Positions 1 to 64,000 of a stretch of 64,000 nt of DNA are shown here, one piece after another (within the stretch, counting starts at the first letter, position 1; each line of letters starts with the position of its first letter). Origin of the DNA: Selaginella moellendorffii (Eukaryota > Plantae > Lycopodiophyta). The notes below the pieces were generated by a model. It made no database searches, was not told the DNA's origin, and worked only from the letters and a program-made list of their open reading frames with translations. The DNA is taken from NCBI RefSeq assembly GCF_000143415.4, contig NW_003314338.1:506202-570201 (forward strand). The letters are read 5' to 3'. The translations under genes were made by a program, and so were the position numbers.

Positions 1-1264
1 ATGTTGAGCGGGATATCGGTGGTACCAACTCAAGCGGTTCGCGGTCTTCACTCTGAAGAAACGGGTCCATGAGTAGCTCTCTTGCTGGGAGCCTTTTGGA
101 GACAGTCGCCAGGCATTTCTCAATAAAAGCTCGGACTTCCAGATCCTTCACTCTGTCAAGTGCAGCTGGCTTCTTCCCCTGATGAAACAGCGGTCAAGTC
201 AAATGTTAATTTAGTGCTAACACGAGGACTTACGGAGGTCACTTTCTTATATATCTGTGCTGCATTCGTACATTCGCTGTAGGGATACTCGAAAGTGACC
301 ATCTCCAACAAGCACATTCCAAACGAGTAAATGTCCACTAGCTCATTATATTCTTCTTCATACAGCTCAGGAGCCATAAACTCAGGTGTTCCTGTAACAA
401 AAAACGCTGCTATTTAAAAGACCGTAACACCGGAGCTTACCAATGACACTGTGTGCTGCGTGCGCCTGTCGCAAGATAGCTGCAAGCCCAAGGTCTCCAA
501 TCTTCACTTCCCCCTGGTTCCCATTCACAAAGATATTGTCGCACTTTAAATCCCTGTGAATAATAGGAGGATTATGACTGTGAAGATAGAGCAAGCCGCG
601 TAGTATTTGCTTTGCCCAATTCTTGACCGCTCTCATGTCGACATGCTTGTGCTTCTTGCGATACCTTCACACAAAAGACGATCACATGAGCTTCAAGAAA
701 GAATTACTAGATATCAAAACATACTGTCGCAAAGTGCCAGACGTGAAAATCTCCGTGATGAAGTTGACATTCTTCGTCTTGGTATCAACCCACGAGTTGT
801 AGAGCTTGATGATGTTCTTGTGCTTCAAGGATTTGAGAAGATGAACCTCGGAGTAGAGACGCTCCAAATCCTCGGGGCTTTGCAGCACATCTTCCACCTT
901 AACTTGGTTCCACGCCACCTCAATCCCGTCAACTTCATCGAAAGCCCTGTATCTGCGGAAACAAAGACAATTAAACAGAAACAAAACCTCTCTAAGTACC
1001 AAGAAGAAGCAAAAGGTCTTTTTTGTTAAGCTAACTTACACAGTCTTAAACGCTCCCTTCCCAAGAATTTCATTATACTGCACACGCCAGACAAAAACCT
1101 TTAAAAAGCTACCAGAGAGATTTTAAGCGATCAAAGCTTACCCGACCATAGCGCCCTGTTGGATCACGCTCCACAAACTCGGCTTCCTCGTCCTCCCCTT
1201 CCTTGCCAGATTTTGATTCGTTGCGAGCTTCTTGCGGATGATCCTCTGGTTTCTTATCCGTCAT
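1..1264 (-). CDS. WNK: WNK (With-No-Lysine) Ser/Thr kinase, multi-exon, 3' part runs off the window edge
   Basis: Spliced translation MTDKKPED...[12 protein letters not shown] / LGKGAFKTV / [18 protein letters not shown] / [28 protein letters not shown] / [25 protein letters not shown] at 1264, short GT-AG introns. Confidence 0.95.
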
Positions 1265-1832
1265 CTCGTCTTGCTAGCAACTAACCCTAGGACACAAACC
1301 CTAGCACCCGGAAGAACCTGGAAGAAACGAGCCCGGATCAGCCAGATCGAATGCCGATGCGCGATCGGCAGCGCGATAATCCGCCGATCCAAGCACAAGG
1401 CCAGGGACCGGGCTACTCTCGTTCATCTCGCGAAATGGCGCGCATCCCGCCGGCGAAATCTTTGATCTTGATCTTCCCGCGGCGATGGAGAGGAGAAAGA
1501 GGGAAGAGGAGGAGGCGATCGCGAATTACGCGGCGGTGGATCTAGAGGTATCCAAGAGAATGCCGGGTCCGCCAAGCGCCGCTCCATGCTGCTGCTCCTC
1601 CTCGCCCAGACCTAAGCTGCGGCGTGAGTGCCATGAATCACGTCCACGTTTTTTGCCCCGGGAAGGGAATCGAACCCGTGACCCGGCTATGAAAAAGAGA
1701 CAAAAGGCTAGCGGGTAATAAGTAACTTTATCTCTTTACCGGCTTTATCCCGGCAAGTTGACACTTTCTTCGCGATTTGCATGTTCTTCATGCTGGCTCG
1801 AGTATATCTATATCGAAAATGGAGAGATTTCT

Positions 1833-4180
1833 TTAGTTCCCGGGAGTGTTTAAAGTTACCTCTTTTCTCCACATTTTCTGGAAGATCTCGTCGTCAACAA
1901 TCGCAGTGGCGGACTCGTAGCTCAGGCAGCGTTTCGAGAAAGCACTCAAGGCACGCTTATCTTTGGCGCTGGATTTCTACATAAGACAAAGAGAAATGTG
2001 TGTGTGAGAGAGAGAGAATTTGAGTGGTTAACCACTTACGAAAGACTTCTTCTTGCGTATGATCTCCGCAACGTAGTGTATCCACACGCTGTTATTCTTT
2101 GGGAAACTACAATCAAAACGCAATCACTTCGCTGTCGATCAGAATCGTTAAACACTTGCCTGCCTTCCCATTGTCCGCCTGTTATATCTTTCATTCTTCT
2201 ATACGTGTCAGCCTGCAAAATAAAAAGAATCAAGAAATGAATAACAGTGAACTTCCTGTTGCCTACCTGGACGTCTCCCTTTGGTCCTTCAAACCACGAC
2301 GGATCTGACAAGTCACAGAATACGACTTGCTTTCCTGGGACAAAAATGAAGAAATGAAAGTCATTGTCATTGTCAAGAAAGAAGACCGCATGACTGAAGG
2401 AACGTACCTGTGTCAATGCGGGATAAAGTAAAATCTATCAATGCCACTGATAACCCGTGCGTATTCACAAGAAAATGCCTGTTTTCTAATCTGAAGTCAA
2501 GCTGCTCGTGTTGATCCCTGGACAAGACAATGTTGCCCCTGCACTACAAAAATTAGACACAACTTAAGAGAATAAACTCCTCGTACCAGTGCAAGTCCCG
2601 ATGCTCGAAACCATATGCCTGCTCCGCAACTGCAAGCGAGAGAACAACCTGCGACAGAGTTATTGCTTGTTTGCTTGAGAAGCGAAGCTCACATACCTGT
2701 AGTAATAGGCTTTTAACTTCCTCATAGTTGAGGAGCTCAAAGCTTTCCAAGTCCGTGCCTCCGTCAGCAAGGACAAAGACAACATAAAGCTGACACAGAT
2801 GCCAATAGATTTAATATCCAAGCCTTGAAGTGCGACCAAACCTGTTCTTCCGGAAACGCCAATGGCTGATCGTTTTCAGAATTATGTTGTGTGTCCCACT
2901 TCTTCCACGCACGCACCAAGTTCTTATCGTATCTTCCCTTGCAAATTCGCGTCCTGTTGGAACATTAAGGATAAGAAAAAGCTCAAGTTCATCATGAAGA
3001 TCCAGAACTCACGCTTTTGTTTCAACGAACGAGGTGCAATGATAAGGAGAGCTTTTCTTTCGAAGCCAGTTCAGAGTGTTTGACAACAGCACCTCGCTGT
3101 AGATTTCAGTGGAAGTCTGCTCATACTGTAGAGATCGGAAGCCATTCGTAACGAAAACAAATATTCACCTTTTGAGTTTCGCCATTGACTTTAAAACTCC
3201 CGTCCATGGGAACGACTTTGAAAACATTCCCATTGCCTTTGTAAGCCTCTCCAAACGTCCCTTCTCCTATCTTCACTATTGTTTTCAGATCACTTAGCAC
3301 AGATAAAACGAGTTAGTCCGGACAAAAAATAACCGAAAGTACCCACCAAAACTCTGAAAATCCTTGTGAAAGGCTGACAATACTTTCCTGGTCCGACTCG
3401 TGTAGCAGGATGTCTATCATCGACATTGTGGGAAGCTCTGCAACTGGTTTCGAAATGCTTAAGCATTCCAGGTCCGATATAAGAGCGTCCATGGGCCTTG
3501 GTTTCAACACACCACGGACGGGAGGTGTTCTTAAGGCAGCGCTCAAAAGATCCTCTGGACTCGCAAAAATCTCCTCCGGAACAGCTTCCAAATGTCCATC
3601 CCTCGCAGGAAGAAAGCACGTACTGCCTTCGAAAATTGATCTCCGAGTAAAAGTTTTGGGAGAAGGACTCTCCTCCTGGAGCTCGAACGCATCCACTTCG
3701 GCAAAATGTGCTTGCTTCTCTCGAACAAAAGTGGCTGGAGGTTTCGAAGGAACCACCCTTCTCTGGGATCCATGAAAAAACTCAGGAACTCTCAAAACCT
3801 GGAAAAACCCAACGACTTACTTTCATCTGGGCCGAAAAACGTTGCAGCGCACAAGGTATCTTATGGTGCGCAAAATCCTTTTGAAAGACCACGCTTGTTC
3901 GTCTTGAAGAATCCAATCCACGAGTAAAGATAAAAGAAGAACACCGGAAAATCTCACCTGGAAGAAAGACAGCGATCGATCCAGCTCTTGGTATGCGTTG
4001 TCGTCCTCTTCCCCTCATCGGCGGCGCCTCCATCCCTGGCCTTGCCCCGCCGCTTAAAAACAGCAGCTGGCTTCTTCCTCTCCACTCCCGCGAAATCCCC
4101 ATCTGGCCGATGGATCAAGATCACAAGAACACTAGCAGCGGGGAAAAGAACACACCTGGGAACAGCGCCTCTTCCGCCAT
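1833..4180 (-). CDS. Haspin: Haspin-like Ser/Thr kinase, multi-exon
   Basis: Exons give KIGEGTFGEAYKGNGNVFKVVPMDGSFKVNGETQK, YGFEHRDLHW, DPSWFEGPKGDVQ, ADTYRRMKDITGGQW, matching plant haspin. Start MAEEALFP at 4180 and stop TAA at 1833 are inferred. Confidence 0.9.
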
Positions 4181-4407
4181 GTCCAAGCTCTGCTTCTCCA
4201 TTGCTAGGGCTCAAGCATTTCGAATATTGGGCGGGAAAGGGTTTAGGGCAATTAGGGCATACACGTGGACAGAAAATGGCATAAAGAGTATCGGGAATCT
4301 TTGCTGGATTAGTGTTCTTTGCGTGGGCTGTTTTCTAGGTGATGACAATAAAAAGGTCTTGGACGATGTTTCTCTGAGCTATTCTCCTCTAGAATTTGGG
4401 ATCGTTC

Positions 4408-5544
4408 ATGGGTCTTCCAAATTTCAATTTGCTATTGCTGATTATCAATGAGAATGTGTTGATCATATTTGCTAGTAAGTCTTCACTTGTGTTTTCCTTT
4501 TGATTAAATCTATGCGTTGCAGCTTTTAGTGCTGTGTGCTTGAAAGACTACACCAAAGCAGGAGTTTTAGTTTCTTTGTTCTTGCTTGGAAACTGGATCA
4601 TAGCTTGGTCTGAGGCGAATAACAAAGATCATGTAAGAATTCCCAATCTCTTCATTTGATTTTACATACGCTTGCCCAACAGATCAACATCTCCAATGAT
4701 CTAGAATCCGCATCATTTGTGAAAACCACAAGCTCGTCTCGTACCAAGATAGAATCTCATAACAACAAATCTGGCCAGACAGTCACAACAATGGTCACCG
4801 AAGAAACAAAGCTCTTCAAGCGATCACCGATTATAGACTTCTTTGCAAAATATCATACCCCAGGTTAGAAAACATTCTAAGAACATCACGAAATCATTGA
4901 TATTAAAGAAAATCACTATTGTGCGTGCCTGTGCAGCCATGATCTTAGCTACAGCACTGGTCCCTCTCGTGCTGGACACGAGCAATAAAAAACACTGGCT
5001 TTACTCGTCGCTCGTCGTAAGCCCATGCGCTCTTGTGATCTCTAGCACAGTCACAACCTCTGTTGCTAAAGCCCGAGCTGCGCAATTGGGTCTTGTGATC
5101 CAGGGCGATGCTGGCTGCCTCACGGCTCTTGCAAGGCTCAAGATCCAGAAGGAGAAACTCCGGGAGGTATTGAGCAACAAGGGCGAGATTACTGTGACAT
5201 GTGAGGATGGCGATGGCAGCAGCGAGCATGCGCGGCCAAGTCTCGAGCCCGACGAAGTTGCCATGCTCACATCGGCAGCTTGGATTGGGAGAGAGTATGT
5301 TGCGGCAGTCTCTTCTTGCAATCTCTTCTTGCTCGTCACAAAGATGCTCGTCACGGGGTTTGTGGTCGCTGGCTACATTCCAGCGCTTGGGGCAGTGGCC
5401 CTCATTGTAGATCTTGGAGCTTGCACGGCGGTGGCTTTGAGAGGATTTGTCACACTCTTGTTGGTCGAGGAGAAGGGAGCTTCTCGACGAGATCTGGAAG
5501 AGCGGGAACAAGGTGAATGGGATTTGATGACTCCGTTGCTTTAG
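4408..5544 (+). CDS. Membrane-domain-only derivative of an HMA2/HMA4-type P1B heavy-metal ATPase, copy 1 (about 321 aa; exons 4408-4474, 4523-4632, 4683-4863, 4937-5544)
   Basis: GT-AG introns join an open frame: INENVLIIFA / TFSAVCLKDYTKAGVLVSLFLLGNW / PIIDFFAKYHTP / AMILATALVPLVL...HWLYSSLVVSPCALVISS...RAAQLGLVIQG...VTKMLVTGFVVAGY...VDLGACTAVAL. These align by eye with the HMA2/4 TM segments. No TGE, DKTGT or GDGxND motif. Confidence 0.75.
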
Positions 5545-5779
5545 AATTCTCCAAATTGAAAGCTGTACGATATGGTGATGAGAATAGTGTATATGCACAT
5601 AGATGTGTTTACAAAATCTATATATATATATAAAGCGATAAGGCCCACTAGCTGTTGGATCCCAGGCCTGGGCCAAGGTCAGTAGCCATGGTTTTTGTAA
5701 AAAATTTATGGATGTTTGCACTGGCCAATCGGAAGTTGGCACAGTTTGGCTAATGATTGGCTGGTGCAAAAAAGAGAGA

Positions 5780-6100
5780 AATGTGACATATGTTACATTA
5801 TCTCCCCTCGACTCAAGGCAATTCATGGTGGACCTCCCTTGCTTCAAGGTGCTTGCATTGCATTGGGCTATGCCATACCTTCAGATCTCCTGGAAAAACT
5901 TTTAACCCTACTCAATCTATTTTATGGCATTGCACACCATGATAACAAAGAGGAATGTAAATCCATTTGGCTTAGTGTCCTCCTCTAGCAGCTTACCAAA
6001 GATCTCCACTACCTTGGCTACATTGCCTTTGTGGCTATAGCTTGCTATCATTGTGTTCCACAAAACCATGTCCTTGGATATCATAGGAAATGTGCTGAGT
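5780..6100 (-). pseudogene. PLS-type PPR gene fragment with in-frame stops
   Basis: Minus-strand translation KDMVLWNTMIASYSHKGNVAKVVEIFGKLLEEDTKPNGFTFLFVIMVCNAIK*IE*G*KFFQEI*RYGI. Confidence 0.8.
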
Positions 6101-6139
6101 AGTGGCTATAATTCCATACTTGCCATAAGCATTTGTGAT

Positions 6140-6622
6140 TATAGTGTATATAATCATGGGATGAGATTTAATTATTATAGATCTTTGGAATCTTAAGGAA
6201 TAAATGAGGACAAAATAACCATTAAATGCTCTTTCAACCTTTTTTCCAGTTGATTTAAAAGGGGAAAGAGATAAAATGCACTATATATAGAGCAAATTGA
6301 TTAGTGATTATTTAAAATATAATATACCTTTGAGTAAAATATATTCCTACCCCTAAATTTGAAATCATACATTCATACATATGTCTTTCCTTTTGTGGTG
6401 CATCCATGAATAAAAATATTCACTGTGGGACTGCAGTACGAATGGATGAGTAATTGCCTTATATGGAATAACCAGTTTACATAATAGAAAGATTGGTAAA
6501 TTCAATGTAGAAATAGCCATTGACATCTCTCAAGAGGGGGTTATAATTATGGGAACCTTAGGGAATAAATAGGGATAAAATAACTATTAATAACCTCCTT
6601 TTTAGTTTGTTTAAAAGGTGTT
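6140..6622 (+). mobile_element. Old, AT-shifted copy of the TRIM found at 9522-10176
   Basis: LTR-like 6140-6285 (atcatgggatgagattt...aaggggaaagagataaaatgcactata) and internal sequence (cctacccctaaatttgaaatc, tgtgggactgcagtacg) match the reverse complement of the young TRIM. The second LTR is degraded and cut at about 6622. Confidence 0.75.
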
Positions 6623-7171
6623 TATAGTGCATATGGTTTTTACCCTTTATCCTATGGTGATTAGGAACTCAAGTTTTAGGGCTTTGGGCCACTAAACGAA
6701 GGAATGGTGCCAAACTCCCAAGCATAGAGCCAAGGAACAATGGCATTAGAGCATGGAATGACTCCTAAGCATACAACCCAAGGAGCGAAGGAATAGGAGC
6801 ATGAAACAACTTAAAACAATTCTAGAGCATTTAACATCTCAATGCCATGACCAATAGAGCCAAACGAAATCTAGTGCTATTTCAACATACCAATATCCTA
6901 ACACGAGGACATGGGTACTCCACCAGCTAGCATGGTGTGGAGCTTGGGCTTAGACCCAAGCCTCCTTTAGTATTAGGAGTTAGTCTCTAGAACAAGCTTG
7001 AAACTTACTAATTATGGAATAGTGCTAGATTGTGAATTTGGATATGGGACAAATACCATTGTGTTCAAGACAATCTTTACATTCCGTAAATATGCCAAAT
7101 AAGAAAATCTAGAAACTTTCCATAAATAGCAATTGGGATCAAAATGAGACTAACACAAAGGACATGATAGC

Positions 7172-7866
7172 GATGATACAAAGGCACATACTTTGGGAAT
7201 GCAAAAGCACACAAGATGTGTGGAGAAGCACATGTTAGTTGCTGCAACAGCATTCCCAAAGACAAATGTGCCTCACGTATGAAGCAGCAATATGGGGCAA
7301 AGCTACCACAGGAATGTGAAATGGAACAGACTCTTGGAAATGGTCCTCAATAGGGGAAGTGGTACTGTGGTTTGACTAGCTCAACATGAAGAGAACAGAC
7401 ACAGAAGGAGTTCCCTTAGAGATAGTGGACCTATTGTGAGGAATTACGTTGTGGGAAGTGTGGAAAGCCTGGTGCAACAGAATTTTTAACGATACAGAAG
7501 GACCAAAGGTGGTGTTATCACAATTGTGGACTAGAATGATCATTGTAGTAGCAGCCCATGTCCTACAACTGGAAAAGAGAGGAGGGTGAAATGGTCTAGA
7601 AAAAGAGAGAAAGGAAGCACAGATTTGGCATTTCTTGTGGAAGCAAGGGGAAGCAGGTACTCGAGAGTGGATGTGGGCACCACCAGACGAATGGTTCCGA
7701 GTGACACATCTAGGCAGACCTTCGGGTTTTAGTTCACGAGCAACCCCCCTCTCTGTAGGTACTTCCATTGTAGGATCTCCTAAATAAGGCTTTTTGCTAG
7801 TTTTGTGCTTAATGAAACCATGCCTAGTTTTTTGGTGTTTTGCTAGAAAATAAAAGGCTCTGTTTA
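7172..7866 (+). mobile_element. 5'-truncated L1-type LINE (ORF2 C-terminus, decayed) inserted in an LTR
   Basis: Translation HILWECKSTQDVWR (zf-RVT) and ITLWEVWKAWCNRIFND, with stops. 17-bp TSD acaaaggacatgatagc at 7155-7171 and 7867-7883. The empty site is visible in LTR copies near 14540 and 44870. Confidence 0.85.
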
Positions 7867-9521
7867 ACAAAGGACATGATAGCAAGGGTGTTTGGTAGAT
7901 ACGGTAGACTATCATTCAACAATATTGAGAGACTAATCTCAATACACAAGAGTTCTTGTCATTAGCCAGTGAAAGACATAATGAAATGGGAACTTTTTAC
8001 TGGGCTAAGTATGCTTAGCTAATAACACATAAGAATTCTGTCTTTATGCTTGTTCGGTCTAAGTACATTCAAAATGCCTAGTTAACTCCACTAGCATAAA
8101 AAGGACTGATAAAGGATCTAGCAATACCGACCTTTTGCCGTTTTGGCAGTAAGGAAAGAGTGTCTGTAAAGATTGATTGACAGGTAACTTTCGATACCCG
8201 AAGTCACATTTGTGACACTCTTCCCCTCTTAGGGAAGATTGATGTCCTCATCGATGCATACTCTAGTTTAGATCACTGCCAAGGAAACAACTCTAGAAAA
8301 AGTTCATGGTGATCACACTATGTGAGAAATGCACCAACTTAAATGATTTACGAGGCAACCTCTTTGTCTAACACGGATGTGTTACCAGCTCAGACACATT
8401 CTAGCTGTTGCTGACAAGGAACTGACCAATGGAGTTAGCCACCCTTGCTACTCTGGTTGTCACCCAACTTATAAAAGTGTGATACGCCCCTGCCTGCATG
8501 TGGTATAGAGAGAGAAGCCAAAGACCTCAACCCTCCTAAGCAAAGAAACCAAACTTGTCGATAAGGTTTATAAATAGGTAGTTAGAGTTCTTTACACGGT
8601 CACGCCTTTTTAACGGAATAAGAAACATCGACAGAAAGATGGATTATGTGACCAGTTGACTGTAGCTACCCCATGACAAGAGATTTCACCATGCATATGA
8701 AGGGCAGAAGCCAATTTACCTATACTGGCCTAAATTTAAACATCAATAGATGGACAATACCAAAGACATAGACAATGATATCTTAGAGACTTAAGTATCA
8801 GTGATTAAATCTTATATTAGAACACAAAAGTATTCCAAAGAAGTTATTATCTGATAAACTAGTAGTAGAGTATAGGGACCACCAAGATTAGCATGTTTGG
8901 AAAACATAGGATTCATCATCCAACAAATTTCAATAACAAGTATACCATCAATTACATTTGATTGTAAAACTTAACTACCAAAGATTGTAAATAGTATGCT
9001 AAACAACTTCCGAAAGACAACTCAAAAAGCACAAAGTATTATCAATTGGCAAGCAAAATGCTCACAAATGTATCACTCGAAGGAAATAACATCTAATCTA
9101 TCAGAACCAACTATAGCAATAATCAACAGAACAGAATAAATGTTGCAAGACCAACAAATATAGCATTCATGCTAGCTATCATATTAGCCAATTTAAATAC
9201 ATCCCAGTCATAATATGAAAGAACTCAAGTTACTTAAGCAAGTGTTAGCAACATCTTAGCGATGTCTCGAACTCAAGAGACCAATCCAGAACAAATCACA
9301 AAGAACATGTGGTAATGTGAAAAGCCATAAGCCATCTGTAAGACACAAATCCCTAAGCCCCAAAGTGGAGTCAAAAGGGTGCCACGTGGTAGTGGCCGAA
9401 GTGAAAGCCAAACGAGCGTAACACGTTTAGACTAAAAACTCCAACTTGAGGAGTCCAAGATGGAGTCCGAGATGGACCCAAAATGGAGTCTAAGGTGAAC
9501 CGAGATAGAGTCCAAGATGGA

Positions 9522-10176
9522 TGTAGCGCACCTTATCTCTCTCCCCTTAAGCCAACTGGAAAAGGGGCAATTGCTTGATGAGAGAGCCCTTAGTGGCTAT
9601 TTTTTCCCCATTTATCTCCCAAGGGTCCAAGGATCCACGGTGACAGTATATCCAAATCTCATTCCATGATCACATGCGCTACACTCACCCCCCCTTCAGA
9701 GATGTCAATGTCCTCATTGACTATTGACTAACAACCCTTACTGAGCCAAGGGGAACCAGCACCTCCATTTTGGAAGGATTGGTAGACCAGCTATTCCATG
9801 TGAGGCAATTAGTCATCCACCCGTACCGCAGTCCCACGGTGGATACCTTCGTCTGTGGATACTTCACACAAGAGGAAGGACGTACGCATGGATGCCTAAT
9901 ACGTACGATTTCAAATTTAAGGGTAGGAATATACCTTGCTCAAGGGTATATTATACTTTTAAGTAGCCACTAATCAATGGGAATCGAACCCGTGCCATTT
10001 GCTCCGATACCAACTGTAGCGCACCTTATCTCTCTCCCCTTAAGCCAACTGGAAAAGGGGCAATTGCTTGATGAGAGAGCCCTTAGTGGCTATTTTTTCC
10101 CCATTTATCTCCCAAGGTTCCAAGGATCCACGGTGACAGTATATCCAAATCTCATCCCATGATCACATGCGCTACA
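9522..10176 (-). mobile_element. Intact young TRIM (terminal-repeat retrotransposon in miniature), 655 bp
   Basis: 162-bp LTRs at 9522-9683 and 10015-10176 (two differences seen) with tgtagcgca...tgcgctaca termini. TSD atgga. PBS TGGTATCGGAGC (iMet type) at 10001-10012 on the minus strand. PPT at about 9684-9698. No coding region. Confidence 0.95.
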
Positions 10177-10435
10177 ATGGACCCAAGATGGAGTTCAAGA
10201 TGGACTGAGATGGAGTCCGAGATGGAGTCCAAGATGGAGTCTGAGATGGACCCGAGATGGAATTCGAGATGGAGTCCGAAAAGGACCCGGGATGGAGTCC
10301 GAAGTCAAGACCGGGACCAAGACTGAGACTAAGACCGAGGCCAAGGCCAAGGCTAAGACCGAGCCCAAGCCCGAGTCCGAGTCCGAGTCCGAGTCCAAGT
10401 CCAAGTCCGAGTCCGAGTCCAAGTTCGAGTCTGAG
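10177..10435. repeat. Degenerate 12-bp (gatggagtccga) and 6-bp (gagtcc/aagacc) tandem array inside LTR family B; it continues at 9445-9521 on the other side of the TRIM
   Basis: Directly visible periodicity. A homologous array lies at about 16150-16320. Confidence 0.9.
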
Positions 10436-11650
10436 AGGGTGAAAGCCCAAAGCGTTCGTCTCCTAGACCCTAGGGGGTTTGGTGAGCTCTAAAAGTATAG
10501 TAGGGGGAAAACTCCAGTGGAGCCAGTTTGGTCAGAAAAGGCTAGTTTGGCCTAAGAAGGTTGTACCCAGGTGTTAGGTGACGGGATAACCACTAGGAGG
10601 TCCAAGGTTAGAGTGAATACAGACTAACGAGTGGGGTAGTTTGATGAAGTGTTCGAAAGTCAGCTCTAGTTCCCTCGGGAGATCGAATGGCCGATACTCC
10701 CAATCCAAGTATGGGTGGCACTACCTACTTGGATACCTAGTATGGCTCAACGGATCCTCACTCTAAGCCCATGGCTAGAGCACCTAAAGGCAGAAGGTGG
10801 GGAGAGTACCCATAGGGTTCGTGTAGAGCTATGGTATTCCCAAATGTTGTCCCGAAGTCCCAAACTGGGGAAAGGAGGAGGAGCAATCCTCTAGTGTAGT
10901 GACTAAGGATACAATCACATGGTGAGGAAGTCCTTGAGGACAATGGGACTTAGTGGCCGGGCTTGCAGGCCTTAATCTAGTGACAGTGTTGGTGAACATG
11001 GCCATGGACAGAAAAGGGACTTGGTAGGAACTAACAAAGGGATTTTGGGGAAGGTTATTCCCACGTCTGTGGGCATGCTAAAGTTGCTAAGGAGTGGATC
11101 GGGGATGACCACTCATGAATAATGGCCCAGTCTTGGAGAGATGGGACTGTGATGCAAGTGGTATTGGACCACCAATGCGGCAAAAGTGAATGAGCATGGC
11201 CTTAACGTAACGGGCCGATATGTCAGTAATACCTTTGGGTGTCGGTTATAGAATTGGACACGTGGAGCACTTGGGCCAAGTGCAAGCGGGGATGCCATTC
11301 TTGGGGCTAGCACGCCTAAATCTAGAATAAGACTTATGGAGGTTGTGAGTGAGACTCCTCCAAGACTCCTCCACGTGTCCTCATTGGAGGAATGACTAAA
11401 GTAGAATGGAAAAATTAGTCACTTACACCATCAAAGATGCCAACCACCCAACATTAATTAAATATACTTTACCAAACAACTTTTGGAATACTTCTAAAAA
11501 CTTAAAGCTAATTACTTTTAAGGCTTAGGGCATACACGTGATAGAAAATGGCATAAAGAGTATCATGTTCTGTTTCCTACGATGTTTCTATAGAACTTTG
11601 GTCATGTTCCCTAGGCTATTCTCCTCTAGAATTTGGGAAATTGTTCATTC

Positions 11651-12728
11651 ATGGCTCTTCCAAAAGTTGATTTGCTGTTGCTGATTATCAATGAGAATGT
11701 GTTGATCATATTTGCTAGTAAGTCTTCACTTGTGTTTTCCTTTTGATTAAATCTATGCGTTGCAGCTTTTAGTGCTGTGTGCTTGAAAGACTACACCAAA
11801 GCAGGAGTTTTAGTTTCTTTGTTCTTGCTTGGAAACAGGATCATAGCTTGGTCTGAGGCGAATAACAAAGATCATGTAAGAACTCCCAATTTCTTCATTT
11901 GATTTTACATACTCTTGTCCAACAGATCAACATCTCCAATGATCTAGAATCCGCATCATTTGTGAAAACCACAAGCTCGTCTCGTACCAAGATAGAATCT
12001 CATAACAACAAATCTGGGGAGATAGTCACAACAATGGTCACTGAAGAAGAAAAGCTCTTCAAACGATTGCCGATTATAGACTTTGCGAAATATCATACCC
12101 CAGGTTAGAAAACATTCTAAGAACATCACTAAATCATTGATATTAAAGAAAATCACTATTGTTTGTGCGTGCCTGTGCAGCCATGATCTTAGCTACAGCA
12201 CTGGTCCCTCTCGTGCTGGACACGAGCAATCGAAAACACTGGCTTTACTTGTCACTCGTCGTAAGCCCATGTGCTCTTGTGATCTCTAGCACAGTCACAA
12301 CCACTGTTGCAAAAGCCCGAGCTGCGCAATTGGGTCTTGTGATCCAGAGCGGTGCTGGCTGCCTCACGGCTCTCGCAAGGCTCAAGATCCAGAAGGAGAA
12401 ACTCCGGGAGGTATCGAGCAACAAGGGCGAGATCACTGTGACATGCGAGGATGGCGATGGCAGCAGCGACCACGGGCGGCCAAGTCTCGAGCCAGACGAA
12501 GTTGCCCTCTTCTTGCTCGTCACAAAGATGCTCATCACGGGGTTTGTGGTCGCTGGCTACATTCCAGCGCTTGGGGCAGTGGCCCTCATTGCAGATCTTG
12601 GAGCTTGCACGGCAGTGGCTTTGAGAGGATTTATCACACTCTTGTTGGTCGAGGAGAAGGGAACTTCTCGACGAGATCTGGAAGAGCAGGAACAAGGTGA
12701 ATGGGATTTGAGGACTCCGTTGCTTTAG
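11651..12728 (+). CDS. Membrane-domain-only HMA2/4-derived protein, copy 2 (about 300 aa; exons 11651-11717, 11766-11875, 11926-12103, 12181-12728)
   Basis: Duplicate of 4408-5544 with the same ATG, splice sites and stop. It differs by substitutions and two in-frame deletions (3 nt and 60 nt). Confidence 0.72.
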
Positions 12729-13802
12729 AATTCTCCAAGTGTTTGCCTTCAAATTGAAAGCAACCAGAAGTGTGCCATATGGTGATGCTGCAGTTAAGAA
12801 TATAGCGTATATGTGTTTACAGAATTCATAAATAAAAAATGACAATACTTACTTTTGGAATATCCATATATATATGTACTAGCAGCAAATGCTGGGTGGT
12901 TTGCAAATTTGATGCCATTTCAAGAGGTTTGCTGAGTTTAGTTATGTTTGCTGTTTGATCAACTCCACAATTGAAAGATATTCTTTTGACCAAACGTGAA
13001 TGTCTTAACCATAATTTAGTGTGTGTTAAGGTGCTGGACATTTCAGAAAAACTAAGTTGTGGTGGCTGTGGTTATTGCTCAGTTCCTGCATCATGCCCCA
13101 CAACTTAGCTATAATCATAAAATAGTAATGCATTTACCATACTTGATTGTTGTCTAAACTCCTCAAATCCAGATTTCCTATGCTGGAATTTATGAACTTT
13201 GCCCATGAGCATTACATAAGCTAGATTAGATCACTGTTGAGTTGCATTCCTCCATTTTGAACACAAAGAGGCCAAAGAATACTTCCAAGTTCATCTTTGG
13301 TGCAGGTGTTGCTACTTGCTCCACAGCCCATTAGAGAGGTTCCTTTTGGGATGAGCCAGAAACCATTATATTGCAATGAGAGCTACACTTAGGAAGTGAC
13401 AGGATGAAAACTGTACCTTTACTATTAGCAACTCGATAGCATGCTGCCATAACCAAAATGGCATACCACCCAATGCACACCACTCAATGCTAGCTTTCTT
13501 ATGGTGTGCATTTGAAACTCATAATTGCAAGTCAAGGGTGGCTGAGTAAATAGCTTTGTGGAATCATGGTTGGATTTGGAATTGTGTCATGTATTTGTCA
13601 GTTTACTTAAAAATTTCAGCATAGACTATATTCACAATGTAAAAATGTTGATCATGTGGTATAAGATTGCCTTGAAGGGGGGTTGCAAGCACTTCAACAT
13701 GAAGTTGTTTGGGTGATTTGCACCTTGAGAGAGGAACATAAAGTTGACCATATGTGAAAACAGATTGGGGGAGGTAAATGCCAACACAATCGAAAGTTTA
13801 AC

Positions 13803-14870
13803 TGTAGTGTATGTGGTTTTTACCCTTTATCTTATAGTGATTTACCATAGGATAACCACAAAATAGAATTTAAACCTCGTGTCATATGCCACATGCCACA
13901 TGTCCTAAAGAAAGTGGTGCAAAACCCGAGTTTTAGGGCCTTAGGCCATTAAACGAAGGAATGGAGCCAAACTCCCAAACATAGAGCCAAGAAATGAAGG
14001 AACCAGAGCTCAAAACAACTCTTGAGCATATAGCTCAAGGAGCGAAAGGATAAAAGCATGAAGTGATTTGAAATAGTCCTAAAGTATCTATCATCTTAAT
14101 GCTAAGACAAGCATGCAAAATAGAGCCAAACGGAGGTTGACACTATTTTAGTATACCAGTGGCTTAACACGAAGATATGAGTACTTCACCAACTAACATG
14201 GTATGGAACTTGGTACTAAGGGAGGCTTGCGGGGGGGGGGTTGGTTCCAAATATAGTAGGGATAGTGGGTAGGTTGGGCATAACTAACCAACCTGAAATA
14301 TAGTTTAGCTCTTACTTGCATGTCTATCTTTGTTCTGCATCTAGCTTAGGTTTAAGCCCAGGAGTTAGTCTTTAGGACAAGCTCAAAATTTATTAAATAT
14401 AGAATGTCCCTAGATTGTGAATTTGGACACAGGATAAATACCATTGTGTTCAAAACAATCTTTACATTCCATAGATATACCAAATGAGCAAATCTAGACA
14501 CTTTTCATAAATAGCATTTGATATTAAATTGAGACTAACATAAGGGCATGATAGCGAGGGTGTTTAGCAAACACAATAAGCTATTATGTAATAATATTGA
14601 GGGACTAGACTCAATATTGAGAGGATTCCCAACACTAACAAGTGCAAATTAATGAATGAATTTCTTTAACCAGGTCAAGTATACTTGACAAATAGCATTT
14701 AGGAATTCTGTCCTTATGCTCATTTGGTCAAGTTCACACGCAATGATCAGTTTTTCAATTAGCTTGGGTGAATATGACTTCGGGTATCAAAAGTTATCTA
14801 TCGGCTACTCCTTATGGACACTCTTTCCTTACTATCACAATGGCAAGAGGTTAGTACTATTGATTCCTTT
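13803..14870 (-). mobile_element. Family A LTR copy with an internal inversion at 14211-14360
   Basis: Starts tgtagtgtatgtggtttttaccctttatc and is collinear with 44084-45132 except for the inverted segment. Confidence 0.8.
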
Positions 14871-14879
14871 TATGGTCTC

Positions 14880-15960
14880 CATAATATTGGCTTTGTGCTT
14901 TAGAAATAGTTAAACAATAACCCAGACAAACCGGAAATAGCCTTTAGGACATCTTGAAGGGGATTTCAACATCAAAAGGTGTAAAGGTAATATGTGGAAT
15001 AAAAACTTGTGATCCTATAAATTGTCTCCTAATAATTTCACAATCTAAAACATTTTGAGATGCTTGTCTAAGAATGAGGTGCGTGCCATAGCATAGACCA
15101 ATTTGTAGAGAAAGAAGAATCAAAATCATATTTTGTTTCAGAATTAATTTATATAGTGGTAGTCTCGATAGGGTGATTGAATTTAAGAATTTGATTGGGA
15201 ACTTTTCAGGGTGATCTGAGTCAATTGTGTCAATGCTCAAGAAAACATATGGATCACCTAGTAGTCTTCCAACAATGTTATTAATTATTCTGAACATGTC
15301 ATCATTGAGTGAGGTGAGAATGACCTTTGAGACAGCTGTGTAAGTATTTATAATGTCATTGGTATTTGGGAAAATAAAGTCTACAATATATTAAATAGTG
15401 CATGTGGTATTTTGATAATTTCTAGTGGGAGATATAGCAAATGCAAACTACTATCTCCATTACCAAGTTTGAGAAACCATTCAGAAAAACAAAGATTGCT
15501 TAAACACATGTTCTTTGTTAGTATTAGTGTTGTAAAGAGTGACTATAATCTATTCATTTTAACTGAGCTTGAAATAATAGAGGTTCTAGGAACAATTGAA
15601 AGGATTTAATGAAAGCCACCACTTGTAATCACTATAACACCTTCAAATGGTTTAAAATTATATTTGAGATGCTTTAAACATTTAGCAATTGCAGAGAAAG
15701 CATGTGTGTGGACCATATTAATTTCATCCCATATGAGAACATTTGCTTGTTTAATGGTTTTTCTAGCAACATTATTAATTGTTAAAGTAGAGACAGAAGT
15801 TTCATTTAAAGGAATAGGAAATTAAAAAGTTCTATGTGCCATTTGACTATATTTTAGCAAAATGCTTGCAATCCTAATCCATGCCATATTGATTACTTTT
15901 ATATTTTAATTGTAATGCTATAATGATGGTATTAAATAGAAAAGTTTTCTCAGTACCACC
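14880..15960 (-). mobile_element. Helitron RepHel PIF1-helicase remnant (decayed)
   Basis: Minus-strand motifs GGTEKTFL (Walker A), AHRTF, LIWDEINM (Walker B), KPFEG..GGF, FPIKFLNSI, GLCYGTHL, VFIPHITF, LFPVCLGYCLTISKAQSQ, with stops and frameshifts. Confidence 0.85.
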
Positions 15961-16500
15961 AAAAAATTAGTCACTTACACCACCTTGATAACACTCTTCA
16001 ATTAACACAATGCTATAAGACATCATTTCTCTCATTTGTATTTGCACATGCTTTATCTCCACTTTGTAAGGAATTAATTTCTCTAGGTGTCATAGGATAA
16101 AGGATCCTTGAAACCATAATTGGAATGATAAAGAGTTTATCAGATAAGACTGAGTTCAAGATCGATTTCGAGATTGAGTCCGAGACAGAGTTCAAGTTCA
16201 AAACTAAGTTCGAGATCTAAGATTGGGTTTAAGACTGGGTCTAAGACTGGGTCCAAGACCGAGTCCGAAACTGAGTCTAAGGTCAAGTCTAAGATAGAGT
16301 TTGAAACCAAGTCTAAATATTAGTTGTGGGATGAAAGCCCAAAGTGATCGTCTCCTACGGGGGGAGGGGGCATTTAGGGTTTCAAAAGTATAGTAGGGAT
16401 TAGGGATATTAAGATTCAATAGTGCTTTTAAATTGATTTGAAGTTGAGATTGGGGGTTAAGGGCCTTGGGTGGGAGTGAGCATGGACTCTAGAGTGGCCA
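15961..16500. mobile_element. Degenerate family B LTR sequence
   Basis: aaaaattagtcacttaca equals the LTR-B terminus at 11410-11427. The 6/12-bp array and gaaagcccaaag...cgtctcct...aaaagtatagtaggg match 10200-10506. Confidence 0.65.
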
Positions 16501-16974
16501 CCCAAGGAAATGCTTAAGAGCAACTCCCACTTCCAGAAGAAAACCAATTACAATGCTCCCAACTCTTATAGAATAATGCCCCATTTAAGTATTTTGTGGC
16601 TTATTGGTCCTCACTCCTTCTTAAGGGTTTAGGCCTTCCCTTTGGGAAGGAAAAGATATCTCTATCGGGCCATTAGACCATAATGTTTCCCCCCAAGGTC
16701 CTAAAGCAAGTGATGCACCAAGCACTTAAGATTTAGAGGGTTTTATGATCAAATTTTATTGTACCAAGGGATATTAAAAACTTGAAGGTTTAGAGTGCTT
16801 AGCTACTTATGCCTGTGGGGATTGTAACCAAACATTAAGTTTAGTATAACTTAAAGAGGGGGATTAAAAGAGAATTTGGGAATTCATGGATGGATAACTA
16901 ACACTCTGTTGCTTATACAAGATTGTGGTTGCATCAGATTCATGTAATTTAGCAATAATTTTGATGTTTAAATT

Positions 16975-17210
16975 TATAAAACTATAGTATTTTGCAAAGA
17001 TGTTCATAAGTATTAAGTGTTTGAAGGGTTTTTCTTCCTCCATGATTATTGTAGTGAATGTCTCCACAAATACATTAATTTTGTTGTTGCAATAGTTCAT
17101 GTTAGTATGAGAAAAATTTGCAACTTCCACAACAGTTTGAACTGATGCAAACTCTAGATCATCTAATATGTTAATCTATTGGCATATTTAACTTTGTATA
17201 AATCAAAAGA
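16975..17210 (-). pseudogene. Diverged, AT-shifted relic of exon 3 of the HMA-derived gene
   Basis: INILDDLEFASVQ...NNKINVFVETFTTIIMEEEKPFKHLILMNIFAKYY versus INISNDLESASF...NNKSGQTVTTMVTEETKLFKRSPIIDFFAKYH. The preceding acceptor region is also similar. Confidence 0.65.
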
Positions 17211-17299
17211 CTTTAGAAATGAATACTAAATTGTATAACTAACTCAAATAACCTCTAGTGGAGATGGTGCAATTATTAAAAGACATCATTACAATCATT

Positions 17300-18010
17300 A
17301 GTATGTCTAATATGTGCTTGAAGACATCTAGGAAAACACTCCAATCCATAATCAAATGACTACACATAAACCATTGTACCACTACAATCCCATCTCTTGG
17401 ATACATATGGGAAATTTAGGCATCATCCCAAGAATGATAAGTGGTAATCACCATAAAGTGATTGAACCAATAGTGCATATTATCCCAAAATTCCCATGGA
17501 AGAAATCTAATAGAATATGAGGATTAGTAGCAAAAGCAAAAGAAATTATACCACATGCCATAAAAGTTGCCATCAACTAAATCTGATTAGTCAACTTTGG
17601 CCACATAACATTAAATAGATACAATAATTATTTCTCTAGAGTCATAGAAGGAGGAAAGAGTATGTTGTTTTACTATGAAGATAAATAGAAAAAAAATGAA
17701 AAATCAAAAGAAAAAAAATAAAAAGTTATAAAAATAAAAGAGATCTAGACAATGCAAAAGTTAAATCTAAACAAAAAGCACAAATCCAAGCACTTTTCAG
17801 GAACAACTATAGTTACCCCTCATCTCTACTAATGTGAGAGCATAAAATACAGAAATGAAATATAAAAATGTACATATTTGATTATGGTTTATATACAGTG
17901 GGGAGTAGTTTAGATTAAAACCAATTGAGTAACAATTAAAATCCCATTACAGTAATAATAGTATATGGCATTGTAGTTGTACATTTGGTAATTTCTACTT
18001 AATTAATTTA
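17300..18010. repeat. Dispersed AT-rich repeat; second copy at about 49385-50050 in the same orientation
   Basis: Shared blocks tgaaga.(a/g)tctag, attgtaccact, aagaatgata, aagagatcta.a.aatg.aaaagttaaat, ctctactaat, atatggcattgta. Confidence 0.75.
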
Positions 18011-18202
18011 ATTTTAATATATTTTGGCTTTCTCCATTTTGAATAGTTTTTATTTTTATTTTTTTTATTAATTAATGATCTCAATCATATAGATAGAGCT
18101 AGACAACTAAAGATTTTTAATAAAAATTGAAGCTCACTTTATGTAAGTTACTATTATTTTTTTATGTTAGAGAATTATATTAAGAAAAAAGGTTTATTGA
18201 AA

Positions 18203-18496
18203 TCTCTTTATTTTGTTGTAGTTTTCTGAGATAACAAAGCTACTATTACATAATATATTCTGCTATAATCCATGTACTTAATACTTTACAAAAATCTGGG
18301 AACTCCTTAAAATAATAAAATTTACAGCTAATTTCTTAAGAACATTTTCTAGCTCTCTTTATTATATTGTAGTTTTCTGAGAGAACAAAGCTACTATAAT
18401 CTGCTATAATCCACTTACTTAATACATTAAAAAATCTGGGAACTCCTTAAAATAAATTTAAAATTTACAGCTGATTTCTTAAGAACATTTTCTAGC
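18203..18496. repeat. Tandem duplication of about 145-150 bp
   Basis: tctctttatt...gtagttttctgaga...aaaatctgggaactccttaaaata...ttcttaagaacattttctagc occurs twice in succession. Confidence 0.9.
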
Positions 18497-20504
18497 ATAA
18501 TGTCAAGAGCACAAGTACAAAAGTGCTTAGCTCTAAAATTCTCTTTAGTCATTTGCTCACAACCTCAAATATAGAAAAGAATAGAGAATTTGATCATTTA
18601 TCCAAAATAAATAAATGTACAAGTAAGAAAGCATTCTAGACCGATTTAAAATTAATAACTTGAAACATATACTATGAATGGGGTCAAAGTATACATTCTA
18701 AAATAGATCATAATTCATGGTAGGCTCTGTAAGACAGGATATTGAGATAGATCAAAATCAGCCCCACAGGATTCATTTGAACATTTGCTCAATTCACCTC
18801 TGCAATTAAATCTTGGAGCTAAATCCCCTCACTTCACAGAGGATGCCAAAACCCGGCATTTGCACTCAGGTAAGAAACGCTTGACGGGGGGTGGTCACGA
18901 GAACATTACACGTATTACGACACGTGATGAGATCGGCATTCATGAGGACCTAACCTAACAAGTTCGGCTAAAAGGGCTGCCATAAATCCAGCATGTGAAA
19001 GCATTGTTTGTTTGTCAAGGAAACTTTCTCTGCTTTCTTTGTCTCGCTGCTGGGCTTAGCTGGCTGGCAACCAAAGATCGGAATTGACCTTTTGTTCTTT
19101 CTTGAAAGGGGGATTGCATTTGCCTTTAAACGGCTAGATTGCCATTGGATAACGAGTGTGTGGTTGGGTTGGCCCAGCTCTCATATATTCTCCACCATTT
19201 TTTCTTTCTTCTTTATTCTATAATTTTATTTTATTTTGTTTGATTTGTCACAGTTTTATGCCTCTGCGAAACCCAAACCCCCACATTCCTGTTGACAGAG
19301 CGATAAGGTTTGTGTGATCCACGTTTCCCAGCACCGACTAAACAAATTCGAGGTACGGAAACGCGGACAGTACGAACTGGTGGTACGGAGATCTTCTAGA
19401 GATAATTTGAAAAAAAAAAAGGAGAAGAAAACTAGAAAATTAAAAAGATGATGATTTAGACAACAGTGGCCTGGCTTGACTTTGAGGGTGTAAGTGGGAC
19501 CGAGGTTTTGCCCTTTGCTTTGGAGACCAACGGGCTAACATCCATCCATTTATTTCTAGAATGAGCGCTGGCTTGCCGTGTCCTTCATAAACTTTGCTTA
19601 CTCGCCAGAGGATTTCACTAAACAAATCCCGGCATTTTAGTCTAATCAACCTCTCGATCCATCCAATGGGCAGGCGGAATCTAGCAGCATCTTTTCCGCT
19701 TTGCGGACAGGGCGATGGAGAATTGAAGAAACCAGCAGTCAGGTCAATCAATCAATCAACAATTAGAAAGATCTCAAGAAACTAAAAACTAAGCGGAGAT
19801 ATCATGGACAATTGGGAGAGAGGGAATGGCGAGACCAGCCATGAAAACAAATCCGCCAGCTTAAACTATTCGTTCTGGGGATTTGCCTAGAGCACAGAAA
19901 CAAGCACTTGTTTACACGCAACACAAGCCACAGCCAGGCTCTCTCTCTCGATCTCGATCCAGCAGCACAAAGAAATCTCCAGCGAAAAATCTTCTCACTG
20001 TTGATAGGAGCTGCTGCCCAATGTTAGCGAGCCTTTGCTGCTGCGATCAATTATAAACAAAGGCCTGGGATTTGTGCGTGTGTGTGTGTGATTGTTTAAA
20101 GTATCAACCAGTTTATACTTATACAGAAGGTAGTATACACTCGAGTCTACTGCTTGGCTGCAAATCCAAATCCCCTCGATGCAGAGGGGAAGAGCTTCAC
20201 TTTTTGAAATTCCTCTGCCCATTGTGACTTGCATGCTTAAATAGAAGAAGAAAAAGAAAAAAAAAAAAATTGGAGAAAAGTACTGTAGATTGTTGATTGG
20301 CTGCTGTTGTTGATGCTGTTGGTTGTCTCTCTGTGTGTACATATTACATAGGCCTAAGAATTTCTGTGAGGAAAAAGCTGAGAAGAGAAAAGAGAGCTCC
20401 CTCCACCCATGAGGATCAAGATGATGGAGTCACCACAAAATGGTAATGAAACAAAGAGAGGGTAAACAGTTGATGGAGAACACAAGATTACAGAAGAGGA
20501 CTAC

Positions 20505-20670
20505 AGAAGAGAGGGGGAGAGAGAGAGAGAGAGAGAACAGAGATTTTAAACAAAATTTTGGAGTTGGAGGAGATGAAAATGGAGGTGTTAAAAATGGAGG
20601 AAGTGAGAGAGTGATGGAAGTAAGAAATAAAAGAGAGAGAGGGAGAGGGAGAGAGAGAGAGAGAGAGGGG
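20505..20670. repeat. GA-rich microsatellites just downstream of the ZF-HD stop codon
   Basis: (GA)n runs at about 20516-20536 and 20632-20667. Confidence 0.85.
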
Positions 20671-20673
20671 GGG

Positions 20674-21510
20674 TTAGGTGGGATCATGAGGAGCATCTGT
20701 AGGTGACAACCTCTTGTTACCAAAAGTGTGCTTGTTATTGTGCATCCACACCTTGAGGACGTGCCGCTTGACGCCCGTGTCGGCGCAAAACTGCGCCACC
20801 TCCGCCTCGTCGTGCTTCTGGATCCGCCACCCCAGCTTCTCCGACAGCACAAACATCCGCTCCTTCTGCTCATTGGTGAACTTCGTCCGGAACCTCTTCT
20901 TGAGCGGCTGGCCACCGCCGCCGCCGCCGCCGCCGCCGCCACCGCCAAAGTCCGCCAGCCGCTTACCGCCGCCGTGCCGCGCGGTACCGCCCGGCGTGCC
21001 GCCCGCGGTGCCGTCGTCCTCCTTGCACAGGTCGCAGATTGGCTTCTCGCCCTCCACCTCGCGGCGGTGGAAGTTGCGGTGGCAGTCGCAAGCGCCGCAG
21101 CGCATGGAGCTCTCGTCCTCCTTGTTGGGCATGAACTCACCGCAGCCGTCTAGGGCATGGCCGCCGATCCCCGCGGCGTGGTTCTTGAGGCACTCGCGGT
21201 AGCGCACCGCCTTCTTGGTACCGTCGGGCTTGAGCAGCGCCAAATCTTTGCCGGGGTCGATCGATGCCGCTGCCGTGTTGCCGTTGTTGGATGCCGCCGC
21301 GGCCGCTGCCACTGCCGCGGAGGAGAGCTTGGCGAGATTTTGCTGCTGCTGCTGCTGCTGCTTGGCGGTGGGGGTGGAGGAATCGTGGGCGGCGGCTGCC
21401 GCGGCGGCCGCGGCCATTGCCCCCGCGACGAAGCTCGGCGGCATGGGAATGGTGAGATCCGGGCGGATGCTGTTAGCGCTGCTGCTGTTGTCGTGCCCGC
21501 TCAAATCCAT
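20674..21510 (-). CDS. ZHD: Zinc finger-homeodomain (ZF-HD) transcription factor, intronless, 278 aa
   Basis: [27 protein letters not shown]...[14 protein letters not shown] and [16 protein letters not shown]...[10 protein letters not shown]...[10 protein letters not shown]. Poly-A/Q/G tracts. Confidence 0.97.
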
Positions 21511-22730
21511 CCGATGGATGCTTGCCTCCGGGAGATTTCTATCTATCGCGATGGAAGATTTCTTCCTTCGTCCTCTTCCCTCTCGAAATATTCCTTGTGT
21601 GTTCTTCCCCTCTCTCTCACAGGTGGAAGAAGAAACCCTGCCTGTCTTCCAGACGGCCCTGAAACCCCCCCCCCCCCGGCGAGCTAGCGGACGAATGCCG
21701 CGCGGATTTCTTCCTCCTTGCGGCGAGATGGATGAGGATTTCCTGTGGCAGCAGCAGCCGCAATGGAATGGAATGGTAGAGGAAGAACAAGCAAGAGAGG
21801 GAAATTTTTGCCGGAGGAGATAGAATCGTCGACCCGGTGCGGCGGAGCGTCGTCACGAATTGAATCGAAGCGATGGAGGAGTGGAGCGAGCAGCGCCTGG
21901 GATTCGCTCCTCGTCGCTCATCCACGCGCGGCGCAGCGAATTCGGCCGCGGCCGCTGCTGCGCGAGAGGAGCAATCGCCGCCCGGGCGCCATACAACCCT
22001 GCCAAGCGCTCCAGCGAGAGAGAGCGAGGGAATCGAAGGAGAATAGGGATTGAGGGGGGGATTGAGGAGGGAAGAAACGAAGGAGAGAAAATGAATGGAT
22101 GAAGAACAACGAGAAGAAGATGGAGGAGGAGGAGGAGGTTACTTAAAAGTGCTTAAACACATGGCTTTGTTAAGCCTAACTAACCCGGTTATAACACGAG
22201 GGGGTTTAAAGTAAACGGAGGGGGATTAGGACACAAACACTCCGTCAGTCTGACGGCGGGCAAAGCCGTCGCTGTTGGTAATCAAGACAAGTAGCATATT
22301 CCTCCTGCCAACCACGTGTCGGTGTTTTAGTGGGTGAGTTGTCTGTATACGTGGCAGAATGTGGCATTGCCACGTCGTGGAATCCAAAGCGTTGGGCTCT
22401 TTGTTTTGGGCAAATGTGACGGCTCGCACGGAGAATTGGTTTCTAGGTCACAGACATCTCACGTCCAGGCAAACTAGTGGAATTGTGGTTGGAGTTATAA
22501 ATTACTATGACATATCTCCTTGGATGCATAATTCACAAGTTGGCTCAGAGAGTGAGAGGTATAGGTTCAAATAAGATTTTATGCAAAATTCCTTCGCATT
22601 AGAGCATGGGATCAATTCTCTATGCTATGCAACTATACATGACTTAAAGTTCGTCAAGGAAATTTCTAGCTGATCCTAGACTTTGATACCAAAATAAAAA
22701 ACATATAAAGTTCTCTAATCTGTAATTTTC

Positions 22731-23612
22731 TCATTTAATTTCTGAAATCCATATACAAGTTTGATTATCTGTATCATACACAACTATGTGACCAGTGTTT
22801 TCTATACAAAGTGCAAACATAACCCATTCATTTTTCCAATATATACTATTAGACCATATAACATTTAGATATTTATCATATACAGCTAAATTGCCATCTT
22901 TTCTTATTTGAAAGAAACATCCAACACCTTTTTTATTAGTTTTTGTATTCCAAATTACTAGTTTCCCATAATAAAGAACTAAGTTACAATCAAATTGCAT
23001 ATATAAAATATATAGCTGATTTGAAGATAATAAAAAAGCCCCACTTACAAGCATTGAAAAATAAGAAAGTAATGGCCCACTTTTAATACAAGTTTTATAA
23101 ATAGGACAATCATAAGCATCAAGTTCCAAATGATAAATGCTATTTATATTTTGAACTGGGAGTTGAATATTTTCATATGTTTCTATGGTATAAGATATTG
23201 AGTAACGCTCATCTATATACTCAACATATTTATAAGTGACAAAATCATTTAGAACATGGTCATTTAGAAGTTTCATAAATTGTTTTTTTAAAAATTTACC
23301 ATTATTAGATAAATGAAGATTAGGAATAAGGCTACATAATACTTTAAAATAAATAAAAGCACTTTGTACATCAAAAGCCTCTATTGTGACCATTATATCT
23401 TTATTTTTACCATGTATTACCTTTGAATATGAAAATCCTATAAAAGTTTCTTTTCTTTCACCTGCTTTTGAAATAAGTTCTAAAACAATTGGAATAATAA
23501 CATTTTGCCTAAACTCTATTGTTATAGTACCTTCTGGCTTTTCATAATATTTACTTAAGCATAAGCAATATGAAATAAGAAAAGAAGAAATTATTTTTAA
23601 TATGCTATACAT
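22731..23612 (-). CDS. Putative secreted protein: unknown N-terminal domain plus C-terminal bulb-type (GNA/B-type) mannose-binding lectin domain, intronless, 293 aa
   Basis: Hydrophobic N-terminus. Three lectin subdomains QFDCNLVLY (full QxDxNxVxY), RKDGNLAVY and ENTGHIVVY, each followed by (V/C)IW. Uninterrupted ORF in very AT-rich DNA. Confidence 0.8.
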   Translation of the reverse strand: MYSILKIISSFLISYCLCLSKYYEKPEGTITIEFRQNVIIPIVLELISKAGERKETFIGFSYSKVIHGKNKDIMVTIEAFDVQSAFIYFKVLCSLIPNLHLSNNGKFLKKQFMKLLNDHVLNDFVTYKYVEYIDERYSISYTIETYENIQLPVQNINSIYHLELDAYDCPIYKTCIKSGPLLSYFSMLVSGAFLLSSNQLYILYMQFDCNLVLYYGKLVIWNTKTNKKGVGCFFQIRKDGNLAVYDKYLNVIWSNSIYWKNEWVMFALCIENTGHIVVYDTDNQTCIWISEIK

Positions 23613-23968
23613 TTAATTGTTAAAATCCTCAACCTAGTTTAATAATAAATGTTTTTAAATTTTCTTGTCAGCTGACACATGTGTAGAAACTAGAAACAGT
23701 TATATTAATATAATAAACACAATGCATTTTATATATATATATATATAAAATATAATAACATGTATTATATTTTGGCAAGCAAAAGCACATAGTGCTAAAT
23801 GATTTCTTTAGTTATTAGATTATTATTAAAAATTATTTGTAATAGTTTTCCTATTGCTTCTTTATTTAATAATGGCATCAAATCTAATATATCTAATTTT
23901 GAACCCAATATAGGGCAATGATCTCAATTGGATGGCATTGGATCTAATGAGAGGATGTGTTAGTTCGA

Positions 23969-25891
23969 ATGGTCCATGGGAGAACTCACATCTCCCCCCA
24001 CTTCCTTGCCAGCGTCTCCCAGCTCCTGAAAGACGATCTCGCCCAGCAGCTCAAGAAATGCACCGATCTCAACACTGGGAAGCTCCTCCATGCCCGGGTC
24101 CTCTCCTGCGGCCTCTCCCAGCATCGCATCCTCGCCCATCTCTTGATCCAAATGTACGCCCGCCTCGAAACCAATCTCGACTCCGCCACGCGCGTCTTCG
24201 ATCAGCTCCTGGTGAAGGACTGCGTCTCTTGCTCCGTGATCATGACCGCCCACATCCAGCACCGGCAATTGGATCAAGCCGCGGCGATCTTCCACGGTAG
24301 CCCCGGACGAGACGTGGTTTGCTGGAATGGGATGATCTCAGCGTTTGGGCAAAGCTCTCACGCCGCCACAGCGATCCAGTTCTTTCACAGGATGCCACAA
24401 TGGAACACCGTTTCATGGAACTCCCTCGTTGCAGCATATGCCCGAACTGGGCATCTTGTGGAATCTAAATCCACGTTCGATTCCTGCCAACATAGAGACA
24501 TCGTGACATGGATCAACATGCTAACTTCATACAGTACACATGGAAAGTTGGCGGAAGCACGTGCCGTGTTTGATTACATGCCGGAGTGGACGGTGATAGC
24601 GTGGAACTCAATCTTTACAGCGTATGCCCATGAAGGGTATCTTGTTGCAGCTAAAGGTGTCTTTGATGAGATGCCAGAAAAGAGCCTCGCATCGATCAAC
24701 GCGATGATAAATGCCTACGCTCAAAAGTCCCAGCTCCAGGAGGCGCGTGCCATGTTTGAGAAGCTTTCGGCGTGGGATATCCTCTCGTGGACGACGCTGC
24801 TCCAGGCATATGCCGAGAACGGGAATATCCCCGAGGCAGAGGAGATATACTCGAGAATGCCGGAGCAGGACGTGGTCTCCTGGACCGCAATGGTGGCGGT
24901 GTACGCTCAATCGGGGCAATTGGATCAAGCGAAATTTCTCTTTGATCGAATGCCACGAAGAAACGAGGTGTCGTGGTGTGCAATTCTCGCTGGTTTTGGT
25001 GGAAACCTCCACACTGCCGAGGCGAAGGGGTTCTTTGATCGGATGCCACTCCACTCCCCAGTGGCTTGCAACACCATGGTGTATAGCTTTGCGCAAAACG
25101 GCTGCCTCACTCAAGCAGTGGATCTGTTTGTGAATGTGAGTGATCACAATGTTGTGTCGTGGAATATGATCATCACAGCGTTTGCAAACAAGCGCGAGAT
25201 AGATCGAGCTAAGCACCTGTTTGATCGCATGCCCGGATGGAACTCGGCATCGTGGAGCACCCTCACAGCTGCATATGCCCAAACTGGCGATCTTGTTTCT
25301 GCGAGAAAGATCTTTGAGACAATGCCCGAGCATTGTGCTTTCTCGTGGAACACGATCATTGCCGGGTATGCCCAATCCGGGCAGCTTGTTAACGCAAAGT
25401 CTGCCTTCGATGCCATGCCCGAGAAGGATCTGATAACTTGGAACGCGATGTTGGATGGCTACTCGGAGAATGGTTGTGGGCAACAAGCCATGGATCATTT
25501 CAACTCACTCCAGCTCGAGGGAGTGATCCCAAACGAGATCTCGTTCCTGGCGGTTTTGATCGCGTGTAGTCACATTGGCGCGCTCCATCAAGCTTGGGAG
25601 AAGTTTGCGTCGATGACTTCAGACTATGGTTTACAACCCGTGAGAGAACACTACTCCTGCATTGTTGACAGCCTTGGGCGGTCGGGACGGCTGCTTGAAG
25701 CAGAGGAACTGATCAAGAATATGCCGTTTTCGCCGGACATAGCGATCTGGAACTGCTTGCTCAGTGCCTCGAAGCTATACCAAGATGTGGTTCGAGGAAG
25801 AGTGGCGGCCGAGAATCTTATAGACATTGATCCTGATGAGCCCGTAGCGTATGTTATGCTTTCAAAACTCTATGACTCTTTGTTCTTATAA
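23969..25891 (+). CDS. PLS-class PPR protein with a long tandem 31-aa (SS-like) array and E domain, no DYW
   Basis: Repeats of VSWNxxxxAYAxxGxLxxAxxxFDxMP, then PNEISFLAVLIACSHIG, EHYSCIVDSLGRSGRLLEAEELIKNMPFSPDIAIWNCLLSA, AYVMLSKLY. First ATG at 23969. Confidence 0.95.
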   Translation: MVHGRTHISPHFLASVSQLLKDDLAQQLKKCTDLNTGKLLHARVLSCGLSQHRILAHLLIQMYARLETNLDSATRVFDQLLVKDCVSCSVIMTAHIQHRQLDQAAAIFHGSPGRDVVCWNGMISAFGQSSHAATAIQFFHRMPQWNTVSWNSLVAAYARTGHLVESKSTFDSCQHRDIVTWINMLTSYSTHGKLAEARAVFDYMPEWTVIAWNSIFTAYAHEGYLVAAKGVFDEMPEKSLASINAMINAYAQKSQLQEARAMFEKLSAWDILSWTTLLQAYAENGNIPEAEEIYSRMPEQDVVSWTAMVAVYAQSGQLDQAKFLFDRMPRRNEVSWCAILAGFGGNLHTAEAKGFFDRMPLHSPVACNTMVYSFAQNGCLTQAVDLFVNVSDHNVVSWNMIITAFANKREIDRAKHLFDRMPGWNSASWSTLTAAYAQTGDLVSARKIFETMPEHCAFSWNTIIAGYAQSGQLVNAKSAFDAMPEKDLITWNAMLDGYSENGCGQQAMDHFNSLQLEGVIPNEISFLAVLIACSHIGALHQAWEKFASMTSDYGLQPVREHYSCIVDSLGRSGRLLEAEELIKNMPFSPDIAIWNCLLSASKLYQDVVRGRVAAENLIDIDPDEPVAYVMLSKLYDSLFL

Positions 25892-26519
25892 TGCTTGAAG
25901 CCCTGGCTTACGTAAATTACAAACTTGTGACAGGAATGTTGGGCTTGATGCTCGATCTTGGTGGCTCCAAGGACCACACTACAACCTTGAACTCCTCCTC
26001 GCCAGTGGCCAAGAGGAACACCCTCGACAAGCACCCCAATGTCTAGTAGGGGATCTCCTCCCACTGTTTGACGAAAGGGATTCCCAACGTAGAGCTTTCT
26101 AAGCTTTATGGAGCGAGCGAGCTTGAGGCGCCTGTCTTGGGAAACGGCGCACAGGCAGCTGCAGCATGGTAGCGCATCATCTTGATACAATTCTTCCCAG
26201 GGAAGAATCTAGGTTGGCGACGTCTACACCTTCACTCGCGGCCCATGCGGAATGGTGTCAACACAACAGTGTTGAGCGCTCTGAGATTTTTCTAGAGCAC
26301 CCTGTACTCGTACAAAACACGTTGGCTTGTATGAGTTTGATGTATCATGGACAGGGATCTGGGTCTCCATCTCAGTCCGTCTGCTTGGCGAGCTGGAGCG
26401 AAAAGCTCTACATGGTGTGGATGGATGGCGTATTAAAGGAGATTTTTGCAAAGACGGGTGTTGAGATTGCTGTGGTGCAACATGTTGGATCTCCACTTTT
26501 ATAGTCAGAAATTTATGTA

Positions 26520-26765
26520 AAAAGGAATATATAAAATAATTTAGTGTTATTCCTATTTATTAATCTAATTGATCAAATGGAAGTTTATAATTATAAACAT
26601 ATTTATAATTTATAAACACAAGATTAATATAGAATTAACTAGAATATACTAGGAAGTGTTTAGGAAAGTTTATAAATTATAAATACAAAATTAATTTAAA
26701 TGAATAGCAACTATTGAATATCCTAGCATATCGAAGCATATTTTAGGTATATTCACTACCACCTC
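26520..26765. repeat. Dispersed AT-rich repeat (probable non-autonomous DNA element); inverted copy at about 60980-61250
   Basis: aagcatattttaggtatattcactacca versus tggtagtgaatatacctagaatatgctt (reverse complement), and taatctaattgatcaaat versus atttgatcaattggatta. Confidence 0.75.
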
Positions 26766-27128
26766 ACTCTAAAAAAGATTAAATAGAGATCAAGCTAAAA
26801 TTAAAGCCTTGAATTATCTTTATTGTGCACTAAAACTGTAAGGCCAAAAATGAAAAACGTTAATTTATAAAAAGTAAAAGTTGGATTCCCGTCAATTGTC
26901 TCCTTTATAATGCCACATTTATATGAATTTTTTTTAATCCAGTTGTGTTAATTAGAGCGAAAGTAATCTAAACAAAATATTGCTAAACAGAAAATCCTGT
27001 AAAGCATCTGAGATATTCCGCTATCTATGGCAGCATAAACCCTAGAAAAAGGCGAAAGGGATCCACCAGGTAAGCATACGCTTGCGCGATCGATCAGTCG
27101 CCTCGCTTGCAGCAATGCGGTAGCAGCA

Positions 27129-29572
27129 ATGAAGAGATTGCAGTCGAGCAATGCGAGACGGACCCGCTTCTCGAGGTCCGCCTCCCTGCCTGGAGCAGCG
27201 TCGCCGCGTCTCAAATTCCATGGCTGGAAGACGAGCGTCGCGGTGATACTCGGCGGCACGCTGCTGCTCGTCTCGGTCTTCTATCTCCAGGCGCGGCTGG
27301 GCGGATTTGGGTCGGTACTTAGCGGATCGAGCAGCGTAGAGGATGGGAAGGATGATTTCTCGGTCCAAGCGCAGAGGCTCAAGACTATGGGAAGAAAAGC
27401 AGCGGTGGAGGAAAGTAGCGGCAAGAAGATGGAACTAACCGACTTGGAGCAAGAGAATGCCGAGTTTGAGAGCTTGGATAGAGCAGCCGAGGCCAAGATG
27501 GAGGAGCTGGAAGACGAGGATATGGAGCTAGACGATGCGGTGATCGAGGACGTGGATGTTTTGAGGCAGGATCAAGAGGCTCGGCGAGAGGAAGAGGAGG
27601 AAGATCTAGAGGGTGAAGAGGGCGATGAGGTAGAGGACGAGCAAGATCAGGATGTTCCAGTTTCTTTTCGAGGGGATGCGGATTCGAAGGGTGGTGATGG
27701 TGGTGGCGATGAGAAAGTTACGAGGAACAAGACTGAGAAGAGGTTGGAAAGGCTGGGCCAGATCAAGAGTTTGGAGCGGCATAGCCCGGAGGAGAGTGGG
27801 AAGAACGAGAACGAGACTGGGAGAGTTTTGTGGGACAGTGTTCTTGGTGTGATCAAGATGCCGGTGGACGCAAAGCCTGCCGTTTTTGGTGGACGGAAGC
27901 TTGGACTTGGGAAGGATTCCTTCCAAGCTGAAACTAAAGATGCTGGGAGGGAGAAGCTGGCCTTTAGCAGCGACGACGAGCCTTTGGATACGAACCAAGT
28001 TGTGGACTTTGAGGACGCTCTCTTTTCAAGGAGGGAGAAGCAGGCTAGCTCTAAGCTGCTAGGTGCGAGTGCCTCTCAGAAGCAACGCGTTCCGCCTAAG
28101 AACGTTTTCGACGCGAGGTTTGCGAAGAGGATCCTCCGGCCACCTTTCGATCCTACAGGGAGCGCACTTTTGCAAGACCCAGACACTCTGGAACCTTGGG
28201 GGCTCACCAAGAGCGACCGAGCAATGTCCCGGAGCTTTCGAAAATCCGCGATGGAGGAAGCTGCTACTAGCGACGCTAAAGAGAATGCGGAAGACAAAAG
28301 CGTCGAGGTGGAGGGGAAAGCAAAGGCCGGGAATGGCAGGAAAGAGCTGCTGGAAACGCACGAAAAGAGGAGAAAGCGAGCAAAAGGAGACACTCGGAGA
28401 TGGGGGTACTTTCCAGGTCTCGACTCGATGCTATCGTTCTCCGAGTTTATGGAGCGTTTCCTCGGGGAGAATGAATGCGAGCTCAACGTTTTCCAAGCGT
28501 GGAACTCGCCACCCTGGTCGTACACAGTGCGGCATCAGCGAGGACTCGAGAGCCTGCTTCACTTCCATCCGAAAGCTTGCGTCGTGGTCTTCTCGGAGAC
28601 CATGGAGCCTGGTTTTTTCGATAAGTTTGCGAAGAAAGGGTAAGGACTTTCTTAGATGTGCTGGTGACCCGAGTCGTTTTCTCTTTGGCAGGCTGAGAGT
28701 GGCTGTCGTACGTCCGAACCTCGAAGAACTCCTGGAAAATACACCAGCCGAGATGTTTGCATCCGTCTGGGTGGAGTGGAGAAGAGTCGAGCTTTTCTAC
28801 ATCCATTACAGCGAATTGCTGCGTCTGGCGGCTCTGTACAAGTAAGTTTCAATCTTTTCTCCGAGCACAAGATAGATCTTCTCTGTCTTACTTGTATCTG
28901 ATTTGTGCAGGTATGGAGGAGTGTATCTGGATTCCGATGTGGTTGTCCTCAAACCGTTAACTTCTTTGCAGAACGCGGTGGGGATGGAAGCTCTGGCCGA
29001 TGGCAAAACGAGGCTAAACGGCGCGGTGATGGCTTTTAAGAAAGCAAGGTACGCAAAAGCCATCACAGGCTTTTATTTCTCACGCCTTTCTTCTCCGTCC
29101 AGTGTGTTCCTCAAAGAATGCATGGAAGAGTACACTGCAACGTACGATGACAAGCTTCTCGACTACAATGGCGCCGACTTGCTCACTCGCGTCGCAAGTA
29201 GCGCGATCCCTGGCCAGAGTAACCGGACATGGCAAGAGAGCGAGCAAGAGTTACGCGTACTTCCATCGTCCTCGTTCTTTCCTTTAAGTTCCTCCAACAT
29301 CAAGAGGTAAAGAAAGAAACGATGCGAGACTTCTTCTTTGGTGGTTTAATCTTTTCTTGCTTTGCAGCTACTTCTACGGCAAGAGGAATAGCAGCGAGAG
29401 TTATGGAATGGAAGACGATCGGAAAGTGAAAGAAGAGGCTTTATTACTACTCGATGGCGCGTACACGCTCCACTTGTGGAACCCCGAGACAAAGTCGCTG
29501 GTTCCAGAGAGCTACAGCCTCGTGGGATTCGCGCTGGAGCAGCACTGCATCTGGTGCAGTGACGTGATCTAG
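27129..29572 (+). CDS. Alpha-1,4-glycosyltransferase (GT32, Gb3-synthase-like, DXD), type II membrane protein, 5 exons
   Basis: N-terminal TM VAVILGGTLLLVSVFYL, acidic stem, VFQAWNSPPWSYTVRHQRGLESLL, HYSELLRLAALYK/YGGVYLDSDVVVLK, LNGAVMAF, NGADLLTRV, LHLWN. Confidence 0.93.
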
Positions 29573-30123
29573 ACGATGGATGATCGATCGAGAGAAGCTC
29601 GATCGATCGTTCGCTTTGCTACGGCAAGTAAGTAACGTCTTAGGCGAGCTCTTCTTTCTCAAAGCGACGACGGGAAAAAGCTCGCCTAGGCAGTAAAAAA
29701 GAGTAACAAAAGTGTGAGAAGTGATGTATTGTAATCTAGCTATAGGCTAAAAGCGCTATAGAACAAAGCTAGCAGCGTTTTGTACATATCTATCTATAAA
29801 TCCAAGCACTATCAACAAAAGATCTCACTAGTCACGAAACTTTGATCCATCCACTCTTCTCTTTTGGAAGTTCTTTCATTCCAACGATTCCAGTATTGAC
29901 TAGCGCAACCTGGATGACATCACAAACCAACAGTGTGGATTAAAGAAAGAGTAGCAAATGAAGAACGTGGCCAGACCAGAATTACTTTTTTACCAGTGGA
30001 GCCCGGCTTCTTCGCCGTTTGCGGCCACCCTGGCGATGCCTGGCGATGTTTTTTTACTGTTGCCATTCCCTGTTTTTACAAGATCTAATGGAACTCTACA
30101 TACCGGTGTTTGATCTATGGAGC

Positions 30124-33100
30124 TCACGACACTTGCCAAAAGAAAGCCTCTTGCGAGTTAAACTTTGTCCACGCTGCCTGGAGAGGCACAAAGCAAATAG
30201 TTTTAAGCACAAAAGATAGTGCATTGTCAATATTATTTCCAAACCTTGAGTAAATCGAAGACCTTCTCCGCGATGAGCTTCTCCTGCGTTGTCCTTTGCT
30301 GGATCTTGTCCGGATGGACACACAACGTGGCCCTGCGGTACGCTTTCCTGATGGAAGCCTCGTTGCTTAGCTCGGACGATGCCACGGGCTGCCAGCCGCT
30401 CCCTGGCCACAGTACCTGGCACAAAGATATCACCGTCAAACGCAATCCTTGCAAGAAAGGCGGTGCTGTATGCTTCTGGGAAAACTCACATCGTGCAGGC
30501 TCGATAAAAGCGCTCGCAAGTTGCCTTCCTTACCAGCGACCCACGCACTTATTTGAGCGTCCACGGTAGAAGAAACTCGCTGAATGCAGACTTAACAGTG
30601 TGAGTTGAGATAAAAGCCTGATCGGAAGTTACCTGTCGCTCCTGTTGCTCTTGTTGAGCAGTCTGCTCACGTTGGTTTTTCTCCGCCAGGGCCTTCGCCT
30701 AATCAAATGACTTAATACTCTAGAGTTCCCATGCTGTCAATAAACTAGTAAATTTGTACGTACCGCGCGCTCCTCTAGTGCTTTGTCGGTTGATTCTCTT
30801 CTCTGCTTCTTATCTCTATCGAGATTCCCTGAATGGGCAAATGTCAGTGTCATGTCTTCTGAGAATGCTGGAAAAGCAATACCATTGGGTACAGGGTCGG
30901 TAATGCTTGGGGAGGTTTCTGTTTTATTGGGAGGCCTGCATTGTTCACCGCTAAAGAACACTTTCTTCGCATTGCGCTCAGCTTCATCCTGCACAAGTAA
31001 AATTCTTGTTAGAGAAGACAGAGAAAGAAAAACGCTCAACTCTTTACCGAGACTCGCTGCTTTGGAGCGCTTGTTGACCGTCCATTCTCCACACCCGTAG
31101 CAGCCACAGCTCTCTCGGCAGCTTTCTTCAAAGCTTTCTCTCTAAGTTCGTGCGCAGCCCTCTCGACAGCTCTCTTATCGATATCCCCCTCCTTTCCTGC
31201 TCCGCGATTGCCAAAGTCGTTCACCTTCCCTTCGCTTCGCTTCTCACTCTCAGTCGTTTCAGGAAAAACCTCTGCAGACTTTTTCTTCTGTTTGAGTTTC
31301 GCCTCTGCTCGTTCCACAGCTTCCTTCATAGCCATCGCCGACGAAGAAAGACCAGCGAAATCTTCAGCTTGTGCCAGAGGTGGAGACATGTGTACCGCTG
31401 CTTCCTTCAGATTGGAACCTTTGCCTAGAGGAAACTCGCAAGAGTTTCTACGCCACCGCTCATCTCTCTTAAACTTTGACAAACCGTTGAACTCCTGCGC
31501 CTGCTCCACCATCTCGGGAGGTGCTCGCTTTGGAGGAGGGACATCCGTTGGCTGTGTCACAAGCTTCAAATCCCCAATCGTGAACCACGATTTTGCTTTG
31601 GCCTTGTCCTCCTTCTTCCCGAAATCTGGAAACAACACTGCCTTGAGCCTCTCCGTAGCACTCTGCCTTTTCGACTTCCGAGGCGAAGAATTCCCAGCTC
31701 CTGTATCCGACTTGTTCTTGCTGCCATTCTCCCTAGGCAGCAACCCCTCTTCGGATTTTTCTTTTGCACGATCTGTCTCGTGCTTTCGTGATTGCTTCTC
31801 TGCTGCCTCCAAGCCCCCTGGCATCCTGTTCAGATGAGCCTTCATCTCTCCTGCTTCCGAGGTAGCACTGTTAGCCTTCTCACCTGACCCCAGCCTTGGA
31901 GAGCAGCTGGAAACACTTGGCAAGCAGGAAGGCATCACTGTTGGTGGTGGAGGCGACGCGACTTTCCCTATATCTGGATCTGCCAACAATGCCGAATTCT
32001 GAAAAGAGGAGCTACCTTTGTCTTGCGGAGAAGCTGAAACCTTCACGGCATACGGTGGCGCCTTGTTCTGTTGCGTTTGAGAGCCGCTGCTATCAACACG
32101 CTGATTTGGTCGGTCACAACTCCCTCCGGCACCTTTCACGTCTGTACCCGAATTCCGGAGGCGAGAGGTACCGTGAGGTCCGCCTGACGACGACGACGAG
32201 CTCTCCCGTCCAGCCTTTGGCGAAAACAAGGTTGGTGGTGGCGAGGTATCAGCGCTGGTTTTGTTGTTGCCGCCGCTACCACTGGCTTGGTGTTGAGATT
32301 GGTTTGTTTCGGCATCACACCTGTCGCTACGCAAACGCACAAACACTATTAAAGACGTCTGGTATATCCTACCTATAGAGTTTGAAACATCAGTGACGCA
32401 TGAAGTACGGCACACAGTGATCCTCGAAGAAAAATACTCGAGCTCCAAGAAGAAATCAAAGCAAGGACCCTCTAAACTATTTCGTAAAGAGCGAAAGGAT
32501 CTATAGCACCAAACACGAACGCACCAAATGGATAAAAAGCTCTCCAGGAAAAAATCAAATGAAGGAGCCTCTAAAGCATTTCGTGAAGAACGAAAGGATC
32601 TATAGCACCAAATGATAAAAAAGCTCTCCCTGTGCTAACGGGCAAAACACGATATAGGGATAAAAATTCCTGGAAAGAATTCGTCCAAGCAAGGAGAAGA
32701 AACAATGCACAAGAGCTCAAGAAATCCATGCCCCAAAAACGATCCAAGCCAGCCAAGACGAAAAAGATCTATATATCCATACCTCTTTGGTTCGCCAGTC
32801 ACTGTGTTGAGCCTCCGAGATCCCAGCGGCGAAGAGGAGCTCCGCTGATGCGTCGGGGCGGCGCTGCCACCGCTGGTGGTGGGAGAAGCAGAAGCATTGC
32901 CGCCGCCGCCGCTAGCCCCAGCCATGGTGAAAATATCGTCATCGCTGCTGCCAGTCTTGCTCTTGATCCCTGGAACGCCCCCAAATATGTCGTTGAAGCC
33001 ATACAGCTCCACATTCGATCGCCCGATGCATTCGAATGGCGGTGCCGATGGCTGGAACCCCGCATCGCTGCCCCCGATCTTCGCCGCCGCCTCGCCCCTG

Positions 33101-33327
33101 TCGGCACTGTCGGATCGCGCTCCCGCGGCGGCAGACAAATCCCCGGACGACGACGGCGAGTGATGCGCATTGATCCGACCTAGCGAGAACTCGTCGAAGA
33201 GCTTCTCCGCCACAAAGATCGGCGGCGACGCTGGCTGCTGCTTGTTCCGGGGCGATCCGCCAATCCCACAAACCCTAGAGGAGGCGGCGCCGCCGGGAGC
33301 CATTGGAGCTGTGTTTCTGGCGGCCAT
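30124..33327 (-). CDS. Auxilin-like / JAC1-type protein with C-terminal J domain, multi-exon
   Basis: VLWPGSGWQPV...IRKAYRRATLCVHPDKIQQR...LIAEKVFDLLK/AAWTKFNS, N-terminal FNDIFGG, and AMKEAVERAEAKLK. Confidence 0.9.
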
Positions 33328-33766
33328 AGCTCGCGGGAAGTAGCTGGCGGCGCCGCTAATCAAAAAAATTTCGATTGCCGCCGTTGGATCGCCCCGCCCA
33401 TCGGATCCTCATTTCGATTTTAGGGCTCCTCTTTTCCAAGGGTATATATATCAACCCTGCTGACTCAGCCCCCACGGTGACGTGTAGGAATCGACGGCAC
33501 CACACGAGCCTCTGACGTGGCTTCCCGGACTTAAATCAACCGCATTTCTGTTGCAAAAATCTAGCTGGCGGGCCACCCACCGTCGGATGGCCGAGGCATC
33601 CGACGGCGCCGTACAGTAATAGCCGTTTAAAGGCATATCCTCGCGCGATTCATTGTACGAACACGCTGGGAAGAACGCGTTGGAAAGTTTCAGAGCTTTT
33701 CATAGTTTTATTTATTTGCGAGGGTGGCCCTTTGTACATGGTGAGCGATTTTTCTTTTGTTTTGTT

Positions 33767-36700
33767 CTAATGGTAGACTTGTGGAGAGGCGTAGTACTCA
33801 CTCTCATTGAAAACTGGTCGCAAATCCTCATCGCACATAAAATTCAATGGGAAACAGACGAGATGTCCTCGAATCCCCTCAACCATGGTCGCATTACTAC
33901 TAAAAAATGGAGCTTCTCCTCCGGCGTGAGAGCTATCGTCGGCCACGCCCAAGTCGATACTTACATGGTGGCCATTCTTTTCTTTCTCTTTTCGCGACGA
34001 GATTATCTGCCGCAGTTGAGTCCTGGAATGTTTTCCGGTTAAGTTCTAGTTCTCACAAACAAAAACTCCGAAGACTTACCTTGTGTGTATGGAATCGTTC
34101 GGGATGCATCCAAAAATGGTGTCATACAATCCTGTGTTGAGCTGCAGTGACGAATTCGTCTTGATGAGAAAGACGAGACAAAGAAAAGTCTAGTTTTTTG
34201 TTTCGTGTTACCTCTGCTCTTGACGTCCAAACGTCCTTGTAAGTGGTCTCACAAATAGGATCTTTGATCACGTCTGCCTGGAAAGTTTCACATGTTAGCT
34301 TCACAGAGATGTGCTTTCACTTACTTCGGACGCTTGGAAACCGAGATGCTCGACCCAGAGTGATCTTCTCAGTCCGTGAGCGAACCTTCCGGCTTTGTAA
34401 GCAGTGTTGTTCATTAAGGACGTGACATATTCTTTGTCTTCGATCACGACCGCGATCTGGAAAGAGAATCGAGGATTAGCATCAAACAAAAAGCGAAACT
34501 TCTTTTGCTGCTTACTTCTGAATCTCTCGACCCAAGTAAACTCCTATCGTTGATATTTGCTGAGCCTATAAGCGTCACCCTATCGTCTACTATCAAAATT
34601 TTACTATGTACATATATCTGCGAGAATGGAAACAACATGAGCAACGGATGAGCAAAATTTCTTGAAAGTTTGCTAACCTGATTAGTTACAAGTGGCCCGT
34701 TTTCTTTCAGCTTGCCGTGTTGTCTCAGGCCGTAAAAACTAACAAAATCTCCCACTGCGTCCCCCATAGTGTCTCTTAGACGCTTCAACAACGACGAATT
34801 TCCACGGCATATGGTTCTATATTGCCAATGAATGATGGCTCTAACGGATGCTGCTCCTGTATCATCGACACCACCCTACAAAAGGAAAACATGTTTAAAT
34901 GTCGCCATTTAACGAGTTTGGAACCTTACCTGAAAACCAGGAAGCAGTGGCAACAGTATAATCACCCTGAAACACTGTTTTTCTTTGTACGCACGTAGTA
35001 TCCTTGTATAAAGTGATTCCAAAACACGATTTTGAATCACGGAATCGCCATCCAGTCCAGAGATAAAGAACTGGTTCTGAATGAAAGATGATACGTTAGG
35101 AGACATCATATGAAACAGTGTCGAAAAGTACCTCGATATAGATGAAGTGCTCGGCTTTGTCAATCAACGAGCAATATGCAGCTTCTATGCTCCGCTCTTC
35201 CACCTGGCTTGTTCCGGCAGACCACTGTCCAACACTTCGAACCACCTGACAGTTGCATTTAACTCGAGAACCGACTTCCTTCACATCCTCTTGAGGCGAA
35301 GGATTATCTTTCTCCCACCAATCTTCTGCACTACCATTCGCATCATACCACTTCACACCGTCTGGACCGTCACTGGCTACAAAGTTGAGCAATGGTAGAT
35401 CAACGCTGCTGTTGCTACTGTTAAACTTGCTGAATCTTGCCAGTAACTTCGAATGTTTGCTGTTGTCCGCCAGGAGGTCTTTCAGCTCCTCAGTCTGATC
35501 CGGTGCTTCTACGGCGGGTAGAAGCGTTGGTATATCATCGGTAGATGACCTTGGTTTCAAGGACGCTTTTCTAAGCTCTTCCTGCGCTTCCATGAGAGCC
35601 TCTTCTGCCTCCTTACCAGTAAGGTAATGAGGAATAACCATATGATGATGCGGCAGCAGTAGAGGTATGGCTTGTTCATTGGGTGCCTTGTTTCTCTGGG
35701 AACAAAACACTACAAAATTTCAGAAACAGATATTAACACTGGTCCCTTACCTTTGCATAATTCCAACGCTGGACAAAATGCCTTGCGACATCCCGACAAG
35801 CTGGACCCCATATTGCACACTGAATATCATGCCAAGGCATACGAGGTGTTTTTTGCCTGTTAATCTCGTCCTTTGTTGCATCTTCCCAGGAGTTTGGCTC
35901 TGATTCCCTGGAAAGCAAGGGGATTTTTCTAAGAAAAAAAAATCGCTGATAAAATCTAGAAAAGATACCTGGGATTGTAGTAGTCCTTCCCGGGCCAGAT
36001 AACAGCTTGATCATCCCTCAAAAGATGGTGAGGGTCATCATACCGTCCAAAACAGAGGTCCAAACCTCCTAAAAAACATATTCTTTGATCGACAATCACA
36101 ATTTTTTCGTGGTGCGACCTAAGAAGATGTTGGTATAGAAAAAATAAAAATAAGATCCTTACCACAAATAAACACCAGAAGAGAAGTGATCGGGATATCT
36201 TAAAACTTTAATGTTTTCGTGTATTCCAAGTAGCTTTCTTTTCGTGTACAGGCTGTTGATTTTCAAAGCCAAGGCAACTTCCTTGTACAGAAGAACATAA
36301 ATCTAGAAGAGAAAAAGGACGATCAAAAAGGTGAATACCAGCATAAGGACAACAAACCTGTACTCCTTCTCTTGCCTTCGCACCAAGCAAAGAATCCAAC
36401 CGAGAAGACTCGTGAAGAGTAAACGGACGTCTGAGATAAAGCTCAGGACAGAACCACCAATCAGCTATAAAAATCTATATAAGAGATAGTGAGAAAAAAA
36501 TGCCAAAATGAATTGTATGTTACCTCTGACTTCGCGGATGAAATCGTTGATGCAATAGCATCAAATGCCGACTTTCCATCTATGAAATATTGCGCCTTAC
36601 TACCATCGCTAGTAAGTCCCCTTGGAGGAGCAAAAGAGCCAAAGCGATGAGGATGGCACCATCCTTCAGGTGGTCTTAGCCCGGCATCGTTTATAGCAGC

Positions 36701-37928
36701 TATCCATTCAGCCGCCCCTCGCGCACCTTTGGTTCTCACGCGAACACTTCTATTGCCGCAAGTTACCTGCAAGTCACGTCAAATTCCCAAACGGATGCAA
36801 GCCAGTCAAAACTCACGGCAAATCCAGATTGTAGACGACTCCTCTCTGGCTTAGCAAGGGATATCTGACCTTCCGTGTTGTTTGAGAGAACATCAAAGAC
36901 AATGATGTCCAAAGGTTTTGGATCGAAAGGATGAGCAAGAAAAGCGAGGAAACCAGGCTTTAATACTGCCCAAACCTGCAATTCATCAACGTTTACTTTC
37001 TTGAGACGCAAAAGAAGACGTGCCAAACCTTCATCCACCTTTCTCCACAACAATTGAAACATGAAGAAAAGCATCCCTGTTCCTTGTCGTCCAGATGGCA
37101 TACCCTGACATATCCCTCCTTCAGCTTAGAGCCGTATTCTGGTGCAAACGAAAGAGCTGAGACCCCGAAAAATTTGCAAACCTGACAAACGACGATAGTA
37201 AAATTGCATAGAAACAAGCAGGCGAGACTAACCGCTTCACTGTTGAGCAGCTCGAGATTCTTGACAAAATGATCGAGGTATGTTTGCATCTCTGAAATGG
37301 AATTGTCTGCTATGCTCGGCAGTCTTCCCAGCGTTGGACGAATGACGGGAAGTGCTGCTGCAGAAGGAACGTCTCTGGAAAAGAAACGTTAATCTGTCAA
37401 TTTCTTCACAAAGACGAGAAGACGAGAAGAAGAAAAAGTTACCGTGGCATCGAATGCGCGCGAGTGATTGTTGCATCGTGTTGCTCGTAATCCTCGTGAG
37501 CTTGAGCGTCCCAAGACGATTGTAGCTTTTGTATCCATTCGATGATCTAGTCGCCAAGACAGCGAAAAGAAGGGTAAAAAACAATCCGAGAAAAGAAATC
37601 GCGAGCCTAGAAGCTTACTTTCTCATGCTTTTCCTTCAGATCCTCCAGAAACGCTCTCGTTTTCACGGCGGCGTGGAGCAATAGCGCCTGTGTGGCTTTT
37701 TTGTACACAGTCCATTTGAACTGCGCGCATCACAAGAATTTACCTCGAACGGGAATGGAAAGGTTTTACCTGTTTGTAAACCAATTCGATCGTGTATCGC
37801 AGCTCCCCGCTGCTCTGGCGGCACACCGAGACGATCGACAATTGTGGCAGCTCCTCAAACACGCTGCACCGATCGGAGGCCGATGCCCGCTCCGGGGAGC
37901 GCACGGGCATGTAGCGATTCTCGGCCAT
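33767..37928 (-). CDS. PLDZ: Phospholipase D zeta (PX-PH-type PLD), many short introns
   Basis: HKD motifs [10 protein letters not shown] and [28 protein letters not shown], plus [29 protein letters not shown], and C-terminus [18 protein letters not shown]. Confidence 0.96.
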
Positions 37929-38699
37929 CGCGCATACAAGCCCTAAGTTCTATGACCTACTTTGCCAGAAAAGGGCCAACATTACACGGAATGTGAAGCG
38001 AGTGGTTTTAGTGAAGATAGGTAAAAAGGGCCTCTGCTTTTCTAGAAGCTTTAAGAGTTAAACTTTGTCCTATTAGACTTAATCATACCCAAAGTGGAGG
38101 CTGTTCTTTGCTCTAGTGTTTAATAAGATTGTGTTTTTGGTTCTTGGTTCCAGTTCAATCTCCTCATTCTCATTATTATGCTATGGTGTAAGATGGTGTC
38201 ATTAGAGGTTTCATCTTCATATTGGTGTGTTATCTTCAGATCAAGCTTTAGAATGTGTTATGATTTGTTGGCGTTATGCTTATCTTTGGTCTTGCCATGA
38301 TTATATGGTGTCTTGCTCTCTCCCATTGATGTAGAGCCACTAACATTGATTGAACGGGATGATAGTGGCAGAAAAAAATAAATAAATAAAAGTAAATAAA
38401 CAAACTAACTCAGCCAAAAACGACCCTTCATACTTTCCAGGGCAGTAATTGATTCTTGATAATGCAATTCTAATGTTTTGACATAATTCCACAACAACTA
38501 TATATACTAATACTTAGAAACATTTGTTTTCATTTAGATTAGGGGACTAATCCATTGTGGGTGCTGTTCAACCAGCTATATCCACTCTACAAGATAGTAG
38601 CAAGGTGAAGTTGTTTAGTCATAGATCTTTTAATGAGAAGAGAAAGTGTCATTATATAAGACTATAAAGCCAATGCTAGATACATACTTTCTTTTATTG

Positions 38700-41600
38700 A
38701 TCAGAATTTTGTTTTTATACTTGTCCGGTTTAAATACACTTGAAATGCCCAGTTAACTCCACTAGCACAAAAGGGACTAATAAAGGGTTTAATAATATCG
38801 ACTTCATGGCAGTAAAGAAAGAGTGTTCGTAAAGACAGCCAACAGGTAACTTTCAATACCCAAAGTCACATTCGCAACACTTTCCCCCCCTTAGGGAAAA
38901 TCGACATCGATGCATACTTGAGTCTAGACCACTAGTAAGGAAACAACTCTAGAAAAAGTTCATGGTGATCACACTATATGATAAATGCACTAGTTTAAAT
39001 GAATTAAAAGAACCTCTTTGTCTAACGCGGATGTGCTACCAACTTAGACACATTCCGACCATCACCAACAAGGAAATGACCAACAGAGTCACCCTTGCTA
39101 CTTTAGGTGTCATCTAGCTTACAAAAGTGTGATATGCCCCTACCTATAGAGATTGTAGTGTAGGTGATCATGGGATGAGATTTAGATATATTGTCACTGT
39201 GGATTCATGGAACCTTGGGGGATAAATGGGGATAAAATAGCCACTAAGGGTTCTCTCATTAAGCAATTGCCCCTCTTCTAGTTGGTTTTAAGGGATAAAT
39301 GGGGATAAAATAGCCACTAAAGGCTCTTTCATCAAGCAATTGCCTCTTTTCCAGTTAGCTTTAAGGGGAGAGAGATAAAGTGCGTTATAGGGATATAGAG
39401 AAAGAAGTTAAAGGCCCTAACTCTTCTGAGCAAAGAAACTAAACCTGTTAGTAAAGTTTAAATATACTATTGTAAATAAGCAATTAAAGTTGTTTACACA
39501 GTCACACCCTTTGGACAGAATAAGGAACATTGACAAAGAGGCGGGTTATATGACTAGTCGACAATAGTTACCTCATGACTAAAGATTTCACCATATATAC
39601 ACTAAAACCAATCTGCCTATACTGACCCAAACTCAAAGATCAATAGATGGACAATATTAAAATTATAGACAATGCTATCTAAGAGTCTTAATTATTAGTG
39701 AATAAAGCTTAGTTTAGAACACAAAAGTATTCTAAGTAAGTTATCATCCGATAAACTAGTATAAGTACAGTAACTACCAAAATCAACATAATTAGAAAAT
39801 ATAGGATTTACTATCTAACAAAATTTAATAACTAGTATATTATCAAGAAAACTTAATTATCAAAGATTGCAGATAGCATGCCAAACAACTTACAAAAGAC
39901 AACTCAAAGAACACAAAGTATCATCGACTGGCAAGCAAAATGCTCATGAATGTATTAACCGAAGGAAATAACATCCCAAATCTATCAGAACTAACTTGAA
40001 CAATAATCAATAGAACAAAATGAATGTGGCAAGACCAACAAAAGCCCAGTCATACCAACTATCACAAAAGCCAATTTGAATAGATCCCAGTCAATAATAC
40101 AAAGGAACTCAAGTTGCTCAAACAAACATTAGCGACATCTTATCGATATCTTAAACCCAAGAGACCAATCTAAAGAAAACCATAAGGAACATATGGTAAT
40201 GCAAAAAGCCATAAGCCATTAAAGAGAACAACTAACCATCATAAAAGATCATTAATCCTCCCATCAAATAAGAGATGCATAATCATCATTGAAGAAAAAA
40301 TCTACCATCCCGAAGAATGGCATATCATTCTACATTAATGACAACCAAGCAAATATTTTAATAAGAACAATCAATTATCCCAAGATGATAGTCAATTAGC
40401 ACTAATGATTGCTAAATGCAAATACTAACTTTAATATTGAAGCTAATAAGCCAAAATGCCTTTTCCAACAACTTCAAACAAATGAACTACAAGCATGAAA
40501 ACTTAAAGAACCAAAAGCTCAAAGAAGTTTATAATTAAGTTTTGCTTAGTAATGATCGTGAGTCTTGCATGAATTAACTTCAATGCTAAAGAAGAAATCA
40601 TGGTACAACCCACAATATCTCTCTCAACACATCAATAAGTTAAACTTCATAATGCTAAAGCTAATGAAGAGCATTTCTGCATCAATCCAAAAGCTAATCA
40701 TAACAAAGTAATGTTCAACAAATGATCATCTAATTGATCCTCCATGAATCCATTTATAGCAAGACGTAACTCACTTTATAATAAATATAAGAAAAATCAT
40801 TAATGATCGATATAAAGGATTCAACATTTTCAATATTGATCACTAACTCTTCCTCTCGTAAAGTTAGTATAGTCCACGATTAAATCACATTTTAACGAAA
40901 ATTTAAAGCTCAACCCCTACTAAACAATCTTGTCTAGAACACAACTAACTCAACTTGTTACTCAATTCATTTGAACGTCAACACAATTGCTAACTAGCAA
41001 ATGCACGAATGCTAACAACATAAAGCTACAATTAAATCATCAACACTATCTTTATCGAGACTAATGAAACACAATATTAATCTTACGGAAAAACATCTCA
41101 TCCCACTTGAATCTCAATAATAATAATATCAATGACAAGCATCACTTCATTGTCATTAACACTAGAACAAAGCTAGAAGAAAGTGAGAGTGAATCACCAC
41201 TCAAAGCTATTTAGCAACCAAGCCAAAGTCAAAGATACTTTAGTCAGTATTTGAGACCAATCCTTTAACAATACTTAGGTTCAAATAACACATCACCAAA
41301 GAGTGATTCACCACATCCAAGACTTAATGAAAGCCAACACCATGGGCTAAACATAACCAAATGACATTGTGAAAAGTAGAATTTATATGCCAATATGGAA
41401 AAACCATATAAGTCTAATGACATAATTCTCTGCAACACCATTTGGTAAAACAAACCCTTTACTGTTAAATCATCATCAAGTGAAGCAAATGTTATAGTCT
41501 TCGATAAAGTTTACAAGTAATCATTAGTTGCAAAGCAATTAACAATCACTCTTCAACTTGCCTTCATAAGACTCAAACACTAACTGTTGTTATCAAATCA

Positions 41601-44600
41601 TATATATGTCCAAAATGAATGTAATACCCCATATATGAAATATTGGCTCATAGACAAGCACAAACTAAATAACTATTTGAATCCAACTCAACCGCAATAA
41701 GCTCACTAATGCATTTAGCTAATAGCTTTGAGCATGCCTTGAAAAAGCTAACTATGTATAATCAACACTTAGTCAAAACTAAAGTGAAAACCCCAAAATG
41801 GACTCATATTGGTACACAACCTCCTTATAGACAAAGTTATCATATAGATATTAACATTTCAACCTCTAAACAACTAAGTTGGACATTACCATCCTCAACC
41901 AAGGCATAGGGCCACTAAGACCAAATCAAAATTAGTGAGAGCTCATTACTCTTATAAAGTTTAACAAAATGCAAAGTGCAACCTGCCACCAAGCACAAGG
42001 TTACAAAAGAAAGGCACAAGGGTCAGCTTTCTAGAAAAGTGCAATAACCACTTTTCTACACCAACTCCAGACTTTATCCAACTCAATTGCCTTAGCCTCA
42101 AAAGTCAGCATCCCTTTCGGGTTGCATTATATAAACTACCTACTAAAGTTTAAGCTAACTGATGTCAACTTCAACCCCTTCATTAGCTTGTATTGACTTA
42201 AGAAAATGAAATGGTTTTCAAGCAAAGTGATTAACGAATTAGCCATCGGAAAAGCCTAATAAAATTTGTGGAAATTTTCCCATTCTAAAGAAAGAATGAC
42301 TCTCAGTCTAGAAATGCAAATTTTCAAGACTCAACCAACTTCTTCCCACTAACAACTTCACATAAATTCACCTCAACACAAATTTTTATAACCCATAGTA
42401 TGTTTAAACTTTGAACATCATACCCATGTTTTTGATATCCAACATCGAGATCTACAAAATGCAAAATGAACATCTAAGGCTTGATCACAAAAACCATACC
42501 TTTAGATTTCTACATTGCACTAACACTTTTCTTCAATCACCTTTAAGATCCAACATGAAGCCAAAACACTAATAAGGAAATGGCATAGAAATCAAAGTCT
42601 AAGGAAAATTCCTCATCATTTGAAATACAATGCCACTTTCACTAACATAAGTGCTAGCAATGTCAATACCTCAACTATACATCTTTTCCATCTAACAATC
42701 TACTCCAAGTGGTAATAGATCAATTGACAAACCATAATAAATGAATGTTATAATTATTTTCTAACACTTTATGGGCAAACTTAAGGAAACAACATACTAA
42801 CTCAAGCTTAGCATAATGGATCACCATTGAGAACTTAGTCAAAGCTACTTTAATGCTATTGCTTGCAAATAGACTAGCTTCTCCATTAACCACTTTGGGG
42901 TTGATTCATCATTTAATCAAGTAACTTTATAAACACATTGCTTATGACTACATGGATATGATATAAGGATCACAATGACTTGATCATCAATTGAGTAACA
43001 CCACAAGTAGTGCCCATATCACTACTACTAAGTTTACATAAGTATCAAATGCCAACTCAATTCGATAAAATGCAACAGAAATGCCATACCCCACTGATAG
43101 AAATTTGCAACACCTAACACCATTAACTTTTGTTCATAATACAGACAAACTCATACCACTCTCTTTCCGACCAAACTCAAAACTAATCCAACACCAAGCT
43201 ACTCAATAAACAATAGCAAAGTTCCCTAAACAGAATTGAGCATTGTAACCCAAATTTTCCAATAGCAAGCCTAGACAAAATGGTATAATGCTTCACTGCT
43301 ATTTATCCCATGACTCACCACTTGTAGACCATCATTTCCAACATGCATCAACATAAGGACTCTTTTTTGTATGACATGAGTATGAGCAATAAGTTAACAC
43401 CTCGTTGCAATCATCTCTCCAAAAAGAAAAAATGATTTACATGTTTGATCCTTCGTCCTTGACAACTCTTTTTTTGGTTTCATCTTTGACTAAACCTCAA
43501 GTTTGCTTTTGTACTGCCTTCAGTTTAATCCAAGAAAATTTTATGAGAGAGCACGGCAATAATTACTTGAACCAATGGACTAATCCTTACAATTCTGATT
43601 GATCCACTTATAATCATGCCTAGGAAAGATCCACTAGTGCCGTGCTAAACAGCTATAGACCAGTTTATTTGCCACTTATAGCAAACCCAAGGGAGGTTTA
43701 CTTTCACCCATGGTACAAGGAATAACTTATGGAACCACCGATAGGCTAACATTAATCCTGCCAATGCAAAGTGTAACCTTGAGTTGCTAATGTGCCTCAC
43801 TCACGAGCCCAACTGTAAACTCGTGTTAATGTGCCTCACTCATGAGCCCTAGCACAAACTCGTGCAAACAGAATATCTCACATCCATTTTATAAGCTCAA
43901 GAGCAAGCTCATATAATATAGTACAAAAAGTAACCAAAATCCATACCCAAGGAATGAATATAAAGCCTTTACACCTAAACGTGTACCCACTCGAATCATT
44001 ATTTTCATCTCTATGTATGCAATGAGACTGGTTGCCCAATCTCATTGGATAGTACTCGCCGAGACTCATCCTTTGATACCAAATGTAACACACATGCTTT
44101 TTACCCTTTATCCTATGATGATTTACCATAGGTTAACCATGAAGCGGAACCTAAACTCTTTATATGCCATGTGTCATATGCCACATGTCACATGCCATGT
44201 GTCCAAAGGACAATGGTATGAAACCCGAGTTCAGGGCCTTAGGCCACTGAATGAAGGAACAGTGCCAGCATGGAGCCAAGGAATGATAGAATCGGACCAC
44301 AAAGCAACTCTTGAGCATACAGCCTAAGAAGTAAAAAGATAGGAGCATGGAGCAACTTGAAATAGTTCTAGAGCATCTAGCATCCCAATACCAAGATCAA
44401 TACGCAAAACAGAGCTAAATAGAGTTTGGTGCTATTTCGGCATACCGATGGTATAACACGAGGATATGAGTACTTTACCAACTAGTATGGTGTGGAACTT
44501 GGGCTTAGACCCAAGCTGGATGCAAAACAAGGATAAGCATGCAAGCAAAAGCTAAATTATATCTCAAGTTGGTCAACCATGCCCAATTTACCACTATCCC

Positions 44601-45132
44601 TACCAAACATTTGCCCACAACCCCCCCTCCCCCACCCCCTTTGAGGAACACACACTTTGGGCTTTCACCCCAAGCCTCCCTTAGTACCAAAAGTTAGTCT
44701 CTAGGATAAGCTTGAAATTTACTAAATATAGAATGTTTTTAGATTGTAAATTTAAACATGGGATGAACACCATTGTGTTCAAGACAATCTCTACGTTCCA
44801 TAAATATGCCAAATGAGAAAATCTAAACACTTTCTATAAATAACATTTGGGACCGAAATGAGACTAACACAAAAGGCATAATAGTGAGGGTGTTTAGCAG
44901 ACACAGAAAGCTATCATTCAGACTAAGTATGCTTAGCTAATAGCACATAGGGATTATATCTTTATGCTCATCTAAATCTAAGTACACTCAAAATGCCCAA
45001 TTAACTCCACTAGCACAAGAGGGACTGGTAAAAGGTCTAGCAATACTGATCTCCCGCCATCATGGCAATAAGGAAAGAGTGTCTGTAAGGTCCATAAAGT
45101 AACTTTCGACACTTGAAGTCACATTTGCAACA
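38700..45132 (-). mobile_element. Family A Gypsy-type LTR retroelement, non-coding or decayed (LARD-like): 5' LTR 44084-45132, internal 38880-44083, truncated 3' LTR ending at 38879
   Basis: LTR tgtaacac...tttgcaaca. PBS TGGTATCAAAG (reverse complement at 44071-44081). PPT ctttccccccc at 38880-38890. No long ORF in the 5.2-kb interior. Confidence 0.82.
39154..39389 (+). mobile_element. Solo LTR of the TRIM family with an internal tandem duplication of about 70 bp
   Basis: Reverse-complement match to 9522-9683. The block gggataaatggggataaaatagccactaa...aagcaattgcc occurs twice. Degenerate TSD gagat/gggat. Absent from the homologous site near 8500. Confidence 0.85.
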
Positions 45133-45152
45133 CTGGAACTTAGGGGGATAAA

Positions 45153-45434
45153 NNNNNNNNNNNNNNNNNNNNNNNNNNNNNNNNNNNNNNNNNNNNNNNN
45201 NNNNNNNNNNNNNNNNNNNNNNNNNNNNNNNNNNNNNNNNNNNNNNNNNNNNNNNNNNNNNNNNNNNNNNNNNNNNNNNNNNNNNNNNNNNNNNNNNNNN
45301 NNNNNNNNNNNNNNNNNNNNNNNNNNNNNNNNNNNNNNNNNNNNNNNNNNNNNNNNNNNNNNNNNNNNNNNNNNNNNNNNNNNNNNNNNNNNNNNNNNNN
45401 NNNNNNNNNNNNNNNNNNNNNNNNNNNNNNNNNN
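45153..45434. other. Assembly gap (N run)
   Basis: Run of n characters. Confidence 1.
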
Positions 45435-45479
45435 ACTTGACCTAGTCGTCCCGCAGCGAGGAATGCTACTACAATGCTA

Positions 45480-48400
45480 TTACAATGCCACTACATGCAA
45501 GTAGACTAACTTTACTATCGACCAATTTAGGGTTAATCATCATTTAACCAAGCAACTTCGTAAACACCCCAAAAAAAATTAAGCATTATAACCCAAGCCT
45601 TCTAATAACAAGCCTAGACAAAATGGTTTAGTGCTTCACCACTATCCATCCCATGACTCACCATTTGTAAAACCATCATTCTCAACATGCATTAAGGGAA
45701 GGACTCTTAATTGCATGACGTGAACATAAGCAATGAGTCACACCTTGTTGCAAATCATCTCTCCAAAAAGAGAAAATGATTTATGTGTTTGATCTTTCGT
45801 CCTTAGTGATTCTCTTTTCAATCTCAACTTGATTAAACCTTAAACTTGCATTTGTATTGCCTTCAGTCTAATCTAAGAAAAGTTTATGAGAGAGCACAAC
45901 AATGACTACTTGAACCAATAAACTATTCCCTACAGTCTTGATTGACCTACTTGTAATCATGCCTAGGAAGGATTCATTAGTGCTATGCTAAATAACTACA
46001 GACTACCCTATTTGCCACTCATAATAAACCCATGGAGGTTTATTTTTACCCACGGTATATAGAACAACTCATAGAACCACCGATAGACTAACATTAATCC
46101 TACCAACTCAAAGTCTAACCTTGAGTTGCTAATATACTTCACTCACGAGCGTAAGCGCAAAATCATGTAAATGGAACATCTCAAATCCATCCTATGAGCC
46201 TAAGAGCAAGTTCATAATATGGTATAAAACGGTAATCAAAATCCATACCCAAGGAACAATTGCAAAGCCTTTGCGTCTAAATGTATACCCACTCAAATCA
46301 TCATTTTCATTTTTGGCAACGAGACTAGTTGCCCAATCTCATTGGATAGTACTCACTGAAATGTATCCTCTAAGAAAAGCCCAAACCCTTCCAAGTAAAG
46401 AAACCAAATCTATCAGTAAGGTTTAGATAAACTATTGTAAATAAGCAGTTAAAGTTGTTTACACGGTCACGCCCTTTTATAGAATAAAGAACATTGACAA
46501 AGAGGTAGGTGATGTGACTAGTTAACTACTCTATGACTAAAGATTTCACCATACACATGAAGTGCCGAAGTTAATCTACCTATACTGGCCCAAAGTTAAA
46601 GACCAATAGATTGACAATATCAAAGTTAAAGACAATGGTATCTTAGAAACTTAATTATCAATGAATAAATCTTAGATTAAAACACAAAAGTATTCTAAGT
46701 AAGTATCATCCGATAAACCAGTATTATAGTATAAAATCCACCAAAATCACTATTGTTGGAAAACATAGGATTCATCATCTAACAAAATTCAATAGTAAGT
46801 GTATTATTAATAAAACTCAATGATAAAACTTAACTATCAAAGATTTTAGATAGCATGCTAAACAACTTATAAAAGACAATTAAAAGAACACAAAGTATCA
46901 TTGATTGGCAAACACAATGCTTGCAAATGTATCACTTAAAGAAAATAACATTCTAATTTATTAAAACTAACTCAAGCAACAATCAACAAAACATAATGAA
47001 TATGGTAAGACCAATAAACACTCATTCATGCTAACTATCATACTAGCTAATTTGAATAGATCCCAGTTAACAATACCAAGGAACTAGAGTTGCTCAAACA
47101 AGAATCAACAACATCCTACTGATATTTCAAACTCAAGAGACTAATTTAAGGCAAACCACAAAAATATATGGTAATGCGAAAAGCCAAAATATTTTACTTT
47201 ATGGTTTTTACCCTTTATCCTATGGTGATTTACTTGAAGTAGAACCTAAATCCTCCATATACCACATGTCACATGCCATGTGTCCCAGAGATAAAACCCA
47301 AGCTTTAGGGCCTTGGTCCACTGAATGAAGGAATGGAGCCAACTCCTAAGCATGAAGCCAATGAGCAAAAGAACTGGAGTATGGAGTGACTTCCAACTGT
47401 TCAGCCCAAGGAGTGAAAGGACAAGAACGTAGAGCAACTTGGAATAGTCCTAGAGTATCTAGCATCCTAATGCCAAAACCAACATGCAAAACAAAGTTAA
47501 ATGGAGTTTGGCACTATTTCAGCATACTGGTGGTCTAATACGAGGATATAAGTACTCCACCAACTAACATGGTATAGAACTTGGGTTTAGACTCAAGCCG
47601 GACATTAAACAAAGATAGGCATGCAAGTAGAAACTAAGCTATTCCTCAGGTTAGTCAGCCATGCCCATCCTTACTATACATTTGTGTTTAGTATAGTAAA
47701 CACTATACTAAACTGTTTTTAGTATAGTTTAGTAAAAACTATACTATACTATACTATACTATATAGTAAAAACTATATAGGGGGGTTATAGGGGTAACCT
47801 ATAACCCCCCTCCCCCTCTTGAGGAATGCATGTTTTGGACTTTCACCCTTTAGCCATCTTTAGTACTAGGAAGTCTTTGGGACTAACTCAAAATTTACTA
47901 AATATGGAATATCTCTAGATTGCGAATTTGGACACGAGATTAGCACCATTGTGTTTAGGACAATCTCTATATTCCATAGATATGCCAAATGAGAAAATCT
48001 AGACACTTTCCATAAATAACAATTAGGACCAAATGGTATTATATAAGGTGCATGATAATAAAGGTGTTTGGCAGACACAGTAATCTACTATCTGGCAAAT
48101 ATTGAGGGACTAAATTCAATATTGTGGGGGTTCCCAACACTAGTAAATGCAAATCCAACTTCATGAATTTCTCATCACTGTGTCAAGTATGCTTGACTTA
48201 ATAACAACATAGGATTTCCTTCCTTAGTGCCTTTCCAGTCTAAGTGCATATATGATAACTAGTTTCTCAAATAGCTTAGGTGGAAACTAATAAAGGATCT
48301 AGCAATACTGACATTTTACCGCCGTGGCAAAATAGTTACAGATCAGTCTATTCACCACTTTTTACAAACTTAGGGGAGGTTTACTTTTATTTACGGTAAC

Positions 48401-49375
48401 ATGGAATAACTCATGGTAACCACCAATATACCAATATTAATTCTGCCAACTTATAATGTAACCTTAAGTTGTTAATGTGCCTTATCCATGAGCCTTAGCA
48501 CAAACTCGTATAAATGGAACATATTACATCCATCCTATGAGCCCAAGCGAAAGCTCATATAATATAACCAAAATCCATACCTAAAAGACACATCCGAAGC
48601 TATAACAATCAAATATGTATCCATTTAAATCATTGTTTTCATCTATGTGTATGCAGTGAAATTAATTGCCCAATCTCATTAGATAACACTCACTGAAATA
48701 TATTCTCTAATGCCAAATGTAGCATATGTGGTTTTCACATTTTATCCTTTAGTGATTTACCATAGGATAACCATGGAATAGAATTTAAACCCTTGGATAC
48801 GTGGCCAAAAGCAACAAAGTGAAACCTAAGTTTCAGGGACTTGGGCCTCTAAATAAAGGTACAAAGTCAAACTCCTAAGCAAAGTTAGTCTTTGGGACAA
48901 TCACAAAAATTTATTAAATATAGAATAGTGTTAAATTGCAAATCTAGATATAAGAACAACACCATTGTGTTTAGGATAATTTCTACATTTCATAAATATG
49001 CCTCACTAGTAGATGCAACCACTTTCCATAAATAGCCAATAAAACCGTGAGATTGTTATGATAAGTTATTATCTAACGAATATTTAAGGACTAAGCTCAA
49101 TATTGTGGGGTTCTTGTTAACACAATGCAAAACAAAGTAAAAGAGAACTAACAAACTAGGCCAAATATACTTTGTTAAATAGACATTTGGAAATTCCTTC
49201 CTTATGCTCGTCTGGCTAAGTATAAATGCTAAATTGAATTTACTAACACTTCAACAAAAGGGACTGATAAAGGGTCTAGCAATGCCGATTTCCTACTATT
49301 GTGGTAGTAAGGAATAAATATCTGAAAGGACTTGCTGATAGATAACTTTCCATACCCACAATCATATTTGCAACA
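45480..49375 (-). mobile_element. Cluster of rearranged family A fragments (internal pieces; LTR pieces at about 47200-48330 and 48718-49375)
   Basis: 45580-46370 matches 43230-44070. 46390-47190 matches 8540-9330 and 39430-40210. LTR tgtagcatatgtgg...tttgcaaca at 48718-49375 is preceded by a decayed PBS. Confidence 0.8.
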
Positions 49376-50278
49376 AAGCATCATCATAATCATTAGCATG
49401 TCCAAATGCACTTTTGAAGATGTCTAGAAGAAGACTCTAATTCATATGAGTAACTACACTTAAATGATTGTACCACTGCAATATTGTCCCTTAGAGACAT
49501 ATAAGAAACTCATGCAAATGCCAGGCATTATCTTAAGAATGATAGGTAGCTGTCACTGTAAAGTAGTCAAATCAATAATATATTTCATCTCAAGACTCCT
49601 ATAGAAGAACTTTAGTTAATCACGAGGATTTATATTGTGAATATTGCTATCAACTCAGTCTTACAACTGTATGGTATTGAGTAATTGCACCAATTATTAC
49701 TCCAAAGTCAAAGGAGGAAGAGGTTACTACTTTGCCATGGAGATGAGAAAAACAAAAGAGAAGAAATAGAAAAATAATAAAAGAGATCTAAATAATGTAA
49801 AAGTTAAATTTAAACTAAAATCATAAATTTAAGCACTCTTTAAAGACAATTAAAACTACCTCTCAACTCTACTAATTTGAGTGTATGGAATACAGAAATA
49901 TGTATACATAATTAGTCTAAAATCATAATTTCTATATAGGAGTGACTAGTTTGGATTGAAACCAATTTGATGGATATCAAAATCCCACTTTGTTAAAATA
50001 AATATATGGCATTGTAATTATATATTTAAGTCTCACACTTTTAATTAAATTACTATAGTTTTTAATACATTTATAACTTAAATTATTAATTTATTAATAT
50101 TATTAATAATATTATATTTAAGAAAATTTACTTTTACTCAAACAACCAAAACTTCTCCTCAATATACAAAAGAATTTATAGAAGCCGACAGCTTGAGAAA
50201 TCACAAGCACCCTCCCCCAAAAAAAGGCCTTATTGTAGCTCTCTTTTTTCCTCTTCCCCTCTTCGAAGTATATGGAAT

Positions 50279-53200
50279 TTACTTCCACTCACCAACAACC
50301 TTCAAGGAGGAGTTTTGAGCCATCTCCTTCTCGATCTCTTTCCTCCGAACCTCTGCATATTGCTCCACGCCGTGAGCCATGGCCTGGTGCTGGAAGTCGA
50401 GCGATCTCGACAGCGCTTGGAACCGGGCGGGATCACAAGCCGATATAGCTGGAAAACATAGAGCAAAACATTTCTACATGAGCGCTCGAAAGCGAAAAAG
50501 CTAGCATACCTTTTATGATGTCTGCGAAGAATATGAACGGGTCTACGTTATCAATGGCCGCTTGAAACTCTTCGTCGTCGATAAAGTCATCGTCGCTGTC
50601 GTCATCGTCGTCTCTAGGCTGGAAAGATTTTGCCTGGCGAGAAAGAAAAAATAAAAGCACTTAGATCTATCTAAACAGGTAAAAGAAAATCTATACGACC
50701 TGCGATGCTAGCTGTTGTAGCTTCTCGTTGTTCACTTCATCAGGGTCATCGTCGTCCCCGAGCTCTTTGTCCCAGTCCTCTTCGCCCGACTCCCAGCCAT
50801 CCATGTCGCCGTTCTCCGTCTCTTTCGCGTTTTCTAGATCACGGGAGTTTTGTTGATAAAAATGATCAAACAAATTGAAAGCTTTCTAGTTACCTGCAAC
50901 CTGGTCCTTGTATGCAATGAGCAGTCTGAGAACAGCTCTGAAAATTTGATCTAGCCCCGATTGAAGTTCTGCTGGCAATGCTGAACCGGGCAAACTAAGT
51001 ACCGATGCCAATCCCAAGACGCAGACTTTCTTGTCATGTTCCCTGTAAGCTTCCGACAATTAGTTTCAATACCCAATCGCGTAAGGAAAAGAATACCGTC
51101 TGAAATGAGCCGGTAGCCCGCTCCTCTTGACAGCATAGAGCATTTGGAACCAAGACTGGAAAACACTGGTGGTTAACCTTAACTTCTGGAGGACGTTGAG
51201 GCATAATGCTGGATTGTAATAGAGAGCATTTGCAACCTGCACAAGTGAATACGATAAGTCTGTTATCTGGAAAGAGTGCGCAAGTTACCACTTCTATAAG
51301 TAGATCTTTAAGACCGTTTTTTGTAGTCGTACCATATCTATCGAGGCTTATTTTAAGGTAAGGCTCAACCCACTCATCAACCCGACCTTTGCAATTTTGA
51401 AGAACGGATTCAATAAGTTTTGGTGCGGCTATAATGTCGGAATCATCCAGCTTCTCGTCAGACATTACCTATAAGAATGGACAAAGAAAATGAGTAAGCG
51501 GCAGTTGAGTTATGCATACCATCGATAAGGCCTTGAACAAGCTTTGTTGATAATCAGGAGACTTGCATGTCAAAAAGTGCTCCGTGCTTCTTGATATGTA
51601 ATTGTCGAGTGGGACGAGTATGTCTACAAGAAAGAATCGGAGTACAGGAGAAAAAAAAGATTAATAATGGATAAAAAAAACATAATCAAACTTACTCTCG
51701 AAGTAGTCTACTGCCCACTCATTCAATGCCTCCATGATAAGAGGCCAGAGAGTCCACATTTCCAAGGATATTGAAGGCGAATAATACGTCATGTACGACA
51801 CAATCTCCAGTACTTCCTCAAAAACATCTGGAGCATATTGCGTTAAAAACAGACATAGAGTGCCTTCAGAACTTCACCTTGTCCATCAGTAGTTAACATC
51901 TTCCGCATGATAGGAAGTAAGGTTGGTTCCATCTGCGGGAAAAGGTGTGGCAGAGCACTAACCGATTCGAGAATTGTCCCAATGGCTCTTAAACAGCCCA
52001 TGGCAGCGAGTGCTCCCGAGTCATCGTCATCCTCATCGGTCTCTGAGGACTGCAAGCACTTCCAAAAGGCGGCCGCCTGTCATGGAAAAACGGAAACGAT
52101 GAGAAAATCCGCTGCTAGAGTTTAGACAGTACCAGATTCTGGCATAAACCAAGAGCGTAAGGTGCCATCTCTTCGCCAAACTTGTTCACGATGGTCTCCA
52201 GAGTGAACACAAGATCCTCGTTCTCAACCTCGTTCATCAACTTAAAGAACTCTGGAAAGAAGAACTGAAGTTAGAAAGAATTTCAAGAGTGTACATGCAC
52301 TTGCCATCCAAAAGTTGAGGTAAGATTGCCCGAATCTCCCCAAGATCTGCCAAGAAAAAAGATTCAAGAACAAGGATAACAACTCGTGATCTGGAGTTAC
52401 CTTGAGATGCTTCGACAAAGGACCTGAGAGCGATCACAGAATCTACGCGCACTGGAAGGTCGGGATCTTTCAGAGCACATACAACACTTCGTAAAGCTGT
52501 CGTAAAATTTGCAGGATTAGCAAAGGTGATACGCGCATATTGTCCAGAAACCCACGCAGCCTGTAATAAATGATGAAGTTACTGACTGTCAAACAATTGA
52601 AGATGTTCCTCTACCTTGGCTCTCAAATGACCAGCGGGACTGTTAAATTCTGGGTAGACATGCTGAACGAGCATTTGCTCCAGCTGATGCTTGTAAGGAG
52701 AGATTTGCTTGAGCCGATCGCTCAAGGATCCGACAGCCAAGAGGGCGCCATCCTTTTGTCTGTATGGCTTTTGATTTGCGGGGGCGGCATCATATCTGTC
52801 CAAAATATGCATGTCAGTACATTACATATATGAACAAATAAAGACACCTGTTAAAAACCTCTACGACAAACTGCAAAAACTTTTGTAGATGTTCTTTACG
52901 CCTTCTAAAAAGCTCCAAAATAAAGTTTTGTGCAGCAGTTCGAGGGCTGTATAAATCTTCGATTATATCTGCGAAGTGGACAAAAAAGAAGGAAAAAAAA
53001 TCAAGGAACAGAAGAAACAAGCAAAAGTAATGACGAGATGCATACCATATCCTTTTCTCACATACTCATGAGGGTCGTCTCTCCAAAGTTGCTCGTCAAT
53101 CGAGTTAAAGCACATGAGAGGAAAGATAATCTCGAACAGTATTAAGTCGAGTTGAGGCTTCATCTGTTGGTATGTTTGAGGTTTGGACACGCTGTCAAAC

Positions 53201-54819
53201 AAATAAAACGTGAGATGGCATTGAAGCACAAACTCTTACCATGTGGAAAGATATTGAAGAGAAAGGTTTAAAACTCTATCCGTCAAATACTCGCCCCGCT
53301 TGTAGACGCCCAAAAGATTCATGTAAGACTGCAGAAACTTGTCAGCAAAGTGTGTCTGGAACATTTCTGAGAAGTCCGAGCACTTGGATGATTTTGGATC
53401 ACCAAAGCTGCAAAAGAAAACCCGCCTTAGAGACAAAACCACACGCTAAAAAACTTACCGATTATATAGCCGGTTCACAATGTGCAGAGTCCACTTCTTC
53501 ACTTTCCACCATCCCCACGACTTACGCATCTCTAGATCGGCTGGCTGGCCCTCCGAAGGAACAGGTCTCTCGACAAGATTAAGGAAGCAGGTCATCCATC
53601 CCGTACACGTATTTAGATTACATAGAATGGGTGGAATATCTAGCTGCAAGATTGAAACCGTAAAGATCAGTCACGAAAAGGCGTGAAAGAAAGAAATCAC
53701 ATACATATGTTGACGACCAAAAGATCTTGCAGATGAGCTTGATAAGGTCCGCAACCTCAATGGGAGGATTTGGTAACGAAATAAGATACTTCAGGATCTC
53801 TAAGAGCACTGGAAACATTGTGTCAAAAATCGCGTTGATAGGCATTCGATCACTATCCTCTTTAAACCTTGACAAGCAAAGAGAGGAGCGTAAGTTTCTA
53901 AAACTCTTGACATGATACTTTCTTACTCGTATTTCCGTGTAAGGATCCGCAATGCGTGCAATGCACCGTTGATCCGTTGTTGATCCTGAGACTTTAGATT
54001 ACTATCGATCCCCGGTACGAGGGAGGGCCAGCGGTCGGGAAAATCACAGTGCACCATTGTTTTCAAGCATTCGGCAAGCTGGACCCTGTTCATATACGCA
54101 ACCATTAAACAAATCTCATTCAAGCGCACTGAAAAAGCAAAGCTTTTCCCATTAAAGAACAGAGAAATAAAAACGAAAGAAACTATTCAAGCATGGACGA
54201 AGAACTACATAGAAGAAAAAGGAAGAACTAGTACAGACCTTATACAAGCATGAACGAAGAACTAGTGAACCATTCAAGAATACATCGAGCAAAAGGAAGA
54301 TCGAGCAAACCATTTTTTCGAAGAACTAGTTACAGACCTCAAGAGAGATGGAACGTGAATGAGGGCCTCGAGAATGTTGTTGCGTATGGTGTTCCTATCG
54401 GTCTCGGATAGCTTGGGAAGATGGCCTGGAAAAGCAAAAACAAAGCTTTCTATGCTTTTGATCGACTCCTCGCACATCACGTACCATCTCGAGGACTCCA
54501 CTCGCGAGAGAGCACATTCTTGAAATAAATACTCGCAATCTGGCGCACGGAGAGCTCCAAATTCGTCGAGACGATAATCTGTAGCAGTCGCACCAAATGC
54601 CCCTCGGCGAGCTCACACTGCGAGGAAAAAGGAATTCCATTCACATCAGCGCTTCATCCGATCGGATCTAAGACAGAGAGAAGAAGACTGACTGATCGAG
54701 CTCTCGATCAAACGATCGATCGCCATTACCTGCTTGAGGCGCTCCTCACCAGCTTTTCTTTCATCGAGGTTCCGGCTGAGAGCTAGCTGCAAGACGGCGA
54801 CGAGCGACTGGACATCCAT
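50279..54819 (-). CDS. SAD2: Importin-beta-like protein, SAD2/importin-7/8 type, about 20 short introns
   Basis: [107 protein letters not shown], acidic C-terminus. Confidence 0.95.
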
Positions 54820-54934
54820 TCCCAGTCGTGCGTAGAGCGCCGGGCCAAAACCCTAGCGCCTCCAACGCAATTTCTGCCCCACTCTAGGGTTTAGGGCTCC
54901 TCTTCTCTCTCTCTCTCTCTCACACGGGCGAGAC
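54820..54934. promoter_or_regulatory. 115-bp ATG-to-ATG spacer / putative bidirectional promoter with opposed telo-boxes, a GGGCC element and a (CT)n tract
   Basis: gggccaaaaccctag at about 54842-54856, ctagggtttaggg at about 54884-54896, (CT)n at about 54904-54921, between divergent SAD2 and rpL27. Confidence 0.65.
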
Positions 54935-56144
54935 ATGGCGGCATTGGCACGGCGCTGCGGCATCTTCCAGCAGCTCGCGGCGCGATCTTCTCCTCCTATC
55001 GGTTCGTGATCCTAGTCGTGGCAGATTCACCAGGTCTTAGAATATTTTCAAGCTGAGGATCAGTGCGATGTCGCTCGCGATCGATCTTTGTGCCTTGCGC
55101 TGTATGCTTGATTGCATTTCGGGATTTCGGGTCTTCGTGTGAGAGGAGAGTTTTTCTTGCTGAGGATCAAAGTTTTGTCTTTGTGGCATTTTTTATTCGT
55201 TCCTTGCGCTACATGCATTTGTTTGTTCTTGTTACTTCGCTGTTTTGGTGGTCAGTGTGTGAATTTATAGTCGTGGAAAGTTTCTGTGGGAAAACTTGTC
55301 GTTCGTTCTCTTACTCGTTCTTTCAATCTCGCTGAGCGTGTTTTTCCTTCTTCCAGATTTTGATCCACAGGCTAGAGCGCTACCACTTCTCTTCAAGAGA
55401 TGGGCCACGAAGAAGGCCGGTGGGTCTACGGACAATGGCAAGGATTCCAAGCCAAAGTACCTGGGTTTGAAGAAGTCTGGTGGAGAGGTATGCCGTTCTT
55501 CACGCTTCTCTAGATGAATTCTTTCAGGTTTAGCGAGCTTTCGTTGACACGGGTTTTTTTTCTTGGACGATCAGAAAGTTATTCCTGGGAACATCATCGT
55601 TCGTCAGCGAGGCACGCGATTCCATCCCGGTGACTTCGTTGGCATGGGCCGTGACAGAACCATCTACGCGCTCATCGAAGGCACAGTCAGATTCGAGATG
55701 AACAAGAAGACCCAGCGAAAGTGGATTCACGTAGACCCGGCCAATCCACCACCTCTTCATCCGCTCTTCCTCAAGCCGGAGGAGATCGTGAAGCCCAAGC
55801 CGAGGAAAGTGAGAGTCCAGTCCAAGCAGCAGAAGATGAAGTGGTGGAAGCAGGAGCACACTGGTCCCGGGCCGACCGAGAAACGAACGCTCCCAGCGCT
55901 GTGCCTGCTGGATCCATCAGCAACACCAGCGGATCCGGGTGACGCTCCTCGGAAGCCAGCGACTAGAATGGCTCGTAGAGCGGCTCTTGCGAAGAAGAGG
56001 ATCCGCTCCAGAGAATTCAACGCCAAGAGACTGGAGAAGGGTACTCACAAGGTCTCTAAACCGGAGGAGAGGATCGTTAAGGCAGTGGAGAAAAGCACTA
56101 AGGCAGGAGGGAAGAACACTAAGACAGAGAAACTCCCGGCTTAG
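54935..56144 (+). CDS. RPL27: Organellar (probably mitochondrial) ribosomal protein bL27 with a long basic C-terminal extension, 3 exons
   Basis: [22 protein letters not shown] / [44 protein letters not shown] / [40 protein letters not shown]. Confidence 0.95.
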
Positions 56145-56181
56145 CAGCAGCTCCTGGCATCGATGTGAACTATCTTCTTAG

Positions 56182-58505
56182 CTAGGCTGGCGTCGTCTCT
56201 GGAGGGATTGGATCAGCTCGACTCCACAGCTTTTGCTTCGCTTCTTTCCAAATGCGGGGCTACCGGGGACCTGGCACAGGCAAAGCGTCTCCATGCTCGG
56301 CTCGCGAGATATCCCAGATGGGAGCTCGACACCTTTGTGGGAAATCACGTCGTCAAGATGTACGCGAGCTGTGGCAGCGTGGAAGATGCAAAGGCAGCGT
56401 TTGAAAGGATCCGGCCGCGCAATGTTTTCTCCTGGAACATCATGCTCTCGGCCTATGCCCAGAAGGGACACCTCCGCGAGGCAAGGGAGCTGTTTGACAA
56501 GATGGAGAAGAGGGACGTGGTTTCATGGACGACTTTGCTCAGTGGCTATGCTCAGATGGGGTATGTGGACGAGGCCAGGGGATTGTTCGACAGGATGAAG
56601 CAGCACAGTGGAGTGTCGTGGAGCTCGATGATTTCGGCTTATGCCCAGAACGGGTATCCCAGTGAAGCGCTGGAGATCTTCTGGGCGATGAGCCTGGAGG
56701 GTGTGAAGCCGAGGACGAGCACTTGGGTGTCCGTGATTGATTCGTGTGGCAGTGCTTTGGCTGTCAAGGATGGTGACGTGCTTCGCCAAGCTGTGAAAGA
56801 CGCGGGGCTTGAAGGAGATGTCGTGGTCGGGACTGCTCTCGTCGATATGCTTGGGAAGTTTGGCAAGCCCGAGGAAGCCTGGCGGGTCTTCGCTGGGATT
56901 TCAGAGAAGAACACCATATCCTGGAATGCTATCATGTCGGCGTTCGCGCGGAATGATCGTTTCCAGGAGGCACTCCGGGTGTTCCAGACGATGTGCTTGG
57001 AAGGTGCCGAGCACGACAGTGTGACTTTTCTCAACGTTTTCAGCGTTTGCTCCAAAGCTCCCACACTGGCTTTCGAAGGTGAGTGCTGGTACCAGAGGCT
57101 TTTGGAAGCTGGTTTTGCATTCGACTGCTCTTTGGAGACTGCTGTGGTTAACATGTGTGTCAACTCCCGTAGGCTCGAGCAGGCATTTCGTGTATTCGAC
57201 GGGATGATTCGAAAGAGTGCCGTGACATGGACGATTCTGCTAAGAGCTTGCGGCCAAAGTGGTGATGCGAGAAAGGCTCTCAAGATGCTGGCGCTCATGG
57301 ACCAAGACGGAATTCCTCCGGACAAAATCGTTATTCTCAGCCTTTTGGAGTCTTGCAGCTCGAGCCTGAGCTTCGGCAGCGTGCAACGAGTCATCGAACT
57401 TCACAGAGATGTTGTCGAAGGTACCGGTTTTCATTCAGACTCTAAAGTTGGAACCGCGCTTATCATGCTCTATAGCAGGTGTGGGAGCTTGGAGCACGCA
57501 AAAGCGTCGTTCGATGGCATTGTTCGCGGCACTGTTGCTTCCTGGACTGCAATGATCGTGGCATACATCCAGAGTGGTGAGTGCCACAGCGCCTTGCAGC
57601 TCTTCAGCACAATGGACTTGGAAGGTATTCATCCGGACACCGTAACTTTTGGCTACGTTCTCAGCGTGTGTGCCAATGCAGGAGCTCGTCAACACGGGAA
57701 AGCAATACACTCGGCTATTTTCGAGGCTGGGATCGACACAAGCGGCGCACTGGGAATCGCCCTGGTGAAGATGTACGAGAGATGCGGCAGCGTGACTGAA
57801 TCCACAAAGCTCTTCAAGGAGATGCCCGAGCGTTCTCCACACCGGCTGATAGCAGGCTTGCATTGCCAGCAGATGGACGAGAAAGAGGTGGAGGAGATGT
57901 TCCAGGCCATGGACTTGGAAGGCCGGAGTTTGGACAGGGAAGCCGCCATCGCCACCATCACCGCGTGCTGGCAGAGCTCCATCGCCAGGACGATCCACGC
58001 TCGAGTTCTGGAGTCCGAGTGGAGCCTCGACTCCAACTTAACGGCGGCGCTCATCAACATGCACGGGAAGTGTGGCAATCTCCGCGAGGCCAGGAGAGTT
58101 TTCGACGAGCTTGGCAGTGGCCGGGACAGTGTGTTGTGGACGAGCATCATGGCTGCGTACTCCCGCGACAGTGGTGCCAAGAGCTGTCAAGAGATCTTCG
58201 AGCTGTTTGGGATGATGAGCTTGGAGGGCGTGGCTCCCAGCGGTGTGAGCTTCATCATCGTGCTCACGACGTGCAGCCATGCCGGGATGCTGGGAAGAGC
58301 AGTGGAGTGCGTGAGGTGGATGATCCAGGATTTTGGAATGGAGGCTGGGGGTTACCATTTGGCGTGCGTGGTTGATCTGCTGGGACGCGCTGGTCGAGGT
58401 GATGATGCGGCAGAGGTTGTAAACAGGATGCTTGTAGAGAATAGAGCGGCATTGTCTTTGATGTATTTCGACACACTGGTAGAAGACAAAAAAAGCTTGC
58501 ATTGA
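56182..58505 (+). CDS. PLS-class PPR protein ending at S2 or a truncated E domain; start unresolved
   Basis: P-L-S triplets (FASLLSKC, VVKMYASCGSVEDA, NVFSWNIMLSAYAQKG ... SFIIVLTTCSHAG, HLACVVDLLGRAG). No in-frame ATG between the stop at 56166 and the ATG at 56358. Confidence 0.9.
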
Positions 58506-58854
58506 TCAGTATTAAAAAAATCCCTATTTTGGGATTGTCTTTGATAGTATTTTAAGAATCAGAAAATTAGTACAGTACTTGTTTGTATATACAGAGATAT
58601 CCTCAAAATGAGTCACAACGAAATACTCATTTTGGGCATTTACAAAATCTTTGGCGTTCTGCAACCATATGATGATTCAACAATGTTACATTTAGAAAAA
58701 AATTATGTTTATTTAATGAATTTTTCATTAAAAATTTAATTTTATAACATTTTGTGAGTGCTTCAGGTATGGAATTAAATACATTAATTGGGGTTTAGAT
58801 TTTTACTTATTTACAAATTAGCATATTATCTAATTAAAGATAATATATATGTAT

Positions 58855-58888
<34 letters not shown>

Positions 58889-61800
58889 TTATATTTATTT
58901 ATTTATAAACCTTACATTATGCTTCTATTCAGAAGATGAAAAAGGTGATGATGATAAATCAAGATAAATATCTTTTACTAGATCAATTGTAGAGTACCAC
59001 AAGAACTTAAAATTCCTATGGAACCACTAACATAATTGTTAACAATTATGATTGAAAAAAAACCCAAAACCATAATATAAGCATCAATTGACTATAGAAT
59101 CTTGATGAATTTATTGCAATTCTATGCACAACCACTTAATGTTTGAACAAACTTCAAAGTTATAACTTTGAACTGAAGCAAAGGATTTCAAAGCCACTAT
59201 TGTCCATAAAGCATCAATGCAACAAATAATACATCTATATTAAATTTCCCCACTAATAATTCTTCAAGACCATTGTTAAATCAGATTTATGACCACAAGT
59301 AAAACTTACTTTTACATCTTCCCTTTGGTCAACATTAAGAAATTGTGTTAACTCAAACTCATAACCTTTGTCCTTGTTCAATATTGTATATGGGATGTTA
59401 GATTCATTCTATTTGTCCTCTATATCTTTTTTCTATCTTCTTCAAACGAAAAAAATTTTTAAAGCATTAGTTTTGTTAAGACTTGCTACACTCATCTTTA
59501 CTCCACCATTTATATTTAACTTCATTCCATTATTACATCCATTTAACCTTAATACATTAAAGGTAGATTTGCTATGTTCCTCCTCACTCCACAATTCATA
59601 TTGTTATTCCTATCCTCTAAAGGAAAAAGAGTTTGAAGTTTTAGGGTGAAAAAGAAAAAGTAAAAGAATTTGAGGAAGAAATATTATGGAAAAAGAAAAA
59701 GTGGATAAAAAATCATCAAAAGAGGAATTTTTAGCAACTATCAATATACATCAGCCAGCACAAAATAAGCAAGAAATTCATGCCATGTAACCTCTTGAAC
59801 ACACAACTTAATATTTGAGATAAAAAAACAATATATAAACTCATCAACAACAATGATAAAGTAAAGGCTATTAGTGGCACTTATAATTTGGGATGTGCAT
59901 TCAACTTGAAACTTTAACAAAAGTAACTCAGCTTTTGGAATAGAGGAATACTTAATATCAAAATTAATTAATAACTATTAATAAAATAAAAGTAAAATTT
60001 CCAATTTCATGCATATGCTCAACATCTAAATTAATATAAGGAAGATAGAAAATACTCAACTCAACACTATATTGAGAAGGAGAATCATAAAAGTCATAAA
60101 TGATCAATGTGTAAAGAGAAGGAAATATTGCATATGACAAAAAAACACTAGAAACATAAAAAAGTGGCTCAAGTCAGGAAATAAAAAAAAATATTAGGAA
60201 ACATTTGTCAAGAATCAAACTATATCATTCATAACTCTCCAATCAATGTTATAAACATTCTTCACATTAATGGTTTAGGGTTTAGGGTTTAGCAAAACAC
60301 TAAGAAAAGAAAAAGCTTTGTAATCATATCCCATAGAATCTAAAGATAGCAATACAGTAAGGATGAGCACACCATCAATATGATTACACCTTATACCACT
60401 AAAAGCATAATTTAATAGAGTAACATCAGCAACCTTAAGTGACATACTTTTTAATCGATAGGAATAAAGAAATACAATGAAAATCAAAAGAAGAATAAAT
60501 TTAAGCACAACAATAATTAGAATTCTAGATCTTGCAAAAAGCTAAAACAAACTTAGATCTAAAAGAGAAAGAAAAAAAGAAAATAAAAACCACAATCCTA
60601 AATACTAAAGCCAAATACTCTTAAAAAAATTTGCCTTCTAGAGATAAATTGCAATGCCCCTCCTAATGTGAATGTTTGGGGATATTAATTGAGGTTTAGA
60701 ACCCTATTAGATAGACCAGATTTAGTTCTAATAGACAGTTTATATGCTATAGTTAGCGTATTATCTAGGCAAGGTAATATATGTATGTATATATATATAT
60801 ATATATATTTATTTATTTATAAACTTTATAGTTTTAAAAAAATGATATGCAAAAAATGCTAAAGTTAAAGCTATCTTAAAGGGTCTTTTGTTTTTAGGCT
60901 AAAATTTCACTACATATTTTTTCAGTTTAAAATTTAAAATATAAACTTCTACTACTTTTTGGTTTGCTTAAGCAAACCTATATGGTAGTGAATATACCTA
61001 GAATATGCTTGGATATTTTACGATATTTTACCATTTAATGGTTGTTATTCATTTAGATTAATTTTGTATTTATAATTTATAAATATGTTTATAATCTATA
61101 AACTTTTTTAAAACATTTATAGTATATTATTTTTTAATCTATCATCTAATTATTGATATGCAATAAGATTAGTCTTATGTTTATAAATTAAAAACACGCT
61201 TATAATTATAAATTTTATTTGATCAATTGGATTAATAAGTAAAAATAGCATTACCATTAAGCAAACCAAATGTTGCTAGATGCAATGCATAGCAATTTAT
61301 TTTTAATAATCATTACATTTTTATAGTTATAGTTGTGTATAAAGTCTATATGGAAAAAGAAATTGTATTAAACAGAAGCAATGTTTTATTTTATTTGGGC
61401 CCTATTTAATTTAACCTAGGAATTAAATATTTACTTGAGAAAAAAAAATTATTGAGCTTATCCAATACTCTAATGAAATCATTTGGTAGATTGTAACACC
61501 ATTCTTTTCTCCACGTTTATGTAATTATTCATTTAGTGGATGGTAATAAAAGTTGTAGCACCATTCTTTTCTCAAAATTTATGTAGTTCAAGTATTCTAC
61601 AGTTCTTTTCTCAGAGTTATATAGTCCAAGTGTTCTACAGACTCCATTCAAACCCATGGAATTCATCAAATACGAAGTCCATAGTTTAGGATCAGCAACT
61701 CCCAATTGTGGCAATCATGAAAGGTTGTGGACAGAATTTGGAAGGTAAGCTTATTGTTTATGAGTGTATTATTCCTAAACATTAGAGTTCTGGGTAAATA

Positions 61801-62147
61801 TGTTTCCTGTAAGAATTTTATGGTGACTCAACAATGCTACATTGCAACCACACGAAAATGAAGCGATTTAGCATTACATTAAGGCCATGTTTATCGCATA
61901 AAATTAGTGGTATCCTCAATGCAATGATGCAACAAAATGCCCATTCTGGGCATTTGCGGAGACCGGTAAGATTTCTATGACAACTTGACAATTGTACATG
62001 ACAAGCACACCAACAATGAAGAGATTTAGCATTCCAAAGAGGACATGTTTCTTGGATTGCATTCATCCTCCTGGGAAAATTCATGCATTAGATTCTTACA
62101 TTTTTCTTGCTTTTCCCATTCTGAATTGATCCCTGACAGGGCTGCGC

Positions 62148-62399
62148 CTATTTCTTCCTGCTGCTCTTGCCAGCGGCCTTGGCCTCCGCCTCGGCATCCG
62201 GCTTGTCCGCCTCCACAAATGCCCGGTTGAGCGAGTGCCAAAACTCCACCGCTCCATCGTCCCAAGGCTTCACTCCATAGATGAGACAGTCATGGTAGAA
62301 ATTGGGCTTCCCTCCAGACGCGCCCATATGGGGCTTGGAATTGGGAGACGATTGCCAGACATAAAGCCCTTGCCAAGAAAGCACATTCGTTCTAGCCAC
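62148..62399 (-). CDS. Small unknown ORF (83 aa) divergent from MOT; gene or gene fragment
   Basis: ATG-initiated, gene-like GC in AT-rich surroundings, basic C-terminus (KAAGKSSRKK). No family recognised. Confidence 0.3.
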   Translation of the reverse strand: MARTNVLSWQGLYVWQSSPNSKPHMGASGGKPNFYHDCLIYGVKPWDDGAVEFWHSLNRAFVEADKPDAEAEAKAAGKSSRKK

Positions 62400-62530
62400 G
62401 GCATATTCTGTTTGCCTGCTAGAATATGCTTTGACAGAGAGAGACTATTCCGTTTGTTTTGTCCAAGAATATGCTTAATTTGAAAATAAATATTCTTGAA
62501 TATTTTTATCTCCAAGGGGCAAGCTAAGCT

Positions 62531-63886
62531 ATGGCGATGGCGGCAGTGGCAGCGTCTCTCCGCGCAAATCTCCGCTGCAAGAGGCCATGGCAGGAGGCGA
62601 GCGGCGCGCTGGGCGACCTGGGCACATTCGTCCCGATCGTCGTGGCGCTAACCCTAGTGAGGGGCCTGGATCTCGGTACGTCGCTCATCGCCACCGGCCT
62701 TTACAACGTCGTCACCGGCGCGGTGTTTGGCGTGCCAATGCCCGTCCAGCCGATGAAATCCATCGCCGCGGTGGCCATCACGGAGGGCGATTGGTCGCTC
62801 AGCATTCCCCAGGTCATGGCCGCGGGGCTGTGCGTTTCCGGGATCGCTTTCTTCCTCGGGATCACTGGGCTCATTCGAGTCGTGGCGTGGATCGTACCCC
62901 TGCCGGTGGTGCGAGGGATCCAGCTCGCGCAGGGGCTCTCCTTCGCGATCACTGCCGTGAAGTATGTGCTCCAGGAACAGGATTTCTCCAGAGGGAAGGC
63001 TACCGGGGACAGGCCTTGGCTGGGACTGGATGGGATCCTGGTCGCTCTCGCTGCTCTGGGATTCATCGTTCTTGCCAATGGATCCGGGCAAGGCGTCGAG
63101 AATTCACAGCGTGGTGATGATCAAGATCAAGAGGCCGGTGACGAAGAAGAACACGTCGAAAGCTCATCGCCCACCACCTTTGCGACGAGGATTCCAACCG
63201 CGCTGATCGTGTTCTTGGTCGGGATCCTCCTCGCAGCGGTGAGGAACCCGAGCATCTTCGATGCTCTTCGGCTGGGACCAAGCATCCCTCGCGTCACAAG
63301 GATCACTGGCGAAGACTGGAAGATTGGTTTTGTGCGAGGAGCGATCCCGCAGCTCCCTCTCACGATCCTCAACTCGGTGGTGGCGGTTTGCAAGCTCTCC
63401 AAGGATCTCTTCCCGGAGATGGAAGATCGCGTGTCGCCGACCAGGGTCTCGGTGAGCGTCGGGATCATGAACTGGATCGGGTGCTGGTTTGGAGCTCTCC
63501 CGGTTTGCCACGGCGCTGGGGGACTGGCCGGGCAGTATCGATTTGGAGCGAGCTCGGGAGCGTCAGTGGCGATGCTTGGAGCTGCCAAGCTTGTGCTTGG
63601 ATTGCTGCTAGGGAGCTCTTTGATCAGGCTTCTAGACGCGTTTCCTATCGGGCTTCTGGGGATCTTGCTGCTCTTCTCAGGGGTGGAGCTCGCCATGGCT
63701 TGCCGGGATCAGACGAGCAGGCTGGATTCGTTTGTGATGCTCACCTGTGTGGCAGTGTCGCAGGGATCCAAGAGTCTTGCCACTGGTTGTGTGTGTTCTA
63801 TACTTCTGTTTGTGTTGCTCAAGGTGAGAGATGTGGTGTTTTGGAGGCGTCTCTCTACTAGGAGCGATCTACAGCCACTGCTGTAA
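62531..63886 (+). CDS. MOT1: Molybdate transporter (MOT1 family), intronless, 451 aa
   Basis: EASGALGDLGTFVPIV, PMPVQPMKSIAAVA, PLPVVRGIQLAQGL, AIPQLPLTILNSVVAVC, LPVCHGAGGLAGQYRFG. Confidence 0.96.
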   Translation: MAMAAVAASLRANLRCKRPWQEASGALGDLGTFVPIVVALTLVRGLDLGTSLIATGLYNVVTGAVFGVPMPVQPMKSIAAVAITEGDWSLSIPQVMAAGLCVSGIAFFLGITGLIRVVAWIVPLPVVRGIQLAQGLSFAITAVKYVLQEQDFSRGKATGDRPWLGLDGILVALAALGFIVLANGSGQGVENSQRGDDQDQEAGDEEEHVESSSPTTFATRIPTALIVFLVGILLAAVRNPSIFDALRLGPSIPRVTRITGEDWKIGFVRGAIPQLPLTILNSVVAVCKLSKDLFPEMEDRVSPTRVSVSVGIMNWIGCWFGALPVCHGAGGLAGQYRFGASSGASVAMLGAAKLVLGLLLGSSLIRLLDAFPIGLLGILLLFSGVELAMACRDQTSRLDSFVMLTCVAVSQGSKSLATGCVCSILLFVLLKVRDVVFWRRLSTRSDLQPLL

Positions 63887-64000
63887 AGCCTGTCAAAATA
63901 ATTATGATATAATTATATTTCACTTATAAACAAATTTATTTTTTCCTTGTCAATCATCCCAATAATAAATGTAAATAACCTGGTTTTCTTATTATATTTA

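What the first reader, a model, noticed from the sequence alone, without database searches (positions are those of the whole stretch)
4408..5544. A 'pump without a motor': spliced gene encoding only the membrane helices of an HMA2/4-type Zn/Cd P1B-ATPase
Seen: four exons with GT-AG introns splice into an open 321-aa frame that the ORF track shows only as fragments. Known: P1B-2 pumps run INIL..I / DY.EA..FLF..W / A-domain (TGE) / IDK..KYYTP / HW...CPC / GLLIKG..LE.LA / DKTGT-P-N domains / K helix / DxG helix. Here the TM landmarks appear in that order: INENVL, KDYTKAG, FAKYHTP, HWLY..SPC, GLVIQG..LTALARLK, VTKML, VDLG. The A domain is replaced by an S/T-rich linker of about 50 aa, and the whole P/N region by about 60 aa with no phosphorylatable Asp motif. 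The intramembrane Lys and Asp and one Cys remain, while the DYxEA Glu is Lys. Inference: losing both cytoplasmic domains while keeping frame and helices suggests a repurposed protein (passive metal conduit, metal sensor, or regulator of full-length HMAs) rather than random decay.
Basis: partly seen in the sequence, partly recalled or inferred. Interest (0 to 1): 0.8.

Follow-up and report, generated by a model that had tools for sequence, protein, structure and literature searches.

The report
Motor-less zinc-pump core gene family
A spikemoss (Selaginella moellendorffii) gene encodes only the six core membrane helices of the plant's own zinc/cadmium pump, with the ATP-driven parts deleted; it is transcribed, exists in several copies and has been kept by selection, so it probably has a non-pumping job that is still unknown.

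Summary
Exons 4408-4474, 4523-4632, 4683-4863 and 4937-5544 (all introns GT-AG) splice into a 321-aa frame identical to the annotated S. moellendorffii hypothetical protein SELMODRAFT_425782.

- **Splicing:** Introns 2 and 3 are skipped exactly as predicted in contigs of a public run. Intron 1 was not covered.
- **Homology:** A family profile finds the species' own HMA2/3/4-type P1B-2 ATPase first (E 3e-31). Three collinear blocks match M1-M2, M3-M4 and M5-M6.
- **Origin:** The three introns sit at the positions and phases of parent introns 4, 5 and 7. The gene is therefore a genomic duplicate that lost the N-terminus with MA/MB, the A domain, the P/N domains and the C-tail.
- **Copies:** Five more copies exist in tandem and on two other scaffolds. 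Four are intact and one is frameshifted. The window also holds a dead fragment.
- **Selection:** dN/dS between the two subfamilies is 0.38 (CI 0.27-0.52) at dS 0.75. All nine exon indels in intact copies, upstream of the C-terminal tail, are in frame.

It cannot pump, because DKTGT, TGE and the HAD fold are gone. Three residues needed for Zn transport are also changed: the M2 Glu to Lys, CPC to SPC, and the Pro of the STP motif after M4 to Thr. I therefore favour a non-catalytic membrane role over a metal conduit. The function is untested.

The parts
4408..4474 (+). Exon 1 (ATG; 22 codons + 1 nt): first half of helix M1. Derived from the 3' part of parent HMA exon 4.
   Evidence: The ATG, frame and donor GT are conserved in all six copies. 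No read or contig covered it.
4475..4522 (+). Intron 1 (48 nt, GT-AG, phase 1), equivalent to parent HMA intron 4 (codon 326, phase 1).
   Evidence: The junction was not covered by reads; a contig of run X1 starts exactly at 4523.
4523..4632 (+). Exon 2: rest of M1, the short outer loop with Lys34 (Glu in pumps), and M2.
4633..4682 (+). Intron 2 (50 nt, GT-AG, phase 0), equivalent to parent intron 5 (phase 0). The mini exon 2 is 12 nt longer than the parent exon.
   Evidence: A contig of run X1 skips 4633-4682 exactly. Position and phase.
4683..4863 (+). Exon 3: Ser/Thr-rich linker that replaces the A domain, then the conserved pre-M3 stalk (FAKYHTP). It corresponds to parent exons 6 and 7 with an internal deletion that removed parent intron 6 and the TGE loop.
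   Evidence: pLDDT is below 50 for residues 69-105.
4864..4936 (+). Intron 3 (73 nt, GT-AG, phase 1), equivalent to parent intron 7 (codon 490, phase 1).
   Evidence: A contig of run X1 skips it; the cut is ambiguous by 3 nt because of a repeat. Position and phase.
4937..5544 (+). Exon 4 with stop (5542-5544): M3, M4 with SPC148-150, the first P-domain strand (GLVIQG), a 46-aa linker replacing the P/N domains, M5 with Lys255, M6 with Asp278-x-Gly, and a short acidic tail. It corresponds to the start of parent exon 8 fused to the end of parent exon 12.
   Evidence: RNA-seq raw reads lie on 5173-5574, with the first mate mostly on the minus strand.
11651..12728 (+). Tandem copy 2 (SELMODRAFT_425783, 300 aa). 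Same four exons (11651-11717, 11766-11875, 11926-12103, 12181-12728). It has a 60-nt in-frame deletion that removes 20 residues before M5, and a 3-nt deletion.
   Evidence: Reads and contigs carrying the 60-nt gap are seen in runs X1, X4 and X14.
16919..17181 (-). Dead fragment of a third copy of the divergent subfamily type (SELMODRAFT_417746). Only exon 3 and part of intron 3 remain, and the donor GT is lost.
   Evidence: tblastn gives 89% identity to P0004 residues 62-126. blastn gives 91% to L001:10278-10551. Sequence read.

Best explanation
**Shown.** This is a real, spliced, transcribed gene of Selaginella moellendorffii. It belongs to a small tandem family that arose when the species' own HMA2/3/4-type Zn/Cd pump gene was duplicated as genomic DNA. 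The duplicate then lost four parts: its 5' part (metal-binding domain, helices MA and MB), most of the A domain, nearly the whole P and N domains, and the C-terminal tail. Three parental introns were kept. What remains is the six-helix core M1-M6, joined by two short, probably disordered cytosolic linkers.

**Shown.** The protein has no phosphorylation site, no nucleotide-binding fold and no TGE loop. It therefore cannot work as an ATP-driven pump.

**Shown.** The truncated form predates the split of two subfamilies (dS 0.75) and has since evolved under moderate purifying selection.

**Inferred.** It is made and inserted in the membrane with the parental topology, N-terminus and both linkers in the cytosol. 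It acts as a non-catalytic membrane protein.

**Favoured mechanism, low confidence (about 0.3).** It acts as a modulator or decoy that associates with the full-length HMA pump or with its partners, in the manner of plant microProteins or truncated SERCA1 isoforms. I favour this over a metal conduit for two reasons. Three positions essential for Zn transport are changed in all copies: the M2 Glu to Lys, the first Cys of CPC to Ser, and the Pro of the STP motif after M4 to Thr. The Lys-Asp pair that is retained may only be a buried structural salt bridge.
For: **Gene model.** The spliced frame equals the annotated protein.

**Splicing.** Introns 2 and 3 are skipped in contigs. Raw RNA-seq reads lie on exon 4, with an orientation that fits a plus-strand RNA.

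**Homology.**
- Profile against 1.84e9 proteins: best non-self hit is S. moellendorffii HMA (E 3e-31), with three collinear stretches.
- BLASTP blocks: 48%, 35% and 34% identity.
- ZntA 4umv: E 1.2e-7.

**Origin.**
- Intron positions and phases equal parent introns 4, 5 and 7.
- The family is monophyletic (100/100) and sister to Sm HMA-a (99/93), with a stem about four times longer than the parent's branch.

**Selection.**
- dN/dS 0.38, bootstrap CI 0.27-0.52, Fisher p 5e-11. dS 0.75 agrees with an intron divergence of about 0.78.
- A value below 0.5 means both lineages were constrained.
- 9 of 9 in-frame exon indels upstream of the C-terminal tail in intact copies, against 2 of 8 multiples of three in introns. 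The one frameshifted copy shows 15 nonsynonymous to 3 synonymous private changes, against 22 to 16 pooled for the intact copies.

**Fold.** The AF2 model has six confident long helices, pLDDT 76-91. The 12 best structural matches are all P-type ATPases: 8q74 Z 12.7, and ZntA Z 12.4 over 242 residues.

**Catalytic motifs absent.** No Pfam hydrolase domain is found, and E1-E2_ATPase scores below its cutoff. DKTGT is replaced by EKLRE and deleted in the other subfamily.
Against: - No protein-level evidence exists.
- Expression is low: depth about 4-8 in an eighth of two 10.8-Gb runs.
- Exon 1 and intron 1 are unconfirmed.
- ω of 0.38 is relaxed compared with typical housekeeping genes.
- Comparisons among the recent copies (ω 0.45-0.61) are mostly not significantly below 1.
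- The family shows turnover: one frameshifted copy, one dead fragment, and a 20-aa deletion next to M5 in copy 2.
- No orthologue was found outside S. moellendorffii.
- The AF2 fold rests on an alignment dominated by full-length pumps, so it is not independent evidence.
- Nothing here tests interaction with HMA pumps. The only reported Zn-pump dimer interface is not conserved (PMC13677743).
Confidence: 0.6

Rival explanations
1. Passive metal-binding protein or conduit. The six-helix core still binds Zn/Cd at the SPC/Asp/Lys site and lets metal leak or equilibrate across a membrane, or buffers or senses it, without ATP.
For: Pro149, Cys150, Asn248, Lys255, Asp278 and Gly280 are invariant in all copies across dS 0.75. 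The model superposes on the M1-M6 core of ZntA, CadA and HMA4. Truncated SERCA1 isoforms that cannot pump do increase ER calcium leak (PMC2192035).
Against: The first Cys of CPC is Ser, the release-path Glu (AtHMA4 E169, ZntA E202) is Lys, and the Pro equivalent to AtHMA4 P366 is Thr. E169A and P366L each abolish Zn transport in planta (PMC6305203; alignment). M4 is four residues shorter. Extra lysines sit in both outer loops. At 65% identity in the helices, keeping six given residues is only weakly non-random (about 0.08).
Confidence: 0.15
2. Transcribed relic. The family had a function, or merely an open frame, in the past and is now decaying. The window's copy is an expressed unitary pseudogene-like remnant with no present role.
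For: One copy is frameshifted and one is reduced to a fragment. Copy 2 and the L002 copy carry 20-aa and 12-aa deletions. Between the two haplotype alleles, ω is 0.55 and not significantly below 1. Expression is low. No orthologue is known in other species.
Against: ω of 0.38 with its CI essentially below 0.5 requires constraint in both subfamilies. At dS 0.75 a neutral 966-nt frame would have acquired many stops, yet five copies are open and have all six splice sites intact. The ratio of nonsynonymous to synonymous differences is the same between alleles (14:8) as between subfamilies (167:103), so there is no sign of recent relaxation.
Confidence: 0.2
3. Gene fragment captured and spread by a transposon (Pack-MULE or Helitron type), with the open frame a by-product.
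For: There are several copies at three loci. TE-like repeats fill the 6 kb between the two window copies. An imperfect 27-nt inverted repeat flanks copy 2.
Against: The copies lie in tandem at a syntenic site next to the Haspin-kinase gene in both haplotypes. The shared unit is only the gene plus about 40-110 bp upstream and 10-140 bp downstream, depending on the pair. No long terminal inverted repeats or common termini are present. The inverted repeat at copy 2 is absent at copy 1. Selection on the frame is not expected for captured fragments.
Confidence: 0.03

Closest known systems
Plant HMA2/HMA3/HMA4 and bacterial ZntA/CadA (P1B-2 Zn/Cd/Pb P-type ATPases). Nearest relative: S. moellendorffii XP_002970998 / XP_024531832.
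   Same: Descent is shared: 48% identity over M3-M4, three shared intron positions, and sister position in the tree. It keeps the M1-M6 core, Pro-Cys of CPC, the M5 Lys, the M6 Asp-x-Gly, and the pre-M3 FAKYxTP stalk.
   Different: It has no HMA metal-binding domain, no MA or MB helices, no A domain or TGE loop, no DKTGT, no HAD-type P domain, no N domain and no Cys-rich C-tail. CPC is SPC, the M2 Glu is Lys, the STP Pro is Thr, and M4 is 4 residues shorter. It cannot run a Post-Albers cycle.
SERCA1 truncated splice isoforms (S1T), PMC2192035
   Same: Both are natural proteins derived from a P-type ATPase that cannot pump yet are expressed and sit in a membrane. S1T is reported to oligomerise and raise ER Ca leak, which gives a precedent for a pump remnant with its own activity.
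   Different: S1T is a splice variant of the pump gene itself, truncated at the C-terminus. It keeps the A domain and part of the P domain and loses M5-M10. The Selaginella proteins are separate genes. They keep all six core helices, lose every cytosolic domain, and have persisted as a gene family under selection.
Plant microProteins (small paralogues that keep only an interaction domain of a larger protein and titrate it)
   Same: The evolutionary route is the same: duplication followed by domain loss. The product is a small paralogue alongside an intact multi-domain parent in the same genome.
   Different: Known microProteins are soluble and mostly target transcription factors. No membrane-embedded case derived from a pump is known to me (own knowledge), and no interaction was tested here.
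Metagenomic bacterial P1B-ATPase derivatives P0082 (395 aa) and P0073 (270 aa)
   Same: Both are short proteins that match the P1B profile in one stretch across the place where the P/N domains should be. P0082 also lacks most of the A domain, and its gene follows a FUR-family regulator gene.
   Different: They are prokaryotic and unrelated in origin. They still carry CPC and DKTG, and P0082 appears to keep N-terminal hydrophobic stretches where MA and MB would lie. They may be decayed genes or assembly artefacts, and I did not study them further.

Membership tests
P1B-2 P-type ATPase (HMA2/3/4, ZntA) | DKTGT motif with the phosphorylated Asp at the start of the P domain | tested here: not met
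   The aligned position reads EKLRE in the window protein. The other subfamily has a 3-residue deletion there.
P1B-2 P-type ATPase (HMA2/3/4, ZntA) | HAD-like P domain and nucleotide-binding N domain (Pfam PF00702; GDGxNDxP and HP motifs) | tested here: not met
   There is no PF00702 hit, while the parent scores 7e-31. About 250 parental residues are replaced by 46.
P1B-2 P-type ATPase (HMA2/3/4, ZntA) | Actuator domain with the TGE loop (Pfam PF00122) | tested here: not met
   PF00122 matches only its C-terminal half (profile positions 93-180), at 17.4 bits against a cutoff of 28.1. The TGES stretch of the parent lies inside deletion 1.
P1B-2 P-type ATPase (HMA2/3/4, ZntA) | CPC motif in M4 | tested here: not met
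   It reads SPC in all copies; Pro and the second Cys are invariant.
P1B-2 P-type ATPase (HMA2/3/4, ZntA) | M5 Lys and M6 DxG signature (N-x7-K ... D-x-G) | tested here: met
   Asn248, Lys255, Asp278 and Gly280 are present in all copies and align to the parental residues.
P1B-2 P-type ATPase (HMA2/3/4, ZntA) | Eight membrane helices (MA, MB, M1-M6) and an N-terminal HMA metal-binding domain | tested here: not met
   The protein starts at the position of parental residue 298, just before M1. Six hydrophobic helices are present. No HMA-derived sequence lies upstream, and the Haspin-kinase gene on the other strand reaches about 220 bp from the ATG.
P1B-2 P-type ATPase (HMA2/3/4, ZntA) | Common descent with the family (significant similarity, nesting in the tree, shared introns) | tested here: met
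Non-functional pseudogene | Disrupted frame or splice sites, dN/dS near 1, no transcript | tested here: not met
   The window gene has an open frame and intact splice sites. ω is 0.38. Spliced contigs and RNA reads exist. One paralogue (L001:7877-8926) does meet the definition.
microProtein / dominant-negative truncated pump | Physical association with the full-length parent and modulation of its activity | not testable with these tools
   No interaction or activity data are available. This is inference only.

The most novel reading that the evidence does not exclude
A land-plant lineage has kept, under selection for a long time (dS 0.75), a family of free-standing M1-M6 cores of a P1B ATPase. 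These cores would fold and act on their own in a membrane, either as an ATP-independent metal pathway or sensor, or as a membrane-embedded microProtein that tunes the full-length Zn/Cd pump. That would be the first natural 'transport domain only' P-type ATPase and a ready-made minimal system for studying the ion pathway uncoupled from the motor.
Probability: 0.3. Interest if true: 0.8.

Novelty: new variant of a known kind. Interest (0 to 1): 0.55.

Why it matters
P-type ATPases are treated as indivisible machines in which the membrane core has meaning only when coupled to the A, P and N domains. A natural core-only derivative that has stayed open, spliced, expressed and selectively constrained suggests the six-helix core can be stable and useful on its own.

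If that is confirmed, it offers three things:
- a minimal natural scaffold for studying metal recognition and gating without the catalytic cycle;
- a possible new layer of Zn/Cd homeostasis control in a lycophyte;
- a clear, datable example of gene birth by domain deletion, with intron positions as witnesses.

The genes are currently annotated only as 'hypothetical protein', with no domain. One model wrongly fuses two copies.

Tried and rejected
- **Pfam on the separate exons and the whole protein.** Nothing passed a cutoff; there was only a sub-threshold E1-E2_ATPase hit. Family scans alone would have missed the link.
- **Foldseek against PDB.** ZntA ranked first, but only at E 0.32 over 86 columns, because of the large insertions in the targets. 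The gapped structural aligner was needed.
- **Retrogene origin.** Rejected, because three parental introns are retained.
- **Missing upstream exons encoding MBD, MA and MB.** Rejected. tblastn with two full-length Selaginella HMAs finds nothing outside the mini-genes, and a Haspin-kinase gene on the other strand reaches about 220 bp from the ATG.
- **Transposon capture.** No shared termini or long inverted repeats were found.
- **Relics of the A or P/N domains inside the linkers.** The alignments there are at noise level.
- **Orthologues in other species.** None turned up in the exhaustive representative search or in two word-index searches. Coverage of other Selaginella proteomes in these collections is unknown, so absence is weak evidence.
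- **Literature.** No paper names these loci or describes domain-less HMA paralogues.
- **Earlier notes of this scan.** Two look-ups in the scan's own notes returned nothing.
- **Parent gene DNA.** Look-ups for three HMA protein versions failed before P0154 succeeded.

Full report
**1. What is there**

The window is from Selaginella moellendorffii. Joining 4408-4474, 4523-4632, 4683-4863 and 4937-5544 removes three GT-AG introns of 48, 50 and 73 nt and gives a 966-nt frame of 321 aa. This protein is identical to database protein P0001, 'hypothetical protein SELMODRAFT_425782'. The gene model already exists but carries no functional annotation. Pfam finds nothing above threshold in the exons or the whole protein. 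The only hit is a sub-threshold one to the C-terminal half of E1-E2_ATPase, 17.4 bits against a cutoff of 28.1.

**2. Transcription and splicing**

Their sequence variants identify them as the allele on the other haplotype. Raw reads of two declared RNA-seq runs (X14, X15) lie on 5173-5574 at low depth. The first mate is mostly on the minus strand, which fits a plus-strand RNA in a standard stranded library.

Exon 1 and intron 1 were not covered by any run. One X1 contig begins exactly at 4523, which is compatible with a junction there but does not prove it.

Reads and contigs with a 60-nt gap (5263-5322) match a deletion that is present in the DNA of the tandem copy, so a deleted form is transcribed too.

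**3. Homology to P1B-2 pumps**

A profile of the four database family members was searched against 1.84 billion representative proteins. It finds 650 proteins at E up to 0.001. Of the 150 best that were listed, most are 550-1,550 residues long; the few examined were P1B-type ATPases or fragments of them. The best non-self hit is the species' own HMA2/3/4-type pump (P0005 = XP_024531832, E 3e-31), matched in three collinear stretches.

BLASTP gives these blocks:

| Mini-protein residues | Parent residues | Identity | Region |
|---|---|---|---|
| 6-48 | 306-348 | 35% | M1-M2 |
| 100-189 | 467-562 | 48% (E 7e-22) | pre-M3 stalk, M3, M4, first P-domain strand |
| 236-312 | 815-887 | 34% | M5-M6 |

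Against solved structures the profile hits ZntA 4umv at E 1.2e-7 and CadA 7qbz at 0.014.

**4. What is missing or changed**

Compared with the 1038-aa parent, the protein lacks:
- residues 1-297, which hold the HMA metal-binding domain, MA and MB;
- about 118 residues of the A domain with its TGES loop, replaced by about 50 mostly Ser/Thr/Asn/Lys residues;
- about 250 residues of the P and N domains, replaced by 46;
- the Cys-rich C-tail.

At the phosphorylation motif, DKTGT is EKLRE, and the other subfamily has a deletion there. Within the helices:
- the nearly invariant M2 Glu is Lys34;
- CPC is SPC148-150;
- the Thr-Pro after M4 is Ser-Thr;
- M4 is four residues shorter.

Asn248, Lys255, Asp278 and Gly280 are kept in all copies.

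In AtHMA4 the equivalents of the Glu (E169), the Pro (P366), the Lys (K667) and the Asp (D688) are each essential for Zn transport in planta. C357, C359 and D688 form the binding site (PMC6305203).

**5. Origin**

I mapped the exons of the parent gene (L003:3001-6750) by exact protein-to-DNA threading. Mini-gene introns 1 and 3 fall in the same codon and phase as parent introns 4 (codon 326, phase 1) and 7 (codon 490, phase 1). Intron 2 matches parent intron 5 in phase (0), with the mini exon 12 nt longer. Parent intron 6 and introns 8-11 lie inside the two deletions.

The gene is therefore a genomic (not retro-) duplicate that suffered 5' and 3' truncation and two internal deletions. On 204 shared columns the family is monophyletic (100/100) and sister to S. 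moellendorffii HMA-a (99/93), inside the vascular-plant HMA2/3/4 clade. Its stem branch is 1.49 against 0.38 for the parent.

**6. The family**

| Copy | Location | State |
|---|---|---|
| Copy 1 (the finding) | window 4408-5544 | intact, 321 aa |
| Copy 2 (SELMODRAFT_425783) | window 11651-12728 | 300 aa; 60-nt and 3-nt in-frame deletions |
| Fragment | window 16919-17181, minus strand | dead exon-3 fragment of the divergent type |
| L1A | L001:6290-7419 | intact allele of copy 1, 320 aa |
| L1B | L001:7877-8926 | 8-nt frameshift |
| L1C (P0004 = SELMODRAFT_417746) | L001:10001-11128 | intact, 322 aa, 59% identical to copy 1 |
| L2 (P0002) | L002:10001-11111 | 308 aa; 36-nt in-frame deletion |

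Scaffold GL377600 (L001) is the other haplotype, with flanks 97-99% identical to the window. L002 is a third scaffold. All six copies keep GT-AG at all three introns. The annotated 544-aa SELMODRAFT_417745 is a fusion of L1A and L1B.

No relative with this architecture was found in any other species. How well other Selaginella species are represented in those collections is unknown.

**7. Selection**

- Between copy 1 and the divergent subfamily, Nei-Gojobori dN is 0.281 and dS is 0.747. ω is 0.38, with bootstrap 95% CI 0.27-0.52 and Fisher p 5e-11. dS agrees with the intron divergence of about 0.78.
- Both subfamilies share both deletions and have homologous linkers, so the truncated form predates the split. 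An average ω below 0.5 cannot be produced if either lineage had been neutral throughout.
- ω is similar in helices and linkers (0.32-0.46).
- Among the recent copies ω is 0.45-0.61, and most comparisons are individually not significant.
- The nonsynonymous-to-synonymous ratio between the two alleles (14:8) equals that between subfamilies (167:103), so there is no sign of recent relaxation.
- In intact copies, all nine exon indels before the C-terminal tail are multiples of three. In introns, 2 of 8 are.
- The frameshifted copy has 15 nonsynonymous and 3 synonymous private changes, against 22 and 16 pooled for the intact copies.

**8. Fold**

AlphaFold2 was run with an alignment of the family plus 56 pumps. 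It gives mean pLDDT 70.8 and pTM 0.67. The long helices are confident (block means 76-91) and the linkers are below 50. Foldseek alone ranks ZntA first, but only at E 0.32 over 86 columns. The gapped aligner puts P-type ATPases in the top 12 places: HMA4 8q74 at Z 12.7, ZntA 4umv at Z 12.4 over 242 residues with rmsd 4.7, and CadA 7qbz at Z 11.9.

This fits an M1-M6 core. It is not independent evidence, because the alignment that drove the model consists mostly of full-length pumps, and Z near 12 is borderline for helical bundles.

**9. Mechanism**

Shown: the protein cannot be phosphorylated, cannot bind ATP and cannot dephosphorylate, so it is not a pump.

Inferred: it inserts with the parental topology and works as a non-catalytic six-helix membrane protein.

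I favour a modulator or decoy role towards the full-length pump or its partners (about 0.3) over a passive metal pathway (about 0.15). Three residues individually needed for Zn transport are changed in every copy, M4 is shortened and the outer loops have gained lysines. The retained Lys-Asp pair may simply be a buried salt bridge.

A present-day functionless relic keeps about 0.2. Truncated SERCA1 isoforms show that a pump remnant can have its own activity (PMC2192035). The one reported Zn-pump dimer has a non-conserved interface (PMC13677743), which gives no support for heteromer formation.

**10. Verdict**

The function is open. The gene is a new variant of a known kind. It is a curiosity of real interest to P-type ATPase and plant metal-homeostasis specialists, limited by its single-species distribution, low expression and lack of functional data.

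Noticed in passing
L004:3355-4542 (metagenome contig ena:ERZ26693581:ctg324960_2x_l): A 395-aa bacterial-type protein (P0082; three cluster members of 359-395 aa) matches the P1B profile in one stretch. It keeps CPC and DKTG but lacks most of the A domain and the whole P/N region. Its gene lies directly downstream of a FUR-family regulator gene. It may be an independent 'motor-less' P1B derivative, or a decayed gene.
   Followed up: partly
P0073 / P0162 (metagenomic, 270-278 aa): These short P1B ATPase-like proteins go from DKTGTLTEG almost directly to the pre-M5 region. The N domain and most of the P domain are deleted, while the A domain is present.
   Followed up: no
L001:6290-8929: The annotated 544-aa protein SELMODRAFT_417745 is an artificial fusion of two tandem mini-genes. 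The second one carries an 8-nt frameshifting deletion and a 12-nt deletion.
   Followed up: yes
window 5545-11650 versus L001:7420-7876: The two haplotypes differ structurally. About 6.1 kb of repeat-rich DNA separates copies 1 and 2 in the window, with repeats that match window 38-50 kb. The spacing in the other haplotype is only about 0.46 kb. Near the gene the haplotypes are 97.2% identical, against 99.2% further upstream.
   Followed up: partly
L002:214-702, 8273-8770 and 9539-11215: A third scaffold carries pieces 98% identical to the Haspin-kinase side of the window, followed by another mini-gene copy (P0002). This points to a recent segmental duplication or an assembly of a third haplotype-like region.
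   Followed up: no
window 5141-5340 (run X4, contig record 8): One contig is identical to copy 1 on 5141-5262 yet carries the 60-nt gap typical of copy 2 (ends AT..AT, next to a short direct repeat TCTCTTCTTGC). This suggests gene conversion or a recombinant allele in that plant rather than splicing.
   Followed up: no
window about 1745-4210, minus strand: The neighbouring gene is a Haspin-kinase homologue, identified by 97-99% identity to L001:3787-6091 (PF12330). A minus-strand contig of run X4 skips 4103-4155 (CT..AC on the plus strand, so GT..AG on the minus strand) and reaches to 4188. The two genes are therefore head to head with about 220 bp between them.
   Followed up: partly
window 20674-21510 (-), 23957-25891 (+), 56208-58505 (+), 62531-63886 (+): Other long ORFs in the window encode a ZF-HD dimerisation-domain protein, two PPR proteins and a MOT1-type molybdate transporter.
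   Followed up: no
window 11429-11455 and 12888-12914: A 27-nt, 85% complementary inverted repeat flanks copy 2 but not copy 1. It is probably chance.
   Followed up: no
run X11 (organism B): A run labelled as a different organism holds 8% of the sampled words of the gene region. It might be a related species carrying the family, or contamination.
   Followed up: no
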